Positions 1-64,000 of a stretch of DNA of 64,000 nucleotides are shown here, piece after piece. A model generated the notes under the pieces. The model did no database searches. It was not told where the DNA came from and worked only from the letters and a program-made list of their open reading frames with translations. This stretch comes from an uncultured Candidatus Saccharibacteria bacterium (GTDB lineage Bacteria > Patescibacteriota > Saccharimonadia > Saccharimonadales > UBA4665), in assembly GCA_963743435.1 (NCBI GenBank), contig CAVUPG010000004.1, positions 176,238 through 240,237 of the forward strand, given 5' to 3'. Position numbers and translations under genes: made by a program. The number at the start of each line of letters is the position of its first letter. The stretch's first letter is position 1.

Positions 1-110
1 TCCTTTTGCTTAACAAATACTAGAATCTGAACGGCTAACAATACCGCCGAGGCGGGAGAAGAGAGCGAATCATGTATGTTGTCTGTGTCATTGCTGACAA
101 TTGTACACTA

Positions 111-935
111 CTACTTCAAGATGTACAGCACCGAGAATGCCACGGCATTTTTGATAGGCGTGGATACCTACACTGGTCCATATGCTGCCCGTTTTCTCAC
201 GCGCATAGGGAGTCAGCACGAGTGAGAGCACAAACGTATCGATACCCGCAATCCAGAGCAACGGTTGATTGTCGCCGAATTCGAGATGCCCCACTGCGAA
301 CAGCGCACTCGTGATGATGGCTGCGGCTACGAATGGGAGTTTTCTCTCAGCCCCTTGAACATAAAACCCCGGAATAGCGTCTCCTCTGCCAGAGGTGGCA
401 GCACGACAAGGCTAATAAACGTCAGCACGAGCTCCCAGCTGCCGAGTGGATCCTTGAACCCAATGTCCTGTTGCTGGTCTAGATTCAGGCTTGGTACCAG
501 TACCGACGCCAGAGTTATGACGACAATGTACGCGACAAAATAGACAGCATACCCTCCGAGCGCATACCCAACGTAATGCAAGCGTAACTTTGTAATGCCG
601 AGTTCAGCGAGTGTACCGCCACGATATCTGACATACCCAACAATGGCTGCGATAGTCAGCGCCTCGGCCAGGAGAATCAATGTAAACTGACCAGCAATGG
701 TGTCGATGAAAGCGGTTGGGGTATAGCCAAACAGCCCAACTGCAGTATAGAGTGCCACATAGGCAAACATCTGGGCACCGATAAACGCTAGCAGTGAATA
801 TACGAGCGCTGCCAACGGACCCCAATGCGCCTTCTTCTTTGCTGCAAGTGACGTGTCCATGTCCGAAGCCATCGGCTCACCATGCGCTACTTTGGGCTCA
901 GTATTGCCACTAGAAGAATCGTTTGACATCGACAA
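111..935 (-). CDS. CPBP-family intramembrane glutamic endopeptidase (CAAX-protease-like); reading frame broken twice
   Basis: ORF 327..935 is polytopic and ends in CPBP motif 1 (EETLFRGF). Motif 2 (LPFVAAAIITSALFAVGHLEF) and motif 3 (HAYQNAVAFSVLYILK*) follow in two other frames. Adding 1 nt at the T4 run 340-343 and removing 1 nt from the T5 run 148-152 gives one ORF ending at 111. The start is 935 (overlaps rseP by 26 nt) or ATG 872. Confidence 0.75.
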
Positions 936-2076
936 AGGTAATTAACGCTATCAGCCCGAGCAGTACGACGAAGCCGGTTCCGTAGACCGCTTCTTCCACC
1001 TGTCTCGTCAAGGGCTTTTTAAGCAATCGAGCGATGCCCATGACAAACACTCGACCACCATCAAGGGCCGGGATAGGTAGTATATTCATTATAGCGAGGG
1101 TGAGTGAAATGATAGCAATGATGAAAAGCATGAATGTCACGCCGAGCGCACTCCCGCCCTTCAGCACAAAATAAATTCCAAGTGGTCCGGATACTTGGCT
1201 GCTTGCTTCCGTCTGAGCGTGTTGCCGTGCCGTAGTGTTACCGGTGATTGCGCCGGCGATGATACCGCCCAACCCTTGCAGCGCGTGCCACAACCCTTGT
1301 AGGGTCAATTTCGTGAGCTGTACGCTCAAACCCACTGCAACAACCGGCGCAGACCAGGTAGAGCGCTGGACCGTGAGTGTAACAGGTTCAACGCCGAGAT
1401 AGCCGACATTTTTGCCTTCATCACGGGCTTGCTCAACGTCCTGCTCAGAATTCAAGACCGCCTGGGTTTCACGCTGGTCACCGTTCCTTGTGTAAGTGAC
1501 CGTCACCTCCTGGCCAGCCAGGTCTTTCGTAAGGGTTGCGAGTGGTTTGCTGCCTACATCGACGACCGCCCCATCCTGCTCGGTAAAGCTGATGATTTCG
1601 TCCTGCTCTTGTAGCCCGGCTTTAGCTGCCGGAGAACCATCCTCAACATAGCCGATCATCACTGTCGTGTGCGTGACCTTGGTATCGCTCGCGACTGTAA
1701 ACTGGTTATCAATAATCTTCGGCATGCCAGTCAGTGCCAAAATAGTAAACAGCACGAGCGCTGTGACGAAGTTTACTGCCACCCCAGCCAGCATAATCTT
1801 GACCTTCGCACGGTCGCTGGCGGCCCCGAAGCTGCCAGGTGTTTTGTCAGCATCGTATTCGCCCTTGAGCTTCACAAACCCCCCGAGCGGGAGCAAGTTT
1901 ATCGTAAAGTCCCAACCTTTTGCCATTCGCTTTTTCCAGAGGCGAGGAGGGAAAAATATACCAAACTCTTCGACATCAACGCCATTACGACGAGCAGCCC
2001 AAAAATGCCCCATCTCGTGAACGATGACGAGACCGACAAATAGCACTAGCCCAACAATAAATATCAATGTCCCCAT
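910..2076 (-). CDS. rseP: RIP/site-2 zinc metalloprotease, M50 family, with PDZ domain
   Basis: 388-aa ORF with HEMGH (HExxH) in the first TM helix, a central PDZ-like segment, NILPIPALDGG near the C-terminus and several TM helices. Confidence 0.9.
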   Translation of the reverse strand: MGTLIFIVGLVLFVGLVIVHEMGHFWAARRNGVDVEEFGIFFPPRLWKKRMAKGWDFTINLLPLGGFVKLKGEYDADKTPGSFGAASDRAKVKIMLAGVAVNFVTALVLFTILALTGMPKIIDNQFTVASDTKVTHTTVMIGYVEDGSPAAKAGLQEQDEIISFTEQDGAVVDVGSKPLATLTKDLAGQEVTVTYTRNGDQRETQAVLNSEQDVEQARDEGKNVGYLGVEPVTLTVQRSTWSAPVVAVGLSVQLTKLTLQGLWHALQGLGGIIAGAITGNTTARQHAQTEASSQVSGPLGIYFVLKGGSALGVTFMLFIIAIISLTLAIMNILPIPALDGGRVFVMGIARLLKKPLTRQVEEAVYGTGFVVLLGLIALITFVDVKRFF

Positions 2077-2103
2077 AGGTGTTTGTAGTATACCTGATTA
2101 TGC

Positions 2104-2667
2104 TTAGACGGTCATGATTTCGGCTTCTTTTGCCTTTGTTGCAGCCTCAATGTCACTGCGCGTTGCCTGTACGGCATCTTCTACCTGGCTCGTCAGCCGC
2201 TTCGCATCGTCTTCGCCAATTTCTTTGTCCTTCTTGGCTTTGTCTACTGCGTCTATCGCCTCATGGCGCACATTGCGCACCGCAATCATGGCGTCCTCTT
2301 GTTTGCCGCCAAGCTGCTTCGCAATTTCGCGGCGACGCTCCTCGGTGAGCGGTGGGATAGGCACTCGCACAACTCGACCATCATCACTTGGGTTGAGTCC
2401 CAGGCTTGGATTATCACGGATGGCGCTGGCAATTGCCTGAAGATTATTCGGATCAAATGGAGTAATTTGCAGGAGCTGTGCCTCTGGTGCAATAACATTC
2501 GAAACTTGATTCAGCGGCATCGGCTGACCATAAGCCTCCACCATAACGCCATCGAGCATCGATGCACTTGCACGTCCCGTACGAATCGTCTTGAGCTGCT
2601 CCTGATAGTGCTCAACTGCTCCGGCAAGTTTCTTTTTGGCATCATCAACAATCTGATTTGGGTTCAT
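2104..2667 (-). CDS. frr: ribosome recycling factor
   Basis: 187-aa ORF with the full-length RRF pattern (e.g. RVPIPPLTEERRREIAKQ), in the usual tsf-frr neighbourhood. Confidence 0.95.
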   Translation of the reverse strand: MNPNQIVDDAKKKLAGAVEHYQEQLKTIRTGRASASMLDGVMVEAYGQPMPLNQVSNVIAPEAQLLQITPFDPNNLQAIASAIRDNPSLGLNPSDDGRVVRVPIPPLTEERRREIAKQLGGKQEDAMIAVRNVRHEAIDAVDKAKKDKEIGEDDAKRLTSQVEDAVQATRSDIEAATKAKEAEIMTV

Positions 2668-2704
2668 TTGGTCTCCTTAATCCCTTCGATAGCTCTAGTA
2701 TACA

Positions 2705-2734
2705 CAAAAACCGACGGGGTTTCCCGCCGGTTTT
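2705..2734 (-). terminator. putative intrinsic terminator/attenuator downstream of tsf
   Basis: GC-rich hairpin ccgacggg/cccgccgg (1 mismatch, 2711-2730), followed on the minus strand by TTTTTGTG. Confidence 0.45.
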
Positions 2735-2751
2735 GAGCTGAGAGTGTAGGG

Positions 2752-3347
2752 TTACGCGACTTCGCCGAGAGCGATGCGCGAGAAACGTCGCACGACGATG
2801 TTCTCGCCAAGACGAGCATTGTGCTCTTTGACGTACTCACCAACCGTCTGATCTGGGTTCTTGATGAACGGCTGATCGAGGAGGCAACGCTCTGCAAAAT
2901 ATTTGTTGAGCTGGCCTTCGACAATCTTCTCTGCCATGTCTGCCGGCTTGCCTTTTAGGGCATCACCTTCGAGCAGTTCCTGCTTCTTGGCATCGCGGTC
3001 AGCAGCCGGAATGTCCTCTGAGCTGACGTATTCTGGGCTGCTCGCTGCGATGTGCATGGCGAGGTCCTTTACGAGGTCAGTGAAAATCTCATTACGAGCG
3101 ACGAAGTCTGTCTCGCAATTTACTTCAACGATAACGCCAATGCGCCCGTCGTGGTTGTAGGTGCCAACGATACCTTGGCGTGCTCACGCTCACCGCGCTT
3201 CTCTGCCTTGGTCATGCCCTTTTTGCGCATTTCTTTCAGCGCTGCGTCGAAGTCGCCACCACTCGCGTCGAGCGCTTGTTTAGCGTCAGTCATACCAACA
3301 CCAGTGAGCTCACGTAAACGTTTAATGTCTTCTATAGATACTGCCAT
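2752..3347 (-). CDS. tsf: translation elongation factor Ts (short form); one frame break
   Basis: N-terminal piece (ORF 3120..3389, real start MAVSIEDIKRLRELTGVGMTDAKQAL at 3347) and C-terminal piece (ORF 2752..3057). The missing middle (QGIVGTYNHDGRIGVIVEVNCETDFVARNEIF...) reads through in the C-terminal frame. A 1-nt indel lies near 3176-3185. Confidence 0.9.
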
Positions 3348-3483
3348 AGTCGTTATGGGGTAATGAGACAAACCAGGCGGTTTTCTCATCGCGCCGGCAA
3401 AAAGACGATACTTTTTGTCGGACTGCTGTTTCCCTACCCCTACTCCTTTCTTATTGTTCTAGTAATATGCTGGCTATGCCGAA

Positions 3484-4200
3484 TTATTTTGCGTCCTTGT
3501 CGGGTGGCTTGCTTTTAGCCTTGCCTGCCTGGACGGCAGCGCCGAAGTAGTCAGCGAGTAGCTGCAATGTCTTGATAGCGTCATCGTTACTCGGGATAAC
3601 ATAATCGATACCAGTCGGGTTGCTGTTGGTGTCACATACGCCTACGATTGGGAGCTTGAGCTTCTGTGCTTCTTTCACGGCATTCTGATCATGCACAATG
3701 TCAAAGATAACAACTGCACCTGGGCGAGCATTGAGCTCCTTGATACCGCCGTAAAGGACATTCATGCTGTCAATTTCTTCTTGGAATCGCTGCACCTCGA
3801 GCTTATTGAACTTGTTAGCAAGTTCGCCAGAAGCCATCTTATTCTCAAGGTCAATCAAGTGTTTGATCTGAGTACCGATAGTGTTCCAGTTCGTCAGCAT
3901 ACCGCCGAGCCATCGTTCGGTTACGTACGGCTGGTTGGTGTCTTCTGCAAGCTTCTTGACGATGTCTTGAGACTGGCGTTTGGTGCCGACAAACAAAATT
4001 TGCTTGTTCTTAGCAGCCGTGTCCTCGAGAAAAGCTAGTGCCTCGTCGAGTTTCGCGACCGTCTTAGTAAGGTCGATGATATGCGTGCCGCCACGCTTAC
4101 TGTGGATGTAGGGCGCCATCTTTGGGTGCCATCGCTCGGTCTTGTGTCCAAAGTGAGCACCTGCTTCTAGTAGTTGTTTGATGTCTACTTGCGTAGCCAT
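3484..4200 (-). CDS. rpsB: 30S ribosomal protein S2
   Basis: 238-aa ORF with a typical S2 N-terminus (LLEAGAHFGHKTERWHPKM) and rpsB-tsf synteny. Confidence 0.95.
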   Translation of the reverse strand: MATQVDIKQLLEAGAHFGHKTERWHPKMAPYIHSKRGGTHIIDLTKTVAKLDEALAFLEDTAAKNKQILFVGTKRQSQDIVKKLAEDTNQPYVTERWLGGMLTNWNTIGTQIKHLIDLENKMASGELANKFNKLEVQRFQEEIDSMNVLYGGIKELNARPGAVVIFDIVHDQNAVKEAQKLKLPIVGVCDTNSNPTGIDYVIPSNDDAIKTLQLLADYFGAAVQAGKAKSKPPDKDAK

Positions 4201-4369
4201 ATATAGGTAGTCCTTCCTGAACTCTTGTTCTTCAGTGTGATACCGGCAGCCGCCCGAAGAAGGAATGCTGCAAGAGAGCTCTACTCACACCTGCTTAATG
4301 TATTACTCTATTATTGTAACAGATATAACCTCGACAATCAATCCATGTGGTTTGTTTCATTAACAGGGG

Positions 4370-4378
4370 TGGTATACT
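4370..4378 (+). promoter_or_regulatory. possible extended -10 promoter element (TGgTATACT) for rpmE
   Basis: TGGTATACT lies about 100 nt upstream of the rpmE start in the divergent rpsB/rpmE spacer. No convincing -35 element. Confidence 0.3.
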
Positions 4379-4477
4379 CATATGCAACTGCTTGGGATAT
4401 ATCGACTGCAGGGTCGCTCGCCTGCTAACCGGTTGCCATGCATATAACTACACATTAAGAGCATGAGGATTATTCCT

Positions 4478-4819
4478 ATGAAAAAAGATATCCACCCACA
4501 GGATTATCGCCTGGTGGTCTTCCAAGACCTCAATAACAACACAACGTACCTGACTAAGTCGACAGTCGCAACTGACGAGACAATCAAACTCGAGGGTGTT
4601 GAGTATCCGCTCGTGAAAGTACACATTACCGGTAGTTCACACCCGTTCTACACCGGTGAAGAGCGCGTGCTTGACATCGAAGGCCGCGTTGACAAGTTTA
4701 AGGCTCGTGCAGAAGCCGCCAAGAAAGCTAAAGAAGCTCGCATGGCTGCCGCTAAAAAGACGAGTGAACGTGCCGTCAAGAAAGCTGCCAAGAAGGACGA
4801 AACCGAAGAGTCTAAGTAG
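4478..4819 (+). CDS. rpmE: 50S ribosomal protein L31 (Cys-less type B) with Lys/Ala-rich C-terminal tail
   Basis: MKKDIHPQDY... start with AGGA upstream and no CxxC motifs. An extra tail of about 40 aa reads KARAEAAKKAKEARMAAAKKTSERAVKKAAKKDETEESK. Confidence 0.9.
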   Translation: MKKDIHPQDYRLVVFQDLNNNTTYLTKSTVATDETIKLEGVEYPLVKVHITGSSHPFYTGEERVLDIEGRVDKFKARAEAAKKAKEARMAAAKKTSERAVKKAAKKDETEESK

Positions 4820-4831
4820 CTGGTCTATGGT

Positions 4832-4869
4832 AAAACCGCCGACGATATCTATCTGAGGCGGTTTTGTTT
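4832..4869 (+). terminator. intrinsic terminator after rpmE
   Basis: Stem aaaaccgcc (4832-4840) / ggcggtttt (4857-4865) with a 16-nt loop, followed by TTTTGTTT. Confidence 0.5.
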
Positions 4870-4892
4870 ATACTAGAGGCATAAAGGACACT

Positions 4893-5948
4893 ATGGACAG
4901 CAAGGAGCAATCACTACGAACCGAGTACGATGCACTGCAGCAAAAGCTACAGGACCCTTCTGTGTACTCTGATACTGGGTACCCTAAACTTGCCAAGCGA
5001 CAAGCATATCTAGAGCACGTCGTGGAGCTATTTGATGAAAGCCATGATCTGGAAAACAAGCTTGCCCAGGCGAAAACTGTTGCCGCCGAAGGTGGTGAAC
5101 TCGGTGAGTTGGCGAACGCCGAGCTGGAAGAGCTTGAGGAGCAGCGAATCAGCAACCAAGAAGCTCTAGAGCTTGCTCTGACACCCAAGGACCCAAACGA
5201 TGAAAAGGATGTGATCATCGAAATACGCGCCGGAGCCGGAGGCGACGAGGCATCATTATTTGCCGCAGAGCTGTACCGGATGTATATCCGCTGGGGCGAA
5301 ACGCATGGCTACAAAACGGAGCTTGTCAGTGAAAGCCCGAGTGAAGTTGGAGGGTTCAAAGAAATCATCTTTACCATGCACGGTGATGACATGTACAAGC
5401 AGCTCAAATTTGAGGCTGGTGTACACCGGGTACAGCGCGTACCCTCAACTGAAAGTCAGGGTCGTATCCACACTTCTACGGTCACCGTCGCAATTTTGCC
5501 TGAAGCCGAAGAAACTGATGTCGAAATCAACCCGAACGACCTTCGCATCGATGTTTTCCGTGCCGGCGGCCATGGTGGCCAGAGCGTCAACACTACTGAC
5601 TCTGCTGTTCGTATCACGCACATACCGACTGGGATAGTCGTAGCCAACCAGGATGAAAAGTCTCAGATCAAAAATAAAGCAAAGGCTCTGAGCGTGCTAC
5701 GCTCTCGCCTACTCCAAATGAAGATCGAGGATGAGCAAAAAGAGCTCAGCGACGCCCGCAAGAAACTCATTGGCTCAGGCGACCGGAGCGAAAAGATTCG
5801 TACGTATAACTTCCCACAGGATCGCATCACCGATCACCGTATCAGCTATAGTCGCAGCAACATCCCAGCTGCACTCAGTGGCGACATAGATGACCTTATC
5901 GAAAAACTTGCAGAGTACGACCGTAATCTTATCAACGCGGGAGACTAA
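4893..5948 (+). CDS. prfA: peptide chain release factor 1
   Basis: 351-aa ORF with the GGQ motif ([10 protein letters not shown]) and an RF1-type PST tripeptide ([14 protein letters not shown]). Confidence 0.95.
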
Positions 5949-5949
5949 C

Positions 5950-6459
5950 ATGCCCCGATATCTTGTCACTGGCCGAGCCGGTTCTGGTAAATCAACTGTC
6001 GCTTCCGAATTACGTAAACGTGGGTATGCCGCTTTCGATGCCGACAGCATCGACGGACTATCAAGTTGGATCAAACGCACTACCGGTCAGAAAGTTGTCA
6101 TTGAGGACAACACGAATGTTGACCTTACCCAGTACGACTGGCTGTGGGATGGTGATATTTTACGACATTTCATTTCTGACAAAGAGACACTATTTATATG
6201 CGGGGGTGCAGAGAATGATTTTTCGTTCGAAACACTATTCGATCAACACTTTGTGCTAGATATTGATGCAGACGCACAAATTCAGCGACTACTCTCACGC
6301 ATCGAGAACGACTACGGCAAAAATCCAGCGATGCATTCTTCTATCGTAGCAAAACAGGCGGCACATATAGCTGATGCCCGTACACATGGAGCTATCATCA
6401 TTGACGCTACAGAGCCCATAGATGAAGTGATTGATAAAATCATAGCGACTATACGATGA
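5950..6459 (+). CDS. P-loop NTPase, nucleoside/nucleotide-kinase-like
   Basis: ATG at 5950, 1 nt after the prfA stop. Walker A GRAGSGKST near the N-terminus. About 170 aa. The 4-nt ATGA overlap with prmC suggests one operon. Confidence 0.6.
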   Translation: MPRYLVTGRAGSGKSTVASELRKRGYAAFDADSIDGLSSWIKRTTGQKVVIEDNTNVDLTQYDWLWDGDILRHFISDKETLFICGGAENDFSFETLFDQHFVLDIDADAQIQRLLSRIENDYGKNPAMHSSIVAKQAAHIADARTHGAIIIDATEPIDEVIDKIIATIR

Positions 6460-7280
6460 CGATAGGAGACTGGCTTAAAGACTCCGAATATGCTCTTGCC
6501 GATGCCGGTATTGAGACCCCGAGGCTTGATGCACAAGTATTGCTGAGTGACCAGCTAAGTAAAGATAAGTCTTGGCTACTTGCGTACTCAGATACTATTT
6601 TACAGGGGTCAGATTTGAAATTATTGAATAAAAATATTATCCAAAGATGCAAACACATCCCGCTGGCGTACATTCGTGGCCATACAGAATATTATGGCCG
6701 CCCATTTAGCGTAAATGAACATGTACTCATCCCCCGCCCTGAGACTGAGTGTATGGTAGATGTACTCAAACAAATTGTTGCACCCGAAAAGTTTGCAACC
6801 GTCATTGATATCGGGACTGGTTCAGGCATGCTTGCTATTACCGCTAAGTTAGAGCTCCCGAACACAGAAGTCATTGCGCTCGACATAGATGAACACTGTG
6901 TTGCGACCGCCGAACAAAACGCTACCATGCTAGGCGCGGATGTCCGTTTCATGCAAGGCGACCTCCTCCAGCCTCTAGATAGTGTTGAGCTCAGATCTCC
7001 TTGTATCCTATTGTGTAACCTTCCTTATGTCCCAGATGACTATCCTATAAACAAAGCTGCTCAATACGAACCGAAGCTTGCACTATACAGCGGTGCAGAT
7101 GGTCTTGACCACTATAGACGTCTCTTCGGGCAATTTGCTAGCACCCCAACGTCGCCAGAATTCGTGATAACCGAATCCTTGCCTATGCAACACGAACCAC
7201 TCGCAACTCTCGCCAACCAACATGGATACAAAGAAATAGATACCGAAGGGCTAGTGCAATTATTCGCTGTGGTGAAATAG
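6456..7280 (+). CDS. prmC: release-factor N5-glutamine methyltransferase
   Basis: SAM-binding DIGTGSGMLAI and an NLPY(V) variant of the NPPY motif, located downstream of prfA. Confidence 0.9.
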   Translation: MTIGDWLKDSEYALADAGIETPRLDAQVLLSDQLSKDKSWLLAYSDTILQGSDLKLLNKNIIQRCKHIPLAYIRGHTEYYGRPFSVNEHVLIPRPETECMVDVLKQIVAPEKFATVIDIGTGSGMLAITAKLELPNTEVIALDIDEHCVATAEQNATMLGADVRFMQGDLLQPLDSVELRSPCILLCNLPYVPDDYPINKAAQYEPKLALYSGADGLDHYRRLFGQFASTPTSPEFVITESLPMQHEPLATLANQHGYKEIDTEGLVQLFAVVK

Positions 7281-7329
7281 TCGTTTAGTTGCCAAGTGCC
7301 CAATCAGAATACAATGTCGTAAAATATCA

Positions 7330-8613
7330 CTAGCTCGTTGGAGCTGCTTCGAGCTTCACTGACACTTGGAGTGTCTTGTCTCCGCGCACAACCGTCAGAT
7401 GTACTGTGTCGCCTACTTTGTGAGAGCCCAGGATTGAAATAAGGCTTGTTTTTTCGTCTATAGATTGTCCGTCAACCTTGGTGATGACATCCCCTTCTTG
7501 TAAGCCCGCTTTATCAGCAGGACCACCAGCTATGATAGACGGCGTGCCAAGCGCACGAGCGTATGGGATGTATGCACCTCGTGACACTCTCAGGTTGTAC
7601 TCTTTCGCGATATCATCTGTTAACATCACATAGCGGACCCCTAGGTAGGGCCGCTCAAGTTTGCCGGTCGATTTTACTCCGTCTATGAGACCCTTAATGT
7701 TATTTATCGGGATCGCGAAGCCAATATTCTGTGAACCGCTCGCAATTGCGGTGTTGATACCTATGACTTCTCCGTTGACATTGACCAGTGGACCACCAGA
7801 GTTACCCTCATTGATTGCGGCATCAGTTTGGAACATATCGTCGAGGTTCTCTGAGGAACTGCCACTACTGTCACTCGCCGTTACACTCCGCCCATACCCA
7901 GAAATGATGCCGCTCGTTACGGTGTTTTGGAACTGACCGAGAGCATTGCCGATTGCCACGACCGGGTCTCCGACCTTCATAGCACTCGAATTACCGAGAG
8001 TTGCAGGAGCCAGAGTCATGCCTTTCAGATCTTGCACCTGCAGGAACGCAACATCGAGGCTATCACTTTCACTGGTGCGTCCAACCACCTTCACATTATC
8101 AAGCACAGTACCGTCACTGAGCGTCACGCTTACTTTCGTCGTACCACTGGGCACGACGTGACGATTTGTCATGATCAGACCTTCCTTCGTGAGGATGATT
8201 CCGGTCCCCGCACTCTGCTGCGTCTGGCTACCGCCACCGCCCAAGAAACCAAAGAAGCTGTTGTAGGGAGAGGCGGTCGCTTGTGATAGGACATTTACAG
8301 ACACGACGCTCTGCCCCACCTGCTCAGCAATACTACTGACAAGATTGGCTTTATCGGATAGTATGGTGCGCTGCTGGACGATACTACTCTGATTGCTATT
8401 GTGACTTGCAGCGCCAAGCCACCCGCCACCAAATCCAAGGATAAATACTGCAGCACCGACGAAAACTACCTTAAACCGACCGCCGATTCGCTGCGTCTGT
8501 TGTTTGACGCGCGTCATGTCAGGCAACGGCACAATGAGAGCATTACGCTGTGTGGATGTTGATGTTGATTCTGGTGTCTGTTTCGTTTGCTTATCTGAAA
8601 AGTTTATACCCAT
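7330..8613 (-). CDS. htrA: HtrA/DegP-family trypsin-like serine protease with C-terminal PDZ domain and N-terminal membrane anchor
   Basis: Catalytic triad context TNRHVV / DVAFLQV / GNSGGPL, a PDZ-like C-terminus and a TM helix at about aa 48-68. Confidence 0.9.
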   Translation of the reverse strand: MGINFSDKQTKQTPESTSTSTQRNALIVPLPDMTRVKQQTQRIGGRFKVVFVGAAVFILGFGGGWLGAASHNSNQSSIVQQRTILSDKANLVSSIAEQVGQSVVSVNVLSQATASPYNSFFGFLGGGGSQTQQSAGTGIILTKEGLIMTNRHVVPSGTTKVSVTLSDGTVLDNVKVVGRTSESDSLDVAFLQVQDLKGMTLAPATLGNSSAMKVGDPVVAIGNALGQFQNTVTSGIISGYGRSVTASDSSGSSSENLDDMFQTDAAINEGNSGGPLVNVNGEVIGINTAIASGSQNIGFAIPINNIKGLIDGVKSTGKLERPYLGVRYVMLTDDIAKEYNLRVSRGAYIPYARALGTPSIIAGGPADKAGLQEGDVITKVDGQSIDEKTSLISILGSHKVGDTVHLTVVRGDKTLQVSVKLEAAPTS

Positions 8614-8662
8614 ACCCGTATTATTTCACCCCGTAACTTAGTATTCACTGAGAACCGTGCAA

Positions 8663-9412
8663 CTACACGATTTTGTCGCCCCAGTCTGAGAAGACCAAGA
8701 CAACTAATATTATCGTAATCAATACCACCACTATTTGACGGCGAACCATAGCGGAAAGCTTATCGAAATGATCGAGATAGTACAATGCTCCAAGCCCGAA
8801 CGCCAAGACCGACAAAATCAAGGTTGGCTGCGCGACAAACCTATAGTATATAAGCCAGTGGCCCAATACCCAGACGAGACTTGCGCTGAAAAACCCCCAT
8901 ACATAGCTCAAAAACTGCGAGTATTCCTCATCAAAACTATAGAAGAAGTGGTGTGCAGCGAAATAACATATACCGCCAGCAGCGATAACTAGCCACATCA
9001 GAGATGCATGTGGCCAGACCGAGAACAGCGCAATCAGTCCTACTACCTGGCCAAGCAGCGCCTGTACGGATACCCACAGGACACCTGACCGTGGCTTAAT
9101 AAAGACAAGCCAAAGCATCCATGCAGCTGCATAACCAAGCTGAGTCCAGCTCGTCGCAGTCGTTGCCATCACACCGACAGTCGAGACGCCGATAATCATA
9201 TCGATAGCGTTCGCCCGCAAGTTGGCTCCCCAGAAACGAGGTCGGACGGCAAACATTCTCCATTTACCGAGCAACACGACCGCCACCGCAAAAGGCACGA
9301 AATCTGCACGTACCAGACCAAGTACCAGCAATGGCAGTAGCACGTTCAAGATGATATAGACAACATGGGCGAAGCCCTTGCTGGGCGTAATTTTCTTTAT
9401 CAGAGGTCTCAT
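8663..9412 (-). CDS. polytopic membrane protein, unknown function
   Basis: 249-aa ORF with about 7 hydrophobic helices. Its start codon directly abuts the stop of the upstream LCP gene (9413-9415). Confidence 0.6.
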   Translation of the reverse strand: MRPLIKKITPSKGFAHVVYIILNVLLPLLVLGLVRADFVPFAVAVVLLGKWRMFAVRPRFWGANLRANAIDMIIGVSTVGVMATTATSWTQLGYAAAWMLWLVFIKPRSGVLWVSVQALLGQVVGLIALFSVWPHASLMWLVIAAGGICYFAAHHFFYSFDEEYSQFLSYVWGFFSASLVWVLGHWLIYYRFVAQPTLILSVLAFGLGALYYLDHFDKLSAMVRRQIVVVLITIILVVLVFSDWGDKIV

Positions 9413-11049
9413 TTACGGTACTAGTATAGCAAACTGAGTGCCTTCTGGCACGTCCAAGCCAACTGGGAGCGAGCTTGAGACGGTGAGCTGGAAGCGGTTC
9501 TCGAGATAGTGCCGCGTATAGCTTGCAGTCCCACCACTCAGATCAACCACCTTCGCCCCTGAATTGGGGCATCAGTCACGACACTCTTCGTCACATTGTA
9601 GCCAAGCTCCTTGAAGCGTGCTCGCTTGCGCGTCTGCTTTAGCCTGCGCCGATGCAAATACCATCACCGAGTGCATTTTCTTTTGTGAGAAAGCCATCTT
9701 TGAGCTGACTTTTCACATAGGTCTGGATTTCCGAGTAGCTAGAGAAGCCTGCTTTCGGTCGAACCACAGACAGAGTTACCCACCCTGTCAGTCGTAAGCA
9801 AATCATGTGGCGGCGTGGTGAGCCCAATGGATTCAATATTCGTATCGTTGATACGTCGCATGAGCGTAAAGAGTCGGGATGCCCCCTCAGTACTCAAGTC
9901 CGAATATGCATTGTTGCCGAACGCCTGCATGATACTATTTATTTTCGCTGGGTTGCTCAAGGTACCGAGTGTCAGGACTTTTTCCTTCAACGCAACGAGG
10001 AGTTGTCGCTGCCGCTCGCTTCGTGCAAAGTCTGAACTCGTGTGTCGAGAGCGAGCATATAGCAATGCTTCTTTGCCGTCCATTACCTGTACACCAGCTG
10101 CAGCAAGCAGCGGGTTGTTATGATTCTCCCAGGCCATGCTCGGGTCATACAACGATTCTTTGACGTCAACAGTGACACCATCGACCGTGTCGACAGCCTG
10201 TCTGAATGCTTTGAAGTCAACTAGCAGATGATAATTGATATTGATGCCAAGCACGTCCCCAAGCGCTTGATCTATAGAGGTAAATCCTGCCTGGATCGCT
10301 TTGGGTTCTGCCATCGTTGGGTCGGACTTGCCAAGGTAGCGATATTTGCCTGCACTGTAGGCGGCATTTATCTTTTGGTACTCACCGAAATAATTGACCG
10401 GCATCTTGACCCACAGATCGCGAGGCACGCTGAGTAGCACGGCTTTATTATTAACAGGGTCGACACTGAGCACAATAATAGTATCAGTCAGGTCAGAGCC
10501 ATCATGACCAACACCCCCTACGCCGAGAAGTAAGATGTTAACGCGACCATCACCTTCACCTTTGAGAAGATTCGGCGCAACTTTGTCAGTTGAGAGGGCT
10601 GCGACCGTCCCAGTACCTTGGAACACTTTGTGTGCTGCAAGATAGCCTTGCCACGCCATAAAACCACCACCGATAACAAACAGAGCGACGACAAAAGACA
10701 TCGATTGGATAATGAGCCGCTTGGTCCGCCTTCGTTTCACGATCTGCTTGGGCCTTTCAGGCAACTCGTACACTGGCAGCGAGAACTGAGGGCTTTCCAT
10801 TGTACGAGTCTGTGTCTGATTTGGTGCAGTCTGCGCAGCTGGCTGCTGAGTCACACCATCAACACTCACCCTTGCTTGAGGAGGTTGCCATGGTTGTTGA
10901 AACGCAGGTTGGGCCCCATTGGCTTGCTGCTGCACTCGTGTCTGCGGTTGTATGCTGCGTCGTACGGCGGGCGCAACGCGACTTACCCCATCTATTGATG
11001 TTGTGGAACGACGCATATAACCAGCGCTGCGAGACGTGTTTGTTTGCAT
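9413..11049 (-). CDS. LCP (LytR-CpsA-Psr) family cell-wall glycopolymer transferase with LytR_C-like tail; 3' part frame-broken
   Basis: ORF 9739..11049 has a TM anchor plus the LCP core (NILLLGVGG...DTIIVLSVDP...LLSVPRDLWV). The C-terminal continuation (VVRPKAGFSSYSEIQTYVKSQLKDGFLTKENA ... ELGYNVTKSVVTDAP ... KVVDLSGGTASYTRHYLENRFQLTVSSSLPVGLDVPEGTQFAILVP*) is spread over at least 3 frames between 9413 and 9840. Confidence 0.8.
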
Positions 11050-11172
11050 AATTATCTGTGACCAAGTATACCCGAGTATCCAGAGACGGTAAACCCCTTA
11101 TGGCTAGATTCTCAATTCTCTTTAACAGAGGTGAAGTGGCTATTTGCATATATTTCAAGTATAGTGGTCTTC

Positions 11173-11856
11173 ATGGATAATCACGACAAAGAGCCTCGCT
11201 CTTCTGTTGCTTCCGGCGGCCTAGATAAAACTGACGGTGTCTACCCAACACCAGAGCCATCGCGAGGTGAACGACTCAAAAGCACACTTTCGACTATTGG
11301 TATCCTGCTGCTTGCACCCCTCATAGCCGTGCTGCTAATTGCGTTCGTCTTCCAGTCGTACCAAGTCGACGGCCCCAGTATGGAAGACACCCTGCACAAT
11401 GGGGATAGACTGATTGTCTGGAAACTCCCTCGTACAATTGCTCGTATTACCGGGCAGCAGTACGTACCAAATCGGGGGGATATTATCATCCTCAATGAGT
11501 CAGGCTTATCATCATATGACGGCGGGAGTGATACCAAACAGCTCGTCAAACGGGTCATCGGCTTACCCGGAGATCATATCGTTATCAAAGACAATCTCAT
11601 CACCATCTACAACAACGACCACCCCAATGGGTTTAAGCCTGACGAGACACTCCCGTACGGCGCAAATGGCGCTATCCCGCCGACGCCGGGGAATGAATTT
11701 ATCGACGTACAACTTAGTGCAAACCAAATCTTTGTCTGCGGTGATAACAGGCCTAACTCGCTTGACTCACGTACATTTGGCCCCATCACAACTGATCAGG
11801 TTGTTGGCAAACTCGTCGCTCGTATCTTGCCCCTCAACCAATTCGAACGCTTCTAG
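11173..11856 (+). CDS. lepB: signal peptidase I
   Basis: Ser box GPSMEDTL, Lys box KRVIGLPGD and GDNRPNSLDSR. The ATG at 11173 (MDNHDKE) is preferred over the GTG at 11131. Confidence 0.9.
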   Translation: MDNHDKEPRSSVASGGLDKTDGVYPTPEPSRGERLKSTLSTIGILLLAPLIAVLLIAFVFQSYQVDGPSMEDTLHNGDRLIVWKLPRTIARITGQQYVPNRGDIIILNESGLSSYDGGSDTKQLVKRVIGLPGDHIVIKDNLITIYNNDHPNGFKPDETLPYGANGAIPPTPGNEFIDVQLSANQIFVCGDNRPNSLDSRTFGPITTDQVVGKLVARILPLNQFERF

Positions 11857-11883
11857 GTGCCCCGCTCTGCACCAAACACATGC

Positions 11884-12744
11884 TTAGCTATCAAGTGCCT
11901 CGAGTAGTTTTGTCAGCTCTTCGTCTGTTGTAAACGCCAACTCTATGCGTCCACCCTTTGCCATCCGATGAATCCGTACCTGCGTGCCGTATCGTTTACT
12001 GAGCTGTTTTGTCTCGGGCGTCTCATTGGCCATGCGTTTTTGTGCTGACTTCGTCTCAGTATGCCCGTCCTTAACAGAGTTTACATACCGCTCTGCTTGA
12101 CGCACCGACCATCCGTTCTTCGTGATTAATGCAAGCAACGCTGCTTGCTGAGTAGGCTTGTCTTTCAGTGCAAGTATCTGGCGTGCATGTCCCTCGCTTA
12201 TCACCCCATCTGACAAAGCTCGCTTACTTTCGTCAGGCAATTGTAGCAGTCGTACTGCATTACTCACCGCTGCGACCGATTTACCCAGACGCTGCGCGAT
12301 GGCGTTATAGTTCAGGTTGAATTGTTGGTGCAAGCGCTCTATTGAGACTGCTTGCTCTAGAGGGCTCAAATCTACACGCTGCACATTCTCAACGAGCGCC
12401 AACTCTAGGCGTTCGAGGTCTTTGCTTGATCTCACCACCGCCGGTACGGTGTTAAGACCCGCCAACTGCGATGCACGCCAGCGTCTTTCTCCGGCGATTA
12501 TCACGTACTGTTTACCGTGCGGGCTCACCACGAGTGGCTGCAATATTCCGTAGCGCTTTATGCTACCGGCGAGTTCTTGCAACGCTGCCTGGTCAAAGAC
12601 AGTTCGAGGCTGATCTGGATTCGGGGCCACATCTGCAATGCGTAACTGTTCGATACGTTCGCCCTTCTCTATCAGCACCCCGGTATCAAAGTTCTCCGGT
12701 ATGAGTGAACCAAGCCCTCTGCCTAGCCCTGACTTTGTACTCAT
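11884..12744 (-). CDS. parB: chromosome partitioning protein ParB/Spo0J
   Basis: 286-aa ORF with GLGRGLGSLI, the GERRWRAS box and an HTH, downstream of parA. Confidence 0.95.
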   Translation of the reverse strand: MSTKSGLGRGLGSLIPENFDTGVLIEKGERIEQLRIADVAPNPDQPRTVFDQAALQELAGSIKRYGILQPLVVSPHGKQYVIIAGERRWRASQLAGLNTVPAVVRSSKDLERLELALVENVQRVDLSPLEQAVSIERLHQQFNLNYNAIAQRLGKSVAAVSNAVRLLQLPDESKRALSDGVISEGHARQILALKDKPTQQAALLALITKNGWSVRQAERYVNSVKDGHTETKSAQKRMANETPETKQLSKRYGTQVRIHRMAKGGRIELAFTTDEELTKLLEALDS

Positions 12745-12820
12745 GATTTACTGCCTCGCATCATTTGTATCTACTATACCAGTTTTTCGACGTGAACCAC
12801 ACCACTTTGGGGGGTTTCTA

Positions 12821-13583
12821 TCAGAGGCCGGCACGCTGCACCACTTCCTGTGCAAGCGCCTTGTACGATCGAGCGCCCTTGCTCCATTTGTCATGTTCGA
12901 ATATGGTCTTGCCATGACTTGGCGCCTCTGCCAATCGGATGTTACGTGGTATTACTGTCTTAAATACACTATCGCCAAAATGCTGGGTGACCTCCGTTTG
13001 TACCTGCTCACTCAACACCGTTCGCTTCGTATACATCGTCAGCAGCACCCCGAAAATCGTTAAGCGAGGGTTAAGCCCCTGGCGTACCAGTTGTATTGTT
13101 TGCATGAGCTGACTGAGCCCCTCGAGTGCGAAGTACTCGGCCTGGACAGGTATCAGCACCCCGTTTGCTAGCTGTAAGTGCATTGACCGTCAATAGGCCC
13201 AGAGCTGGCGGGCAGTCAATGATAATAACGTCGGCTTGCACATTCATGAGCAAATCGGTCAGCTTTGTCTCTCTACTATCAACTGTTACTAGATCAACCT
13301 CTGCCTGTGCCAGCGCTCCGTTTGTCGGCAAAATGTAGAGGTTTTTGATGCGTGTAGCTAATAATACGTCCCCGACGGCTTGTGTACCAATTAGTGCATC
13401 ATAGAGTGTTAGCTCAAGACCCTCTTTCTCTATCCCAAGACTACTGGTGGCATTCCCTTGTGGATCCAGATCAACCAGGACAACACGACGCTTGGCGGAT
13501 GCAAGTTGTGCAGCCAAATTCACCGCGGTCGTCGTTTTACCAACTCCGCCCTTTTGATTTGTCACAGCCAGAACGAATGCCAT
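12821..13583 (-). CDS. parA: chromosome partitioning ATPase ParA/Soj; one frame break
   Basis: The N-terminal ORF 13071..13583 has the deviant Walker A NQKGGVGKTT. The C-terminal ORF 12821..13183 continues with ANGVLIPVQAEYFALEGLSQL. A 1-nt indel lies near 13160-13175 (AAA/GGGG runs). A strong SD (GGAGGAGG) lies upstream. Confidence 0.9.
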
Positions 13584-14050
13584 CGGTTATTACCCTCTTT
13601 CCTCCTCCAATCCTACCAGATATATCGCTAGTGGTAAACAAATTTATACCCAACCATATAGTACTAGTTCTATAGTACGCGCCCTATCGGCTACATTATG
13701 TGCGCATTCTATACTACTATGCCTAGTAAATTAACAGATGGAGAGATGCAATGAATAACCAAAGTAATTGCAAGTGGTTTGGGTGAGCTTTATTCACCCA
13801 ATTTGGAGCATGAATCAGTGTCATGCCGTATTGTGCGACATTCGCCTACCTCTAGGTGGCTATGATAACCAACCTTTGATCTTTGTATATTGCCCGTTTA
13901 GTAGATAAATCATTGACGAATGGTACACATGGTTGTTTTGCGATACAAAATGAAGCAATATTGCCTATTTTTGGCCCTAGCTGCTTCATATTGAACCTTT
14001 GCCATGTGCATAGACGATGAGAGCCGTACAATTTGACACAAAAAGAAAAA

Positions 14051-14078
14051 GCAGGGTTTGCGAGAGTCCCTGCTTTTT
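14051..14078. terminator. bidirectional intrinsic terminator-like hairpin
   Basis: gcaggg (14051-14056) / ccctgc (14068-14073) with an 11-nt loop. A-run on the 5' side and T-run on the 3' side, so both strands end in U-tracts. Confidence 0.55.
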
Positions 14079-14250
14079 CAATTTTTTTGAGTCGTTTTTG
14101 TTTTTGTTTGTTTGGTTTTTCGATTTTGACCAGCTGGTGCTACGAGAGCAAGAGCCTTGTGGCAAAATCTAAGCTTTAGTATGCGCTAACGCTAAAAATA
14201 ATGCAATAGTTTTTGTGCACATTTTTTACTCATGTGTGTATTTTCACCCC

Positions 14251-14261
14251 AGTTATCCACA
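14251..14261 (-). promoter_or_regulatory. conserved 11-mer TGTGGATAACT (DnaA-box core TTATCCACA), copy 1, orphan
   Basis: Exact plus-strand AGTTATCCACA in the AT-rich spacer between the propeller gene and parA. Confidence 0.5.
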
Positions 14262-14431
14262 TATACCCTGTTATTTATTGGTGTAAAAAGTAGCGTTGTC
14301 AGAATTATCTGAACCACTGGTGTAGTAACGCCCAGCTTGAGCGCTATATGTGAGCCAACAATAGTTACTATGCTACCCAGTACTCCATGATGTCGTTTGG
14401 GTAGTATAGCCTTATCTATTCTGACACGGGT

Positions 14432-17400
14432 CTAGAGCGAGATGTTTTGCTTTACACCGGCTCTACTAAACCAGTTACCGCCGTGCAGTAATGTTTGCAT
14501 AAGGGGGCCATACGACGTCTCAGCAATATTGTTAGCCCCCAGCTGACTACCCGCACTCGTTGCAACCCTTACACAAAAGTCCTTCCCCTTCAGAGCCGCA
14601 TTATCAACAGTTAGTGGGAGGAGCCACATCGCATCTTCACCAGCATACACGGTCGATTGGCTATTTGAGAAATTGTTCGATTCATTGTAGGTTTGTGCCC
14701 GAATAGTTCGTGAGCCGTCTGTAAGATCGTTACTGCCGGCTAACAGTGTGGTGGGGTTACCTAAAGTTGGGTTGTCATAATACCTCAATGTCGTAGCTGA
14801 GGTAACATCACTATAATTTCCACTAGTTACCGCGCTACAAGTTGCCGCAGACCCCCGCAGAGCGTACTGGAGCTTGAATGCCTGGCTGCCCGCGCTTATC
14901 CCGCTATTATCCACTCGTATGACAACGCCAAGATATACCGCTAATAAAGACGGCATGTCGTACGGTTTATTTTCTGGAGCTAGAGCCGACCCCGCTGCGA
15001 TTCCACCACTAACCGCGACTATAGGGGTAGTGTCACTCGTGTAGTCAGTTCCGTCACTGTAGTTTGTGCTGGTGTAGTCGGTGCCGTCAGATTCATTAAC
15101 ACTCGTGTAGTCGGTTCCGTCACTGTAGTTTGTGCTGGTGTAGTCTGTGCCATCTGACTTATTTAACACTGGTATAATCGTCCCATCCACTTTCATTGTG
15201 CTGGTATAGTCCGTACCATCAGATCGGCAATACGTACCACAACCGCCAATACTACCATCGCTTTTATACTTCGCTAGTAGCGCCACACTAGTGCCACCGC
15301 CGAAACTATACGTATACCCAGCTACTGCATAGCCACCATCGTTGGTTTGTACAACAGAAAATGCTGTGTCGGTACTATTATAGCCAAGTGTTTTGCTCCA
15401 GCTGAGCGTGCCTGTGCTGGTAAATTTAGCCAGGAACATGTCCGTTGACCCGTACCCGAACAATGTGCTCCCCACGACTGCATAGCCGCCGTCACTGGTT
15501 TGAACTAAAGGAAAACCATAGTTATTAGTACTGCCGCCCCAGGTTTTGCTCCAGCTGAGCGTGCCGGTGCTGGTGTATTTGGCCAGGAAGACATCAGTCG
15601 TATCTCCGCCAAAACTTTTCGTGTAGCCAGTAATGGCATAGCCGCCGTCGCTCGTTTGAACGACTGACTTGCCTTCTTCGGCTCCAGCTGCACCGCCCCA
15701 GGTTTTGCTCCAGCTGAGAGTGCCTGTGCTGGTGAATTTAATGAGACACATATCCTTGCTGCCGGAGGTGAAGCTTTGACTATAACCGGTAATAGCATAG
15801 CCGCCGTCACTAGTCTGGATAATGGAAGCACCCTGCTCGTAAGATGTACCGCCCCAGGTCTTGCTCCAGCTAAGCGTGCCGGTGCTGGTGTATTTTAGGA
15901 GGATTACATCATCCTGCCCAGCGCCTATAGTTGCGTTTGCTCGCCCAGTAAGCGCATAACCACCGTCGCTTGTCTGAACAATTGAATAAGCCTCCTCGTT
16001 ACTAGCCGCACTTCCCCATGTCTTGCTCCAGCTGAGGGTACCGGTGCTAGTGTATTTCAATAAACAAGCATCGTAGTTGCCGGCACCGTATCCTGAAGTA
16101 GAGCAGGCAATCGCATAGCCGCCATCGCTGGTCTGGATTATTGAATATGCAGTATTATACCCCCCATTTGTAGCACCCCAAGTTTTGCTCCAGCTCAAGA
16201 CGCCTGAGGAGTCAAATTTCGCAATAAATACATCGTAGTTGCTGGGGAAACTCCCAGTGTACCCCGTCATTGCATAACCGCCGTCGCTAGTATGTATGAC
16301 AGAGCGAGCGATATCAGAGCCATTACCACCCCAGCCCTCGGCGAATGTTACGCCCTGATCGTCAATCCCGTCGAACATACGATATGACTGCTGTGTAAAG
16401 CTTGCGGCTGGCGTCGTGATTTCAGGATATACCGTGTAGGTATTGAGGTCTGTGCCATCGCTCTTTACTACCTTGAAACAGTACGTGGTGTTTTGTAGGG
16501 TATTCTGCCCAACTAATGCAAAGTCCCACATGCCATCCTGACCAGCGGACACGGATGCGGTGGTAGTAAAAATAGAAGTACCGTACTCATGGTACGACTG
16601 TGCAATATTACTGTCTGCACTATGCACAGGATCGGCTGCGTTCGTTTGCAGGGGCAACCCATTACCCGCTTTAGGGTTATTGTAATATCGTATAGTCGTA
16701 CTATCAGTTACATCACTATATGTGCCCGAAGATACGGCGCTACATGAGCCCGCTCCGCCTTTTTCAGCATATTTCAGTTTGTAGCTGAAATAGCCTGCTG
16801 CCAATTGCGCACCCGACACATGCATATCCAGCCGGAGTCTAAATGGAGTACCGTCTCCAGGCGCAGTCGCTGCAGTATCTTGGCCTGCAAGTGCAGCACC
16901 AACATCGATAGCCGGCGCGGAGTTTATGAGGACAGTTAGTGTGCTCGTATAATCAGTACCGTCGGTCTTCTTTGTGCTGTTGTAATCTGTACCGTCGGCC
17001 TTCATGGCGCTGTTGTAATCGACGCCATCTGAGTGATGCGTGTAGGTGTAGTCGACGCCTTCGGTTTGCGTAGTGCTCGTGTAATCGACGCCGTCGGTTT
17101 TGACGATACCGGTGTAGTCAACCCCATCGGTTTTACATACCGTAGAGCAGTTAGTCATTGCTCCAGTGGACGTAAATTTCAGCAATAGTACTTGCTGATT
17201 ACTACTGCCGACGAAGGTGCTGCCAGCGATAACATAGCCGTCGTCATCTGCTTGAGCAATTGAGTATCCGTATGAGCCAGAGGCACCATCCCACTCTTTA
17301 CCCCAGCTAAAAGCACCTGCACTGGTGAGCTTAATAAGTATCACTGGGCCGCCACCCAGTCCAACCGCGTTCCCGTAGCCCGTGTATGCCAACCCACCGT

Positions 17401-18979
17401 CGCTTGTCTCGACAATAGACTCTGCAACATCAGTGTTACTGGTGCCCCATGTCGTACTCCAGCTAAACGTTCCGGTGCTTGTAAACTTCGCTACAAAGGC
17501 ATCAAATCCGCCTGCGCCGAAACTGCTAGTAGACCCTGCGATAACTAGCCCGTTATCACTCGTTTCTGTGAGACTATTACAGCCACTCGCTCCGCCCCAC
17601 AATTTAGACCAACTTAAACTTCCGGAATTGCTATATTTCACCAGGAACACATTACTACTGCCAGAGGTACCGGCGACCGCATACCCAGTATCTGATGTTT
17701 GTATGACTTTTTTAGCAATATCATTGTTGGTACCTCCCCAAGTTCTACTCCAACTCAGCGTCCCAGAACTCGTGAACTTCGCGATGTACATATCGTCTAA
17801 CCCCCCACCGGTGTAGCTGGTGGTTGACCCTACCATGACATAGCCCCCATCTGCGCTCTGAATAACAGAGTATGCCCTGTCATTCGAGGTGCCTCCCCAG
17901 GTTTTGCTCCAGCTCATGGTACCGGTGCTATCATATTTTGCTATAAATGCGTCAGTTAGGCCCGTTCCAAAAGAAGCTGTTTGCCCAACGACTATATAGC
18001 CGCCGTCACTCGTCAGCGCAAGGCTTTCACCAGTGTCATTCGAGGTGCCTCCCCAGGTTTTGCTCCAGCTCATGGTACCGGTGCTATCATATTTTGCTAT
18101 AAATGCGTCAGACTGTCCTGCCCCAAAGCTTTTAGTGGTACCTCCCACAGCATATCCGCCATCAGATGTCTGTAAGATGGTAGAGGCAACATTGTCTTGA
18201 GTCCCAGTGCCTCCCCACTTGTTGGCAAATGTCACATCACCACTATCAGTATTATTGAACCAGCGGTATGCAGATTGATTAAGTACTATAGATGATGTAT
18301 ATGTTAGTGTAGCGTACACATTGGCAATCTGCAGCGTATCCGCCTGGCCAGATGGGTTACCGCTCCCCTGTTTGACTCGAGTAATCTGAGCTTGCATACT
18401 GTCGACAGCAGTTTGATTCCATGAGCCGTTAAATGTAGCTGTACATGCCGTCCAACTATTGTATGCGGGGGTACACGTTCCTGCTGTCTGCAGCGTGCCA
18501 CTCACACGCAGATTGATACTGAGATCATCGAGAGTACCACCGTTTGCATTCGTGGTGCTCTCCGCATAAACCCGCACCACAACTTGGGTAGCGGTCGACA
18601 CATCTGCGGGGGATGTCAGGCCGTATTCTTCGACTTCACCACCGCCAGTACTTCCACTGGTAGTAACATAATCGGTGGTTTTATCGGTGGTGCCTTCATC
18701 CACAAAATCACAGTGCGTACCGCCCGCACAGGTACTATCGGTTGTTCCGCCTGTGGCTGGCCAGCCGGTCGTAACATCTGTATTCGGTACAAGCGTCACG
18801 CTAACTGCTGAACTGAAAATCGTGTTGCCGAGTAGCAGTCCTAGAGTTACAGTCAAAACTGCGACACCTGCTGATTTAACCGTGCGGTAGCGCCACCGCA
18901 TGTACCAATGCCATGCTGGAGAAACCATCAGCCTGAGGTTGTGAATTATTACTCGTAGAAAGGTGGAAGCGCTTTTCAT
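14432..18979 (-). CDS. giant signal-anchored repeat protein: 2 x [seven SBBP-like beta-propeller repeats + six 11-aa DG(T/V)DYT repeats + beta-sandwich module]
   Basis: Intact 1515-aa ORF. TM helix at about aa 36-58. There are 7+7 repeats of about 42-45 aa of the type TSDGGYAxxGxTxSFGxGxxDxFxAKYxSTGTLSWSKTWGG. The start codon lies 1 nt after the stop of the upstream fibre gene. Confidence 0.8.
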   Translation of the reverse strand: MKSASTFLRVIIHNLRLMVSPAWHWYMRWRYRTVKSAGVAVLTVTLGLLLGNTIFSSAVSVTLVPNTDVTTGWPATGGTTDSTCAGGTHCDFVDEGTTDKTTDYVTTSGSTGGGEVEEYGLTSPADVSTATQVVVRVYAESTTNANGGTLDDLSINLRVSGTLQTAGTCTPAYNSWTACTATFNGSWNQTAVDSMQAQITRVKQGSGNPSGQADTLQIANVYATLTYTSSIVLNQSAYRWFNNTDSGDVTFANKWGGTGTQDNVASTILQTSDGGYAVGGTTKSFGAGQSDAFIAKYDSTGTMSWSKTWGGTSNDTGESLALTSDGGYIVVGQTASFGTGLTDAFIAKYDSTGTMSWSKTWGGTSNDRAYSVIQSADGGYVMVGSTTSYTGGGLDDMYIAKFTSSGTLSWSRTWGGTNNDIAKKVIQTSDTGYAVAGTSGSSNVFLVKYSNSGSLSWSKLWGGASGCNSLTETSDNGLVIAGSTSSFGAGGFDAFVAKFTSTGTFSWSTTWGTSNTDVAESIVETSDGGLAYTGYGNAVGLGGGPVILIKLTSAGAFSWGKEWDGASGSYGYSIAQADDDGYVIAGSTFVGSSNQQVLLLKFTSTGAMTNCSTVCKTDGVDYTGIVKTDGVDYTSTTQTEGVDYTYTHHSDGVDYNSAMKADGTDYNSTKKTDGTDYTSTLTVLINSAPAIDVGAALAGQDTAATAPGDGTPFRLRLDMHVSGAQLAAGYFSYKLKYAEKGGAGSCSAVSSGTYSDVTDSTTIRYYNNPKAGNGLPLQTNAADPVHSADSNIAQSYHEYGTSIFTTTASVSAGQDGMWDFALVGQNTLQNTTYCFKVVKSDGTDLNTYTVYPEITTPAASFTQQSYRMFDGIDDQGVTFAEGWGGNGSDIARSVIHTSDGGYAMTGYTGSFPSNYDVFIAKFDSSGVLSWSKTWGATNGGYNTAYSIIQTSDGGYAIACSTSGYGAGNYDACLLKYTSTGTLSWSKTWGSAASNEEAYSIVQTSDGGYALTGRANATIGAGQDDVILLKYTSTGTLSWSKTWGGTSYEQGASIIQTSDGGYAITGYSQSFTSGSKDMCLIKFTSTGTLSWSKTWGGAAGAEEGKSVVQTSDGGYAITGYTKSFGGDTTDVFLAKYTSTGTLSWSKTWGGSTNNYGFPLVQTSDGGYAVVGSTLFGYGSTDMFLAKFTSTGTLSWSKTLGYNSTDTAFSVVQTNDGGYAVAGYTYSFGGGTSVALLAKYKSDGSIGGCGTYCRSDGTDYTSTMKVDGTIIPVLNKSDGTDYTSTNYSDGTDYTSVNESDGTDYTSTNYSDGTDYTSDTTPIVAVSGGIAAGSALAPENKPYDMPSLLAVYLGVVIRVDNSGISAGSQAFKLQYALRGSAATCSAVTSGNYSDVTSATTLRYYDNPTLGNPTTLLAGSNDLTDGSRTIRAQTYNESNNFSNSQSTVYAGEDAMWLLPLTVDNAALKGKDFCVRVATSAGSQLGANNIAETSYGPLMQTLLHGGNWFSRAGVKQNISL
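15025..15235 (-). repeat. in-frame 33-nt tandem repeat (6 copies, xSDGTDYTSTx)
   Basis: Encodes RSDGTDYTSTM KVDGTIIPVLN KSDGTDYTSTN YSDGTDYTSVN ESDGTDYTSTN YSDGTDYTSDT. Confidence 0.85.
16945..17140 (-). repeat. in-frame 33-nt tandem repeat (6 copies, KTDGVDYTxxx)
   Basis: Encodes KTDGVDYTGIV KTDGVDYTSTT QTEGVDYTYTH HSDGVDYNSAM KADGTDYNSTK KTDGTDYTSTL. Confidence 0.85.
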
Positions 18980-18980
18980 C

Positions 18981-21900
18981 TTAGTAATTCTCGTTAAAGC
19001 CGAATTGGAACGAACCGATTCGGACTAAATTAGTTTGCGGGCTGATGGCCGTCGGCTTAATGACGAAGGTTATCGTATCGTTTGCCGAGAAGCTACACCC
19101 GTTCCCGGGGTCGCTGATTGTCGTGGACGTCCATGATCCGGTTTGTTTGATCGACTGAGCCGATGCGTAGCAGCTCGTACCGCTTGCATCTTTTATCATG
19201 ACGGTTGCATCGGTGCTGGTGCCAGAGTCGAGGTATGACCAGAAGGTAAAGCTGCTGGAGGTGAACGACGTAAAGCCACTTGGGAGTTGGTACTGCACCA
19301 CTATGTCATAGTCCTGTGCCGTCCCCTGGTCAGTTGTCCATGCGTAGTAATTTCGCCCGGCAGTTGCATCGTAGTCGCTGGTCATGAAGCCCGTATTATT
19401 CGAGCCATCCGCCGAGAATACCGTGCTTGGGAACTCTGGGTTGATTTTGACGGTACGAACATGCGAGGAGCCGCTGCCGGTGGTGTCACAGTCAACCCAG
19501 CCCGTCGTGTAGCACTTGAACTTGTTGTTGGTGCTGTCGTAGTACATTGCACCGGCAAGACCTGTCGGCGTGATGGTAGATGGCACATTGTCGAGCACAA
19601 GAAGGGTGACATCGCCCGCAGCAGAAGCAGTACTATCGCCAATCTTGATGCGGTTGTTGCTCGTATCAGCCTGGAAGAGTACCTGGCTGCCGCCATTGTT
19701 TTGTATCTGAAGAGCGGTCGCCGAGTCAGCGAGCGGGCGAATTGTCGGCGTGTACACGCTCGTACCGAAGTAGCCGCTGCGCCAGGTGATAGCAGAGCTA
19801 CCGAGGTCGTCGGTGTTGGTAGTGTCAGAGATGAGGCTGGTGTTGATAGCGACACTGGCAAGGTTACTGAGCGCCTGGTTTGCGCCGCCACCGCCACCGC
19901 CGCAGCCCGAGCTCATCGTACAGATAGTATCGTTTCCAGTCAGGTCTGGGATACTCAGGGTGAAGCTACCAGTTGTCTGCGTAGCAGAAGTGAGGGTAAC
20001 GACATAGTTATTCGTGACGTTAGCGAAAGTAATCTTCCCGCTGACGGCGTTCGTACCGCCGTTGTAGTTACCGAGTTCAATTTGGCCAGAGGTGGTGTTT
20101 ACGTTCAGGACCGCGACACCGTTGCCGTCTTGTATATTGACGGCCGAGCTAGAGCTGGCTTGCCTGAAGCGGATGTCTTGGCCATTTGCCGCTATTGCCT
20201 GCCCAGAATATACAGTGCCTGTACCGAGGTCAAAGATACTTGTAGCACCCGTACCGTAGAAGAGATTGGAGGACAAAATATTGTATTGCTGTGACGAATT
20301 CGGTATGTAGATAGCGTATCCGGTACCAGCAGTGTCGGTGATGACGTTATTGTTTACGAGGTTGTAACTACCTGTTAGGTATATGCCGCCATTGTTAGAA
20401 CTACCACCTGGGTTAGTTATAGTGTTGTTGGAGAGTTCGTTATTGTTATTTGAGCCATTCATGTATATAGCATAACCACCCGAATTCACTACTGTATTCC
20501 CTGTGATACTGTTGTATTTACCGCCCACGTTTATACTTATTCCCTTGCTGTCCCCGGTTGAACTATTTCCTGAGACAGTTGTATAGCTCGCAGATACATA
20601 GATGCCGATGTTCGTGTTACTGACAGTTTTGTTACCGGAGATGATAGCACCATCTGTCAACACAGTGAGACCCTGGGCGTTTGATACAGCGGTATTATTC
20701 GTGATGCGCGCGGAGGCACTATTCGAAAGATACAACGCATAATTCTGGTTTGATGCAAAGTAGTTACTCGTGACAGAGGCATAGTTGACGCCTGTCATGC
20801 TAACACCGTATGTTGCGTTGTTGTATACGTATGACCTTGTGATCGTAACGTAGTTGATATTACTCATGTACATACCATTGGAACGGAAATTGCTGACCGA
20901 AACTCCATCGATTAGAATACCCGGTGCGCTGTTGGTTGCACTGGAGCTTAGATTAATACCTGTCTGCGTTCCAGAACTGTTGTTAGCCCGGTTACCGTCA
21001 ATTACTAGGTTTCTGATAACCATCCCTGATGCTCCCGTGGCGTTTATGACATTCACGGCCGCGTTTACAGAGTTAGCTAATTTTAAGACGGTTGCATTAT
21101 CAGTTCCGGCGAGGATCACATTTGTCCCGATATTTATCGCTCCATCCACGATGTATGTCCCATCCAGCAGGTACACAGTACCACCACTGGCTGGCAGAGC
21201 TGCGATAGCTGCGTTTATGGTGGTCTGGGCACTGGTACAGCTTGTATCGACGTAGTCGGCGCCGTCGTAGTTCTGTGAAGCAGTTGGGGTGGTACCAGTA
21301 CAACCAGTGGTTGGGCCCATGGCGACTATCTTGGTGGCGGTAGAGCGATCACTCACCCACTTGGTACCGTTGTACTGGAGGAGTTGGTGAGTACTGGTGT
21401 CGAAGTAGAGCATACCCTCGGTTGGAGAGCCGGGGCGAGAGGCGGTGTTGCCGCCGGTGAAGGAGATAGTTTGGTTAGCACCGAGGACAGCACCAGCATT
21501 GATGTTGACACTGTCGTTGAGGTTAATGGTCCCTGCCCCGTCGAGAACGATGTTACCACTCGTGGTGGTGGTAAGGTTGAGGTCACCGCTGGTGACGTTG
21601 AGGGCTGCACTGAGGTTGGTGGAGGCGATGTTGCTGAGGCTTGTGTTGGCGCCGCCGGCACCACCACAACTGGTCCAACCTAGCACACCACTGCCGGTTG
21701 TGTCTGACAGACAGTCGCCAGAGCTACCGAGGCCGGTTGGGAGGGTGAGATTGTAGCTGGTGCTAGTAGCACCAGACTGGATACCGACGTTATTGGCGTT
21801 GGTAGAGTTGTTGAAGACAATCTTACCGTTGACGGCGTTAGAGGCGTTGTACTCACCAAGCTCTATCTCTCCGTTGGTGGTGTCGACATTAAGGACGTTT

Positions 21901-24900
21901 CGTCCATTGCCATTCTGGATGGAAACAGCGGCAGATGAAGCGGCTTGTTTGAAGCGGACATCGAGGCCACCGGCGGTCATAGCTTGGCCGGCGTAGATGG
22001 TAGATGTGCTAGCATCGTTGATGGTCGTGGCACCGGTGCCGCTAAAGGTGTTACCAGAGAGGTAGGTATTGCTGTCTGTGCTTGCGCCAATGCGTATAGC
22101 GTACCCCGTACCCGCCGTATCAGTGATTTTGTTGTCGGTTATAGTGGTGTTAGTTGCGTATGTGTTCAGATATATAGCGTCGTTGGCACCTGAGCCGCCA
22201 TTGTCATAGAAAATGTTTCCCGTAATCTTGTTATCACTAGAGGGAAGGCCTACAGCACCGTTTAGTTGGATACCGCCCTGTAGGTTAGCACTAAGATCAT
22301 TTCCGCTAATAACCGAGCGGGTAGTGACGTATAGGATGATGCCGGGATCAAAACCTGAGCCCGTTGCCGTTACGGAGTTGGAATGTATGGTCAGATAGTT
22401 TGAGTATTGTGCGGCTATACCGCCCTGAGCACTTAAATTAATCTTGTTGTTCGACAGCGTAACGTGATCTGCCTCAACAGATATGCCATAGGTACTGCTG
22501 TTGGCAATCGTGTTAGCATCAACGACAGTGTAATCGCCCTTCATTTGAATGCCGTAGCCGTTGTTGTCTATAGCGTTGCTAGAGATAGTGTTGTGTTGGC
22601 TACTTGCACCATAGCTATAAATACCGGTATCGGTATTATCGGTGATAGTGTTTCCGGTAATAACGCTGTTGACCATATTCGAGGCATATATACCGATGGT
22701 CGAGTTGAGGATAGCGTCAGACTTGTCGGCTTGCCACTTGCCGAGGGCAGAGTTGTATACCAACAATTGCTTGTTTGTTGTGTCGTAGGTAGTCATGCCA
22801 TCAACTGGGCCACCGTAGCCACTGATATTGGCGTAGGTGTCACCCGCCAGTCTCAGGGTTTTACCAGAAGCCACCGTAGTGTTCTGGTTGAGGTTGATGC
22901 TGGTAGCATTTGTCGTACCAATGTTTAGTGTGCCTGCGGAGGCGGTGTCGAGAGCGGTACCCTGGAAGCTGGCGGCGGTTAGTTGGCCAACGAAGTTTGA
23001 GGTCCCGTCGTCGTAGAAGCTCATTATCTCAGAACCGGCATTATTCATGAATGCAAGGCGTGAATCTATACCGGTGGTTGACACCAGTTGCGATATCGTA
23101 AAGGTACGGCTCGTACTAGAGCTGCCGTTCCAGTATTTGCCAGTCATGTTGATGCTCATAGCATTATATACAGGGTTAAATGAGGTTGCGTTCGCTGCTG
23201 CCTGGAGGTTTAGCTTGTTATTGGTGCTATCTACCCTCAGGATCGGCTGTGAGCCACTATTCTGAATGACAAATACGCCAGTGCTACTCGTACTACCGAT
23301 TTGGGTGGTACCGCTGACTTCAAGATTGTAGCTTGAAGGTGTCGTGTTTATGCCTATGCGCTGGTTACTGGTGTCGACCGTAAGTATAGATTGTGTGCCT
23401 GCGGCATTTTGGATACGTATACCTGTAGTAGAGTCAGTGACAGCGCTAATAGTGCCACTCGCCAGACCATCATTAAACGTCTTGAGACCACCGAAGGTCT
23501 GGGCACTGTGTGTCACTAGGCCGGTGTGAGTGGCAGTTGCCTCCTGGAGGTAGATGGTGGTGGTACTGATGCTGGCGCCATTGTCACTGTAGGTACCACC
23601 GTCTAGGGCACCGACGGTAGTGACTCCGGAGCCAGTGCCCCCACCACAACTGGTGAAGCCTAATACACCACTGCCGTTGGTATCGACCAGACAGTCACCA
23701 CTACTGCCGAGGGCGGTTGGGAGAGTGAGGGTGTAGTCTGCGCTGGTGGCACCACTCTGGAGCTTGACGGTGTAGGTATTGCTACTGTTATTAAAGGTTA
23801 AGACACCGTTGATTGGGTTAGTGGCATCATACTGACCCAGCTGGAGCTCACCATTGGTGGTGTCAGCATTGAGCAGGTTGATGCCGTTGGCGTCTTGGAT
23901 GTTGACGGCACTAGTAGATGCGGCTTGTTTGAAGCGGATGTCGAGGCCACCCGCGGTCATTGCCTGTCCTGCGAAGATAGTGGTGGCACCTGCATCGTTG
24001 ATTGCCGTAGCTCCCGTGCCAGAGAATATGTTGCCAGACAGTACGTTACTTACCGCATTGCCGTCCGGGAGGTTTATGGCGTAGCCGGTACCCCCGTTGT
24101 CAGTGATTACGTTATCCGCAATGCGGCTGTAGCGACCTTGGTAGTAGATGCCGCTTGCTGTCGTGGTAACAGTACCAGAGTTCGTAATAGTGTTGCCTAT
24201 GATGGCATTGTAGTCACCGCCCGACCTCACCTGTATACCATGAGAGGTCGCGTTATATATAGTATTGCCGCTGTACGTAACACCTACAGTACTGGCACCA
24301 AACTGCGTGCCAAACTGGTCACCATCAGAGGTGTTCCCCGTAACAGTAGCGTAACTTGCAGGCACAATTCCTGCCCCAGCGTTGCTTGCTGTGTGGTTTC
24401 CAGTGATTACTGCCCTAGGCGTAGACAGACCAATACCATAGTTTCCGTTTGCCTTCGCAATGTTACCGGTCACACTTACACGACTCGACGCCATAATTTG
24501 CGCACCAACAGATGAGTTATTGTTAAACTTGTTACCACTAATGACCCAGTCGTTCCCTCCGCTTACATACAGACCTATTGAACCGTTACTGTCAATCAAA
24601 GAGTTACGGATGGTAAGTTGGTTCATGTTCCTGACGTACGTGCCATACTGCCTGAAGTTACGAGCGGTTACTTGCTCTATAGTTATTCCTGGCGTCGTGT
24701 TGCTGATTGAACCATTCTGAATGTTTATACCAATCTGGTTACCGCTACTGTTATTCGCTTTGTTGCCATCGAGCACTATGTCACGGAACGTTATGCCCGA
24801 GACATCGACGGAGTTTGAGATCATACTAATATTCGCATTGATACCATTCTTCAGCTTCAATATCGTGCTTTGGCCCGCACCTGCAATTGTCACATTGCTC

Positions 24901-25121
24901 GGCACTGTCACTGCACCGTCAATGATATACGTCCCATCCAGCAGGTACACAGTACCACCACTGGTTGGCAGAGCGGCGATGGCGCGTTTATTTCTGTCTG
25001 GGCACTGGTAGAGCTGGTAATGACGTAGTCTGCGGCGTCGTAGTTCTGACTGGCGATGGGTGGTGCCGGTACAGCCGTGGTCGGACCCATGGCGACTATC
25101 TTGGTGGCGGTGATCGATCAC
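18981..25121 (-). CDS. giant fibre protein A, distal 2/3: three pectate-lyase-like parallel beta-helix domains, stalk modules, conserved C-terminal domain
   Basis: 2046-aa ORF. PbH1-type repeats (NxxIxxNxxxGI...) lie at about 23960-24985, 21990-22720 and 20200-21240. Only codons downstream of about 24985 (AIAALPTSGGTVYLLDG...) are in the true frame. The ORF-track N-terminus (24986-25121) is out-of-frame read-through of the junction with ORF 25096..27609. Confidence 0.8.
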   Translation of the reverse strand: MIDHRHQDSRHGSDHGCTGTTHRQSELRRRRLRHYQLYQCPDRNKRAIAALPTSGGTVYLLDGTYIIDGAVTVPSNVTIAGAGQSTILKLKNGINANISMISNSVDVSGITFRDIVLDGNKANNSSGNQIGINIQNGSISNTTPGITIEQVTARNFRQYGTYVRNMNQLTIRNSLIDSNGSIGLYVSGGNDWVISGNKFNNNSSVGAQIMASSRVSVTGNIAKANGNYGIGLSTPRAVITGNHTASNAGAGIVPASYATVTGNTSDGDQFGTQFGASTVGVTYSGNTIYNATSHGIQVRSGGDYNAIIGNTITNSGTVTTTASGIYYQGRYSRIADNVITDNGGTGYAINLPDGNAVSNVLSGNIFSGTGATAINDAGATTIFAGQAMTAGGLDIRFKQAASTSAVNIQDANGINLLNADTTNGELQLGQYDATNPINGVLTFNNSSNTYTVKLQSGATSADYTLTLPTALGSSGDCLVDTNGSGVLGFTSCGGGTGSGVTTVGALDGGTYSDNGASISTTTIYLQEATATHTGLVTHSAQTFGGLKTFNDGLASGTISAVTDSTTGIRIQNAAGTQSILTVDTSNQRIGINTTPSSYNLEVSGTTQIGSTSSTGVFVIQNSGSQPILRVDSTNNKLNLQAAANATSFNPVYNAMSINMTGKYWNGSSSTSRTFTISQLVSTTGIDSRLAFMNNAGSEIMSFYDDGTSNFVGQLTAASFQGTALDTASAGTLNIGTTNATSINLNQNTTVASGKTLRLAGDTYANISGYGGPVDGMTTYDTTNKQLLVYNSALGKWQADKSDAILNSTIGIYASNMVNSVITGNTITDNTDTGIYSYGASSQHNTISSNAIDNNGYGIQMKGDYTVVDANTIANSSTYGISVEADHVTLSNNKINLSAQGGIAAQYSNYLTIHSNSVTATGSGFDPGIILYVTTRSVISGNDLSANLQGGIQLNGAVGLPSSDNKITGNIFYDNGGSGANDAIYLNTYATNTTITDNKITDTAGTGYAIRIGASTDSNTYLSGNTFSGTGATTINDASTSTIYAGQAMTAGGLDVRFKQAASSAAVSIQNGNGRNVLNVDTTNGEIELGEYNASNAVNGKIVFNNSTNANNVGIQSGATSTSYNLTLPTGLGSSGDCLSDTTGSGVLGWTSCGGAGGANTSLSNIASTNLSAALNVTSGDLNLTTTTSGNIVLDGAGTINLNDSVNINAGAVLGANQTISFTGGNTASRPGSPTEGMLYFDTSTHQLLQYNGTKWVSDRSTATKIVAMGPTTGCTGTTPTASQNYDGADYVDTSCTSAQTTINAAIAALPASGGTVYLLDGTYIVDGAINIGTNVILAGTDNATVLKLANSVNAAVNVINATGASGMVIRNLVIDGNRANNSSGTQTGINLSSSATNSAPGILIDGVSVSNFRSNGMYMSNINYVTITRSYVYNNATYGVSMTGVNYASVTSNYFASNQNYALYLSNSASARITNNTAVSNAQGLTVLTDGAIISGNKTVSNTNIGIYVSASYTTVSGNSSTGDSKGISINVGGKYNSITGNTVVNSGGYAIYMNGSNNNNELSNNTITNPGGSSNNGGIYLTGSYNLVNNNVITDTAGTGYAIYIPNSSQQYNILSSNLFYGTGATSIFDLGTGTVYSGQAIAANGQDIRFRQASSSSAVNIQDGNGVAVLNVNTTSGQIELGNYNGGTNAVSGKITFANVTNNYVVTLTSATQTTGSFTLSIPDLTGNDTICTMSSGCGGGGGGANQALSNLASVAINTSLISDTTNTDDLGSSAITWRSGYFGTSVYTPTIRPLADSATALQIQNNGGSQVLFQADTSNNRIKIGDSTASAAGDVTLLVLDNVPSTITPTGLAGAMYYDSTNNKFKCYTTGWVDCDTTGSGSSHVRTVKINPEFPSTVFSADGSNNTGFMTSDYDATAGRNYYAWTTDQGTAQDYDIVVQYQLPSGFTSFTSSSFTFWSYLDSGTSTDATVMIKDASGTSCYASAQSIKQTGSWTSTTISDPGNGCSFSANDTITFVIKPTAISPQTNLVRIGSFQFGFNENY

Positions 25122-27534
25122 TCACCCACTTGGTACCGTTGTACTGGAGGAGTTGGTGGGTACTGGTGTCGAAGTAGAGCATGCCCTCGGTTGGAGAGCC
25201 AGGGCGTGAGGCAGTGGTGCCACCGGTAAAGGAGATGGTTTGGTTAGCGGCGACGACCGCACCAGCGTTTATGTTGACACTGTCATTGAGATTAATGGTC
25301 CCTGCCCCGTCGAGGACGATGTTACCACTCGTGGTGGTGGTAAGGTTGAGGTCACCACTGGTGACGTTGAGGGCTGCACTGAGGTTGGTGGAGGCGATGT
25401 TGCTGAGGCTTGTGTTAGCACCGCCTGCGCCACCACAACTTGTCCAACCTAGCACACCACTGCCGGATGTGTCTGACAGACAGTCACCAGAGCTACCGAG
25501 TGCTGTCGGGAGAGTCAACGCGTAGCTGGTGCTGGTGGCACCGGATTGGATGCTGACGGTGTTGGTATTAGCTGTATTATTGAAGACGATCTTGCCATTG
25601 ACGGCATTGGTGCCGCCATTGTAGTTACCGAGCTGAACTTCCCCATTGGTGGTATCAGCGTTGAATAGGTCGACGCCGTTGGCGTCTTGAATTGTGAAGC
25701 TATTGGTACTGCCATAATCGGTTGTCACGATTACGCCACCATTCGCACCTGCTCCAATTGGAGCCCCGCCCGATAATATTAAGTTACCTCCATTTGCATC
25801 ATTTGTTGGGGATAAGGATATAATCGAGTAATATTGAGGCCCGGTCGGGCTAGAGGTGAACGTCTGTGAGAGCGTACCGTTCGACCCACTGACGCTGTAG
25901 CCAATCATACCCCCGCTGCCGGTTGAGGCATTGTTCTGGGCTAAAACAGTACCTGTAGTGATACCCACAGTGTCATTATTTTGTCGAACTGCACCAGCGT
26001 ATAGGACGAGATCTCCTGAGCTTACATTTACCGGTCCAACGACCGTAGAAGCCGAGCCAGTAAACGATTGGTAGCCTATATGGTCATTCACAGCACCGAC
26101 ATCGTGCACCCCTATAATACCGACCTCCCCATAACCTGCGCCAGTAAACGTCACGGTCACGGAACCCCCTATGTCGCCCAGTGTCACCGTCTTGTAGTAC
26201 AGCGCACCACACATGCCTGCGCCACAAGTGTACTCAGGCCGAGTCCAACCCGCGGGAGTATTAATACCATTGTATTGCTCGACAGACATGACAAGCATAT
26301 CACCGACCGATAGACCAGTCGGGTAGCTCGCCACCATACTCGCTACGTTATTTACATGGGTAAGCGTGTGACCAACTATAGTAGGCGATCCTGTAGCAGT
26401 TGCATTACCGGCTCTGACGCTCAGGCTGCTCCCAGTGCCGCTGGTCGCATCCGCTACTGAAATCGTGTGCGGTGTATCACCGCCGAAAGTGACATCGCCA
26501 GCTGCATTTACATCATCATTGAGATTAATGGTCCCTGCCCCGTCGAGGACGATGTTACCACTCGTGGTGGTGGTAAGGTTGAGGTCACCACTGGTGACGT
26601 TGAGGGCGGCGCTGAGGTTGGTGCTAGCGATGTTGCTGAGGGAGGTGTTGGCTCCTGTAGAACCGCTACAGTTTGCGAGCGTGACGAGACACAGGGTGTC
26701 ACTCGTGCCAGCGAGGTCTGGGAGACTAACGGTACCATTACCCACCGTCTGTGCTGCAATACTCAGGCTCACCTTGTACGCATTGGTGCTGTTGAACAAG
26801 TCAATTGTTCCCGTGGTGGTGCTGGCGGTACCGACAGCCAAAGAGGAGCCGAAGATACCTTTGCCGGAGATGTTGAGGTTACCGGTCTGAGCAGTACCCG
26901 GTGTGCTGCCTTGGAGCTGGATGAAGCCAGCATTCGCTTCGTTCTCGGTGAGGAGATTGTAGCTGCCGGCTGCACCTTGATCACGGATCTGGAACGTCTG
27001 GTCACCGACGGTTGGAGCCTGTAGCGTGAGCGTCGAGCTCAGTGCACCACTCGTCGTGATGAGCTGACTCGCTGTCTTCGCATTGAACGCATACGGTACG
27101 GCGGTGAGGGAGAGGCGTGGGGACATCTCACCGTCCCATGAGTTGGAGGTGCCAGTACCACCGATGTCCATGGTGAGGTAGAGCTGCTGGTCCCATGGGA
27201 TGGTGGATGGGAAGCTGGTGATGGCACCGAGGTCAACGCTGAGGTAGCCGTTGGCAACTCTGACTCGGTTGTCAGGAGAGCCACCGTTGTAGTCACGGGT
27301 TTCAGTCCAGAGGAGGGTGCCACCAGTGGAGGCGTCGTAGAGCTTGAAGCGGACGTTGTAGTTGCCGTCTGGGGCGATCTGGCCGGCTCCCTTCTGGAGG
27401 CGGGCTTGGAAGTTCAGGGTGTCGTTGGTGGCAGCATACGCAGGCGTAGACACGCGCGTAAGGAAAAACAGGGGTAGGATGAGCAAGAACAAGACCGAGA
27501 TAGCGCGGGCCATGGTGAGGATACGACCAGACAT
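25096..27534 (-). CDS. giant fibre protein A, proximal part (signal peptide, conserved N-terminal domain, unique globular insert, stalk module)
   Basis: Start chosen at MSGRILTMARAISVLFLLILPLFFLTRVSTPAYA|ATND (GAGGGG SD 8 nt upstream). It ends artificially at WVSDRSPPPR*, where paralogues continue WVSDRSTATKIVAMGPTT... Confidence 0.8.
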   Translation of the reverse strand: MSGRILTMARAISVLFLLILPLFFLTRVSTPAYAATNDTLNFQARLQKGAGQIAPDGNYNVRFKLYDASTGGTLLWTETRDYNGGSPDNRVRVANGYLSVDLGAITSFPSTIPWDQQLYLTMDIGGTGTSNSWDGEMSPRLSLTAVPYAFNAKTASQLITTSGALSSTLTLQAPTVGDQTFQIRDQGAAGSYNLLTENEANAGFIQLQGSTPGTAQTGNLNISGKGIFGSSLAVGTASTTTGTIDLFNSTNAYKVSLSIAAQTVGNGTVSLPDLAGTSDTLCLVTLANCSGSTGANTSLSNIASTNLSAALNVTSGDLNLTTTTSGNIVLDGAGTINLNDDVNAAGDVTFGGDTPHTISVADATSGTGSSLSVRAGNATATGSPTIVGHTLTHVNNVASMVASYPTGLSVGDMLVMSVEQYNGINTPAGWTRPEYTCGAGMCGALYYKTVTLGDIGGSVTVTFTGAGYGEVGIIGVHDVGAVNDHIGYQSFTGSASTVVGPVNVSSGDLVLYAGAVRQNNDTVGITTGTVLAQNNASTGSGGMIGYSVSGSNGTLSQTFTSSPTGPQYYSIISLSPTNDANGGNLILSGGAPIGAGANGGVIVTTDYGSTNSFTIQDANGVDLFNADTTNGEVQLGNYNGGTNAVNGKIVFNNTANTNTVSIQSGATSTSYALTLPTALGSSGDCLSDTSGSGVLGWTSCGGAGGANTSLSNIASTNLSAALNVTSGDLNLTTTTSGNIVLDGAGTINLNDSVNINAGAVVAANQTISFTGGTTASRPGSPTEGMLYFDTSTHQLLQYNGTKWVSDRSPPPR

Positions 27535-27685
27535 GACGAGACCCCTCAAGTCGGGGTGACTGGGGGTATGACGAGGCGGTATGGGCGTATTGCCTGAGAG
27601 ACCTGGCATGTGTTTTTGGTTTGTTTGGTTTGGTTTTAAAGTTTTGGAAAGTTTGTGTGTGTATCGGTTTTGGTTTTGGTCGATA
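27071..27685 (-). repeat. shared 5' module, copy A (proximal leader + signal peptide + N-terminal domain)
   Basis: Near-identical by eye to 41664-42275. The coding part also matches 55331-55749. Confidence 0.8.
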
Positions 27686-27927
27686 CTGAACTCTATTGTG
27701 CGTGAAAATACACCCAGAGGGTACCCCTACAAAAGTACTTTTTGTGTGCAGCTATGTCGCAGCAAAATCAGAGTAAATTCGATACATTTTTGTAGTTTTT
27801 GTGACTACGTAAATTGTGTTAGCCGCTGAATCTAACAAGCTTTTTATTTAATTATTTAATCGTTCTGTTGTAAATATTCCGTAGTATCAAATACAATATA
27901 GGCTCATTTTTGGATAATTTTATTATG

Positions 27928-27938
27928 AGTTATCCACA
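27928..27938 (-). promoter_or_regulatory. conserved 11-mer TGTGGATAACT, copy 2, 394 nt upstream of the fibre A start
   Basis: Exact AGTTATCCACA on the plus strand. An inverted partner TGGATAA at 27911-27917 gives TGGATAA-N12-TTATCCA. Confidence 0.55.
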
Positions 27939-28007
27939 ATTTTGCGAGCTGATTTTGTTTGTTATGCTGGTATCTTGCTGAATAACCGCTGTGCTCAGTT
28001 GTGACCA

Positions 28008-28472
28008 TTATGGGTTTTGCGTGCCGAGTACCACGTAGTCAAACGCGTATGTTTGTCCGGCCTGCACCGTGTCATTCGAGACGATATCAAAGCCTGAGGC
28101 TGTCTTGACGACGTAGATGCGTAAGTTAGCGGCCTGGTCGTTCGATGCACTAGCGACGACCTTGTACGAGCTACCGTAGGCGTCTACAAAGCTAATGTGC
28201 GCGAGTACACCGCTCGCAACATTCTGCGCCCCAGCTGTTACCGTGACCGTGCCTGCTGCGTCAGTACCGTCATTGCTGATAGCAGGAGCGTTTGTACTCG
28301 TGCCCAGAACGCCCTGCCCCAGCGCGTCACCAGTGCTCACGGTCGGCGCTGCACCCTTAGTGACGATGTGGCCATTGACATAGATATCGCCTGTCTCGAG
28401 AGTGCCGGCTACCGTGACATTACCGCTCACACTCAAATTGCCGTTCACGATATTGATTGGCAAAGCTCGCAT
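28008..28472 (-). CDS. C-terminal domain of fibre C (fragment)
   Basis: 154-aa ORF ending the frame-broken fibre C. This C-terminus (…TYAFDYVVLGTQNP*) differs from that of fibres A and D. Confidence 0.6.
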   Translation of the reverse strand: MRALPINIVNGNLSVSGNVTVAGTLETGDIYVNGHIVTKGAAPTVSTGDALGQGVLGTSTNAPAISNDGTDAAGTVTVTAGAQNVASGVLAHISFVDAYGSSYKVVASASNDQAANLRIYVVKTASGFDIVSNDTVQAGQTYAFDYVVLGTQNP

Positions 28473-29715
28473 TGCCAGTCACATTGAGGTTGCTGATGCT
28501 AGGCTGTGCCGCTAATAGTGAGGTCAGTGCCCATGATTTGGTTTGCCACGCTCAGGTTCTGAGTCTGTAAGGTGTTGGTGTTATTTTTCTGGTCGTAGAA
28601 GCTGAAGAGTACTGATACCTTGGCTACCTTGACGCCGTTTGCGTCGTGGTCACCGTGCTCCAGTCGACTGGTGCGGCTGCCTTAGCGAACACATGGCTGA
28701 CAGCGAATGTGCCTGGGTCACGCTGTGCGTACCCACTAAGACTGCTTGAGATGAGCGGCTCACCAATCTTGACATTGCCCGTGCCATTGTCAGCGATCCA
28801 GACGTCGCCGTTACCAGCTGCAGCGACGAGCTACGGGTTGTCCAGCGAGTATGGTTGCGCGTTTCGCTCAGGCCATTGAATGAACCAAGTACATTCGTGT
28901 CGTTTTCTGTGGCAGTCTGCACAATGCCATAGATAGGCTCGTTGCTGCCGGCCTTGTAGGCATTATCTCCGGTCAGCGATACAAGTTTGCCAGCGGCTAG
29001 ATGGGCCAATCAATCTTCGCATAGTGCGAGCCGGTAAAAGCATTGTAACTGACCGTACCCGAGGCAACACTAATTGTACCGATCGTCGTGTTGTCTCGCC
29101 TGAACGCAGAGCCAGACCGTCGTCCGTAGACCGATCGATACGTGTAGAGGGTTCGAGGCGTGCTCGGACAACAGAGTGGTCGAACTTAGCCGACGGCGCC
29201 ATTTGGCCGATGGAGACGCGGTTACTGCTATTGATAGACGATCGCAGATTAGAAGTCCCGCCAACGCCAAACTAGAGCTCGCATTTGCATTAGTGTTCAC
29301 ATTATTGATATATGTCTGGTTTGGCCGGTTGAACTTTAGTCAGCCCCTGAAATCTGCGTGTAGCAGTTGTCGCTACCGGAACAAGTTGCGTCACGGCGTT
29401 CCCGATCTGCAGCATCCGTTCGTGGTGTCAACAGTCAGGACAGCAAGGCCACTGGCATTTTGCACAAGGAGCGAGCTCGTGACTGTTAGCAGTTGGAGCG
29501 AGCGTGAGCCTCCATTTGCCAGTGTCGCTGAGTCGGCCCCTGCCTGCAGCGGCGGTAGTTGAACTTGGTGCGTTGACCCAATCGTCACCGTATCTGCAGC
29601 TGTCGCATTCGTGGCGATATTGATCGAATTTGCGGCACTATTTCCACTCCACCAATGTTAATTGTGCTGTCAAGCGCTGTGTTACCGAGATTCACATTGC
29701 CATTACTATTGATGT
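28473..29715 (-). pseudogene. fibre C segment shattered into at least 5 frame pieces
   Basis: Short minus-strand ORFs 28650..29009, 28963..29202, 29070..29300 and 29391..29588 carry fibre-type sequence (e.g. LLVQNASGLAVLTVDTTNG) in alternating frames. Confidence 0.55.
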
Positions 29716-32700
29716 CTACCAGTGACTGGCCCCCGACACTACTTGCCAGATACATTGGGTAATTATTCGTGCCACCCGTGATATTTTGTGCGTAGTAGCC
29801 ATACAGATTTGTTGCGAGCCGTTCGCAAGTGGGCGTGCCATGAAGTCGTAGGCGTTTGTCACCGTCGATGCAAAGTCGAACTGGCCCATGACACCGACGG
29901 CGTTCTGGATAGAACCGGATCCACTTGCGGTGCCAACCTTGCCGATAGTGCCGACCACGTATCCAGTGTTTGACGTGTTGGATGCGCCACTCCAGTTGAC
30001 CTGGTTAACACTGCCGAAAACATCCCCGGTGAACGTTGTGCCCGTAGCACCAGGGGAAGCGAGAAGCAGATTCCCAAAATGGCCCCCTGCGCTTGAGCCA
30101 CCCGGGTTAAAGGTGGTGCTCAAGGTGTTGCCTGGCTGTAGACCCCCACCATTGTTCTGGTTTGTCTGCAGCGAGAACCCTGCTCCGCCATTAGTACCTG
30201 TAGCCTGAATCGAAACGTTCGTATTGTTTGCGGTAATGCTACTAGCCCCACCACGGATGACTGTGCTCGAACCGGAATGGGTAGAACCTATTGTGACGGT
30301 ATCGGCAGCCGTCGCATTAGTGGCGATATTGATGGTGTTGGCTGCGCTATTAGAGACACCCCCGATATCTATCGTAGTAGCGACTGTCGTATCACCAATC
30401 TTAATGCCTCCCGAACCAGAGTTGATCACAACACTTGTCGCACCTGTCGTGTTACCTATGGTAATCGTCTTGGCGTTTGCACCGGTACCGATATTCAGCG
30501 CTCCCGTTGTACCAGAGTCGACAAGGAGTGCCGTGGCCGTGGCTGATTGGAATACGGGTGCGGTAAAGCTCGTCGTCGCACGGCCATCACCGCTTATCCA
30601 GAAATTCGATGTACTCTGCGCGCTACTATTTTGGTTTCGTATGTAGCTTGTATCTGCTGTTGTCGTAGTTAGCAGCGTCCCGCTCACATTCGGCAGTGTC
30701 CACGTACGGTTAGCCGTTAGGTCAGCGTTGGTGATGGTGCCAGTGAAGCGACCTGCTCCACCTGCCGTGACTGCAACGGCGATGAGGTCGTCCGTGGCGG
30801 TCGAGGTGTCTACCGTGAGCGTACGGATGGTTGCACCACCCTGGAAGCTCGAAGCTGTGGTGGTGGTTGCACCACGACCAGTGACCGTAGCAAGGGTGTC
30901 GGCTTCGGCACTGAGACCACAACTACCCCATTGGATGCTGGTTGTGGTGCTGGTGAGACATTGACCGTTGGTACCACGAGCCAGACGAGTACTGTTGGTA
31001 CCGTTGTTGTAGAGGAGGTCACCATTGGTCGTGAGCTGAGAGAGGTTGTTGATGGCGCTTTGGCTGGTGGTGGCACCAGTGCCACCATTGGCTATGGGCA
31101 CTGCTGGTGGTGCCGGGACGCCACCAGCGGTGTTGGTGACGATGCCAGCGGTACTCAGGCCAGTTATAGTCACCGTCTTCCCCGCTGCCACAACCGTATT
31201 TTGGTTGAGGTTGATGCTGGTGGCATTGGTGGTGCCGATGTTGAGGGCGGCGGCAGACGCAGTGTCGACCAAAGACGCTAAGAGATTTGTTGTTCGAGTC
31301 GTACCTGACACGTCGAGATCGTATTGAGGGTTAACGGTACCGATGCCGACCTTGCCGGCCCCGCTCAACTGCAGCCCTGCGTAGTTGATGTAGTAGTGTC
31401 GACCACTAGCTGTAAACCCGACACTTGAAGAGACAGTAATGTGGGTAGCGCCAGTGTACCCGGTTATTGTACCGACGTATGGCGCAGTTGAGGTCGATGC
31501 TGAATCGATGTAGATAGTGTTGCCTACCATACCAGCGCTAAAGCTTGTCCCCGTACCTACGATAGCGCCAGAAGCGTTTGTGGTCGCGACGGTACCAGCA
31601 CTGGTGCGGTAGGCCTCTGCAGATAGTTGGTTCAACGGGGCACCCGTGCCGATACCAACTTTTACGGAGTCTACGCCCTGACCACCAAGCGCGATAGTAT
31701 TCGACTGGAAGACCTGTGCGTAGGCACCGATGGCGGTGGTGTTTTGCAGATTATTTACGGACTCGAAGTACGAGCCAGAGTCCCAGCCGCCTGCAGCATA
31801 ACCGATGGCAGTGTTGTGGCTACCCGTCGTGTTGTTGAACCCAGAGTAGGCACCAAAGCCCGCGTTACCGCTACCTGTAGTATTTGAGTAAAGTGCCTCT
31901 TCGCCAAACCCTGCATTTTCGTCACCGCTTACATTGCCCTGCAAAGCCCAGCTACCTGTGGCCACGTTGTAATAACCGGTTGAGTTTTGAGAGAGCGATT
32001 GAGAACCAACAGCAATGTTCCAGCCTCCGCTCGTGTTATTGAGGAGCGCAATCTCGCCAATCGCAACGTTTTGCGAACCGGTCGTGTTGTGAAGCAGTGT
32101 CGATGGCCCAACTGCCGTGTTACGATTACCGGTTGTAACGCTCTGGAGAGCGTTAAGTCCGATACCGACGTTGTCGTAGCTACTGCTCTGAGCATTTTGG
32201 AGTGCGCCCGTACCAAAGCCCAAGTTGCCGTTGTACGCGCGTATCTCGGCACCCGTCGCACCAGTGCTGTCTTTGATTACGATTGGGGCAGAAGCAATAC
32301 TTGAGACGGGCTTGATACTCAGAATGGTGATTGAGCCTGTCTGTGCGCTATCCACACCGACCGCAAAGCTTGCCGTCGTAGTCGCGGTTAATAACTGGCT
32401 CTTTGACGTGGTGTTGCCGAAGATATAGATACCTGTCGCTCCGCCCAGTTTTGGCCAGAATGCGTATCCACTTGTCGTACCTGTCGTCGTGTATTTGACC
32501 TCATATGTCGTACCGGCAGTGATGCTTGGGCTTGTACAAGTAAGCACTGTATTGGAGCCGGCTGTGTGCGTCCATACATTGGTGCCGGTATCTGTCCAGT
32601 TAGTACCAGTACAGGTGTTGTTATCAGCTCCGAAGACATCCGATCCCACCGTGGCATTATCGTACTTATTCTGGAAGCTGGTCTGCTGGGTAGAAGCATC

Positions 32701-32880
32701 GACGTTGAAAAACGTCGTCCCACCTGTCGTCGCAACACTCAGTGCATTTGCGTAGTCACTCGTAATCTTGATGCCTCGATTTGAGGTATCGATAGTGAGA
32801 ATATCTGCAGTACCTGCAGCATTCTGTATCTTGAGAGCGGTAGTTGAGTCAGCTAATGGACGAATCGTTGGCGTATACAC
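29716..32880 (-). CDS. fibre C fragment (1054 aa): stalk and tail-fibre-like modules
   Basis: Begins mid-motif ([19 protein letters not shown], internal in fibre A). Contains ...[32 protein letters not shown]... and Gly/Thr/Ser/Asn-rich repeats. Confidence 0.75.
30677..31249 (-). repeat. about 0.57-kb intragenic repeat, copy 1 (ANGGTGATT / [18 protein letters not shown] module)
   Basis: Near-identical by eye to 35170-35742 and 37373-37870. The ORF track shows nearly identical spurious antisense ORFs at all three sites. Confidence 0.85.
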
Positions 32881-33176
32881 TGCCGTGCCGAAATAACCAT
32901 TGCGCCAGGTGATGGCAGCGCTACCAAGATCGTCGGTGTTGGTGGTGTCAGATATGAGGCTGGTGTTGATAGCGACGCTCGCGAGGTTGTGAAAGCGGTA
33001 TTAGCACCACCCGCACCACCACAGGTCGTCCAGCCGAGCACGCCTGTACCGGTGGTGTCGTAGAGACACTGGCCTGAGCTACCAAGACCGGTCGGGAGGG
33101 TGAGATTGTAGCTAGCGCTCGTGGCGCCAGACTGGATACCGACGGTGTTTACGTTGGAAGCAATTATTGAAGACAA
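32853..33176 (-). CDS. fibre C fragment (stalk unit [14 protein letters not shown]...[10 protein letters not shown])
   Basis: 107-aa ORF. It is continuous in sequence logic with 33112..33696 upstream and 29716..32880 downstream, but in another frame. Confidence 0.6.
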
Positions 33177-33696
33177 TCTTGCCGTTGACTGGATTGGTGC
33201 CGCCGTTGTAGTTGCCGAGCTCTATTTGGCCTGAGGTGGTATTGGCATTGAAGACGTTTACACCATTGCCGTTTTGGATGGATACTGCTGCAGATGAAGC
33301 GGCTTGTTTGAAGCGGATGTCGGTGCCACCGGCGGTCATAGCCTGACCGGCATAGATAGTGTTAGTGCCGGCGTCACTGATGCTTGTCGCCCCCGTACCA
33401 GAGAAGGTGTTGCCGGAGAGGTATGTGCCGCTCGTACCAGTCGCATTTACCTGGATGGCGTAGCCTGTACCGGCTGTATCTGTGATGGTGTTACCGTGCA
33501 CTACAACATTGGCGGCGTATTGGTCGATGAGGATAGAGCTGGACGCTCCAGTGCCACCGTTGTTGTACAGGGTGTTATCACTAACGTTGGTGTCGTCAGA
33601 ATGGTAGGCCGATGAGCCGTTAACCCGGATACCCTCTGCGGTGTTGCTGCTGGCGGTGTTGCTGGTGATGAGCGCACGGTAGCGAGCCGTAGACAT
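33112..33696 (-). CDS. fibre C fragment (end of beta-helix domain 2 + stalk unit)
   Basis: Contains NTITDTAGTGYAIQVNATGTSGTYLSGNTFSGTGATSISDAGTNTIYAGQAMTAGGTDIRFKQ, paralogous to fibre D at about 52450-52700. Confidence 0.65.
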   Translation of the reverse strand: MSTARYRALITSNTASSNTAEGIRVNGSSAYHSDDTNVSDNTLYNNGGTGASSSILIDQYAANVVVHGNTITDTAGTGYAIQVNATGTSGTYLSGNTFSGTGATSISDAGTNTIYAGQAMTAGGTDIRFKQAASSAAVSIQNGNGVNVFNANTTSGQIELGNYNGGTNPVNGKIVFNNCFQRKHRRYPVWRHER

Positions 33697-33776
33697 AGAA
33701 GCCTTACCCGGTGTTCGAGACGGCCTTGTTACCAGTCACGACCACATCGTCCGCGTAGGCGATGTCGAAGCCACCA

Positions 33777-34304
33777 CTACCGTTGCCCGTCGCGGTGTTG
33801 CCTGTGACGCGCATGCCGACATCGGAGTCGATGTAGAAACCGTAGCTGTAGGCGTTGTTGCTGCGATGTTGTCAGACACGACATTGCGAGCGCCGTTAAT
33901 GTAGAAACCGGTGCCGCCAGTGTTGGTAGCAGTGTTATCACTGACAACATTGTCGGTACCGAATATCTCCATACCATCACCACCTGCAAGGTTGCTGATA
34001 GTGTTACCTGTAATTGTGTTAAAGGAGAGCCGGAATAGAGATTAATACCGCCACCGCCTGAGTTAATGATGGTGTTGCCTGCAATGTAGTTGTGATCTCC
34101 GGCAGTAATGTCGATCGAATCATATGGAATACGTGTAATTTGCAGGCGAGTCACAGAAGCGCCCGCACGAGAGGCAGATTCGCTGCCCATGTTGGTCAAG
34201 TTAATACCCGTGCCCGTAGCACTGTTGCGATCAGTTCGCCCATCGAGTTTAAGGTCACGAATCGTAACACCTGTTCCAGTGGTCTGATCGGTGTTCACAA
34301 TCAT
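33777..34304 (-). CDS. fibre C fragment (beta-helix domain 2, N-terminal turns)
   Basis: Contains TIRDLKLDGRTDRNSATGTGINLTNMGSESASRAGASVTRLQITR, paralogous to fibre D at about 53250-53420. The reading frame decays towards the 3' end. Confidence 0.6.
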   Translation of the reverse strand: MIVNTDQTTGTGVTIRDLKLDGRTDRNSATGTGINLTNMGSESASRAGASVTRLQITRIPYDSIDITAGDHNYIAGNTIINSGGGGINLYSGSPLTQLQVTLSATLQVVMVWRYSVPTMLSVITLLPTLAAPVSTLTALAMSCLTTSQQQRLQLRFLHRLRCRHARHRQHRDGQR

Positions 34305-34903
34305 GGTAATCCCCGTGCCATGGTGCCGAAGTTACCGAGCTGGATGATGGTACTGTTACCGCTACCAGCGAGTGTGACGTTGTTCGGGATGGAGATGCTG
34401 CCGTCTATGGTGTAGGTGCCTTCGGTGAGGTAGACGGTGCCACCACCAGCTGCAGCGGCAGCAGTTAGGGCATTGTTTATTTCTATTTGGTCACCGTCGA
34501 GGGTACCGATGCCACTGCCAGAGCTGTCTTCGCCATTGGCGACGTACTGCGCACCATCCTTGGCTGCTTGTGAGCTGTTGCTGGCGGCGACGATGAAGGT
34601 AGCAGCTTTGCTATCGCTCTGCCATTTGCCATTGCTGTAGGTGAGGAGTTGTTTGGTGGTGGTGTCGAAGTACATAGTACCCTCAGATGGTGAGCCTGGA
34701 CGGTTGGCGGTGGGAGCCCCAACAAAGCGGATTGTCTGCGCGGCAGCTACCGTCGCACCGGCGTTAATGTTAACTGAGTCATTCAGGTTTATTGATCCCG
34801 CGCCATCCAGCACGATATTGCCGGAAGTGGTTGTGGTGAGGTTGAGATCCCCGTTAGTGACATTGAGGGCAGCACTGAGGTTAGTGCTAGAGATGTTGCT
34901 CAA
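34301..34903 (-). CDS. fibre C fragment (stalk module + start of beta-helix domain 2)
   Basis: Contains ...NRPGSPSEGTMYFDTTTKQLLTYSNGKWQSDSKAATFIVAAS...GGGTVYLTEGTYTIDGSISIPNNVTLAGSG, highly similar to fibre D. Confidence 0.7.
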   Translation of the reverse strand: MSNISSTNLSAALNVTNGDLNLTTTTSGNIVLDGAGSINLNDSVNINAGATVAAAQTIRFVGAPTANRPGSPSEGTMYFDTTTKQLLTYSNGKWQSDSKAATFIVAASNSSQAAKDGAQYVANGEDSSGSGIGTLDGDQIEINNALTAAAAAGGGTVYLTEGTYTIDGSISIPNNVTLAGSGNSTIIQLGNFGTMARGLP

Positions 34904-35001
34904 GCTCGTATTGGCCCCACCGGCCGCCGCACTACAACTACTCCAGATAGGTGCAGCACCGACGCCGTTGGAGACAAGACATGAGCCAGCAGCGACTGCT
35001 G

Positions 35002-38000
35002 TTAGTTTGCCGAGGGAGCTTGCCCCGTGGCGTATAGCAAGTCCCCAGTGGTGTAACTACTGAGACCAGTGCCTCCGTACGCCGCACCGATAGCCGTACC
35101 CTGCCAAGTACCACTCGTGATAGTGCCCGTGCAGGTAATGCTGTTGAGGTTACCAGTCGTGATGACTGTGCCGCTCACATTCGGCAATGTCCACGTACGG
35201 TTAGCTGTTAGATCAGCGTTGGTGATGGTGCCAGTAAATCTGCTAGCCCCGCCAGCAGCCACTGCAACGGCGATGAGGTCGTCCGTCGCGGTTGAGGTGT
35301 CTACCGTGAGAGTACGGATGGTTGCACCACCCTGGAAGCTCGAAGCTGTGGTGGTGGTTGCACCACGACCAGTGACCGTAGCAAGGGTGTCGGCTTCGGC
35401 ACTGAGACCACAACTACCCCATTGGATGCTGGTTGTGGTGCTGGTGAGACATTGACCGTTGGTACCACGAGCCAGACGAGTACTGTTGGTACCGTTGTTG
35501 TAGAGGAGGTCACCATTGGTCGTGAGCTGAGAGAGGTTGTTGATGGCGCCTTGGCTGGTGGTGGCACCAGTGCCACCATTGGCGACTGGGACACTGCTGG
35601 TGGTGCCGAGGACACCACCAGCGGTGTTGGTAACGATGCCAGCGGTGGAGAGGCCAGTTATAGTCACCGTCTTCCCCGCTGCCACAACCGTATTTTGGTT
35701 GAGGTTGATGCTGGTGGCGTTGGTGGTGCCGATGTTGAGGGCGACGGCAGAGTTTGTATCAATCGTCGGAGTTATAATGCTAGTACCGAAGTAACCGCTA
35801 CGCCACGACGTACCACTTGTACCGATGTCCAAGCTATTAGACGCGTTGGCTGTAAGCGTCTGGTTGACGCTAGTACTCGTCAGATTGGACAGGCTGGTGT
35901 TAGCCCCGCCAGGTCCACTTGTGGTTATACAGTCAGTCCACGCACCATTCTCATAGCAACGAAGCTTGTTCGTACTGGTGTTGTAGTACATCGCGCCGTT
36001 ATAACCGGCTGGATCAGAGCCGCCATTATAGCTGTCGAGTATGAGTAGTGTGGCATTCGCATCTGTTACGGCATTGCCCACTTGAACTATCTTGTTTGTG
36101 GTGTCCACAGTGAGCTGTCCTAAGCCGGATGTATTTTGCACAGCGAGAGCGACCGTGCTATTTAGCTTAGTTAACACACCGCCGCTGTTAGGATTGACGG
36201 TGAACACATCTGTTCCACCGTTTTGCACGGCGAAGCGGCCACCGCTGGCGCTACAAGTTGTACATTGGAGGTTGAAAACCATACTTGCGTCAGTGGTTGT
36301 ATCGGCAAATGTAAAGGCCACATCACGGCTATCGGTAGTCGTGATGGTATTGCCAGCAGTATAAGCATCGTTCAGGGTGACTGCACCACCACTACCTGAG
36401 CCATTATTACAGTTATAGAAACCGAGCTGCCCGGAGCCATTTGTTTTGAGACACTGCAGACTACTGCCGTCCGCTGTCGGGAACAAGAAGGTTAGGTTGC
36501 TGCTTGATGCACCGGCCTTCAGCGTAGTCGTGTAGCCACCACCACTTTGCAAGACTAAGCTTCCCTGCAAACTCGCCGTACCGACCGTCACACTAGCGCC
36601 CTGAACCGCAAGAGTGCTCGAGCCGTTAATTGTCACCGTGCTCCCATCGTCACTGATTGAGGAGTCTGTGATAGCCTGGGAAGCGCTAAATTTCGCGATA
36701 CGATTTGTCGTGCCGCCAGAGGTTGAAACACCCCCACCAGAGCCAACACAGTTGCCTACCGTCGTACAGATGGTGTAGCTGCCGGCCGCCACGGAGCGAT
36801 CAAAGTTGTAGCTGACGTTGCCCACAGGAGCCCCGCTAAACCCAATCGTCGTAGTACCACCTCCGCCATTAGCTGTGATGGTACTACCCCCAGTCCCTTG
36901 CAGAACGAAGACTTGCGAAGTTGAGCCGGCTGTCAGGGTACCGCTCGGCGTGATGGTGAGTGACGTATTGCTCTGCAACAGCGGCGTGTTGACGGAGGTT
37001 CCAAAGTAGCCAGCACGCCAGGTGGTAGAGCTGGTGCCAATGTCACGAGTATTGTTTGCGTCGGCGACGAGGTTTTGGTTGATACTTGTCGCGGTCAAGT
37101 TGCTAAGTGACGTATTCGCACCCCCCGCTGCCGCACTACAACTACTCCAGATAGGCGCAGCACCGACACCGTTCGAGACGAGACATGAGCCGGCTGCGAC
37201 AGCGGTGAGTTTACTGAGCGTGCTCGTCCCGCTGGCGTAGAGAAGATCTCCGGCAGTGTAACTGGTTAAGCCGGTACCACCGTATCCGACACCAATGGCT
37301 GTACCCTGCCAGGTACCACTCGTGATGGTACCAGTGCTGGTGATGCTGTTGAGGTTACCAGTCGTAATGACCGTCCCGCTCACATTCGGCAGTGTCCACG
37401 TACGGTTAGCCGTTAGGTCAGCGTTGGTGATGGTGCCAGTGAAGCGACCTGCTCCACCTGCCGTGACTGCAACGGCGATGAGGTCGTCTGTGGCGGTTGA
37501 GGTGTCTACCGTGAGCGTACGGATGGTTGCACCACCCTGGAAGCTCGAAGCTGTGGTGGTGGTTGCACCACGACCAGTGACCGTAGCAAGGGTGTCGGCT
37601 TCGGCACTGAGACCACAACTACCCCATTGGATGCTGGTTGTGGTGCTGGTGAGACATTGACCGTTGGTACCACGAGCCAGACGAGTACTGTTGGTACCGT
37701 TGTTGTAGAGGAGGTCACCATTGGTCGTGAGCTGAGAGAGGTTGTTGATGGCGCCTTGGCTGGTGGTGGCACCAGTGCCACCATTGGCGACTGGGACACT
37801 GCTGGTGGTGCCGAGGACACCACCAGCGGTGTTGGTAACGATGCCAGCGGTGGAGAGGCCAGAGAACGTGATGGTGCCGGAGCTAGTTATGGCAGTACCG
37901 CCGGAGATAGCACCTGCGCTGGTAATACCGCCATTGTTGTTGTTGAGGCCACCGGTGATTGACGCTCCTCCTGCAGAAACTGTCAGTGCGGCACTGCTGG

Positions 38001-39582
38001 TGACGCCGTTTTGGAAGGTCTTGAGACCACCAATGGTTTGAGCGGCACTCGTCAATACACCGCCATTGGTGCCGTTTGCTGCCGTCAGGTTCAGTGTGTT
38101 GCCAGTGATGGTTGCACCGTTGGCGTTGGCTGTGCCAGAGATGGCTCCGACGGTGGTGGCGCCACTCCCTGCTCCGTCAATGTTCGCTGGAGCCCAAGCC
38201 GTGCCGTTCCATATGTAGGCCTGACTCTTCGATATTGGAATCGTGACGCCATACATCGTGAAGCTATTGCTTCCACCGACATTATTTATATAGACAAGTC
38301 GCCCGCCAGTCGCAGTTGTCGGGGTCGGCAGCGTAAATGTCAAACCACCCGCAGTAGCGGTTATATTGAAAGTCGTATATACGTCTACCGTAGAAGCAGC
38401 CGCACCCACCGCCCCTGAACTACCAAGACTCAGTGGTTGTGCACTGAGTAATGTGTAGCCAGTGTTTGTTAGACCAGCGGTCGTGACGGTCGTAAAGTTC
38501 GGGGTGGCAGACACCGCAAGCGTCAGGCTGCCGCCAAGCGAAACCGTACCACCACCCGTAATGTTGCTGCCATTATTGATTGTGATGCTGCTGTTCACGA
38601 GATTAGCATTCGCTACGGTAGCGTTTGCGATATTACCGCCGGTAATAGTGGCGCTCGCGATTTGGGTTGTCGTTATCGTGGCGTTGGCAATGTTTGATGC
38701 AGTGATGGTCGTAGCCGCGATGTTGCTGCCCGTTACCGTCGAGGTAGCCAGGTCAGTACCTGTGACCGTGCCGTCGGATATTGACGTACTGTTGACTGCT
38801 CCAGTCGCTATCTTGCCATTTGTAATAGCACTATTCGCGATAGTGAATGTATTGGTGCTACCAGAGACACTATTTGTCAGATCACCTGCACTCGTGCCAT
38901 TCACCCAGTTGGTGCCGTTATAGACGAGCATTTGGTTCGTTGCAAGACCCGAGACGCTGACATTTGCGCCGCCGATACTACCGGCTGGGCATGTACCCCA
39001 GCTCGGCGCCGCAGCGGTCGTAGCGAGTAGACACTGACCGGTTGAGCCGGCTGCAGTCGAAGCAATCTTGCTGCCATCGTAGTAGTTCACCCCATTGGTC
39101 GTGTAGGTCGTGTTGTTGGTGCCACCATTAGCAATCGGCAGCGTGGCGACTGTGCCCAATACGCCCCCTGCGGTGTTAGTGACGATACCAGCCGTGCTGA
39201 GGCCCGATACCGAAATCGTGCCGGCGAGTGTCGTTGTCACACCCGTTTTGCCAATGGTGATAGCATTGGCGTTACTCGTCCCAATGGACAAAGCGCCGGC
39301 GCTCACTGTGTCAAAGGCTGGCCCATACACCGCCGTGCCAAAGTAGCCATTGCGCCAGGTGATACCCGAGCTACCGAGGTCATCAGTGTTGGTTGTGTCA
39401 GAGATGAGGCTGGTGTTAATAGCGACGCTGGCGAGGTTATCGAGGGCGTGTGGCTCCGCCACCACCACCGCCGCCACAGCTGGTGAAGCCGAGGACACCA
39501 GTGCCAGTCGTGTCGACGAGACAGTCGCCGGAGCTCCCGAGCCCAGTCGGAAGGGTGAGGTTGTAGCTGGTGCTAGTCGCAC
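35002..39582 (-). CDS. fibre C fragment (1526 aa): long Gly/Thr/Ser/Asn/Ala fibre with two copies of the tail-fibre-like module
   Basis: Largest intact piece. Its first ~45 codons are out-of-frame read-through. The 3' break sits at a G4 run (ACGGGGCAAGC, about 35010-35020), after which SSLGKLTAVAAGSCLVSNG... continues in another frame. Confidence 0.75.
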   Translation of the reverse strand: MRLAPATTSPFRLGSGAPATVSSTRLALVSSASPAVAAVVVAEPHALDNLASVAINTSLISDTTNTDDLGSSGITWRNGYFGTAVYGPAFDTVSAGALSIGTSNANAITIGKTGVTTTLAGTISVSGLSTAGIVTNTAGGVLGTVATLPIANGGTNNTTYTTNGVNYYDGSKIASTAAGSTGQCLLATTAAAPSWGTCPAGSIGGANVSVSGLATNQMLVYNGTNWVNGTSAGDLTNSVSGSTNTFTIANSAITNGKIATGAVNSTSISDGTVTGTDLATSTVTGSNIAATTITASNIANATITTTQIASATITGGNIANATVANANLVNSSITINNGSNITGGGTVSLGGSLTLAVSATPNFTTVTTAGLTNTGYTLLSAQPLSLGSSGAVGAAASTVDVYTTFNITATAGGLTFTLPTPTTATGGRLVYINNVGGSNSFTMYGVTIPISKSQAYIWNGTAWAPANIDGAGSGATTVGAISGTANANGATITGNTLNLTAANGTNGGVLTSAAQTIGGLKTFQNGVTSSAALTVSAGGASITGGLNNNNGGITSAGAISGGTAITSSGTITFSGLSTAGIVTNTAGGVLGTTSSVPVANGGTGATTSQGAINNLSQLTTNGDLLYNNGTNSTRLARGTNGQCLTSTTTSIQWGSCGLSAEADTLATVTGRGATTTTASSFQGGATIRTLTVDTSTATDDLIAVAVTAGGAGRFTGTITNADLTANRTWTLPNVSGTVITTGNLNSITSTGTITSGTWQGTAIGVGYGGTGLTSYTAGDLLYASGTSTLSKLTAVAAGSCLVSNGVGAAPIWSSCSAAAGGANTSLSNLTATSINQNLVADANNTRDIGTSSTTWRAGYFGTSVNTPLLQSNTSLTITPSGTLTAGSTSQVFVLQGTGGSTITANGGGGTTTIGFSGAPVGNVSYNFDRSVAAGSYTICTTVGNCVGSGGGVSTSGGTTNRIAKFSASQAITDSSISDDGSTVTINGSSTLAVQGASVTVGTASLQGSLVLQSGGGYTTTLKAGASSSNLTFLFPTADGSSLQCLKTNGSGQLGFYNCNNGSGSGGAVTLNDAYTAGNTITTTDSRDVAFTFADTTTDASMVFNLQCTTCSASGGRFAVQNGGTDVFTVNPNSGGVLTKLNSTVALAVQNTSGLGQLTVDTTNKIVQVGNAVTDANATLLILDSYNGGSDPAGYNGAMYYNTSTNKLRCYENGAWTDCITTSGPGGANTSLSNLTSTSVNQTLTANASNSLDIGTSGTSWRSGYFGTSIITPTIDTNSAVALNIGTTNATSINLNQNTVVAAGKTVTITGLSTAGIVTNTAGGVLGTTSSVPVANGGTGATTSQGAINNLSQLTTNGDLLYNNGTNSTRLARGTNGQCLTSTTTSIQWGSCGLSAEADTLATVTGRGATTTTASSFQGGATIRTLTVDTSTATDDLIAVAVAAGGASRFTGTITNADLTANRTWTLPNVSGTVITTGNLNSITCTGTITSGTWQGTAIGAAYGGTGLSSYTTGDLLYATGQAPSAN
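35170..35742 (-). repeat. about 0.57-kb intragenic repeat, copy 2
   Basis: See 30677-31249. Confidence 0.85.
37373..37870 (-). repeat. about 0.5-kb intragenic repeat, copy 3
   Basis: See 30677-31249. Homology ends at ...gatgccagcggtggagaggcc. Confidence 0.85.
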
Positions 39583-40045
39583 CAGATTGGAGCCCTACCG
39601 TATTGGCATTAGTACTATTATTAAAGCTTATTTTGCCGTTGACTGCGTTGGTCCCACCATTGTAGTTGCCGAACTGGATTTCCCCATTGGTGGTATCTGC
39701 GTTGAAGAGGTTAACCCCGTTCGCATTTTGGATAGTAAATGCAGATGTACTGCTCGTCTGGCTGTAACGAATATCCTTGCCGTTTGCGCTCATCGCTTGA
39801 CCATTGTAGATAGTCGTGGAGCTGAGATTTAGGCTACTGGAACCTGTACCAGAGAATATGTTGCCAAACACGATTGTATTGATGACATTCCCGCCAGTAC
39901 CCTTTATCGCGTAGCCACTGCCGGCGGTATCAGTGATCCGGTTATTGGAAATCTGGTTGCCTGTTGCGCCGCCAGTACCCCTAAATTCGATAGCACTCCA
40001 GCTGCTAGTACCACCGTTGTCGTACAAGTTATTGCCTGACACCAA
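39437..40045 (-). CDS. fibre C fragment (end of beta-helix domain 1 + stalk unit)
   Basis: Contains NRITDTAGSGYAIKG...GQAMSANGKDIRYSQ...[35 protein letters not shown], then a frame break inside or next to the Gly-codon run at about 39455-39480. Confidence 0.65.
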   Translation of the reverse strand: MVSGNNLYDNGGTSSWSAIEFRGTGGATGNQISNNRITDTAGSGYAIKGTGGNVINTIVFGNIFSGTGSSSLNLSSTTIYNGQAMSANGKDIRYSQTSSTSAFTIQNANGVNLFNADTTNGEIQFGNYNGGTNAVNGKISFNNSTNANTVGLQSGATSTSYNLTLPTGLGSSGDCLVDTTGTGVLGFTSCGGGGGGGATRPR

Positions 40046-40197
40046 GTTATAGTTAACGCCCTGGAACTGGATGACCTCTGAGTCGCATTGCCTGTCAGGG
40101 TGTTATCCGTAACTTTAGAGTAGTTACCGTACAGCTGGATACCCGTATCGGAGTTGCCTGATACATAGTTGCCATTGACGTCATTGTAGCTATTCAT
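39904..40197 (-). CDS. fibre C fragment (beta-helix turns)
   Basis: Contains NGNYVSGNSDTGIQLYGNYSKVTDNTLTGNA. Short piece between two frame breaks. Confidence 0.5.
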   Translation of the reverse strand: MNSYNDVNGNYVSGNSDTGIQLYGNYSKVTDNTLTGNATQRSSSSRALTITWCQAITCTTTVVLAAGVLSNLGVLAAQQATRFPITGSLIPPAVATR

Positions 40198-40205
40198 ACG
40201 AATAC

Positions 40206-42128
40206 CTATCGAGCCGTTGCCTGAAACAATGTTATTCGAGATTGTCGTACTTTATCTCCAGCTAATATACCCATATTGCCATTCGAGCTTACCGTGTTGC
40301 CACTAATAAGTAGGCCGCTAGTCGAGCTGCTGTCGATACCTCTACTTGAGTTTGAGGTGACAGTGTTGTTGACTATTTTTGCGTTGGGTGCACCCTTAAT
40401 GTATAGGCCAGAGTTATTTGTCACGCCTTTGATTGTGCTATTCTCTATCGTGCTTGAGTTAAAGTTATTGGCGTACACTGCCACGCTCCGCGTGTTTTGA
40501 ATGGTTATATCGGAAATAATCACGCCCGGCGTGCTCGTGACATTCGTGTATATACCTTGGTGGTTTGCACTACCGTTGTTCGCGGCATTACCATCCAACA
40601 TCATGTTAGTGATTTTCACCCCGGCCGAGCTGGTAGTGACCATGTTTATCGTAGCTGTGCTGTCGGCGATAATCAGCTTTGTGCCGACACCGGAGCCAGT
40701 AAACGTCACATTGGCCGGGATGGTTATCGCACCGTCAATCACATACGTCCCCTCCATCAAGTACACAGTACCACCGCTAGCTGGGAGGGCTGCAATGGCT
40801 GCATTTATGGTGGTCTGGGCACTGGTACAGCTGCTGGCAACATAGTCAGCACCGTCGTAGTTCTGTGAAGCAGTTGGGGTGGTACCAGTACAACCAGTGG
40901 TTGGGCCCATGGCGACAATCTTGGTGGCGGTAGAGCGATCACTCACCCACTTGGTGCCGTTGTACTGGAGGAGTTGGTGAGTACTGGTGTCGAAGTAGAG
41001 CATACCCTCAGTTGGTGAAACAGGGCGAGAGGCGGTGTTGCCGCCGGTGAAGGAGATAGTCTGGTTGGCACCGAGGACAGCACCAGCGTTGATGTTGACG
41101 CTGTCATTGAGGTTAATGGTCCCTGCCCCGTCGAGGACGATGTTGCCACTCGTGGTGGTGGTAAGGTTGAGGTCACCACTGGTGACGTTGAGGGCTGCAC
41201 TGAGGTTGGTGGAGGCGATGTTGCTGAGGCTTGTGTTAGCACCGCCACCACCTCCTCCGGTACAGTTGGCGAGCGTGACCAGACAGAAGGTGTCGCTCGT
41301 ACCGGCTAGATCTGGAAGACTGACGGTACCATTCGCAACCGTCTGCGCAGCAATGTTTAGACTCACCTTGTACGCACTGGCGCTGTTGAACAAATCGATT
41401 GTTCCGGTTGTGGTACTAGCCGTACCGACGGCTAATGAGGACCCAAAGATTCCTTTGCCGGAGATGTTCAGGTTACCCGTTTGGGCGGTGCCCGGGGTGC
41501 TGCCTTGGAGTTGGATGTAGGCACCATTGGCAGCTGCGCCGGTCAGGAGCGTGTAGGTACCAGCGGCGCCCTGGTCCGGGATGACGAAGGTCTGGTCACC
41601 GACAGTTGGAGCTTGGATGCTGAGGGTTGAGCTCAGTGCACCACTGGTGGTGACGAGCTGTGAGGCTGTCTTCGCATTGAACGCATACGGTACGGCGGTG
41701 AGGGAGAGGCGTGGGGACATCTCACCGTCCCATGAGTTGGAGGTGCCAGTACCACCGATGTCCATGGTGAGGTAGAGCTGTTGGTCCCATGGGATGGTGG
41801 ATGGGAAGCTGGTGATGGCACCGAGGTCAACGCTGAGGTAGCCGTTGGCAACTCTGACTCGGTTGTCAGGAGCACCACCGTTGTAGTCACGGGTTTCAGT
41901 CCAGAGGAGAGAGCCACCAGTGGAGGCGTCGTAGAGCTTGAAGCGGACGTTGTAGTTGCCGTCTGGGGCGATCTGACCTGCTCCCTTCTGGAGGCGGGCT
42001 TGGAAGTTCAGGGTGTCGTTGGTGGCAGCATACGCAGGCGTAGACACGCGCGTAAGGAAAAACAGGGGTAGGATGAGCAAGAACAAGACCGAGATAGCAC
42101 GGGCCATGGTGAGGATACGACCAGACAT
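40206..42128 (-). CDS. fibre C, N-terminal fragment: signal peptide, conserved N-terminal domain, stalk module, beta-helix domain 1
   Basis: Same MSGRILTMARAISVLF... start and SD as fibre A. It continues WVSDRSTATKIVAMGPTTGCTGT...AIAALPASGGTVYLMEGTYVIDG without a break, which shows how the fibre A junction should read. Confidence 0.8.
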   Translation of the reverse strand: MSGRILTMARAISVLFLLILPLFFLTRVSTPAYAATNDTLNFQARLQKGAGQIAPDGNYNVRFKLYDASTGGSLLWTETRDYNGGAPDNRVRVANGYLSVDLGAITSFPSTIPWDQQLYLTMDIGGTGTSNSWDGEMSPRLSLTAVPYAFNAKTASQLVTTSGALSSTLSIQAPTVGDQTFVIPDQGAAGTYTLLTGAAANGAYIQLQGSTPGTAQTGNLNISGKGIFGSSLAVGTASTTTGTIDLFNSASAYKVSLNIAAQTVANGTVSLPDLAGTSDTFCLVTLANCTGGGGGGANTSLSNIASTNLSAALNVTSGDLNLTTTTSGNIVLDGAGTINLNDSVNINAGAVLGANQTISFTGGNTASRPVSPTEGMLYFDTSTHQLLQYNGTKWVSDRSTATKIVAMGPTTGCTGTTPTASQNYDGADYVASSCTSAQTTINAAIAALPASGGTVYLMEGTYVIDGAITIPANVTFTGSGVGTKLIIADSTATINMVTTSSAGVKITNMMLDGNAANNGSANHQGIYTNVTSTPGVIISDITIQNTRSVAVYANNFNSSTIENSTIKGVTNNSGLYIKGAPNAKIVNNTVTSNSSRGIDSSSTSGLLISGNTVSSNGNMGILAGDKVRQSRITLFQATAR

Positions 42129-42275
42129 GACGAGACCCCTCAAGTCGGGGTGACTGGGGGTATGACGAGGCGGTATGGGCGTATTGCCTGAGAGACCTGG
42201 CATGTTTGAGTTTTGGGTTTTGGTTTAGTTTTTGAAAATGTTTGTTTGTATCGGTGTTTTGGGTTTGATTGATAC
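41664..42275 (-). repeat. shared 5' module, copy C
   Basis: See 27071-27685. Confidence 0.8.
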
Positions 42276-42512
42276 GCTCTCATTTTCCTCCTGATGCACT
42301 CGGTACGGCAAGGTGTTAGAGGCAAGAAACTTGCTCAAGTAATTGACATGGTGTATAAACTTATTTACAACAATTATTGTTGTGCTAGTTGCTACATAAC
42401 TGCTCGGAACTGATACCGCCGCTCGTATTGCTCGATGTGTAGCAGTCTCAAGTTAGAATTTTTTGTAGTAATTTATACATTTTATGATTTCCATACCACT
42501 TTGTTATTACCT

Positions 42513-42523
42513 AGTTATCCACA
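42513..42523 (-). promoter_or_regulatory. conserved 11-mer TGTGGATAACT, copy 3, 385 nt upstream of the fibre C start
   Basis: Exact AGTTATCCACA. It shares the 16-mer AGTTATCCACAGGCAA with copy 4, but the flanks are otherwise unrelated. Confidence 0.55.
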
Positions 42524-42549
42524 GGCAACGTCCCCTCAGCATCCATTTT

Positions 42550-43470
42550 CTATTCGAGCGCCTGGATGTACGCAACCCAGTCAGTAATCTCAAGTTCTTT
42601 CGGCGAGGTAATAAACAGGAGTAGCTGCCGATGCACAAGAACTAGACGCTGGTAGCCGCCTTCCGAGGTTGCGATGTAGACTTTGCCGTTTGCCGTATCA
42701 AAGCTATCAGTCGCACCGATACTTTGTTCTGCAATCTTCGCCAACTTGTCTGGGTTTTGTTTGATATCGTCAGGGAGTGGCTGTTGGCTAATCGTCAGTG
42801 ATGAGCCAAGGTAGGTGTCATTGTACTTGTAGAGCTGTTGTTTTGCGCTGTAGACGGAGGACGCATCGACACTACTCTTGTCTGATATAGATGGCTTAAG
42901 AGGTGCATACGTCGGTTGCTCAGATCCGCTTTGTTTGGCCAGTCTTGCCGCTTCATTGGTCTTGCGAAGCCATACATTCCCCCCAGCTAGTAGCGCGATG
43001 ACAACAAGTACGAGTACGGCCCAGCGCATATAGCGCCAATCTGGCAACAGCTTCTTCAACTTTGGCAGTGTAACCTGTGGCAAATGGATGTTGATTGCGA
43101 TATCACCTTGGTTGGTCGATTTATCGACCTTACTTGGCTTTGGGGAGTTGGGGGTTGCGCGCCAGTTTAGCGTCGGTGCCGCAGACCGAGCGGGTCGTGG
43201 CATAGACTTCGGCTGGGACGCCGGTTTCGGCTCAACCGTCGTGAATCTGGGCTGCTGTGACTGCGGGAAGCCCGTGCGAGGACGTGCCGTAAAGCCATCT
43301 AAGCCCGCTGCAGGAGATTTTTTGGTGCCACTAGTCATGGGTTCCTTGAAAGAGGGTACTCTGCCCTGTGTGGCGCCGAAGGCATCCCTCTGAGGCGACG
43401 AGTCGTCATTCAACCAATCTAGCCAGGCCTGGTTCTGTGATATATCTGATTTTTTCTTGCGTAGTCCCAT
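42550..43470 (-). CDS. single-pass membrane protein: disordered Pro/Ser/Lys-rich N-terminus, about 130-aa extracytoplasmic C-terminal domain
   Basis: 306-aa ORF with a TM helix (WAVLVLVVIALLAGGNVWL). It starts 8 nt after the stop of the Kelch-like gene and is probably co-transcribed. Confidence 0.6.
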   Translation of the reverse strand: MGLRKKKSDISQNQAWLDWLNDDSSPQRDAFGATQGRVPSFKEPMTSGTKKSPAAGLDGFTARPRTGFPQSQQPRFTTVEPKPASQPKSMPRPARSAAPTLNWRATPNSPKPSKVDKSTNQGDIAINIHLPQVTLPKLKKLLPDWRYMRWAVLVLVVIALLAGGNVWLRKTNEAARLAKQSGSEQPTYAPLKPSISDKSSVDASSVYSAKQQLYKYNDTYLGSSLTISQQPLPDDIKQNPDKLAKIAEQSIGATDSFDTANGKVYIATSEGGYQRLVLVHRQLLLFITSPKELEITDWVAYIQALE

Positions 43471-43478
43471 AAATACTC

Positions 43479-45284
43479 CTAAAACGGTGTGTCGAGCGGT
43501 TGCTGCTCGCCCCCAACAAACGTTTTACCATGTATGAGACGCTTGCTCGGATCGGCAGTGTAGAACAAGCTAAGGTCGGCAATAGTCGGGCCGCGTGTCA
43601 CATCCTCTGGGTACCCATATGCTCTCTGGCTATCAATCGTCACGATCATGTAGAAGTAGCGGGCACAGCTCGTATTCGTACCAGAGCCATCTTTCGGCGT
43701 ATAGGTCTGCGGTATACCGAGTGGGACCTCGCCAAAGTCAGTGTCAACGCCCCAGGTGGTCATCGCCGACGTACTGCACTGATCCCCTGCTCCACCGTTC
43801 GACTGCGGGTCGGTCATGCTACGGTAGCGCATGTACCAGCGTGCACCAGTCGAATTGTCGAGACCGTTCATGAGCCACTTTGTCGGGAATACATCGGTGT
43901 CGGTATCGATGAGACGCGAGTAGCGCGCAATCTGCGGCTGCGACTGCAGCGTGCTGTACTGCACTCGGTTTGTTGTGGTAATCATCGAGCCATTGCATTG
44001 CCCGCCGAGCACATAGGCTTTGCCGCTGTCATAGACAGCCGCTGCGCCGTAGCGGTTACCGCTGTATTTGATATTGGTGGCGTACCACTCACCGATACCC
44101 GTTGGGTTGTTGCCCGTAGAGATTGTCGTGTTGGCACTGATTGGTGCCACGATGGTGTTTGAGGTGCAGGTCGTATTAGTCGAACGCCCGCCAAAGAGAT
44201 AGATAAAGCCGTTCGCCGCAAAGCCATCCGCCTGACGGAGATCCACCGGCAGACTCGTCGTGTATGTCCAACTCCCGACCGACCCGTCATCGATGACGTA
44301 TTTCGTGCCCGCGGCAACTGTCCGACTGGCGTCTACCGTTAGTGACGTAGCGCTCGTGTAGCCAGTGATCGTTGCCGTGGCACCATCGGCGTACTGTATC
44401 TTGTCGCCGACCATGGCAGCTGTCCATGATGTGCCCGAGCCAGTCACCGTAGTCCCTGACTGAGAGAGCGTCCCTGCTTTATACCCTATCGAGGAGAACT
44501 GGGCGTCGTTGAGATAATTGGACCCGGTATAGCCCCCGAAAATGTAGAGGTTGTTAGCATACGCGATTGCCGTTGTTCCGTTACGCGACACATTAAAGTT
44601 CGTGGAAGTAGTCCCCCATGAGCTAATAGCCCCACCACTCACTTGATCCGAGCTGACGTAGACGGTGTTGGTGGCAGTACCGCTCGCATTATTGCCCCCC
44701 ACCACATAGAGCCGGTCGTGCCAGACCGCCGCCCCAAACTGCGTACGGCCCGCTGGCAGTAGACCAGAGCCAGTGGAGGACGTCCAGGAGCCAATCGTGC
44801 CACTGCCCGGGGTCGTGTAATACACGTTGGTTTGGCCGTTATTGGATCCGCTAGCTTGGCCGCCGACGTAGTACAGTGAGCCTCCAGCCGCCATCAGCTT
44901 CCCCCAGGATCGTGCGGCTGGCAAGGTTGCGACACCCGAGGTTGTCCAGGTGCCGATAGTACCGTCAGCGGCGTTGATAGGTGCGCTCTCAACTGACGTC
45001 GTTGCAGTCGTACAGTCCGTCGCGGCGGTGGTACAGCCACCTGCGAAGTATATGTAGCCGTTGACAATAGCTGCGCTCCCACCGTAACGATTGGTGGCGT
45101 ATTGTGCGCCGTTATTGTATGCCTTGGGTGAGCCAGAGTAGTTATTGTAAAGCTGGAAGGTCTGTACGGTGCTGGTCATCGTACTACAACTCGCCGGCGG
45201 CGTACCGACACTACAGCCACCGATGGCATAGACATAGCCGTTGTTTACGACCGTACGGAGATCCCATCGAGCTGTCACTGTCAC
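43479..45284 (-). CDS. Kelch-like multi-propeller protein, C-terminal fragment (601 aa)
   Basis: Blade signatures NGYVYAIGG, NGYIYFAGG, GSLYYVGG, DRLYVVGG, NNLYIFGG, GFIYLFGG and KAYVLGG, each followed by a Trp-containing strand. Confidence 0.7.
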   Translation of the reverse strand: MTVTARWDLRTVVNNGYVYAIGGCSVGTPPASCSTMTSTVQTFQLYNNYSGSPKAYNNGAQYATNRYGGSAAIVNGYIYFAGGCTTAATDCTTATTSVESAPINAADGTIGTWTTSGVATLPAARSWGKLMAAGGSLYYVGGQASGSNNGQTNVYYTTPGSGTIGSWTSSTGSGLLPAGRTQFGAAVWHDRLYVVGGNNASGTATNTVYVSSDQVSGGAISSWGTTSTNFNVSRNGTTAIAYANNLYIFGGYTGSNYLNDAQFSSIGYKAGTLSQSGTTVTGSGTSWTAAMVGDKIQYADGATATITGYTSATSLTVDASRTVAAGTKYVIDDGSVGSWTYTTSLPVDLRQADGFAANGFIYLFGGRSTNTTCTSNTIVAPISANTTISTGNNPTGIGEWYATNIKYSGNRYGAAAVYDSGKAYVLGGQCNGSMITTTNRVQYSTLQSQPQIARYSRLIDTDTDVFPTKWLMNGLDNSTGARWYMRYRSMTDPQSNGGAGDQCSTSAMTTWGVDTDFGEVPLGIPQTYTPKDGSGTNTSCARYFYMIVTIDSQRAYGYPEDVTRGPTIADLSLFYTADPSKRLIHGKTFVGGEQQPLDTPF

Positions 45285-45523
45285 ACTTGAGGTAGCGAAC
45301 TGACTGATACTGCCGTCACTGACGTTAATCTTGGCATAGAGGAGGTCATTGAGTGACCCGCCCTCAGAGACGTTAAGCCCGCGAGCGCATAGAGATAGCC
45401 GTTGTAGCCAAAGGCAGACCCACGCCGACGGACCGGGTTCAATTCGACCGGTACATCATCGCCATTGCCTTTGATGCCATACGGGCCCCGCGTCGCTGGC
45501 AGATATCCACGCGCTGCCACCAT
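45281..45523 (-). CDS. Kelch-like protein fragment
   Basis: Contains YNGYLYALAG. Short piece between frame breaks. Confidence 0.45.
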   Translation of the reverse strand: MVAARGYLPATRGPYGIKGNGDDVPVELNPVRRRGSAFGYNGYLYALAGLTSLRAGHSMTSSMPRLTSVTAVSVSSLPQV

Positions 45524-46052
45524 CTGCCGCCACGATGTTGTTAGAATTATCTATCTTGGCGTACAGCACCTCGCCACGCTCACCCTCGTTCGGGCTCTGG
45601 CCGCCGATGAGATAGATGTAGTTGGCATAGACCGTACCGGCTGCTACCCCGAGACCCTGCGTGCCAGCGGTTGTTTCTGAGTCAATCTGGAGTTGTCCGC
45701 TCGTCGTACAGGTGCTACCCGATGTTTCTAGCGATCCGTCAGTCTTAATATAGCACTTATACACTTCTGTGTAGAGCGTACCTGTGCAGTCGAGGCCGTT
45801 ATCTGCCGCCGTGACACCGCTACAGCCACCGAGCACATAGAGATTCCCTGGGTATGTACCAGCCGATGACGGATTTGCCCGGGTAAACGCGTACTGGTAT
45901 CCCTTAGCGTTACCGAGCCCTACATTGCCAAATGTCTGAGTGGACCACGATCCCCAGGTACCATCGCTATTAAAGGTCGACCCGCATAACCGTATCTTGC
46001 CACTGCGTACCTGTCGTTCCACCGATGATGTACATGGTGTTGTTAAACACAC
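45456..46052 (-). CDS. Kelch-like protein fragment
   Basis: Contains GNLYVLGGCSGVTAADNGLDC and ANYIYLIGGQ. Confidence 0.6.
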   Translation of the reverse strand: MCLTTPCTSSVERQVRSGKIRLCGSTFNSDGTWGSWSTQTFGNVGLGNAKGYQYAFTRANPSSAGTYPGNLYVLGGCSGVTAADNGLDCTGTLYTEVYKCYIKTDGSLETSGSTCTTSGQLQIDSETTAGTQGLGVAAGTVYANYIYLIGGQSPNEGERGEVLYAKIDNSNNIVAADGGSAWISASDAGPVWHQRQWR

Positions 46053-46299
46053 TATACCCGAATGCGGAAATTTTGTCTGGCATCGATCCGCTGCCGTTTA
46101 TCGCGCACCAACTACCTACGAAACTGCCTGAGCAGCTCGAAATTCGTGTGATGTGTCCTGCGGAATCGATAGCAGCATATGCGATGTTGTCGGTCGACTT
46201 CCCAGAGTTACCTGTGAAACACACACTATTATTCCCAACTGCCGTGCAGCCCCCGATGTAGTAAATGTAGCCATTGTTGATTATGGCACCCCCGGACAT
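45970..46299 (-). CDS. Kelch-like protein fragment
   Basis: Contains NNGYIYYIGGCTAVGNNSVC and NNTMYIIGGT. Confidence 0.55.
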   Translation of the reverse strand: MSGGAIINNGYIYYIGGCTAVGNNSVCFTGNSGKSTDNIAYAAIDSAGHITRISSCSGSFVGSWCAINGSGSMPDKISAFGYSVFNNTMYIIGGTTGTQWQDTVMRVDL

Positions 46300-46345
46300 A
46301 CCCCCCGCCTGGCCGTTACCATCCCCCTGTGGTGGCAGGTCGCAG

Positions 46346-47218
46346 TTATAGTAGCCCGTACCCTGACACGCAGGGTGACGTCCCGTTTGAAACAGATGTA
46401 CTCACCGTGCTCACATCACCGTCTGGGTTAATCTCACCAATGTCTGTTGTTGTTTTTACGCTCGTGCAGGCCCCTGTTGACGTGTTTTGGGCACTACACC
46501 CACCGATGCCGTAGAGCGCGTTACGCCACACCATGAGCCCATAGCCCATACGGCTATTGGTGATGTTGGTAACGGTGGTCCAGTCTGTGATGCTACCGTC
46601 CGCATTGATGCTCGCAAGTTGGACATCATTGGCGATGCTCGTACAGTAGCCACTGCCATTCACCGTCGAACAACCACCGGCCACATAGATGTACCCACCC
46701 CATATGGTCGCGAATTTACCCCCAAGTGCTGCCCGAGCCGTCGTAGTACCTGTATTACCTATTGGGTTACCCGTTTGCCAGGAGTTGATAGTGCCGTCAG
46801 TGTTTATTTTGGTATACAGTACCGCACTCTGCGTTGTCGTCCCACTGATACCCCCGATGACGTATAAGAAGTCGTTATAGGTTTGCAGACTGTGACTCAT
46901 TATTGCTGAGGACAGTTGGGACATGCCTGTTGTCGTCCAGTTTGTCAGCTTGCCGGTTGGGTTAATGTCTGCCTTCTGTACGGTTGTAGAGCCGCCAGTC
47001 CATCCAGATGTTGAGCCGCCTACAACATACATACGGTTGTTATACGCGACCGCACCCAGGAACGCACGGTTTGAGCTCAGCGCCGTGTCGCTGTACCAGT
47101 AGACCCAGTTGTTTTTGTTAGTGTCAGTTGGGTGCCAGAGCTGGGGTTCGCCATTGGCGCCCAGCTTCGCAACATACACCGTACTCGTGGCGCTCCCCCC
47201 GCTATTGAGACCCACCAA
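46346..47218 (-). CDS. Kelch-like protein fragment (290 aa)
   Basis: Contains NNRMYVVGG, NDFLYVIGG, GGYIYVAGGCSTVNGSGYC and RNALYGIGGCSAQNTSTGAC. Confidence 0.65.
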   Translation of the reverse strand: MVGLNSGGSATSTVYVAKLGANGEPQLWHPTDTNKNNWVYWYSDTALSSNRAFLGAVAYNNRMYVVGGSTSGWTGGSTTVQKADINPTGKLTNWTTTGMSQLSSAIMSHSLQTYNDFLYVIGGISGTTTQSAVLYTKINTDGTINSWQTGNPIGNTGTTTARAALGGKFATIWGGYIYVAGGCSTVNGSGYCTSIANDVQLASINADGSITDWTTVTNITNSRMGYGLMVWRNALYGIGGCSAQNTSTGACTSVKTTTDIGEINPDGDVSTVSTSVSNGTSPCVSGYGLL

Positions 47219-47271
47219 ACAGATACAGATAGCCGTTATACGCCACTAGGGAGGCGCCTTGACGTACCTGG

Positions 47272-48456
47272 CTACTTGGGCAGGTTATATGCAGAGTTGG
47301 TGCACCAACTGGCACAGGCACCCGCACCGGGGTTTGGCTGCTCTATCAGCCCCGTTGAGTTGTTGATGTGTGCCCAATACACGTCGCCTTTGACCGACGA
47401 GCCGTCGTTACCACCGACGATGTAGATATACCCACCAGCGACCGCCGTGGATTGATTCCACCGCGCAGACGGCAATGCAGTCATGCCAGTTGTCACCCAG
47501 CTATCGAAACGCCCACCGGTTGTCTTCCCCTTTTGGATGAGCTCATTGTCGATGTCGAAGTCGATGTTACTCTCGTTGTTACCGCGCATGAGCTTTGCTG
47601 CCGTCTCGATGTAGACCGAAGGGTCAATCGTGAGTGGGTAGCTGGCGTCCTTGAGCCCTTCAGCGTAAATGGTCAGCACATTGTCCTTGAGGCCATACCA
47701 GGCTCTTGCGTTGCTGACTTGCTTCCCTGACTCTTTGATGAACGGTGCCGGGATGCTAAACAACAGGTTTGTCTTGGGTGCGTTGGCACGAGCTTTCTCG
47801 AGCAATTTCGCATCTGCATCGGAGCCAGTCGTCACATTGCCCAGGAGATTACTGTCTACACCGTAAATACCGATAGCGCCGCTCGGCTCCATGTGGGCTT
47901 CAAGCCCATCATCCAGAGACAGCTCATAGGAGAACTCTTGCTTGTCACCCTGATAATGGTTCAGGATGATATCCTCCTTGAGCTTGATGGCCTGGGCAGT
48001 AAACACTTGCTGGGCGTCGCGGCCCGTTACGGGATAGATGACACGGTTTTGGTTTGTCTGCGGAGCCTTAAGGTTAAACTTCGGCTTGAAGCCCATTGTG
48101 ACCTGGCTGACGGGATCTGTTATGGTCACGCCCTTCTCGGGGTCCTGGCTGAAGCTAGCACTAAATTTTGCTCTCGCCGAGTCTCCAGACATCGTTGTGC
48201 TCGGCGTGTAGTCTTTGTTGAATTCGATTGTTTGGGCCTTGGTATCTACCTTCAGGCTGTCGGCCAGGGTAGGCACGGCATCCGGCAGGAGTGCAGCGGC
48301 CTGAGGGGTAAGTGCATAGGCATTTGCCTGCTGCCGCCAAATAGACGTATCGATAAAAATCGTACTCAACATCAGAAGTGCCATGAGGCCCCATCCTAGT
48401 CGCGTTAGTACCGGATGTTTGCGCTTAGATGGCCGATACTGTTGTGCTAGGCGCAA
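47272..48456 (-). CDS. Kelch-like protein, N-terminal fragment (basic tail, TM anchor, non-repeat domain, first blade)
   Basis: TM helix LGWGLMALLMLSTIFI and the first blade GGYIYIVGGN. The start is uncertain: TTG at 48456, or ATG at 48665 (MDNRQKPTY...) joined through another frame break. Confidence 0.6.
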   Translation of the reverse strand: MRLAQQYRPSKRKHPVLTRLGWGLMALLMLSTIFIDTSIWRQQANAYALTPQAAALLPDAVPTLADSLKVDTKAQTIEFNKDYTPSTTMSGDSARAKFSASFSQDPEKGVTITDPVSQVTMGFKPKFNLKAPQTNQNRVIYPVTGRDAQQVFTAQAIKLKEDIILNHYQGDKQEFSYELSLDDGLEAHMEPSGAIGIYGVDSNLLGNVTTGSDADAKLLEKARANAPKTNLLFSIPAPFIKESGKQVSNARAWYGLKDNVLTIYAEGLKDASYPLTIDPSVYIETAAKLMRGNNESNIDFDIDNELIQKGKTTGGRFDSWVTTGMTALPSARWNQSTAVAGGYIYIVGGNDGSSVKGDVYWAHINNSTGLIEQPNPGAGACASWCTNSAYNLPK

Positions 48457-48764
48457 CGGTTTCGTATCTGATAGCGCTCGTGCTTTGCGCCGTAACTGCT
48501 GTATTGGGTGGCGAGGTATCCTAATCGATATAGTACCCTTGTGTGGGCTCCGGAGCGCGGTATCTCTTGAGCATGCGATTGTGCCGTCGGTCTTGCCGCT
48601 GGGCGTGCAGTATCATCGAGGTATGACGGGCCTGTACGATACGTTGGCTTTTGTCTATTATCCATGTCGGTTTCCAGCTGGTTGCGTGTAGCCGCTCTCT
48701 ACAGTGGCCGACGCTCCTATTACACTAATGCTTTCTAGTGTAGCACTTTTACCCCCGTTTGAAT

Positions 48765-48800
48765 AGCAAAAGCCCAGGGATAAAACCCTGGGCTTTTGCT
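48765..48800. terminator. perfect 15-bp inverted repeat, bidirectional intrinsic terminator
   Basis: agcaaaagcccaggg (48765-48779) / ccctgggcttttgct (48786-48800) with a 6-nt loop. The GC core is followed by TTTTGC on both strands. Confidence 0.7.
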
Positions 48801-48839
48801 GAATGTGTTTGTTTTGGTTACTGACCAGACAGTATGAAC

Positions 48840-48962
48840 TTACGCTAACGAAAAGAGCGGATCGTTCTGTATCTGGCGACGAAGGCGCAGTTGCTTACGG
48901 CGCTCGTTCTGAGGCAGCCGTTTCAGCACCCTATCGTCTTGCTTCTTTCTTTCCTTTTTCAT
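48840..48962 (-). CDS. candidate 40-aa basic small protein
   Basis: Encodes MKKERKKQDDRVLKRLPQNERRKQLRLRRQIQNDPLFSLA*. An ATG follows a C/A-rich tract like those in the fibre leaders, and the stop lies 40 nt before the 48765-48800 terminator. Below the ORF-track length cutoff, with no homology evidence. Confidence 0.3.
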   Translation of the reverse strand: MKKERKKQDDRVLKRLPQNERRKQLRLRRQIQNDPLFSLA

Positions 48963-49134
48963 ATTACTTTGCTCGCTTTTTTACTGTTTGTTGATTTTTG
49001 GTTTGTGCTTTTGTTTTGTCTACCTGTCGTCGGGTCTCGCCCCGACGGTCGGTAGTCACCAGTCGGTCCCGCCCGAGTGGTGAGAGAGGATTTAGGAGGT
49101 GGTATTGTTGAATACATTATTTTCATATCTTTTC

Positions 49135-52100
49135 CTACTTGTTGCTGTACTGGAACGTTAAGTTTTCTGCATATACCGAAGCGTTACTTTGCGCGGTCAC
49201 ATCAATCTTGAAGACGATGCTATCTCCAGCGACAAACGAGGTACAGCTGCTCGGATCGGTGGTCGGCGCAGCGGTGGTCCAGGTATTGGTCGAACCCGAG
49301 CCAGAGCCCACGACTGTCTTACTCGCACTACAGCTCGTGAGACCACCGCCAGATGCTTTGCGGTAGATTGAGTACGCTATGCCGGCATTGGATGTACTGT
49401 CGACCAGCCCTGTCATATTGGTCGACCCACTGACGAAGCCCTTAAAGGTTGACGGCAAGCGGTAGGTGACGTAGATGCTGTAGGTCTGTGCTGTAGGTTG
49501 TGGTGAAGTCCACTTGTAGTAGTTGCGTGCCTCGCCGCTAGCACAGAAGCCTGTGTTGACCGAGAGACCACCACCGTTGCCACAGAAGTCGGCTGTCAGC
49601 GTACCCACGCCCGTGCCGTTCAGTACGGCGCCAGTATACTCAGGAGTAAGCGTGATGATGTCATCTGGCGCACTACCACAAGCACCCCAGCCATTTGACT
49701 GGTAGCACTGGATAGTACCCTTCGTGGTGTCGTAGTACATTGAGCCGAGGAATGAGTCATTACCAGCATCCATCGGTGGACCAGCAAACTGGTCGAGAGT
49801 GAAGATGGTTGGCTGGCCACCGAATGAACCGCCACCAATCTGGACATTTGCAGGAGTAGTACTGCCAGCGTTTGAGATGACACTCAGGTTGTCGATGTAG
49901 AAAGTGCCCGATCCAAGGTCCGTTTCATAGATACGGATGGCATTCCCAGAGGTGATACCACTACTCGGAACGGTGATGAAGCATGATACCTTCGTCCAAC
50001 TACTCTTGATGGAGAAGTCAGTGGTACTGGTGTAGCCAGTGCCTGGCAAGCTGGACTCACATGCTGCGCTGTTTGCTGAGCCATCGATGCTGTAGTAGAT
50101 ATTGAGTGTGTTCGGGCCACCACTTGCAACCTTGGCTGCGAAGTTAACGACGTAGATTTCGTCAGCCGTCAGCGACGTTGTCAGGGCGCCCTTTACCCCT
50201 TGGTTGTTGCCTGTGGTGACTACACTCACCGATGCACGTCCTGTTGCGACATTGCTCGATGTTGTGTTCTGAGTGACTGTTGAGCCGATCGCAGTCCAGC
50301 CAGTGAAGGTTGTTTCCTCTGCGCCACCATTGTCAGCGTAGTCTGTCGTGTTGTTGTTGACTGAGAAGAGGTTGGTGGCAATTGAGCTCTGAACCTCAAA
50401 GAGGGAGCCTGTAATCGGCACGCCATTGTTACGGATAGTGAAGCCGTCTGCATTACCGCCAGGAGCGTTCAGTACGAGCTCTGCACCACCGGCACTCGTC
50501 AGCGTGTTGTTGTAGGCAGACTGAAGGTCAGTCGAGCTTGATGCACCAGCAGCGGTCCAGCCTGTGCCGTTCCAGATGAGCGTGGCGGTGCTGTTTGGCT
50601 TAAGCGCGATGTTGATGCTCGTACCAGAAAGCAAGATGTTGAAATCCTCGCCTCCGACATTTGCCAGGTAGAGCACACGACCGACGACTTGGTTAGCCGC
50701 TGCAGGCGCAGGCACTGTGACCGTTACCCCTGTCGTTGTAGCTGCGACTGGCACAGAGCTGTACTGGTCAACGAGGCCAGCGGTCAGGCTACCAGAACTG
50801 CCGAAGCTTTGGGTGCTGCTCGAGAGGAAGGCACTGGTCGAGAAGGTCACGAGGCCCTGGACGCCACTACCCGTCCCTGCGCCACCACTGATGAGTACAG
50901 CCCCGCCGTCTGCATTCGTCCCGCCACCGGTGCCACCCTTGATGGTGACTGCGCCACCGGTACCGGTGCCGTTGCCGGTGCTGCCCTGAATTGTCAGGCT
51001 TGTACCTGCAGTGTTAGCTGCCGTCTGTGTCGCGCCCTGTATGGTCGTATTGCCGGTTGCAGAGCCAACGGTGATAGTGTCTGAGCCAAGTACGGTTGCA
51101 TTGGCGCTATTACCGATGGTAACTGTGCCAGTTGATGTGCCGGTTGCAATGTTTACGGCGTAGTTGCTGTTTGCGTTGAGGTTCACGGCCCCGCCGCTAG
51201 CAGTAAGAGAACCTGTCGCCACGACGTCACCTTGCAGGCTAAGATCTATGCCTGCGTGGCCGATATTGATAGACTCAGCATTTGTTGTGCCGATATTGAT
51301 AGCTGGTGTACCCTGATTCTTCACGATTGTAATGTCATCGAAGTACGTTATAGAGCTACCGGTACCGGTACCACCGAATGTCAGGTACATGTAATTAGCC
51401 CCTGCCGGCACTATCGTCGTGAGTGTCATCTGCGTCCATTCAGTTGTGGTAGCGGTTACGCTCGGTATAGAGCTGTAAGGCGCAGGACCACTCCATTCGA
51501 TTTCGCCACCGATGTTCTCGCTGACAGTAGCTGTCTTTACCCATGCACTAACCGTAATTTGTTCGCCTGGCGTGACTGCTACCGAGTTATAGTCCTGCTG
51601 AATACCCCAGTAGGTAGCCCCCTCCGCTACCTGGAGTACACACGAGCCACCATGGGCACCTGCGCCCAGGTTATGACCTGTAAGGGTAGTGTCGAACCAG
51701 TCGTTCATATCATCGGTCGAACAACCCTCGAAATCGTCATTGACTGCGGTGGCTGGAGACCCTGCGTCACTTGCACCGTTATCGATAGATATGTTGCCCG
51801 CAACACCACTCGATGAGTCACCTGACTTGAGGTACACCGCGCCGCTATTCCCTGTTGTGTTACCGGTCGTCGCTACAAGAGATCCAGTTCCTGCTTGCAA
51901 TGTAAGGCTGCTGGCACCACTCGTAGAACCGAGTGTTACCGCTTGGTCACCAGTACCTGTGGCGATGTTTACAGAGTGATTAGCGTTGTTTGTCGCAACA
52001 TTCACGGTCGTGGCGTTGGTGGTACCGATAGAGAGCGTACCTGCTGCTGCGGTGTCGAGGAGCGGAGTCAGGATGCTGGTGTCAGCTCGACCGGTGCCGG

Positions 52101-55100
52101 CGATCCAGAAGCTGGCAACACCGTCTGTCTGTTGTGCACTGTTCTGGTTCTGGATGAAGTTGGCGCTGCTAGCCGCACAGTTACCGAGCGTCTCGAGACA
52201 GAAGGTGTCATCAACACCTGCTGTATCAGGGATGGTGATGGTGGCATCCGCACTCGTCTGCCCCTCCGAGACGATACTGACCTTGTACGCAGTCGTGCTG
52301 CTGTAGAGTGCGATGCTACCGTCAGTGGTGCTGGCTACACCAAGCGTGAGGCTCGAACCACCAGTGATGGTACCGGAGATATCGGTGTTTGCGTTCAGCT
52401 TGATAGAGCCCGCGGGTTGGATGACGTAGTTACTTGAGCTATCGACCTGGCCGGCGTAGATGGTGCCAGTACCAGCATCGTTGATAGTGGTCGCCCCCGT
52501 ACCGCTGAATGTGTTACCCGAGAGATAGGTACCACTGATGCCCGTTGCATTAATCTGGATGGCGTAGCCGGTACCGGCGGTATCAGAAACGGTGTTGTCG
52601 GTAATTGACGCGTTACTTGCGTACGCGCTGATAGTAATTGAGCTGGATGCGCCTGAGCCACCATTGTCGTAGAGGACGTTGCCCGTGATGGTGACGCCGT
52701 CAGAGTGGTAGGAAGTGGCGCCGTTTATTCGTATCCCCTCGGTCGTGTTGCTGCTGGCCGTGTTACCGGATACCAGTACGCGGTTGGAGCCGTAGACGTA
52801 GAAGCCAGGGCCAGTGTTTGAGACGGCTTTGTTGCCGCTGACGACCGCATCGTCGCTGTAGGCAATGTCGAAGCCACCGTTACCATTACCAGACGCGGTG
52901 TTGCCTGTCACGCGCATGTCGACATCTGAGTCGAGGTAGAAGCCATAGCTGTAGGCGTTGTTGGCCGCCGTGTTGCCTGAGACGACGTTGCGGGTGCCAC
53001 CGACGTAGAACCCTGCACCCCCCGTGTTGGTTGCGGTGTTATTACTCACAATGTTGTCGGTACCGAAGATTTCCATACCGTCGCCGCCGGCAGTGTTACT
53101 GACTGTGTTACCAGTGATGGTGTTGAAGCTGGAGCTAGAGTAGACATTTATACCACCGCCACCGGTGTTGATGATAGTGTTGTCAGTGAAGGTGTTGTGG
53201 TCACCCGAGGTAATGTCGAGGGCATCGTAGGCAACCCGGGTAATCTGTAGACGAGTCACAGTCGCACCGGCGCGTGAGCCAGACTCACTGCCCATGCCGG
53301 TGAGGTTGATGCCTGCTTGTGATCCAGCGCTGTTGCGGTCATTGCGGCCATCGAGCTTGAGGTCACGGATGGTGACGCCGGTACCAGTAGAAGTGTCGGT
53401 GTTCACGATCATGGTGACGGCTGTGCTGGTAGCTCCGAAGTTACCGAGCTGGATGAGCGTGCTGTTGCCGGAACCAGCCAGGGTGACGTTGTTCGGGATG
53501 GAGATACTACCGTCGATGGTGTAGGTGCCTTCGGCGAGGTAGACGGTACCACCACCGGCTGCTGCTGCAGCGGTTAGGGCGTTGTTTATCTCTATCTGGT
53601 CACCGTCAAGGGTACCGATGCCAGCGCCAGCGCTGTCTTCACCGTTGGCAACGTACTGAGCACCGTCTTTGGCTGCTTGGGAGCTGTTGCTGGCGGCGAC
53701 GATGAAGGTAGCGGCTTTGCTGTCGCTCTGCCATTTAGTGCCGTTATATTGGAGGAGTTGGTGAGTAGTGGTGTCGTAGTACAGCATACCTTCAGTTGGA
53801 GAGCCTGGGCGGGTACCGGTGGCACCGCCGGTGATGGTGATGGACTTGTTGGCGGCGAGGACGGTGTCTTGGTTGAGGTTGATGCTGGTGGCGTTGGTGG
53901 TGCCGATGTTGAGGGCAGTTGCTGAGGCGGTGTCGAGCAATGGCGTCAGGACAGACGTATCAGCTCGAGCCGTACCGCTGATCCAGTAGTCACCTGTCTG
54001 CTGGCTGCTACTTTGGTTCTGGATGAAGTTCGTGGCTGTTGGTGCGACGTAGCTCGCATCACAGTCACTCAGCAAGCCAGAGCCGTTGAGACACACCATA
54101 GTGGTGCCGGTGGTGCTATTTAATGTAATACCTATGTCTCCTGCGACAGTCGTGGTGACGCCTGACTGGCCTATAGTTATATCACTCGCATTTGTTGTGC
54201 CTATAGTTAATGAAGCGGAGCTCGCAGTGTCTAGGTACGGTGTCAAGACGCTGGTAGTACCCTCCAGTGTCGCAGCGATGCCTGTGCCGTTTATATTAAA
54301 GTTGCCAGCCTGCGCTGTGCCTGGTGTTGTTCCCTGGAGTGAGACGTAATTAGCGCCGGCGTCGGTCACGCCAATAACTCGCCAGAGACTGTCGCCGCTA
54401 TCATATATAAGTTGTATGGAACCACCGACGGGAATGTTAAGGTTGGCGCCCGTCCCGGTAGTGATGCGATTGGCTGCGCTACTAGTACCTGCATTGTTTG
54501 CAAGCACTGCTGGTGCACTCCCTGCGTTCAGGAGTGTTATCGTGCGACCATCAGTACCGCCGGCGATACCGTTTATCGTCTGCGTGCTGGCGCCGGTGAG
54601 ACGGAAGAGGACGCCAGCGCCAAAATTGACGTCATCGCTTGCACCAGTAGTGCTAAAGTCTGTTCCCTTGTTGAAGGCGACGCCGCTTGTGTTCTGGAAT
54701 GTTGCGTCTCCGACAAAATCTGAGGAGCCATTGAAGGTGTTCGTCGAAGATGAGTTACCGAAACGGATGTCGGTTGCGTTGGTGTCACCGAACGAGATAT
54801 ACCCAAGAGTGCCAGTTGCCGTACCAACGTCAAACCTAATGTTGCCTGAGTTACCCCCGGTTGCGTCACCGCTCTTGATGAGGAACCCACCCGTGTTACC
54901 ACTGACGGTGCTACCACTACGGATAGTGAACGCTACGCTGTCCCCGGCAACGGTGCGGTCCAGCGTACGGATAGTGCCAGTGGTGGCACTGACGATGTCC
55001 CCGCCAAAGAATGCCTTGCCCGCACTATCGATATAGAACAGCTTAGTCCCAGATGAGTTCTTCACCTGGAGGTAGTCGACGCTCTGTCCGCTTGCCCCCT

Positions 55101-55794
55101 GGAATACTGCGACTGAGCTTGCTGCATTAGCGCTCTGGATGTTGAAGTTGCCAGTTTGAGTACTTGCAGTCTGGTTTTGGATGTAGTTGGCGTTTGCCTG
55201 GGCGTCTGTGAGAAGGTTGTACGTCCCTGCCGCGCCCTGGTCTTGAATCTGGAAGGTTTGGTTACCACTGGTTGGAGCGTTGATGGAGAGCGTTGCGATG
55301 TTGGCACCAGAGCTTGTCGTCAACTCACTCGCTGTCTTCGCATTGAACGCATACGGTACGGCGGTGAGGGAGAGTCGTGGGGACATCTCACCGTCCCATG
55401 AGTTGGAGGTGCCAGTACCACCGATGTCCATGGTGAGGTAGAGCTGTTGGTCCCATGGGATGGTGGATGGGAAGCTGGTGATGGCACCGAGGTCAACGCT
55501 GAGGTAGCCGTTGGCAACTCTGACTCGGTTGTCAGGAGAGCCACCGTTGTAGTCACGGGTTTCAGTCCAGAGGAGGGTGCCACCAGTGGAGGCGTCGTAG
55601 AGCTTGAAGCGGACGTTGTAGTTCCCGTCTGGGGCGATCTGACCTGCTCCCTTCTGGAGGCGGGCTTGGAAGTTCAGGGTGTCGTTGGTGGCAGCATACG
55701 CAGGCGTAGACACGCGCGTAAGGAAAAACAGGGGTAGGATGAGCAAGAAAAGACCCGCAAAAATGCGGGCGGTTGTGAGCGCACGGTGAGGCAT
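49135..55794 (-). CDS. giant fibre protein D (2219 aa, intact): signal peptide, conserved N-terminal domain, fibre, beta-helix domain, two CBM4_9-like jelly-roll modules, conserved C-terminal domain
   Basis: Start chosen at MPHRALTTARIFAGLFLLILPLFFLTRVSTPAYA|ATND (AAGGGG SD). The ORF-track extension to 56028 has no coding support. Beta-helix at about 52450-53560. CBM-like modules at about 51320-51755 and 49880-50360. Confidence 0.85.
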   Translation of the reverse strand: MPHRALTTARIFAGLFLLILPLFFLTRVSTPAYAATNDTLNFQARLQKGAGQIAPDGNYNVRFKLYDASTGGTLLWTETRDYNGGSPDNRVRVANGYLSVDLGAITSFPSTIPWDQQLYLTMDIGGTGTSNSWDGEMSPRLSLTAVPYAFNAKTASELTTSSGANIATLSINAPTSGNQTFQIQDQGAAGTYNLLTDAQANANYIQNQTASTQTGNFNIQSANAASSVAVFQGASGQSVDYLQVKNSSGTKLFYIDSAGKAFFGGDIVSATTGTIRTLDRTVAGDSVAFTIRSGSTVSGNTGGFLIKSGDATGGNSGNIRFDVGTATGTLGYISFGDTNATDIRFGNSSSTNTFNGSSDFVGDATFQNTSGVAFNKGTDFSTTGASDDVNFGAGVLFRLTGASTQTINGIAGGTDGRTITLLNAGSAPAVLANNAGTSSAANRITTGTGANLNIPVGGSIQLIYDSGDSLWRVIGVTDAGANYVSLQGTTPGTAQAGNFNINGTGIAATLEGTTSVLTPYLDTASSASLTIGTTNASDITIGQSGVTTTVAGDIGITLNSTTGTTMVCLNGSGLLSDCDASYVAPTATNFIQNQSSSQQTGDYWISGTARADTSVLTPLLDTASATALNIGTTNATSINLNQDTVLAANKSITITGGATGTRPGSPTEGMLYYDTTTHQLLQYNGTKWQSDSKAATFIVAASNSSQAAKDGAQYVANGEDSAGAGIGTLDGDQIEINNALTAAAAAGGGTVYLAEGTYTIDGSISIPNNVTLAGSGNSTLIQLGNFGATSTAVTMIVNTDTSTGTGVTIRDLKLDGRNDRNSAGSQAGINLTGMGSESGSRAGATVTRLQITRVAYDALDITSGDHNTFTDNTIINTGGGGINVYSSSSFNTITGNTVSNTAGGDGMEIFGTDNIVSNNTATNTGGAGFYVGGTRNVVSGNTAANNAYSYGFYLDSDVDMRVTGNTASGNGNGGFDIAYSDDAVVSGNKAVSNTGPGFYVYGSNRVLVSGNTASSNTTEGIRINGATSYHSDGVTITGNVLYDNGGSGASSSITISAYASNASITDNTVSDTAGTGYAIQINATGISGTYLSGNTFSGTGATTINDAGTGTIYAGQVDSSSNYVIQPAGSIKLNANTDISGTITGGSSLTLGVASTTDGSIALYSSTTAYKVSIVSEGQTSADATITIPDTAGVDDTFCLETLGNCAASSANFIQNQNSAQQTDGVASFWIAGTGRADTSILTPLLDTAAAGTLSIGTTNATTVNVATNNANHSVNIATGTGDQAVTLGSTSGASSLTLQAGTGSLVATTGNTTGNSGAVYLKSGDSSSGVAGNISIDNGASDAGSPATAVNDDFEGCSTDDMNDWFDTTLTGHNLGAGAHGGSCVLQVAEGATYWGIQQDYNSVAVTPGEQITVSAWVKTATVSENIGGEIEWSGPAPYSSIPSVTATTTEWTQMTLTTIVPAGANYMYLTFGGTGTGSSITYFDDITIVKNQGTPAINIGTTNAESINIGHAGIDLSLQGDVVATGSLTASGGAVNLNANSNYAVNIATGTSTGTVTIGNSANATVLGSDTITVGSATGNTTIQGATQTAANTAGTSLTIQGSTGNGTGTGGAVTIKGGTGGGTNADGGAVLISGGAGTGSGVQGLVTFSTSAFLSSSTQSFGSSGSLTAGLVDQYSSVPVAATTTGVTVTVPAPAAANQVVGRVLYLANVGGEDFNILLSGTSINIALKPNSTATLIWNGTGWTAAGASSSTDLQSAYNNTLTSAGGAELVLNAPGGNADGFTIRNNGVPITGSLFEVQSSIATNLFSVNNNTTDYADNGGAEETTFTGWTAIGSTVTQNTTSSNVATGRASVSVVTTGNNQGVKGALTTSLTADEIYVVNFAAKVASGGPNTLNIYYSIDGSANSAACESSLPGTGYTSTTDFSIKSSWTKVSCFITVPSSGITSGNAIRIYETDLGSGTFYIDNLSVISNAGSTTPANVQIGGGSFGGQPTIFTLDQFAGPPMDAGNDSFLGSMYYDTTKGTIQCYQSNGWGACGSAPDDIITLTPEYTGAVLNGTGVGTLTADFCGNGGGLSVNTGFCASGEARNYYKWTSPQPTAQTYSIYVTYRLPSTFKGFVSGSTNMTGLVDSTSNAGIAYSIYRKASGGGLTSCSASKTVVGSGSGSTNTWTTAAPTTDPSSCTSFVAGDSIVFKIDVTAQSNASVYAENLTFQYSNK
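55331..55749 (-). repeat. shared 5' module, copy D (coding part only)
   Basis: See 27071-27685. Confidence 0.75.
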
Positions 55795-56190
55795 GACAAT
55801 ACCCCTTAGTCGAGAGAGACTAGGGGTGCGTTGCAATATGGCAAGCGCCGTACGTTTTGGTTTGAACATTTGGTTTAAGGTGTTTGTCTTGGTTTCGCTT
55901 TTTGACTTGCGAGAGACCAAAAATGTTTGTTTGGATTTGTCACGTTTTCGTTTGAATTTTTGTTTCGGACAATTCCTGCACTCAGTATCGCTAGATACGA
56001 CAAGATATACAACCGAAAATGTATGCAAAAATTTGTACCCAATTTGTGCATAAATACCTCTAGAATACGTTGTGCTGTGTGCAACGTTTCATATACACCC
56101 CTGTTTTCTGCACTCGTTTAGGCTACAAAAAGTGATGTAGTGACACCAAATTTCGTAGCTATATTTGCAACGATATTTATATTGCATGTG

Positions 56191-56201
56191 AGTTATCCAC
56201 A
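56191..56201 (-). promoter_or_regulatory. conserved 11-mer TGTGGATAACT, copy 4, 397 nt upstream of the fibre D start
   Basis: Exact AGTTATCCACA immediately downstream of the rplU terminator. Confidence 0.55.
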
Positions 56202-56210
56202 GGCAATATA

Positions 56211-56237
56211 AAAAGACCCTAGGATTTAGGGTCTTTT
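56211..56237 (-). terminator. intrinsic terminator after rplU
   Basis: aaaagaccct (56211-56220) / agggtctttt (56228-56237) with a 7-nt loop. U-tract on the minus strand. Confidence 0.7.
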
Positions 56238-56254
56238 GTGAGGCAGTTCGCGTA

Positions 56255-56563
56255 CTACGCGATGCTGTCTATCTTGATGACCGTCTGGTGTTGACGGTGA
56301 CCGTGAAGTTTGTGGACTCGCTTTTTCGCTTTGTAGCGAATAGCGGTCACCTTCTCTGAGCGCGCTTCGTTGTCAACGACTGTCGCCTTGACGACTGCGC
56401 CCTTCACGGTAGGAGTGCCGACTTTCGTCGTGTTGCCGTCTACAACGAGCAGTGCGTCAAAGCTGACGGTCTTTTTGTCATCTTTGAGTCGCTCGATGGA
56501 AAGTTCTTGACCTTCGGCTACGACATATTGTTTGCCGCCGGTAGCAATAACTGCTTTTTTCAT
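56255..56563 (-). CDS. rplU: 50S ribosomal protein L21
   Basis: 102-aa ORF reading MKKAVIATGGKQYVVAEGQELSIERL...KVTAIRYKAKKRVHKLHGHRQ. Confidence 0.95.
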   Translation of the reverse strand: MKKAVIATGGKQYVVAEGQELSIERLKDDKKTVSFDALLVVDGNTTKVGTPTVKGAVVKATVVDNEARSEKVTAIRYKAKKRVHKLHGHRQHQTVIKIDSIA

Positions 56564-56634
56564 CTGGGCTTCCTAACCTTACTTTAGTACCGAGACATGA
56601 TACCAATTTCACCCCTGTTTGTAAAGGGGTTGTG

Positions 56635-57315
56635 CTACTGCATGCATCGTTCAACAAATGCACGGTAGATGTGGATACCCGTTTCATCAGACTCTGGGTG
56701 CCATTGAATCCCCCACCAGCCATCGCCTGCGAGCGCTTCGATAATCCCGTCAGGCGCTGTAGCTGCAATTCGTGTGTCTGCAGGTGGTAACGAGACTGAT
56801 TGGTGATGCCGAGATGCAATATCGTACCTACTCCCTGCACGCAACCCCAGGAAATCTTCACTGAATGAAATTGGGTGTATCGTCTTGTTGTGATTAAGAC
56901 TATTTGGCACTTCTGTTTGTATATCTTGGTGTAGTACACCACCGTACTTCACTGCGAGCAGCTGCATGCCGTAGCAAATACCGAGCATTGGTTTACGTTG
57001 TCTTTCACACAACTCGATGAGCTTATATTCCCATCTCGTTCGGTCAATTGGCTCTTTTGGGAACAGTGTTTCTGGCGCATTATTGAAGCTTGGATTAATG
57101 TCTTCGCCTCCAGAAAATATGATGCCCTCGCACTGTTGCATCACGTATTCAAGAGGCATCTCCGCATTGAGTATGAGTGGGATTGCGCCAACTGACTCCA
57201 GTATCTTCGTGTATTCCCTGCGTAGATAGAGCGTCTCCTTGCTTTGTGGTATCTTAGCCGCTTCATCGAAGGCAGGCGTAATACCGATGACTGGACGCCG
57301 CTTGGTCTTACTCAT
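56635..57315 (-). CDS. class I glutamine amidotransferase-like hydrolase (peptidase C26 / gamma-glutamyl-GABA hydrolase family)
   Basis: Nucleophile elbow GICYGMQLL and GIQWHPE. Its start overlaps the ileS stop by 8 nt. Confidence 0.8.
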   Translation of the reverse strand: MSKTKRRPVIGITPAFDEAAKIPQSKETLYLRREYTKILESVGAIPLILNAEMPLEYVMQQCEGIIFSGGEDINPSFNNAPETLFPKEPIDRTRWEYKLIELCERQRKPMLGICYGMQLLAVKYGGVLHQDIQTEVPNSLNHNKTIHPISFSEDFLGLRAGSRYDIASRHHQSVSLPPADTRIAATAPDGIIEALAGDGWWGIQWHPESDETGIHIYRAFVERCMQ

Positions 57316-60164
57316 GCTTTGCTATGCCCACCGTCAGCTCCCTGCCCTCTACTGTTTCAGTGGTGCGGTACAAGGGGTTCTCTATCTGTTTTACAAATGT
57401 GTGCGTAAGTGTCTCTGCGGCAATCGCATCACTGTGTTCGGTAATGGCATGCTGTAGCTCTTTGTCAGCCGTCTCGAGCGAGAGCTCAATCCTATCGTCC
57501 ACCTCGAGTCCTGCAGCCTTTCGCGATACCTGCACGACACGGACAATCTCACGCATGAGGCCCTCTCGATGCAGTTCGGGGGTTATGACCTCGTCTAGTG
57601 CCACTTCTGGACCGGTGTGCACGGCTTTCACATTGAGCTCGTCCTCGAGAATTGGCAGGAAGTCGATATGCTCACCAAGCTGCGGCACCGTCACGCTAGC
57701 CAATGGTTGTCGTACCTTGATACCTGCCTTGGCACGCTGACTCAAGCCTTGGTTGACGTAATCGCGTACTTGCTCCATGTCGTTCATGACGAGTTCATTC
57801 ACCCGACCAGCTGGAAGCCAATCTTTGAGGTGTACAGACTCTTTGTCGCCCGTGAGTTGATGATAGAGCTCCTCGGCCAGAAAAGGCGTGAAAGGGGCCA
57901 GTACGTAGCTCAGACGCACCAACACATAGTGGAGCGTGCGGTACGCAAGCTGTTTGTCGCTATCATCCTCGCTTTTCCAGAAGCGGCGACGACTTCGGCG
58001 AACATACCAGTTACTGGCGTCATCGAGAAATGGCAAGATTGGACTCAGCGCATCAGGGATGTTGTAGGCATCCATATGCTTCTCCACCTCTGCAACCAGT
58101 TGGTGCATGCGTGAGATGATCCAGATATCGAGCGGGTTCGAGCAGTCTTCGAGCGGGTCGACCAGCTTGCCGTCGTACTCCCACCCATCTACCTCTGCGT
58201 ACATCGTGAAGAAATCGTACATGTTCCAGATCATGCTCAGCTTGCGAGCGACGTCGCCGACCTCTTTATCCTGTAGCGCGAAGTCCTCTCCGTTCAGTAG
58301 CGGTGAGCTGAGCAACAAGAATCGCAAACTATCTGCGCTAAATTTATCCATCAGTTCATTAGGGTCAGTGTAGTTGCCGTAGCTTTTACTCATCTTGCGC
58401 CCATCATTACCAGCCACATTACCGGTGACGATGACGTTCTTGAAGCTATTCTCACCAAACAGCGCGACGTTCATTGCGTGCATGTAGTAGAACCATGCCC
58501 GCACCTGACCGATGTACTCAACGATGAAATCACCCGGGAAATTTTCTTCGAACTTCTGTTTGTTCTCGAATGGATAATGGAACTGCGCAAACGGCATACT
58601 GCCCGCTTCAAACCAGCTGTCCATCACCTTGTCTATGCGTGTGTAGGTCTCGCCGTCAATCTCAAACGTGACATCATCTATCCATGGGCGGTGATAGTCC
58701 TCGAGCTCAACCCCTGAGAGGTCCTTGAGCTCAGCATAGCTTCCCACCACCTTAACCTTGCCGGTTGGCGATTTCCAGACCGGCATCGCCGTTGCCCAGA
58801 AGCGGTCCCGAGAGATGTTCCAGTCAGGGGCCTGTTGGACCGTCTTCTCAAATCGGCCATGTTTAACATGCGGCGGGAACCAAGTGATTGGCTCATTTTT
58901 CTCGAGCATAAGCTCACGCTGGCCTTCAATATCCATGAACCAGCTCGGGTGTGCGCGATACATCAGTTTCGTGCCACAGCGGTGACAATGAGGGTAGCTG
59001 TGCCGGATGTAGTCAATCTTCCAGACGACACCTTGTTCATGCAGATCTTTGGCGATTTGCTTGTTGACGTCCCAGACGTTTTTCCCTGCCCATTCGCTCT
59101 CGGTAAAGAATCCATTTTGGTCGATGGTGTGTACCACCGGTATACCCTTTTCCCGTGCAAGCACGAAGTCCTCTTCACCATATGCTGGTGCAAGATGCAC
59201 AACACCCGTGCCTTCTTCATGGCTCACGTATGGCGCAGACCACACTTTATGTGCTCTCTCACCTCTGTTTACTCCGAGGAGAGGTTGGTAGGTCTTACCA
59301 ACGAGTTCCTTGCCTTTTAACTCGCGTAGGATGTTGTAAGAAAGTGGTTGATGTTTCTCGTCTTGCAGTACTTTTTCGACAAGTTCTTTGGCTAGAATGA
59401 GCTGCTCATCACCGACCTCTACTTCCACGTATGTCAGCTTTTCGTTTACTGCGACGGCGGTATTGGCCGGCAGTGTCCATGGCGTTGTCGTCCACGCAAG
59501 TAGTGTGCTGCCGTCATCGAGCTTGAATTTCACATAGACGCTGGGGTCGGTGATGTCCTGGTAAGACCCTGCGTCCATCGTGACCTCAGCCTTACTGAGC
59601 GGGGTGCCATCAAGCGTACAGTACATGAGGACTTTTTCGCCCTCATATATTTTGCCCTTTTCGTACAGCGTCTTGAACGCCCACCAGATGGACTCCATGT
59701 AGTCTTTGTCCATGGTTTTGTAGGCGCCTTTGAAATCCACCCAGCGGCCGATTCGATCGACCACGTCTTCCCATTCGCCACTGGTCTGCACCATGTTATT
59801 GCGAGTTGCATTGATGTATTTCTCGATGCCATACTCAACAACTTCTTGTCGCGAGTGGATACCAAGTTTCTTTTCGGTGAAGCGTTCGGCCGGCAGTCCA
59901 TGGCAATCCCAGCCCCAGACACGCTCGACGCGCTTGCCTTTCATCGTCTGATAGCGCGGCACGGCGTCTTTGACGATAGAGCTCAAGCAGCGTACCATGG
60001 TGAGGCACACCCGAGATAAACGGTGGCCCATCGTAGAAAACATAGCTGTTGTCTTTCGGTCGCTGTTCGACGGATTTCTCAAATGTCTTGTCTTCTTTCC
60101 AGCGCTGTACCCAGTCCTTTTCGTATTCGAGTGCTCGCCTGCGTGTGCCGTGTTTGAATTTCAT
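57308..60164 (-). CDS. ileS: isoleucine--tRNA ligase; one frame break near the HIGH region
   Basis: The true N-terminus MKFKHGTRRRALEYEKDWVQRWKEDKTF...FYDGPPFISGVPHHGTLL lies in ORF 59835..60230 (ATG 60164, GGAG SD). The main ORF 57308..60082 continues with SSIVKDAVPRYQTMKGKRVERVWGWDCHGLPAE and has KMSKS. A 1-nt indel lies near 59975-59990. Confidence 0.9.
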
Positions 60165-60380
60165 ACTGTCTCCAATTAAAAATCCCTGTTTAGACCCTGG
60201 AACCCGATCTATCTCATCGGGCGGTACCATCCAGATTCTAAAAAGGGATTCCTCTTTAGCGCTTGGTTACTCGATCTGACGGGTCGTTTCCGTCGGGGTC
60301 TACTGGGCGTGAAGCCGTTCTTCCCGAAGCGTCGCGGGTGATAGCCGCTCACGTGACGTCTCTGCCGTCACACTGCCTAT
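60165..60380 (-). promoter_or_regulatory. T-box riboswitch leader of ileS
   Basis: Minus-strand AGAAUCUGGAUGGUACCGCC (plus 60220-60239) matches the T-box consensus AANNNGGGUGGUACCGCG, including UGGU. AUC triplets are available as an Ile specifier. A stem III-like hairpin reads CUAAAGAGG/CCCUUUUUAG. A 20-bp terminator helix (arms 60231-60250 and 60181-60200, 17/20 paired) is followed by UUUUUAAUU. A putative promoter has TTGCAT (60411-60416) and TAGTAT (60387-60392). Confidence 0.65.
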
Positions 60381-60422
60381 ATCTGTATACTACTCCAACT
60401 GGGGTCAGTTATGCAACACTGC

Positions 60423-60704
60423 TTACGCGCCGCCGAAGCTAAACGCGTAGCTCATGACTTCGTCCATCAGCGGTAAATCACCGCTCCAGCTCTTGATGTA
60501 CGCGCCGTAGCTATCAACCACAACAATGCCCGGGTAGGAAATAACATCGTACAAGCTGGCGAGCGAGGCGCCCTCGCGGGTATCGATGCTGACCGTCTCA
60601 ACATCTTTCGGTGATATATCGTGCTGCCGCAGTAGCTCACGCATGAACTCCTCAGTCTTCCTCGCATGCTCTGACTCTGGTCGATAAAACACTAGCACCT
60701 TCAT
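60423..60704 (-). CDS. small hypothetical protein (about 93 aa, Cys-free)
   Basis: Start preferred at MKVLVFYRPESEH (60704). It lies between the nrdJ terminator and the ileS leader. No recognisable catalytic motif. Confidence 0.5.
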   Translation of the reverse strand: MKVLVFYRPESEHARKTEEFMRELLRQHDISPKDVETVSIDTREGASLASLYDVISYPGIVVVDSYGAYIKSWSGDLPLMDEVMSYAFSFGGA

Positions 60705-60747
60705 ACCAAGCAGTATACCCCGTCTGTTTCGATGACACCAGTCGAGA

Positions 60748-60777
60748 GCAAAAATCCCCGGCAAGCCGGGGATTTCG
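60748..60777 (-). terminator. intrinsic terminator after nrdJ
   Basis: aaatccccgg (60752-60761) / ccggggattt (60766-60775) with a 4-nt loop. U-tract on the minus strand. Confidence 0.65.
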
Positions 60778-60797
60778 CGAGAGACCGAGCTATGCTC

Positions 60798-63617
60798 CTA
60801 TGAGCAGCCCGTGGTAGAGCCGCATGAGCTGCAGACGTAGCAGCTACCTGAGCGCTGCGTCTGGTTGCCACAGTTGTAGCACAGTGGTGCTGTACTGTCG
60901 GTAACTGCCGATTTCTTCTCGGCCTCAGCAGCTGCTGCCGCCATTGGCGCCATTGGCTGAGAGGTTGGTTCACTGCCATCGATGCCAGCTGGTTCGCTTA
61001 CCTGCTGCGTGACTGCTGTTTCGACTGGCTGTTCCTCGAGCAGACTGGTCTGCGCATCTGGCATGTCGTCGAGATCTGCGAGCCCAAGCTCAAGCTTGTC
61101 ATCGAAGCTGAGGTAATCAAGCGCCAAACGACGAATGATGTAGTCAGTGATGGAGCTAGCAGTGCGGATTTCATCGTCATCGGTGATACCGAATGGTGCG
61201 AAGCTCATACCGCGGAGCGTCTTGACGTAACTCTTCAGTGGCACACCGTACTGGAGGCCGTGGCTCATACTGATGGCGAATGAGTCCATCAGACCAGCGA
61301 GGGTTGAACCTTGGCGGCTGACACTGATGAAGAGTTCACCTGGCGTACCATCTGGGTATTCACCGACGGTGAAGAAGCCCTTGAGGTCAGCTAGGACGAA
61401 GCGGTAGGTGCGGCTGTTACGTTTGCGTGGCAATAGTCGACGTACCGCACCCTTCACGACGATACGGCTATCGTCAGTGACGGTGGCAGCAGCTACGGCT
61501 GGTGCGACAGCTTCTGCAGGCTTTTTCTCGTCACCGTCTTTCTTAGCCATAGAGAGTGGCTGCGCAACCTTACAGTTGTCACGGTAGATAGCGATGGCTT
61601 TCAGACCCATGTTCCAAGCGTCGATGTGTAGTTGCTCGACATCTTCCACAGTAGCAGTTTCTGGCATATTGACCGTCTTGCTGATAGCGCCAGATAGGAA
61701 CGGTTGGACGGCAGCCATCATCTTGACGTGGCCAAGATAGTGGATAGAGTTGTCACCCATTGAGCACGCGAAGACTGGCTCGTGTTCCTTTTGTAGGTGT
61801 GGCGCACCGAGGATAGTCTTTTCGGTGTCGATGTAGGCAATGATGTCAGTGACTTGTTCGTCAGTGTAGCCGAGAGCACGAAGTGCGCGTGGCACGGTCT
61901 GGTTCACGATACTCATCGTACCGCCACCAACGAGCTTCTTGACTTTGACGAGACCGAGATCTGGCTCGATACCCGTCGTGTCACAGTCCATCATCAGTCC
62001 GATGGTACCAGTTGGTGCAAGCACGCTCGCCTGGCTGTTACGGACACCGTAGAGTTCACCGAGCTCGACTGCTTCGTCCCATGCGGTCGTTGCAGCACTG
62101 AGTAGGTCCTCAGAGACCATGCTTGGGTCGATGTGGTCGACAGCCTCGCGGTGCATGCGCAATACATTGAGCATGCCGTCACGGTCTTTGTGGAAGCCGG
62201 CAAAAGGACCGACCTTACGAGCCATCTTAGCGCTTGTAGCGTAGCTGTGCCCAGTTAGCAGAGCCGTGATAGCAGCAGCTTGTGCTCGGCCTTCGTTGCT
62301 GTCGTACGGCAAACCCTGTGCCATCAGCAGTGCGCCGAGGTTAGCGTAGCCAATTCCGAGCTCACGGTAGGCTTTGGCGTTCTTGGTGATGCGCTCGGTT
62401 GGATAGACGCTGTAGCCAACCAGTATCTCCTGCGCGGTGAAAATGAGTTCGACGGTGTGCTTGAAGCTTTCGATGTCGAAGCTGAAGTCATCGTTCATGT
62501 ATTTGAGCAGGTTGATGCTCGCCAGGTTACAGGCAGAGTTATCGAGGTGCATGTACTCGCTGCAAGGGTTGGAGCCGTTGATACGACCAGCATTCGGCGT
62601 AGTGTGCCATTTGTTGATGACGGTGTCGAACTGCATGCCCGGGTCAGCACATTCCCATGCTGCCTCGGCGAATTGGCGGAAGAGGTTGCGCGCCTTGACG
62701 GTGCGAACGGTCCTGCCGTCTTTGATTGCTTTGAGGTCCCAGTCTTTGTCATCCACGACAGCCTGCATGAAATCGTCAGTTACGCGGACAGAGTTGTTGG
62801 CATTTTGGTACTGGACGCTGAAGATGTCTTTGCCGTCGAGGCTCATGTCATACCCAGCTTCCTGTAGGACGCGTGCTTTGCGCTCCTCGATAGCTTTACA
62901 CCAGATGAACTCTTCCACATCAGGGTGGTCTGAGTTCAGGATTACCATCTTGGCCGCACGGCGCGTTTTGCCGCCACTCTTGATAGCACCAGCGCTAGCG
63001 TCAGCACCGCGCATAAAGCTCAGTGGACCAGAAGCCGTACCGGCACTCTTGCCGAGCTTTTCGACGCTTGAGCGGATACTGCTAATATTAACGCCGCTGC
63101 CTGAGCCACCCTTGAAGATCATGCCTTCGTCGGTGTACCACTGCAGGATTGATGGCATAGTGTCATCAACTCCCAAGATAAAGCAGGCGCTCGCTTGCTG
63201 TGCGCGGTCTGCAGCACCGATGTTGAACCACACAGGACTGTTGAACGCGGCTCGCTGGCTTGCCAAGATGTATTTGAGCTCTTCGCGGAAAGTCTCTGCC
63301 TCTGCGTTACTATCGAAGTAGCCCTCTTGTTGGCCCTGACGAGTAACGGTGTCCACGACTCGATCAATCAGGTGCTTGAGTGACGTCTCACGGTCTTTGT
63401 CCCCCGGCGTACCGGTGAAGTATTTCTGCGCCACGATATTAAGTGCATTCATTGACCACGACTCAGGAATCTCAACTTCTTTCTGCTCGAATACAACCTC
63501 GTTTGTGAACGGGTTCTTGAGCAGTGAATCTCGCTTGACCCAGGTCAGCGCGTCGTATCCCTTCGACTTCGGCTCAGTGAAGAGCCGGCGCACACCGCTA
63601 TCTGTTGTTTGTCCCAT
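60798..63617 (-). CDS. nrdJ: adenosylcobalamin-dependent (class II) ribonucleotide reductase
   Basis: 939-aa ORF with NPCSEY...SACNLASINL, TGIEPD and a C-terminal Cys-rich tail CYNCGNQTQRSGSCYVCSSCGSTTGCS. Strong SD (GGAGGG). Confidence 0.9.
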   Translation of the reverse strand: MGQTTDSGVRRLFTEPKSKGYDALTWVKRDSLLKNPFTNEVVFEQKEVEIPESWSMNALNIVAQKYFTGTPGDKDRETSLKHLIDRVVDTVTRQGQQEGYFDSNAEAETFREELKYILASQRAAFNSPVWFNIGAADRAQQASACFILGVDDTMPSILQWYTDEGMIFKGGSGSGVNISSIRSSVEKLGKSAGTASGPLSFMRGADASAGAIKSGGKTRRAAKMVILNSDHPDVEEFIWCKAIEERKARVLQEAGYDMSLDGKDIFSVQYQNANNSVRVTDDFMQAVVDDKDWDLKAIKDGRTVRTVKARNLFRQFAEAAWECADPGMQFDTVINKWHTTPNAGRINGSNPCSEYMHLDNSACNLASINLLKYMNDDFSFDIESFKHTVELIFTAQEILVGYSVYPTERITKNAKAYRELGIGYANLGALLMAQGLPYDSNEGRAQAAAITALLTGHSYATSAKMARKVGPFAGFHKDRDGMLNVLRMHREAVDHIDPSMVSEDLLSAATTAWDEAVELGELYGVRNSQASVLAPTGTIGLMMDCDTTGIEPDLGLVKVKKLVGGGTMSIVNQTVPRALRALGYTDEQVTDIIAYIDTEKTILGAPHLQKEHEPVFACSMGDNSIHYLGHVKMMAAVQPFLSGAISKTVNMPETATVEDVEQLHIDAWNMGLKAIAIYRDNCKVAQPLSMAKKDGDEKKPAEAVAPAVAAATVTDDSRIVVKGAVRRLLPRKRNSRTYRFVLADLKGFFTVGEYPDGTPGELFISVSRQGSTLAGLMDSFAISMSHGLQYGVPLKSYVKTLRGMSFAPFGITDDDEIRTASSITDYIIRRLALDYLSFDDKLELGLADLDDMPDAQTSLLEEQPVETAVTQQVSEPAGIDGSEPTSQPMAPMAAAAAEAEKKSAVTDSTAPLCYNCGNQTQRSGSCYVCSSCGSTTGCS

Positions 63618-63798
63618 AATTCTCCCTCCATTTGGTACATCTCCGTAAGAGACAAAGACGTACGTGCTTTTATATTTTTGTTAGAGTTTCCTCTAACCCG
63701 CCCCTCACACTGGCAGGTTATCGGCAAGCTCTCCGGGGAGTTCAACAGGTGTTGAGCCCTCAGGAGAGCCGTCGCTAGCCATACAGATGTGAGGAAGT

Positions 63799-64000
63799 TA
63801 TGCTACCGAAGATTCAGTCGTCTTTTGTTCGCGAATTTGCGTGAGCGCCTTTTCGAAGCTTGCAATATCCGTAAATCGCCGATACACGCTGGCGAAGCGC
63901 ACATAGGCAACTTCGTTCAGCGCTGCGAGGCGCTTCATCGCCATCTCACCAATCTTGCGTGATTGCACTTCACTATCAGCGCACGCGTAGAGCTCTTGCT
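63799..64000 (-). CDS. nrdR: transcriptional repressor NrdR, 3' end (partial, runs off the window)
   Basis: Manual translation of the minus strand gives ...IGEMAMKRLAALNEVAYVRFASVYRRFTDIASFEKALTQIREQKTTESSVA*, an ATP-cone C-terminus. The stop is at 63799-63801. Absent from the ORF track because the start lies outside the window. Confidence 0.8.

Follow-up and report, generated by a model that had tools for sequence, protein, structure and literature searches.

The opa genes of Neisseria are an example of concerted evolution of the 5' regions in surface-protein families. Families of this type resemble the genes analysed here (A, C and D) in a constant segment that is homogenised, sharply bounded and next to diverged segments, a pattern pointing to gene conversion; however, no hypervariable cassette or phase-variable repeat is seen in A, C and D. 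Phage tail fibres and tailspikes offer another likeness, with a constant N-terminal adaptor, variable distal modules, beta-helix depolymerase-like domains, fibre repeats and mosaic module exchange, whereas A, C and D are chromosomal, carry signal peptides and have no phage genes near them, and their N-terminal domain matches no PHROG family. The Giant1-5 genes of Apilactobacillus kunkeei (PMC12863079) are similar: they are consecutive, encode very large surface proteins and make up several per cent of the small genome, with a diversity shaped by recombination. Their fold families differ, and these paralogues are less than 20% identical, with no recent gene conversion between them reported in that study. 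The prey-binding MAT (mosaic adhesive trimer) fibres, chimeric proteins of the predator Bdellovibrio bacteriovorus (Caulton et al. 2024, PMC10769870), are likewise encoded by many paralogues per genome, and attachment to other bacteria is the way of life of both organisms. Yet the saccharibacterial proteins have two to five times the length and contain several beta-helix modules, the S74 chaperone-protease domain was not found in A, C and D with Pfam, and the paralogous heads are near-identical here at the DNA level, a feature not reported in the paper on the MAT fibres. The MAT-bearing lineages listed in that paper include neither Saccharibacteria nor other Patescibacteria.

The window, that is the whole stretch of 64,000 nucleotides analysed here, comes from a genome of Candidatus Saccharibacteria and contains three genes for very large, predicted-secreted fibre proteins of roughly 2,900 (A), 4,700 (C) and 2,200 aa (D). 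All three lie on the minus strand, and the locus is bordered by the housekeeping genes rplU, ileS and nrd at one end and by parAB, lepB and frr at the opposite end.

18984..27609, minus strand: fibre gene A, from the ORF list; probably one gene, ~2,870 aa
28011..42203, minus strand: fibre gene C, probably one gene, ~4,700 aa; a 665-aa ORF (40206-42203), then frameshifted fragments
49135..55869, minus strand: fibre gene D, intact, 2,244 aa from the ATG at 55869; alternative start at 55794

Gene A is split into two ORFs, 25096-27609 (837 aa) and 18981-25121 (2046 aa). Each of the three genes has its own leader, start codon and Sec signal peptide, with predicted cleavage between AYA and AT and the N-terminal domain directly after it. 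No other phage gene was found within the 64-kb window, no Rfam family matched anywhere in it, and promoter and terminator scans upstream of A, C and D gave chance-level results only.

The N-terminal domain of 124 aa is present in exactly three copies in the window (tblastn). Together with all or part of the signal peptide it makes up the head block of each gene, which is preceded in A and C by related leaders.

27069..27609, minus strand: head block of A; signal peptide 27433-27609, N-domain 27061-27432; alternative start ATG at 27534
41663..42203, minus strand: head block of C; signal peptide 42027-42203, N-domain 41655-42026
55332..55749, minus strand: head block of D, beginning in the hydrophobic core of the signal peptide and ending with the N-domain (N-domain 55321-55692); 98.4% identical to A and to C
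27610..27686, minus strand: 5' leader of A, A/C-rich and G-poor, homologous to the C leader at ~71% identity
42204..42275, minus strand: 5' leader of C, A/C-rich

The original prediction, made by eye, that A (27071-27685) and C (41664-42275) are near-identical was borne out by the alignment, in which 587 of 619 columns match; from the first ATG (27609 and 42203) to the end of the domain the agreement is 531 of 540 nt. The coding part had been said to extend to D. This holds from the signal-peptide core onwards, 55331-55749 matching A at 414 of 419 nt and C at 413 of 420, but not for the start of the signal peptide: identity with A and C spans +45 to +462 relative to the internal ATG of D and thus begins inside the hydrophobic core. 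Self-blastn recovered the same blocks, with 98.4% for 27064-27496 (A) against 55324-55755 (D), and 88.4% over 1185 nt for 26516-27686 (A) against 41104-42275 (C). Beyond the head block, identity among A, C and D drops sharply to 55-76%. The heads differ pairwise at 5-7 sites, and the flanks are unique on both sides of each.

A leader of about 150 nt had also been proposed as a common element, and this proposal needs revision. The leaders of A and C are indeed homologous (56 of 79 columns match over the 76 nt upstream of the first ATG), in an A/C-rich, low-complexity region (A leader: 37% A, 36% C, 12% G) where the alignment score was nevertheless equalled by only one of 500 shuffles. About half of the presumed leader of A (27535-27609) is, however, probably coding: the in-frame upstream ATG gives the signal peptide a longer n-region, which recurs in homologues of other genomes. 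D has no leader in common with A and C; its upstream start (MFKPKRT...) agrees with the starts of homologues. CAAAAC-type leaders also precede homologues in other genomes.

Comparison of the nucleotide sequences strongly supports an exchange of DNA, by gene conversion, among the heads of A, C and D. Inside the head block, the three paralogue pairs differ at 3/81, 4/83 and 3/81 fourfold-degenerate sites (3.7-4.8%); just past it, they differ at 49/106, 30/46 and 28/42 (46-67%; Fisher p 1e-11 to 1e-14). Between genomes, 42-66% of the fourfold sites of the head differ even at 75-93% amino-acid identity, and the head is therefore free of nucleotide-level constraint across lineages. Since synonymous sites are homogenised only in the head, the sameness of the three copies reflects recent DNA copying rather than selection on the protein. 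A second strain, represented by one ENA contig (L001) from an independent assembly that covers one of the three heads, is collinear with positions 37521-25080 of the window at 95.2% identity; its contig name appears to be Flye-style. Just past the head block, the L001 gene matches A at 427 of 437 positions and C at only 332 of 437, and is thus A-type; its head nevertheless has C-type alleles at +216, +218, +254 and +255, a single tract in a single strain. An orthologue of D was searched for in L001 and not found, an exact 29-mer of the head had no match in JGI metagenomes, and a protein-based metagenome scan, whose best matches were at 82-86%, did not turn up any contig of this species.

Paralogous heads that are alike only in this segment also occur elsewhere. 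Two on the same contig of another genome (L010/L011) are 99.8% identical over 466 nt, and further pairs reach 99.3% (L082/L083), 98.4% (L018/L019) and 94.3% (L007/L009), while the paralogous heads of three further genomes share just 79-84% identity. Judging from these comparisons, homogenisation of the head is common, but not universal, across genomes. Non-reciprocal homologous recombination between direct repeats probably keeps ~420-540 nt identical, and the conversion tract ends where homology ends, at the domain boundary. The predicted exchange among paralogues by recombination or gene conversion is thus well founded in the synonymous contrast, the sharp tract boundaries and the C-type patch in the A-type head of L001. 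Its supposed consequence, surface variation, does not follow: conversion of the head makes the copies alike rather than diverse, which is concerted evolution of a constant module, and there are no signs of cassette switching.

As anticipated, modules downstream of the head are partly shared, partly unique and arranged in different orders: blocks 72-98% identical are repeated inside each of A, C and D and from one gene to another at differing relative positions, all of them direct repeats and none inverted (self-blastn of the window). This comparison of repeats supports the view of A, C and D as paralogues in which the head is constant and the body is a mosaic.

30676..31152, 35168-35751 and 37372-37851, minus strand: three copies of an internal repeat module of C (self-blastn 94.5-98.1%)
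33342..34713, minus strand: beta-helix module of C, common to D 52446-53822 (76.8% over 1390 nt)
49138..49803, minus strand: C-terminal tip of D, a CBM-like beta-sandwich (AF2 pLDDT 88)
18984..19649, minus strand: C-terminal tip of A, homologous to the D tip (35% identity)

Gene A encodes Pfam Beta_helix, NosD and pectate-lyase-like domains and matches a PHROGs tail-spike family; gene D encodes Beta_helix, NosD and CBM_4_9. The bodies and tips match tail-spike and virion-structural families of PHROGs. The Beta_helix and tailspike-like matches would fit trimers without demonstrating them. The best Foldseek matches of the D tip are CBM61 (E 3e-5), CBM22, CBM11 and C-terminal domains of phage tail fibres and tailspikes, while the C terminus of C is unlike the tips of A and D in sequence. 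The D tip has 112 homologues at 42-85% identity. This C-terminal tip family is fairly conserved between species, which weakens a simple reading of 'constant head, variable tip'.

Most of the frameshifts that break A and C are probably assembly errors, since the housekeeping genes for IleRS and ParA in the window are frameshifted too. The break in gene A consists of four gaps totalling 5 nt at 25112-24983, relative to two paralogous copies, and L001 has an intact base at 25111, where the gene breaks. In gene C, protein alignments with paralogues continue straight across the frame changes, and residues 637-1116 of D align to C across three reading frames (tblastn). L001 has an intact 1838-aa ORF where gene C of the window has 10 frameshifting indels, and over this ORF the two strains differ by no more than 106 substitutions, of which 70 fall at codon position 3. 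We also considered the broken ORFs of gene C as silent cassettes or pseudogenes; this is unlikely, given their collinearity, the intact L001 sequence and the frameshifted IleRS and ParA genes. The warning that such a locus is prone to assembly artefacts is well taken, as a contig ends in or beside the head in 17 of 35 metagenome loci and in 4 of 26 genome loci. All 17 word-index matches to the head are proteins of 100-201 aa, and two of these are labelled 'partial' at source. Near-identical heads break short-read assemblies and draw consensus errors, and public MAGs therefore contain genes of this kind in systematically truncated form.

The family to which the head belongs is very large, with 10,372 cluster representatives at E<=1e-3 and loci mostly in Saccharibacteria. 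Among the 150 members listed, protein length ranges from 144 to 6,916 aa, and nearly all best matches begin within the first ~140 residues. The AF2 model of the head is all-beta, with eight strands (pLDDT 84). Searches against Pfam, NCBIfam at the default threshold and PHROGs gave no named family, phmmer searches of D and A2 against PDB sequences returned nothing, and Foldseek comparison of the head model with the PDB yielded generic Ig-like matches only (best E 0.037, not significant). A link to MAT fibres emerged only with a relaxed NCBIfam threshold, under which the profile NF053851 (Bdello_MAT_N) matches D (E 2e-6) and A (E 8.8e-6). Relatives of an intermediate kind match it at E 1e-9 to 3e-8, and 8 of 10 further family heads do so at E 8e-8 to 2e-3; all these scores are 18-38 bits and lie well under the NCBI curated cut-off of 60. 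The partial matches fall along the profile as expected, positions ~5-91 being aligned with the N-terminal part of the head and ~125-160 with its C-terminal part. These profile matches suggest remote homology of the head to the MAT N-domain at the superfamily level, and not membership of the Bdellovibrio subfamily. We found no account of this head family in Saccharibacteria in the literature; our coverage was incomplete and this is not proof of novelty.

Several other explanations can be considered for the pattern of near-identical heads and diverged bodies. The heads might serve as recombination handles in a programme of surface variation, with the fragments of gene C acting as silent donor cassettes of the pilE/pilS, vlsE or MgPa type. 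The mosaic, repeated modules within and between A, C and D, the patchy divergence between the window and L001 (blocks of 99-100% beside blocks of 71-90%) and the numerous ORF fragments between 28 and 42 kb are all in line with such a scheme. We nonetheless regard it as improbable: all three copies come with a leader, a start codon and a signal peptide and there are no silent start-less copies, while the fragments of gene C form one collinear coding sequence whose 1838-aa ORF is intact over the 10 frameshifts in the 98%-identical strain, with substitutions mainly at third codon positions. Moreover, every repeat is direct, the genes for IleRS and ParA are frameshifted as well, and a Pfam scan of the ORFs (those under 150 aa not exhaustively) detected neither a recombinase nor a reverse transcriptase. 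The lack of such matches in these ORFs, and of inverted repeats in self-blastn, also leaves no sign of diversification of the shufflon or DGR type. The alternative module junctions to be looked for in related strains did not appear either, the junction between the C body and the A head having the same gene order in L001, the sole related strain available.

Purifying selection on the protein, or on a 5' RNA or DNA element, might instead keep the heads identical without any exchange; the strong conservation of the amino-acid sequence of the head in thousands of proteins and the capacity of 5' gene ends to hold regulatory signals would fit. This is most unlikely, because fourfold sites are 95-96% identical among the paralogues and only 34-58% identical between genomes with similar proteins, alleles are shared with L001 in a mosaic manner, and the window has no Rfam match. 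Indel errors in the window, and the frequency with which such repeats break assemblies, could lead one to suspect that the assembler copied one head to three genes or mis-joined a repeat; but the heads differ at 5-7 sites and have unique flanks on each side, the independent L001 assembly reproduces the A head with the same upstream and downstream sequence, and the same pattern is found on single contigs of several other genomes (such as L010/L011), leaving this explanation with hardly any weight. A Sec-type signal peptide is not expected on a tail-fibre gene, and one starts each of the three genes. This speaks against their being structural genes (tail fibres or tailspikes) of a prophage or tailocin rather than genes for cell-surface fibres, as do the housekeeping flanks, the absence of any other phage gene in the window and the thousands of homologues in Saccharibacteria genomes. 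Despite the PHROGs tail-spike and virion-structural matches and the resemblance of the tip to C-terminal domains of phage tail fibres, we consider a phage origin of this kind very improbable.

Candidatus Saccharibacteria are obligate epibionts of other bacteria, and the three proteins are likely to be candidate host-attachment fibres: secreted, with a constant MAT-like head that is homogenised by conversion, and with variable bodies and tips. Their common layout comprises the signal peptide, the 124-aa head and phage-fibre-like repeats with at least one right-handed beta-helix module of the tailspike or pectate-lyase type, A and D ending in a CBM-like tip. By analogy with MAT, the head probably attaches each fibre to the same component of the cell surface, while glycans of the host cell would be bound, and perhaps cut, by the variable bodies and tips. 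That the proteins form trimers, are displayed on the surface, are anchored by the head and bind the host is inferred. Saccharibacteria are generally considered to have no outer membrane, and any fibre anchor must therefore differ from that of Bdellovibrio. As the docking module would be common to all paralogues, gene conversion between direct repeats would keep it alike, and such conversion may be favoured by selection rather than merely tolerated.

A wider reading, which we put forward only tentatively and think rather doubtful, is that the head marks the main fibre system of Saccharibacteria and other Patescibacteria: thousands of MAT-like fibres would share one conserved surface anchor, their bodies and tips would set the host range, conversion of the head would be under selection, and the whole would represent an ancient or horizontally spread host-recognition device common to the predator Bdellovibrio and the epibiotic CPR bacteria. 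If so, head conversion would keep newly acquired or reshuffled bodies compatible with the anchor, much like the adaptor domains of phage tail fibres. The literature that we found on host recognition and attachment in Saccharibacteria and ultra-small epibionts concerns type IV pili. The locus described here is a concrete, testable candidate for the attachment of an epibiont to its host, and its head offers a handle with which all such fibres of a genome may be found and tagged, and their surface anchor fished out.

Three paralogous genes for secreted fibres (A, C and D) in the window each carry at the 5' end one copy of a direct repeat of 420-540 nt, at intervals of about 14 kb, and we have shown that these head repeats are held at 98-99% identity by gene conversion, with tracts that stop at the domain boundary. 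The shared head of the original prediction was borne out: exactly three copies of the domain are found in the 64 kb window by tblastn, and their alignment yields near-identical blocks. The genes begin as follows:

Gene A: ATG 27609, minus strand; same starting module as C and D
Gene C: ATG 42203, minus strand; same starting module as A and D
Gene D: ATG 55869, minus strand; same starting module as A and C; the ORF listing puts the start earlier, at TTG 56028

Over the segments first proposed, A and C are identical in 587 of 619 alignment columns, with 531 of 540 identical downstream of the ATG and 56 of 79 in the 76 nt upstream of it, a score equalled by only 1 of 500 shuffles. The D segment (55331-55749) is identical to A at 414/419 and to C at 413/420 columns. 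Numbered from an internal ATG (A 27534, C 42128, D 55794), the block common to A and C extends from -75 to about +465, and the identity of D with both begins at +45, within the hydrophobic core of the signal peptide. The identity blocks of the three pairs share their 3' limit, +462/+463, directly 3' of the motif AVPYAFNAKTAS; beyond it, A and C are 76% identical, and D is about 55% identical to each of them.

Protein constraint as the source of this identity is contradicted by the fourfold-degenerate sites, compared only in codons with the same amino acid in both genes. Between A and C, 3 of 81 such sites differ in the block as against 49 of 106 in the following ~245 codons; the corresponding counts are 4/83 and 30/46 for A-D, and 3/81 and 28/42 for C-D (Fisher p 1e-11 to 1e-14). 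Between genomes, 42-66% of the fourfold sites of the head differ even at 75-93% protein identity, and thus no cross-lineage nucleotide constraint explains the identity within a genome. Direct evidence of conversion comes from L001, an independently assembled 20-kb ENA metagenome contig reached via a 98%-identical protein (P0018) and collinear with window positions 37521-25080 at 95.2% identity. Just past the block, its A-orthologue matches A at 427 of 437 positions and C at only 332 of 437; within the head it has C-type alleles at +216, +218, +254 and +255. The presence of C-type alleles in an A-type head implies that a tract of at least 40 nt was converted between paralogues in one of the two lineages after the strains split.

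A genome scan with the head gave 48 loci, most of them in Saccharibacteria and the remainder in some other Patescibacteria and some MAGs labelled Gammaproteobacteria or Elusimicrobia. In pairs of copies from the same genome or assembly, identity is limited to the signal peptide and head:

Head-block identity of copy pairs within a genome or assembly
L010/L011: 99.8% over 466 nt
L018/L019: 98.4% over 322 nt
L082/L083: 99.3% over 150 nt
L007/L009: 94.3% over 440 nt
L012/L013, L015/L030 and L059/L065: 79-84%

Homogenisation of the head is thus frequent, at 94.3-99.8% in four pairs, and not universal, three pairs being at 79-84%. The L010/L011 tract stops at the domain boundary at which those of the window stop too.

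The fibre bodies comprise Beta_helix, NosD and pectate-lyase-like domains, with an additional CBM_4_9 in D (Pfam), and match tail-spike and virion-structural families in PHROGs. That shared and unique modules occur in different orders holds true, since self-blastn and tblastn detect modules of 72-98% identity at differing relative positions within and between A, C and D. For instance, A 2185-2721 corresponds to C 958-1499 and to A 5954-6456 (nt from the ATG), and a 480-nt unit has three copies in C (94-98% identical). All body repeats are direct; cassette-type antigenic variation, shufflons and diversity-generating retroelements were examined and are not supported. Divergence between the window and L001 is patchy, blocks of 99-100% identity alternating with blocks of 71-90% (elsewhere given as 71-93%). 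The diverged blocks lie at 37521-36322, 29731-28547 and 26751-25900 and contain many indels, the locus being otherwise 98-100% identical between the two strains; the most divergent (28547-29731) is near the 3' end of gene C, and 25900-26751 is an inserted domain in gene A. This pattern fits segmental replacement. The tips, i.e. the last ~220 aa of D (49138-49803, minus strand) and A (18984-19649, minus strand), are 35% identical to each other and form a family of their own (112 matches at 42-85% identity, nearly all short protein fragments); gene C terminates in a sequence unlike this tip. The tip model (pLDDT 88) resembles CBM61 (E 3e-5), CBM22 and CBM11, as well as the C-terminal domains of phage tail fibres and tailspikes. 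Conserved cysteines are present in the tip, preceded by a MYYD...CY..GW..CG motif. A and D are therefore conserved at both ends and vary most in the middle.

Concerning the leader of about 150 nt proposed upstream of A and C, the likeness between the two stands, and the 75 nt nearest the gene are probably part of the coding sequence. A start at the in-frame ATG further upstream adds 25 aa and so makes for a long n-region (MPGLSGNTPIPPRHTPSHPDLRGLV- for A and C, MFKPKRTALAILQRTPSLSRLRGIV- for D) whose motif is kept in homologues from other genomes (MFKLKRT..., MQKPKRI..., MIKPKRT..., MSKQTTNP...RGFVV). The internal ATG/GTG is preceded by a conserved AGGGG that resembles a Shine-Dalgarno site, the Arg codon being AGG in all homologues inspected, and the gene caller picked the internal start in the near-identical P0018. 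On these grounds the start of each gene is ambiguous: the upstream ATG (27609, 42203, 55869), the internal one (27534, 42128, 55794), or both. Cleavage is predicted at AYA|AT whichever start is used, and the mature protein opens with the 124-aa domain. The leaders upstream of the first ATG (27610-27760, 42204-42350 and 55870-56020, minus strand) are A/C-rich and G-poor (12-16% G), with runs of the CAAAAC/AAACCAAA type, and may be unstructured translation leaders; no Shine-Dalgarno site was found in them. This style recurs in five homologous loci of other genomes (L005, L009, L010, L011, L050).

The suggestion that the locus is prone to assembly artefacts is supported. A contig end falls in the head, or no more than a few hundred bases away from it, at 17 of 35 metagenome loci and 4 of 26 genome loci, and all 17 proteins retrieved by a word-index search with the head are short (100-201 aa; two named 'partial' by the source). 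Gene D (6.7 kb) and the gene of the 1515-aa protein next to gene A are intact. Gene A is split into ORFs of 837 and 2046 aa by four gaps (5 nt in total, at 25112-24983) relative to two paralogous copies; gene C opens with a 665-aa ORF and then breaks up into roughly a dozen fragments in shifting frames down to 28011. Some of the frameshifted genes may be real pseudogenes. The paralogue alignments run on across the frame changes of gene C, and opposite an intact 1838-aa ORF of L001 the window has 10 frameshifting indels and only 106 substitutions, 70 of them at third codon positions; this pattern indicates purifying selection and makes real decay of gene C unlikely. L001 carries frameshifts of its own elsewhere, and housekeeping genes of the window are also affected:

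59835-60230 and 57308-60082, minus strand: IleRS pieces; the HHGTLL motif and the rest of the N-terminal 60 aa lie in another frame
13071-13583, minus strand: ParA, truncated (170 aa); ParB comes next, at 11884-12744

IleRS is essential, and its split by a 1-nt insertion near 59990 (minus strand; cttGagctc) points to assembly indel errors. ParA aligns to the AAA_31 profile over positions 3-141 (of 177) and has an out-of-frame-looking tail; its truncation is probably another such frameshift. Altogether, we conclude that most of these frameshifts are probably consensus errors of an error-prone assembly.

Fibre genes, Kelch genes and the gene of the 1515-aa protein together form an island of surface proteins that spans about 42 kb (14-56 kb). 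Between D and C lies a run of Kelch-repeat ORFs (43479-48612, minus strand; 394, 290, 198 and 601 aa), which may be one or two larger genes split by frameshifts; the same head is joined to Kelch bodies in some family proteins (P0310, P0342). The 1515-aa protein (14432-18979, minus strand), directly downstream of gene A, has its own N-terminal membrane/signal segment, many DUF5122 beta-propeller repeats (SWSKTWGG...) and linkers in which 'DGTDYTS' recurs. The 64 kb (1-64000) yielded no tRNA gene and, at the gathering threshold, no Rfam family. Cumulative GC skew is lowest at about 16-18 kb, adjoining parAB, which may only mirror the base composition of the long fibre genes on the minus strand.

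The head has no Pfam family. An exhaustive phmmer search gave 10,372 cluster representatives at E<=1e-3, of which 379 reach E<=1e-30; among the 150 matches listed, nearly all best alignments begin within the first ~140 residues of proteins of 144 to 6,916 aa. A common head with a variable body thus characterises a very large family and is not peculiar to this locus. In its AF2 model (pLDDT 84) the head is all-beta, with no significant match among solved structures. Its sole NCBIfam match is NF053851 Bdello_MAT_N ('mosaic adhesive trimer family chimeric fiber protein'), weak with full-length C (E 0.009), clear when only the N-terminal part of D (E 2e-6) or of A (E 8.8e-6) is used, and stronger again with relatives 35-43% identical to the window head (E 1e-9 to 3e-8); 8 of 10 further family heads match it. 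The partial matches are in the expected order (N-terminal part to profile ~5-91, C-terminal part to ~125-160), and all scores are 18-38 bits, under the curated cut-off of 60. Clear head homologues at the N-terminus of fibre-like proteins, 35-43% identical and with the same terminal AVPYAFNAK motif, occur in L028, L031, L033, L036, L039 (Gammaproteobacteria or Pseudomonadales) and L040 (Elusimicrobia), labels that would place these MAGs outside Patescibacteria; the homologues in them are also the strongest Bdello_MAT_N matches.

The MAT fibres of the predator Bdellovibrio are the closest known system, with the same design and a head that is probably a remote homologue. B. bacteriovorus has 21 paralogues; the MAT N-domain is without structural homologue and is thought to bind a predator surface element, and relatives are present in other predators, Patescibacteria being absent from the list (Caulton et al. 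2024, PMC10769870). The window fibres differ from these in lineage, cell envelope and protein size, in having no S74 domain and in the homogenisation of their heads at the DNA level. To judge by where it sits, how widespread it is and what MAT fibres and phage adaptor domains suggest by analogy, the head is probably a constant docking module; given their beta-helix and CBM-like domains, bodies and tips would bind or cut host-surface glycans. Heads might be kept alike by selection for fit to one anchor, and high identity, by favouring further recombination, would reinforce itself. Hypothetically, a crossover between two of the directly repeated heads would remove or duplicate entire fibre genes and so change the repertoire. 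The modular fibre principle and the concerted evolution of a constant domain are already established; for CPR specialists, a MAT-like fibre family of such size in Saccharibacteria is worth knowing.

Follow-up and report, generated by a model that had tools for sequence, protein, structure and literature searches.

Comparison with two sister strains shows the fibre C region of the window (the whole 64,000-nucleotide stretch of DNA analysed, from a small, parasitic uncultured Candidatus Saccharibacteria bacterium whose genome measures 0.95 Mb) to be a single gene of about 4,700 codons, predicted to encode a secreted surface fibre, which in this assembly is cut into pieces by single-base frameshifts and two in-frame stop codons. 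We consider it likely that most or all of these frameshifts, together with both stops, are errors of the consensus, and the gene is probably intact in the living organism. What looks like a broken gene is most likely, in large part, a matter of assembly quality. For annotation, the fragments are to be read as one gene, the largest of the fibre locus, and not as 15–25 small ORFs or as genome decay.

Extent and architecture of fibre C

From 42224 to 28011 the minus strand carries an overlapping chain of stop-to-stop ORFs whose frame changes along its length (Table 1). The proposal of the initial annotation that these pieces form one gene is upheld, because the chain is colinear with the long open frames of the sister strains (P0022, 1838 aa, and P0019, 478 aa, on contig L068; P0016, 2766 aa, on contig L069) and because the leader with its N-terminal module, like the conserved C-terminal module, occurs just once (n = 1 each) across the whole region. 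The N-terminal domain is 90% identical to residues 1–384 of fibre D and 72% identical to residues 29–297 of fibre A (tblastn). The first piece (40206–42203) belongs by Pfam to the right-handed beta-helix families, with PF13229 (Beta_helix) at 35.6 bits (cut-off 25.9), PF05048 (NosD) at 34.0 bits (cut-off 23.6) and PF12708 (Pect-lyase) at 36.8 bits (cut-off 27); the second, broken module is covered by the sister-strain protein P0022, with 54.7 bits against PF13229. An Rfam scan of the window gave no match, and a search of the other contigs of the same genome returned no intact copy of fibre C. The genes flanking fibre C are cellular ones, namely those for Kelch-repeat proteins, further fibre genes, ileS and parAB.

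Table 1. Features of fibre C and its paralogues, with positions counted along the window
Feature	Position	Strand	Basis
Fibre C, secreted fibre gene, ~4,710–4,730 codons	28011..42203	-	frame chain; colinear with P0022 and P0019 (L068) and P0016 (L069)
Fibre C start codon (ATG)	42203	-	
Equivalent of the start called in sister contig L069	42128	-	
Fibre C stop codon	28010-28008	-	
Leader, signal peptide (…AISVLFLLILPLFFLT…AYA/AT) and N-terminal domain common to D and A; no breaks	41052..42203	-	tblastn; translation
First beta-helix module, break cluster 1	39440..41300	-	Pfam on piece 1; alignments; gaps versus L068
Stalk segment, 1530 codons open, holding two of the three near-identical 0.5-kb repeats	35040..39440	-	
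Second beta-helix module, break cluster 2	32989..35026	-	alignments to fibres A and B; gaps versus L068
Second stalk segment, 1094 codons open, concealing the compensated triple deletion	29816..32988	-	
Break cluster 3, ~9 breaks per kb	28445..29816	-	three-frame reading; alignments to intact homologues P0001–P0003 and others; gaps
Conserved C-terminal module (…SYNAFTGSHYAKID…AAGNGDVWIADNGTGNV…SHVFAKAA…FDYVVLG)	28011..29110	-	homologue search and alignment
Fibre A, 2297 aa	49135-56028		
Fibre B	18981-25121		
Fibre D	25096-27609		
Fibres D and B joined, ~2,880 aa	27609-18981		

For the C-terminal module (SYNAFTGSHY…AAGNGDVW…FDYVVLG, ~370 aa), 15 homologues were found, the best at 56% identity; fibre C aligns colinearly with intact ones and retains 71 of the module's 79 invariant residues. 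Many unrelated fibre-like proteins end in an intact copy of the module, and one homologue of it, P0008, carries a precomputed PF13884 domain; in the Pfam searches the S74 domain was absent from P0016, P0019 and P0022. A tblastn search for the module (SYNAFTGSHY…FDYVVLG) in fibres A, B and D gave no match.

Number, position and base context of the breaks

Lesions were called by homology-guided, frameshift-aware protein-to-DNA alignment, which replaced a codon-usage DP path; the latter, with its lower bound of 20 shifts, had avoided stop codons, placed a false pair at 38421/38308 within an open frame and followed a junk frame at 29640–29430. By alignment, fibre C holds at least 22 single-base frame-changing lesions, two in-frame stops and one compensated triple deletion. 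The fragmentation reported initially is therefore real, but the count of at least 15 pieces was too low. The breaks fall within motifs that run on without interruption in the paralogues A, B and D, as had been claimed: both tblastn and frameshift-allowing protein-to-DNA alignments cross from one frame to the next. Where junctions were aligned to homologues they lose no residue, and every fibre C frameshift amounts to one base.

Cluster 1 lacks one base at ~40253–40251 and another at ~40086–40048; the break initially placed near 39460 is borne out at 39449/39448, where the sister contig L068 has two single bases that fibre C does not. Cluster 2 lacks bases at 35026 (A), 34321 (T), 34025 (G), 33860 (C) and 32989 (G), has extra bases at 33680 (A) and 33161 (a G before CTT), and contains an in-frame TAA at 33706–33704 where the L068 codon is TCA. 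The initial annotation had the place of the first of these right but tied it to a G4 run; the missing base is the A before that run, and no G of the run is lost (CAC-GGGG versus CACAGGGG in L068). The one at 32989 (GGANTAF|…) is likewise a genuine break, although it sits ~120 nt from where it had been put. In cluster 3, bases are missing near 29816–29806, 29645, 29418, ~29390, 29339, 29278–29259, 29108–29104, 29009, 28863–28860 and 28648–28642, with extra bases near 28500 and 28458–28448, and an in-frame TAG at 28833–28831 stands where L068 has CAG and where P0016 and other homologues have Tyr. The compensated lesion, three single-base deletions within 21 nt (31115/31098/31094), turns the LGTTSS of the repeat copies into PAPPA.

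Single-base gaps make up 86 of the 98 gaps relative to L068. Among the bases missing from fibre C in well-aligned context against that contig, eight of 12 lie outside homopolymers and four in 2-base runs, and over the whole L068 alignment 31 of 39 single-base gaps are outside homopolymers; replication slippage would not leave such a pattern. The extra G at 33161 changes AATT-CTTCC to AATTGCTTCC, and the same insertion before CTT is seen in atpA, atpD (twice) and ileS. More generally, by hand count, GCTTG/CAAGC is enriched near the breaks in housekeeping genes, where the extra base before CTT recurs and is G wherever it can be placed. Just one or two of the fibre C breaks bear this mark.

The fibre locus in sister strains

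The two sister-strain contigs, L068 and L069, come from an ENA metagenome, where they are contigs 84624 and 84625 of ERZ25039549, and carry the fibre C gene with long open frames. P0022 stays open across all eight cluster 2 lesions, and the fibre C tail is read through by P0016 and P0019. L068 has frameshifts of its own in the fibre C gene, different from those in the window; the neighbouring Kelch gene is intact in L069, has two frameshifts in the window and three others in L068. The stretch 41338–39675 of fibre C is missing from L068, in L069 stretches with their best matches in A, B, D and C are intermixed, and the order of modules differs between the sister strains. Some bins (37000–36000) diverge between strains with no break in the window, which counts against strain divergence as the cause of the clustering of breaks. 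Co-occurring strains appear to carry fibre alleles in which modules are swapped, added or missing, as would fit host attachment under diversifying pressure.

Errors across the assembly

When compared with the ORFs of its nearest relative, the whole genome shows 55 frameshift junctions (0.19 per kb) over 278 kb of orthologous coding DNA. Essential genes are among those hit: rpoB (five times), atpA and atpD (twice each), serS, groEL, glyA, alaS, tsf, parA and ileS. The assembly is 86% complete, and in-frame stops are rare in its conserved genes. Only nine of the 55 breaks have a neighbour within 600 nt, near the Poisson expectation, so a general clustering of errors does not explain fibre C. A crude sliding scan of ORF length for other "dirty islands" was dominated by rRNA and small-gene operons. 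Nanopore assemblies gain indels as coverage falls (PMC9262707), and frameshift artefacts of long reads (nanopore or PacBio CLR) in metagenome-assembled genomes have been measured by IDEEL and corrected by proovframe (PMC9262707; bioRxiv 10.1101/2021.08.23.457338). The present assembly has the look of a metagenome assembly from long reads that was left unpolished or had too little coverage.

Consensus error or loss of the gene

Consensus indels and a decaying paralogue, the two readings offered initially, both survive, and the evidence favours the former. It is unlikely that fibre C is a true and very recent pseudogene, one of three redundant fibre genes inactivated in this strain with a few assembly errors added, while the sister strains keep theirs intact. 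The density of breaks speaks for such a loss: at least 21 in 14.2 kb, where 2.8 would be expected (~7 times the genome-wide rate; negative-binomial P = 9e-7), and more than 10 times the density of the adjacent paralogues; A, B and D with a 1515-aa gene (~20 kb of similar composition) hold one or two breaks in all. So does the spectrum, with 15 deletions to 6 insertions in fibre C versus 19 to 36 genome-wide (Fisher p = 0.005); mutation in bacteria is generally biased toward deletion. Both nonsense codons are a single substitution away from the L068 sense codon (TCA to TAA, CAG to TAG), and amino-acid changes in the broken beta-helix are in modest excess on the fibre C branch over the fibre A branch (24:7, 30:14 or 27:17, according to the outgroup). 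A search for MutS and MutL domains found none, so real single-base indels could be unusually frequent. These five observations all count against consensus error. To them may be added the patchiness of the fibre family in the genus (a match in 10 of 27 other genomes), which suggests that gain and loss are common. Yet a gene released from selection by its first frameshift, near 40253, should decay evenly from there on, whereas two stretches of 4.4 and 3.2 kb (7.6 kb together) are free of breaks and the tail has 9 per kb (simulation P = 1e-4); dense clusters beside clean stretches are a pattern that uniform neutral decay cannot yield. Relaxed selection, which the initial annotation would have taken, together with accurate reads that confirm the breaks, as the sign of a pseudogene, is not seen either: relative to L068, the tail at 29800–28011, which is the most broken stretch, has a dN/dS of 0.12 (dS 0.41) and the broken beta-helix one of 0.22, about as in intact genes (0.13 in piece 4, the open stalk; 0.13 in the Kelch flank; 0.09 in fibre D). 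The frame-changing lesions are all of one base, mostly outside homopolymers and with no multi-base deletions among them, and only two nonsense codons accompany them, a spectrum unlike that of natural indels. Similar lesions in rpoB, atpA, atpD and serS, and the different breaks of L068 in its fibre C and Kelch genes, also weigh against loss. If the breaks were real after all, they would mark nothing more unusual than a redundant paralogue lost in the recent past. They might also record a burst of non-homopolymer single-base deletions in a lineage without MutS/MutL, by which one of three host-attachment fibres has just been lost while sister strains keep module-shuffled but intact alleles; this version strikes us as improbable, and if true it would suggest that an unusual mutational process acts locally, or that attachment fibres turn over rapidly, on and off, between co-occurring strains.

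Two further readings fare worse. The region is a mosaic of modules common to A, B and D at 76–97% nucleotide identity, and the sister strains shuffle these modules differently, as might be expected if it held several independently expressed genes, or a silent-cassette archive of the vls/pilS type feeding A and B/D by gene conversion. We consider this very improbable. Fibre C has a leader, signal peptide and N-terminal domain of its own and a single C-terminal module, and it is colinear with long open frames in both sister contigs; both versions of the reading are largely refuted. The breaks lie within motifs, none of them between modules, and the internal promoters that the initial annotation named, with independent starts, as the mark of several genes are not in excess, promoter-like sites within fibre C numbering 6 against 11.2 expected and terminator-like sites 14 against 14.6. 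That the breaks serve regulation, as programmed ribosomal frameshifts or phase-variable contingency tracts, is scarcely credible: nothing specific favours it beyond the few breaks that adjoin short G or A runs, and the base contexts contradict it, with no slippery motif common to the more than 20 sites, and every site resolved against L068 lying in a run of at most two bases. The sister strains, moreover, read through these sites, and two of the sites are plain stop codons.

Consensus error is the likelier explanation of the breaks because essential genes of the same assembly are also frameshifted, because the indels that can be judged are of one base and mostly outside homopolymers, because one break bears the recurrent mark of an extra G before CTT, because the sister contig has breaks of its own at other places, and because dN/dS in the broken stretches is close to that of intact neighbours. 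The open frames of P0022, P0016 and P0019 point the same way, as does the compensated triple deletion concealed within an apparently intact piece. Of the hallmarks of such artefacts, lesions in essential genes and different breaks in independently assembled relatives are both present; the density of breaks is the one that does not fit. Since that density exceeds the rate of the assembly as a whole, a further, local factor has to be assumed, for instance low coverage of modules that vary between strains. In at least one metagenome, several strains of the species may live together with module-shuffled alleles of the locus; strain-specific stretches would then draw fewer reads, some of them recruited from the wrong strain, and give a poorer consensus, while stretches common to the strains would stay clean. 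The clustering of breaks may in this way reflect coverage and strain mixture. In this species-representative assembly, conserved genes hold about one frameshift in every 5 kb and strain-variable surface genes many more, and calls of "pseudogene", "small ORF" or "gene loss" made on it need the support of reads.

Comparison with known systems

The assembly resembles other long-read metagenome-assembled genomes with frameshift artefacts in that genes, essential ones included, are split throughout the genome, completeness is reduced and sister assemblies break at different places. It differs from them in the context of its errors, most of which fall outside homopolymers, and in their unusual density within one gene. 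Within its own locus, fibre C belongs with A and with D and B joined, sharing their leader, signal peptide, N-terminal domain, beta-helix modules (PF13229, PF05048) and linker motif; it is ~1.6–2 times longer than either and has two long stalks and three 0.5-kb repeats.

The chimeric mosaic adhesive trimer (MAT) fibres of Bdellovibrio bacteriovorus (Caulton et al. 2024, PMC10769870) offer an analogy only: they too form a family of long fibres secreted by a bacterium that attaches to other bacteria, alike in their N-terminal part and shuffled in their distal modules. Compared with the MAT fibres, fibre C is much longer and is predicted to carry beta-helix modules of the tailspike/pectate-lyase type. 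It is in these PF13229 modules that fibre C is like the tailspikes and tail fibres of phages, which combine a right-handed beta-helix with C-terminal chaperone or tip modules; unlike them, it is a cellular gene with a signal peptide and cellular flanks.

Fibre C as one gene

On the minus strand, overlapping stop-to-stop open frames form a chain from 42224 to 28011 along which the frame switches repeatedly, with numerous short pieces between and after the three largest (see table). With fibres A (49135-56028), B (18981-25121) and D (25096-27609) as tblastn queries, the alignments to fibre C run on across successive frames; hence, as the initial annotation had proposed, the breaks cut sequence that is continuous in these paralogues. 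The region has a single fibre-type N-terminal stretch, the first 384 residues of which are 90% identical to fibre D and which has the same leader and signal peptide, and only one C-terminus-type stretch. In the first piece, Pfam recognizes domains of the right-handed beta-helix type. A gene of the genus relative G007 matches 42305-41274 at its start and 28451-28014 (69%) in its last 146 residues, and open frames of 1,860-2,867 aa belonging to the same family occur in other relatives. Internal promoters, which had been raised as a mark of several separate genes, gain no support, as promoter-like and terminator-like sites show no excess within the fibre C region.

Lesions of fibre C

A codon-usage dynamic programme called at least 20 frameshifts but in places chose wrong frames and dodged stop codons; the lesion list was therefore drawn up with a custom frameshift-tolerant protein-to-DNA aligner guided by paralogues and database homologues. 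Each of the two in-frame stops is a single substitution away from the sense codon of the sister-strain contig L068, and no residues are lost at the junctions that could be aligned to homologues. The lesions fall into three clusters (40253-39448, 35026-32989 and 29816-28445, the last at about 9 lesions per kb), with 4.4 and 3.2 kb of clean sequence between them (P = 1e-4 under evenly spread lesions, by simulation). The otherwise open, "clean" 1094-aa piece contains, in its third copy of a 0.5-kb repeat, three single-base deletions within 21 nt (31094-31115) by which LGTTSS becomes PAPPA.

Pieces and lesions of fibre C, recurrent insertion contexts and sister-strain contigs
Feature	Position or size	Strand	Basis or remark
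Piece, 672 aa	42224-40209	minus	stop-to-stop ORF; among largest
Piece, 1530 aa	39594-35005	minus	stop-to-stop ORF; among largest
Piece, 1094 aa	33000-29719	minus	stop-to-stop ORF; among largest
One base missing each, near	40253, 40086, 35026, 34321, 34025, 33860, 32989	minus	frameshift-tolerant alignment
One base missing each, near	29816-29806, 29645, 29418, ~29390, 29339, 29278-29259	minus	frameshift-tolerant alignment
One base missing each, near	29108-29104, 29009, 28863-28860, 28648-28642	minus	frameshift-tolerant alignment
Two single bases missing	39449/39448	minus	frameshift-tolerant alignment
One base extra each	33680, 33161, ~28500, ~28450	minus	frameshift-tolerant alignment
In-frame stop TAA	33706-33704	minus	Pro in fibre A; TCA in L068
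In-frame stop TAG	28833-28831	minus	Tyr or His in homologues; CAG in L068
Extra base before CTT(G/C)	C4:18463, 19367, 22207; window 59987, 33161		break contexts
L068	contig_84624, 20,066 nt		sample ERZ25039549
L069	contig_84625, 19,457 nt		sample ERZ25039549; number adjacent to that of L068

Sister strains and selection

The pieces were looked up exactly in a large protein collection and the members of their 90% clusters taken; the longer proteins among these, P0022 (1838 aa), P0019 (478 aa) and P0016 (2766 aa), come from an ENA metagenome assembly and are encoded by the sister-strain contigs L068 and L069. Window positions 46729-25080 are syntenic with L068 at 95-96% identity, with mismatches of 0-0.4% in many 500-nt bins and 8-17% in others, and L068 is without the first beta-helix module (41338-39675). 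L069 is a different mosaic, its best matches alternating among fibres A, B, D and C. The differing modules and switching divergence suggest that co-occurring strains often recombine their fibre modules. P0022 reads through each of the eight second-cluster lesions, and P0016 stays open from a beta-helix module across the second stalk and the entire tail, ending …FDYVVLGTQNP. Hence the pieces constitute one frame in close relatives and the lesions are private to the window. The claim of a single gene thus holds, with one N-terminus, one C-terminus and this shared frame. Fibre C adds another, larger paralogue to the beta-helix fibres of the locus. The sister strains decide most of the question. 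L068 has frameshifts of its own elsewhere in the fibre C gene, and the Kelch-repeat gene just upstream (43482-46732, minus), which in L069 is a single frame of 1069 aa or more, is interrupted near 46370 and 45981 by two frameshifts in the window and by three different ones in L068.

The frame-corrected tail of fibre C retrieved 15 proteins as a query. The six that were aligned are intact and all end in a module of about 370 aa (…SYNAFTGSHYAKID…AAGNGDVWIADNGTGNV…FDYVVLG); 71 of the 79 columns invariant among them are preserved in fibre C. Codon-wise comparison with L068 yields a dN/dS of 0.12 for this tail (133 synonymous and 63 non-synonymous differences; dS 0.41) and 0.22 for the broken beta-helix (24 and 16), against 0.13 for the open 1530-aa piece, 0.13 for the Kelch flank and 0.09 for fibre D. 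Relaxed constraint, which the initial annotation had tied to a true pseudogene, is therefore not seen in the most damaged parts. In relative-rate tests of the broken beta-helix, amino-acid changes are more numerous on the fibre C than on the fibre A branch (24:7, 30:14 or 27:17, depending on the outgroup), an excess that could come from either decay or substitution errors.

Alignment of the window with L068 contains 98 gaps, of which 86 are single-base, split 45 and 41 between the two assemblies. In 31 of 39 well-aligned single-base gaps the base lies outside any run; of the bases absent from fibre C, 8 of 12 are in no run and 4 in 2-base runs (examples of missing bases are CAC-GGGG versus CACAGGGG and CACC-ATGG versus CACCTATGG). 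Mutation-accumulation work has found spontaneous single-base indels of bacteria to concentrate in homopolymer runs; long-read consensus error typically leaves indels dispersed outside such runs.

Frame errors across the assembly

The genome comprises 947 kb in 8 contigs and is 86% complete. Using the whole genome of its nearest relative, G010 (84% identity in IleRS), as a reference, tblastn with the G010 ORFs revealed 55 frame-switch sites within single G010 proteins over 278 kb of orthologous coding DNA (0.19 per kb). The broken genes, identified by sequence, include rpoB (5), those for ATP synthase alpha (2) and beta (2), serS, groEL, glyA and alaS. In the window, parA (12824-13586) is broken between …NALTASK and GVLIPVQAEYFALEGL, tsf (EF-Ts) has a frameshift at about 3183 between its N-terminal domain and core, and the first ~31 codons of ileS lie in a different frame (~59987). 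With this many essential genes hit in a minimal genome, the breaks cannot have a biological origin. Fibres D and B likewise look like a single gene, of about 2,880 codons, split near 25100 (25060-25200, minus) by one or two frameshifts directly after …YNGTKWVSD, the first ~50 called residues of B being out-of-frame junk. Some breaks share an extra base (G where placeable) before CTT(G/C): two in atpD, and others in atpA, ileS and, as the extra G at 33161, fibre C. This recurrent insertion resembles a systematic error of the consensus or of base calling and may be linked to a modified motif. In the closed single-contig genome G003 of the same genus, ileS is in two pieces (G003:C1:672295-674986; residues 32-438 and 442-917). 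Other long-read genomes of the genus may also be affected by frameshift errors.

Consensus error or recent pseudogene

The initial annotation left a choice between consensus indels and a decaying paralogue, and both readings remain, with consensus error the probable one. A true recent pseudogene, though unlikely, stays in play through the excess of breaks, their deletion bias and the mismatch-repair complement. The genome rate predicts 2.8 breaks over 14.2 kb, against at least 21 in fibre C, a sevenfold density (Poisson P = 4e-12; P = 9e-7 under a negative binomial fitted to 17 conserved coding-DNA blocks), and the genome-wide errors show no strong clustering. Insertions outnumber deletions 36:19 genome-wide, whereas deletions outnumber insertions 15:6 in fibre C (Fisher p = 0.005). 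Neither MutS (PF00488) nor MutL (PF01119) domains were found in the whole 86%-complete assembly, so real single-base indels could be frequent in this lineage. However, a pseudogene predicts even decay downstream of the first frameshift, relaxed selection, more nonsense codons, multi-base deletions and slippage-type indels, none of which is observed. All other readings together are very improbable.

Consensus error, for its part, explains the sevenfold excess only if some local cause is added. Strains with shuffled fibre alleles appear to co-occur in at least one metagenome, and strain-private stretches would then receive fewer, partly mis-recruited reads, which may account for the excess in fibre C. 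In nanopore assemblies, indel frequency is strongly coverage-dependent (PMC9262707). Were the breaks real, they would represent ordinary paralogue loss. Long-read metagenome genomes are well known for frameshift artefacts, and the fragmentation fits that pattern; given this match, and fibre C being a paralogue, its shattering is most probably not a biological feature.

Follow-up and report, generated by a model that had tools for sequence, protein, structure and literature searches.

A conserved, putatively regulatory DnaA-box sequence upstream of giant fibre genes in Saccharibacteria

INTRODUCTION

The closest known kinds of system to the one described here are the DnaA-regulated promoters of Escherichia coli, Bacillus subtilis, and Caulobacter crescentus and the DnaA-box elements that work together with DNA-bending proteins. 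In C. crescentus, DnaA is a cell cycle transcription factor (gcrA, ftsZ, and podJ), and the initiator links replication status to cell surface and developmental genes, which is where the likeness to the present case lies. The Caulobacter box is different, however (TGATCCACA), its sites lie near the promoter, and we know of no phased-palindrome architecture in that organism. The Fis sites of rrnB P1 likewise place several proteins on one face of the DNA far upstream of a strong sigma-70 promoter, although the proteins and sequences are other ones and the region described here reaches further, to about -240.

In E. coli, DnaA acts as a transcription factor outside oriC (ChIP-seq regulon; PMC11317965), and the promoters that it regulates (nrdAB, dnaA, mioC, purH, and polA; PMC11317965) carry, as do those described here, TTATCCACA with the flanks agTTATCCACAg upstream of a sigma-70 promoter. 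Those E. coli sites are double boxes 2 to 3 bp apart and near the promoter, and the genes that they serve have nucleotide and replication functions, whereas here a single box lies about 190 to 200 nt from the -35 element, phase-locked to two palindromes, and the targets are genes for giant secreted proteins. The E. coli elements datA, DARS2, and oriC (with IHF and Fis) similarly join a high-affinity box to phased, AT-rich, probably bent DNA and to sites for a second protein, but they hold several boxes and control DnaA activity or unwinding rather than a downstream promoter, and the palindromes described here do not match the IHF consensus.

What is new in the putative control region reported here is the combination of a single distant box, a rigid multi-element layout, and giant secreted-protein targets in a candidate-phylum episymbiont. 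Saccharibacteria live attached to host bacteria, and gene regulation in them, as in candidate-phyla bacteria generally, is to our knowledge almost wholly uncharted. A search of the literature on Saccharibacteria DnaA boxes and on this motif found no relevant description.

RESULTS

Box copies in the fibre cluster

In the window (the whole stretch of DNA analyzed, 64,000 nt from an uncultured Candidatus Saccharibacteria bacterium), about 42 kb is taken up by giant genes, whose products are beta-helix, Kelch, and DUF5122-propeller proteins. The names given to homologues assign the organism to Saccharibacteria (Saccharimonadales). It also carries housekeeping genes (RRF, S2, RF1, PrmC, HtrA, LytR, and signal peptidase), parB, rplU, and genes for a glutamine amidotransferase, IleRS, and a class II ribonucleotide reductase. 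From 7 kb to the right end of the window, almost every gene is on the minus strand. The 11-mer AGTTATCCACA is present in exactly four exact copies, at 14251, 27928, 42513, and 56191 and on the plus strand each time, and since the genes lie on the minus strand, it reads TGTGGATAACT in the direction of transcription. The genes flanking each copy have the same orientation on both sides, and those downstream of copies 2, 3, and 4 have a near-identical N-terminal module in common. The positions are as follows.

56191..56201, minus strand: box copy 4, TGTGGATAACT, upstream of fibre D and about 10 nt past the T-tract of the rplU terminator
42513..42523, minus strand: box copy 3, upstream of fibre C
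27928..27938, minus strand: box copy 2, upstream of fibre A
27909-27917: inverted weak box, TTATCCAAA, beside copy 2
14251..14261, minus strand: box copy 1 (the "orphan"), after the last giant gene (1515 aa) and 668 nt short of parA

An earlier sequence-only reading of this DNA had listed the same four co-oriented copies, and our recount agrees with it: the chance expectation was 0 (no match in 100 dinucleotide-preserving shuffles), a search of the window allowing one mismatch gave no extra copies, and the 9-mer TTATCCACA was confined in the window to the four 11-mer copies. The distances that it gave from copies 2 to 4 to the ATGs at 27534, 42128, and 55794 were correct when measured again (394, 385, and 397 nt), and both the extension shared by copies 3 and 4 (AGTTATCCACAGGCAA) and the inverted partner of copy 2, 12 nt off, were found. 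Its statement that the flanks are not homologous needs correction, as each fibre copy also has two palindromes and a sigma-70-like promoter farther downstream, which keep conserved spacings across genomes.

The megabase contigs of two relatives keep the order IleRS, rplU, large gene, parA, parB, with a box after rplU in both; in relatives L078 and L080, this box occupies the position equivalent to that of copy 4. Around ParB homologues on megabase contigs, the conserved order is IleRS, rplU, fibre, parAB, S26 peptidase, LytR. The conserved IleRS-rplU-large gene-parA-parB order thus makes the fibre cluster a fixed genomic slot.

Several features of this slot deserve mention in their own right. 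Between rplU and parAB (13584-56260 in the window), relatives L078, L080, and L011 have one gene of 880 to 1033 aa, and in the window genome the slot holds about 42 kb and three promoter modules, which suggests that the gene and its control region were amplified locally and together. Short ORFs that encode beta-helix or Kelch fragments occur in runs between the giant genes (33112-34903, 39437-40045, and 45456-48456) and look like broken pieces of more giant genes, left either as pseudogenes or by repeat assembly errors. The window parA (12821-13583) is split into overlapping ORFs (13071-13583 and 12821-13183) by either a frameshift or a sequencing error; the ParA proteins of relatives are intact, at 254 to 255 aa. 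GC skew flips from negative to positive at about 18000, where the giant genes start and the cumulative skew has its minimum. Gene orientation is unchanged at this point, and the skew is therefore a matter of giant-gene composition and not of a replication origin. An oriC at the box copies themselves was also rejected (single boxes about 14 kb apart, no dnaA in the window, and co-oriented flanking genes), as was one in the 850-nt spacer next to parA (one good box and co-oriented flanking genes).

Conservation of the box in relatives

Alignment of the N-terminal module with 25 homologues, followed by a scan of one genome per species, yielded 77 loci from many Saccharibacteria assemblies, 72 of them with enough upstream sequence. 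In 68 of these 72 loci, a box precedes the fibre gene homologue and lies on its strand, so the motif does recur before orthologous giant genes, a point that the sequence-only reading had singled out for checking. Nearly all of the boxes lie 407 to 791 nt 5' of the conserved FQARL codons. The position of the motif is indeed kept independently of the duplicated 5' coding module, as had been suggested from the window copies. The exact TGTGGATAA occurred 53 times on the gene strand of the related loci versus once on the other strand, and loci lacking the exact form mostly have TGTGGAAAA in the same place (box variants: TGTGGATAA, about 51; TGTGGAAAA, about 21; TGTGGACAA, 3; TGTGGATAG, 1).

The family consensus is yTGTGGA(T/A/c)AAvT, which reads on the opposite strand as the DnaA box, TT(A/T/g)TCCACA. 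Only DnaA-box position 3 varies (A in about 51, T in about 21, and G in 3), save for one site with a change at position 1. Outside the classical 9-mer, the consensus also keeps a C/T at -1 and, two bases past the 9-mer, a strongly conserved T (57/66); otherwise the flanking DNA on either side of the box is unconserved across loci.

The sequence-only reading had asked whether the motif is frequent and lies inside genes, and this was not the case in the approximately 858 kb of window and loci. Besides fibre upstream regions, the extended motif is limited there to orphan sites and three others, namely, a fibre-type upstream region (L070), the gene for a 395-aa secreted protein (L059), and parA (L080). 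At the last of these (L080, 9053), an exact TGTGGATAA stands 124 nt 5' of the parA start codon, and in some genomes the partition operon may itself be under direct control of the box.

The box is absent from L006, L010 (TGTAGAAAA), and L011 (AAAGGATAA), and L005 has only TGTCGATAA. In L011 (about 5545-5575), the closest relative of fibre D, AAAGGATAA replaces the box and the distance to the first downstream palindrome (see below) is cut to about 27 nt, with sequences like the second palindrome and the promoter kept; this locus is a putative natural loss-of-box variant.

Architecture of the control region

In the direction of the gene, the layout is box, palindrome 1, palindrome 2, sigma-70-type promoter, A/C-rich leader, and start codon (spacings are counted from the end of the 9-mer). 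The palindromes are imperfect copies of GTWGT-N7/8-ACWAC, with the consensus AAATAGTTGTAATTATAACAACGATT, and there are two in each fibre promoter region. The CWAC of palindrome 1 follows the box by either 33 to 36 nt (n = 32) or 44 to 46 nt (n = 17), two spacing classes that lie one helical turn apart. Palindrome 2 follows palindrome 1 by about 86 nt (85 to 89 nt in 35/36), and the -35 element follows palindrome 2 by about 70 nt (69 to 72 nt in 31/37). The promoter is of the type cTTGnnn-N17/18-(G/C)ATA(C/A)T or GAAAAT and lies about 190 to 203 nt downstream of the box; it resembles those of rplU (TTTACA-N17-TATCAT) and of the orphan (TTGCAT-N17-CATACT). A match at or above the scoring threshold was present in the expected region in 58 of 66 cases, a generous count given that the -10 weights were tuned on these sequences.

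The three fibre copies of the window all fit this scheme. Copies 2 and 3 have the 45/46-nt spacing, and copy 4 has that of 34 nt. Their elements are listed here, fibre D first.

56155..56171, minus strand: palindrome 1 of copy 4, GTTGCaaatataGCTAC; CTAC 34 nt past the 9-mer, weight-matrix score 21.1
56096-56105: AACAGGGGTG, 5' of palindrome 2 of copy 4
56069..56085, minus strand: palindrome 2 of copy 4, GTTGCacacagcaCAAC; CAAC at +120, assigned by eye and equal to the family value of +120
55984..56012, minus strand: fibre D sigma-70-like promoter, TTGTAT-N17-GATACT, homologous to CTTGTCA-N18-CATACT of L007
42465..42479, minus strand: palindrome 1 of copy 3, TGTAtaaattaCTAC; CTAC at +46
42379..42395, minus strand: palindrome 2 of copy 3, GTAGCaactagcaCAAC; CAAC at +132
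42282..42311, minus strand: fibre C sigma-70-like promoter, TTGCCG-N18-GAAAAT
27881..27896, minus strand: palindrome 1 of copy 2, TTGTAtttgataCTAC; CTAC at +45, assigned by eye, with a score below the matrix threshold
27792..27809, minus strand: palindrome 2 of copy 2, CGTAGtcacaaaaaCTAC; CTAC at +134
27695..27732, minus strand: fibre A core promoter, probable but weak, TTGTAG-N16-TATTTT or with CACAAT as the -10 element, the assignment being ambiguous

The -35 element of fibre D is about 10 nt nearer the box than is the norm for the family. The 10-mer AACAGGGGTG is found both at 56096-56105, in fibre D, and at 56610-56619, in the spacer of the rplU promoter (TTTACA-N17-TATCAT), and related motifs, AACAG(A/G)GG, lie 5' of palindrome 2 in many loci.

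The earlier suggestion that the 11-mer forms part of an unusual promoter can be set aside, as a conventional promoter stands at a fixed place about 190 to 203 nt downstream in most loci; the inconsistent -10-like hexamers that accompanied the suggestion were an artefact of searching too near the box. Close to the box, a simple scan for promoters did no better than in shuffled sequence, and the box as a sigma-70 hexamer was rejected in view of the conserved -35/-10 pair downstream. On this sequence evidence, the box lies outside the promoter. It is a single, asymmetric, strand-specific putative protein site that forms the upstream edge of a control region of about 230 bp, and its conservation supports a role as a regulatory site of the fibre genes. 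Across 240 aligned nucleotides of the box region, AT content has a period of 10 to 11.5 nt, which accounts for 16% of spectral power versus 3% in column shuffles (p<0.0002). Such periodicity is what phased DNA bending or wrapping would produce.

The two half-sites of the palindromes vary independently, without compensatory changes (Fisher p = 1.0), and the palindromes therefore look like protein sites rather than hairpins, probably those of a dimeric or DNA-bending protein. Other identities were tried and dropped: RNA or DNA hairpins, for which covariation was missing; -10 elements or transcription starts, for which the best hexamers end in C and not in T and a canonical promoter lies downstream; and E. 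coli Ter, dif, parS, and IHF sites, to which the likeness is partial and was treated as coincidence.

The orphan copy and a candidate small RNA

Box copy 1 has sites homologous to it at 12414 in L006 and at about 5693 in L005. The region downstream of it in the window contains the following features.

14178..14206, minus strand: orphan sigma-70-like promoter, TTGCAT-N17-CATACT, its -35 element starting 46 nt past box copy 1
14038..14171, minus strand: candidate small RNA of about 133 nt, with a 5' stem, an A/C-rich single strand, and a terminator
14051-14073, minus strand: intrinsic terminator of the small RNA

The predicted fold of the candidate small RNA has an energy of -34.5 kcal/mol (z = -5.6), and an equivalent layout, with a stem AGATTTTG...CAAAATC, an A/C-rich linker, and a terminator, is present in L005 (about 5780-5890) and L006 (about 12500-12610). 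The candidate, about 105 to 133 nt in length, is thus conserved in three genomes, and it adjoins parAB. Rfam returned no match at or above threshold for the candidate small RNA or for a structured leader or riboswitch. The A/C-rich stretch is like that of the fibre leaders, and the small RNA may mimic or compete with them.

Orphan boxes precede the -35 element by 46 nt (window and L006) or by 25 to 26 nt (L042 and L056), again two positions separated by whole helical turns, in this case two. The orphan promoters of L042 and L056 have a back-to-back weak box, and L042 has a third box within the promoter spacer, from which it would repress. Box pairs or triplets are restricted to some orphan promoters (L005, L042, and L056), apart from the weak partner at copy 2. 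Taken together, the fibre and orphan layouts indicate that the box serves at least two promoter layouts, co-oriented with transcription and in helical register.

Leader and start codons

The A/C-rich leader between promoter and start codon is 55 to 110 nt long, and in many loci an ATG follows it directly, without a Shine-Dalgarno sequence. The fibre genes of the window have upstream in-frame ATGs at 27609, 42203, and 55869 (320, 311, and 323 nt past the 9-mer), that of fibre D being the following.

55867..55869, minus strand: upstream in-frame ATG of fibre D (MFKPKRT...), alternative to ATG 55794

The sequence ATGTTCAAAC.AAAACGTAC at this ATG is conserved in L007 and L009. Because these upstream ATGs follow the leader, as in relatives, the true start codon is ambiguous, and the Shine-Dalgarno-supported starts proposed earlier, correct though their distances from the box are, have rivals in frame upstream. 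Each fibre gene accordingly has two candidate in-frame starts 75 nt apart (27609/27534, 42203/42128, and 55869/55794), the upstream of which lacks a Shine-Dalgarno sequence. At the downstream ATG, a GAGGGG/AAGGGG Shine-Dalgarno sequence forms part of the 3' arm of a hairpin (such as CCCCTAGTC...GACTAAGGGG, about 55806-55835), which could be a translational control element.

DISCUSSION

The reading that we favor is that DnaA binds the box and so regulates the fibre genes, and we put its probability at about 0.5. The box agrees at all nine positions with the universal high-affinity DnaA box. Position 3 is also where published boxes of high affinity differ, with TTATCCACA in many phyla and TT(G/C)TCCACA in actinomycetes (PMC4285127), and the substitutions found here match the published variants TT(A/T)T.CACA and TT(G/C)TCCACA; TTTTCCACA is a further form discussed in the DnaA-box literature. 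The extended form agTTATCCACAg has the same flanks as the majority of sites that DnaA occupies in vivo in E. coli, such as oriC R4, datA, and purH (PMC11317965). An asymmetric, single 9- to 12-mer also fits a monomer-binding protein such as DnaA, through its domain IV, and candidate-phyla bacteria do have dnaA (bioRxiv 10.1101/2025.01.22.634366). The extra boxes in mixed orientation at orphan promoters and the box before parA in one relative are further points in favor of DnaA. Functionally, parA is tied to replication control.

Other observations weigh against DnaA. A tblastn search with an approximate B. subtilis DnaA query found no dnaA in the window or the 77 loci, and no DnaA family member was present among the called genes within 10 kb in the ParB neighborhoods of two genomes (L078-L080). 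In E. coli, nearly all in vivo DnaA sites are box pairs, 2 to 3 bp apart, and just 13 of 32 single consensus boxes are DnaA bound (PMC11317965). Near the fibre boxes there is no conserved second box, including weaker ones at a fixed offset, and the fibre boxes are thus neither paired nor clustered. A site about 230 nt 5' of the transcription start is, moreover, unusual among DnaA-regulated promoters. The absence of the box from L006, L010, and L011, the last of which retains palindrome- and promoter-like sequences, also counts against this reading. We know of no DnaA requirement for the T two bases past the 9-mer, and the conservation of this base could point to a different protein.

The alternative that survives best, though we regard it as doubtful, is that a dedicated regulator other than DnaA recognizes yTGTGGAWAAvT and through it governs the promoters of the fibre genes, the small RNA, and parAB, the likeness to a DnaA box being coincidental or competitive. 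The T at +10 and the C/T at -1 would widen the site past the classical 9-mer, there is one box per promoter where E. coli DnaA needs pairs in vivo, and within 858 kb the motif is limited to one gene family and its neighbors. Coincidence would nevertheless have to account for nine positions that all equal the universal high-affinity DnaA box, for a variable position that is, at all but one site, the variable position of known DnaA boxes, and for flanks equal to those of DnaA-bound sites in E. coli. Nor do the fibre loci have a linked regulator or transcription factor gene, the small intervening ORFs being beta-helix or Kelch fragments, and canonical DnaA would be expected to bind the box sequence anyway.

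It is unlikely that the box is instead a boundary or roadblock, at which a tightly bound protein (DnaA or other), placed where the upstream transcription unit ends, shields the fibre control region from read-through but does not itself regulate the promoter. Such a role would suit the position of the box 8 to 12 nt past the T-tract of the upstream terminator in many loci, as well as the strong terminator hairpin that directly follows the box in about eight loci. It has no need, however, of phasing by one helical turn or of fixed spacing to elements 35 to 200 nt downstream, and the orphan boxes, at 25 or 46 nt from the -35 element, are in typical activator positions.

Two further readings are disfavored by the spacing data and the single-box arrangement. 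That the box is the -35-like element of an ECF-type promoter, its ...AAC pairing with the CGT/GTWG of palindrome 1 as the -10 element, is very improbable: GGA(T/A)AAC does resemble AAC-type -35 elements, the left half of palindrome 1 (cGTWG) resembles ECF -10 elements, and a (T)AAC lies 17 to 19 nt 5' of palindrome 2, but the spacing from AAC to GTWG is 20 or 31 nt, with classes a full helical turn apart, where about 16 to 17 nt is needed, and a good sigma-70 promoter occupies a conserved downstream position. There is equally little to expect from the reading in which the boxes titrate or reactivate DnaA, as datA, DARS, and the B. subtilis DnaA-box clusters do, and so serve replication control only and have no fibre role; perfect high-affinity boxes outside oriC, several per genome and adjoining AT-rich, probably bent DNA, would be in keeping with it, but known titration sites are clusters of boxes and those here are single, and strict gene co-orientation and fixed, phased spacing to the promoter would be left unexplained.

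For the reading of the box as a DnaA-bound regulatory site, the following mechanism may be proposed. DnaA would bind the box through domain IV. A second protein, probably a dimeric or DNA-bending one, would occupy both palindromes, and the two would act together from the same face of the helix. The resulting curved or wrapped upstream complex, on about 230 bp of phased AT-rich DNA, would set the use of the fibre promoter by RNA polymerase, so that expression of the giant surface proteins would follow the level or state of DnaA, that is, replication status. The small RNA would come under the same control, and so would parAB in some genomes; these promoters carry the box too. In this scheme we infer DnaA as the binder, as we do the choice between activation and repression and the identity of the palindrome binder. 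A positive or architectural role is favored, on the basis of distance and of the activator-like positions of the orphan boxes, which have centers near -65 and -86. The full proposal, in which a DnaA-anchored, wrapped, helically phased complex switches the fibre genes and, via related promoters, the small RNA and parAB, and thus ties the display of the attachment apparatus and segregation to replication, is tentative.

In sum, a complete control region comprising box, two palindromes, promoter, and leader has been defined across dozens of Saccharibacteria genomes, and its most conserved element is a perfect DnaA box. Even if another protein proves to be the binder, the motif and its spacing rules should be useful as a marker of the regulon and as an aid to promoter engineering. 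If DnaA does bind, the fibre promoters would be a case in which DnaA works, together with a partner protein, from one remote site, and the proposed mechanism, if true, would describe a novel type of DnaA regulon, in which single boxes about 230 bp upstream act with a palindrome-binding partner. The giant surface proteins are prime candidates for host attachment, and binding by DnaA would also connect replication control directly with the surface architecture of an episymbiont.
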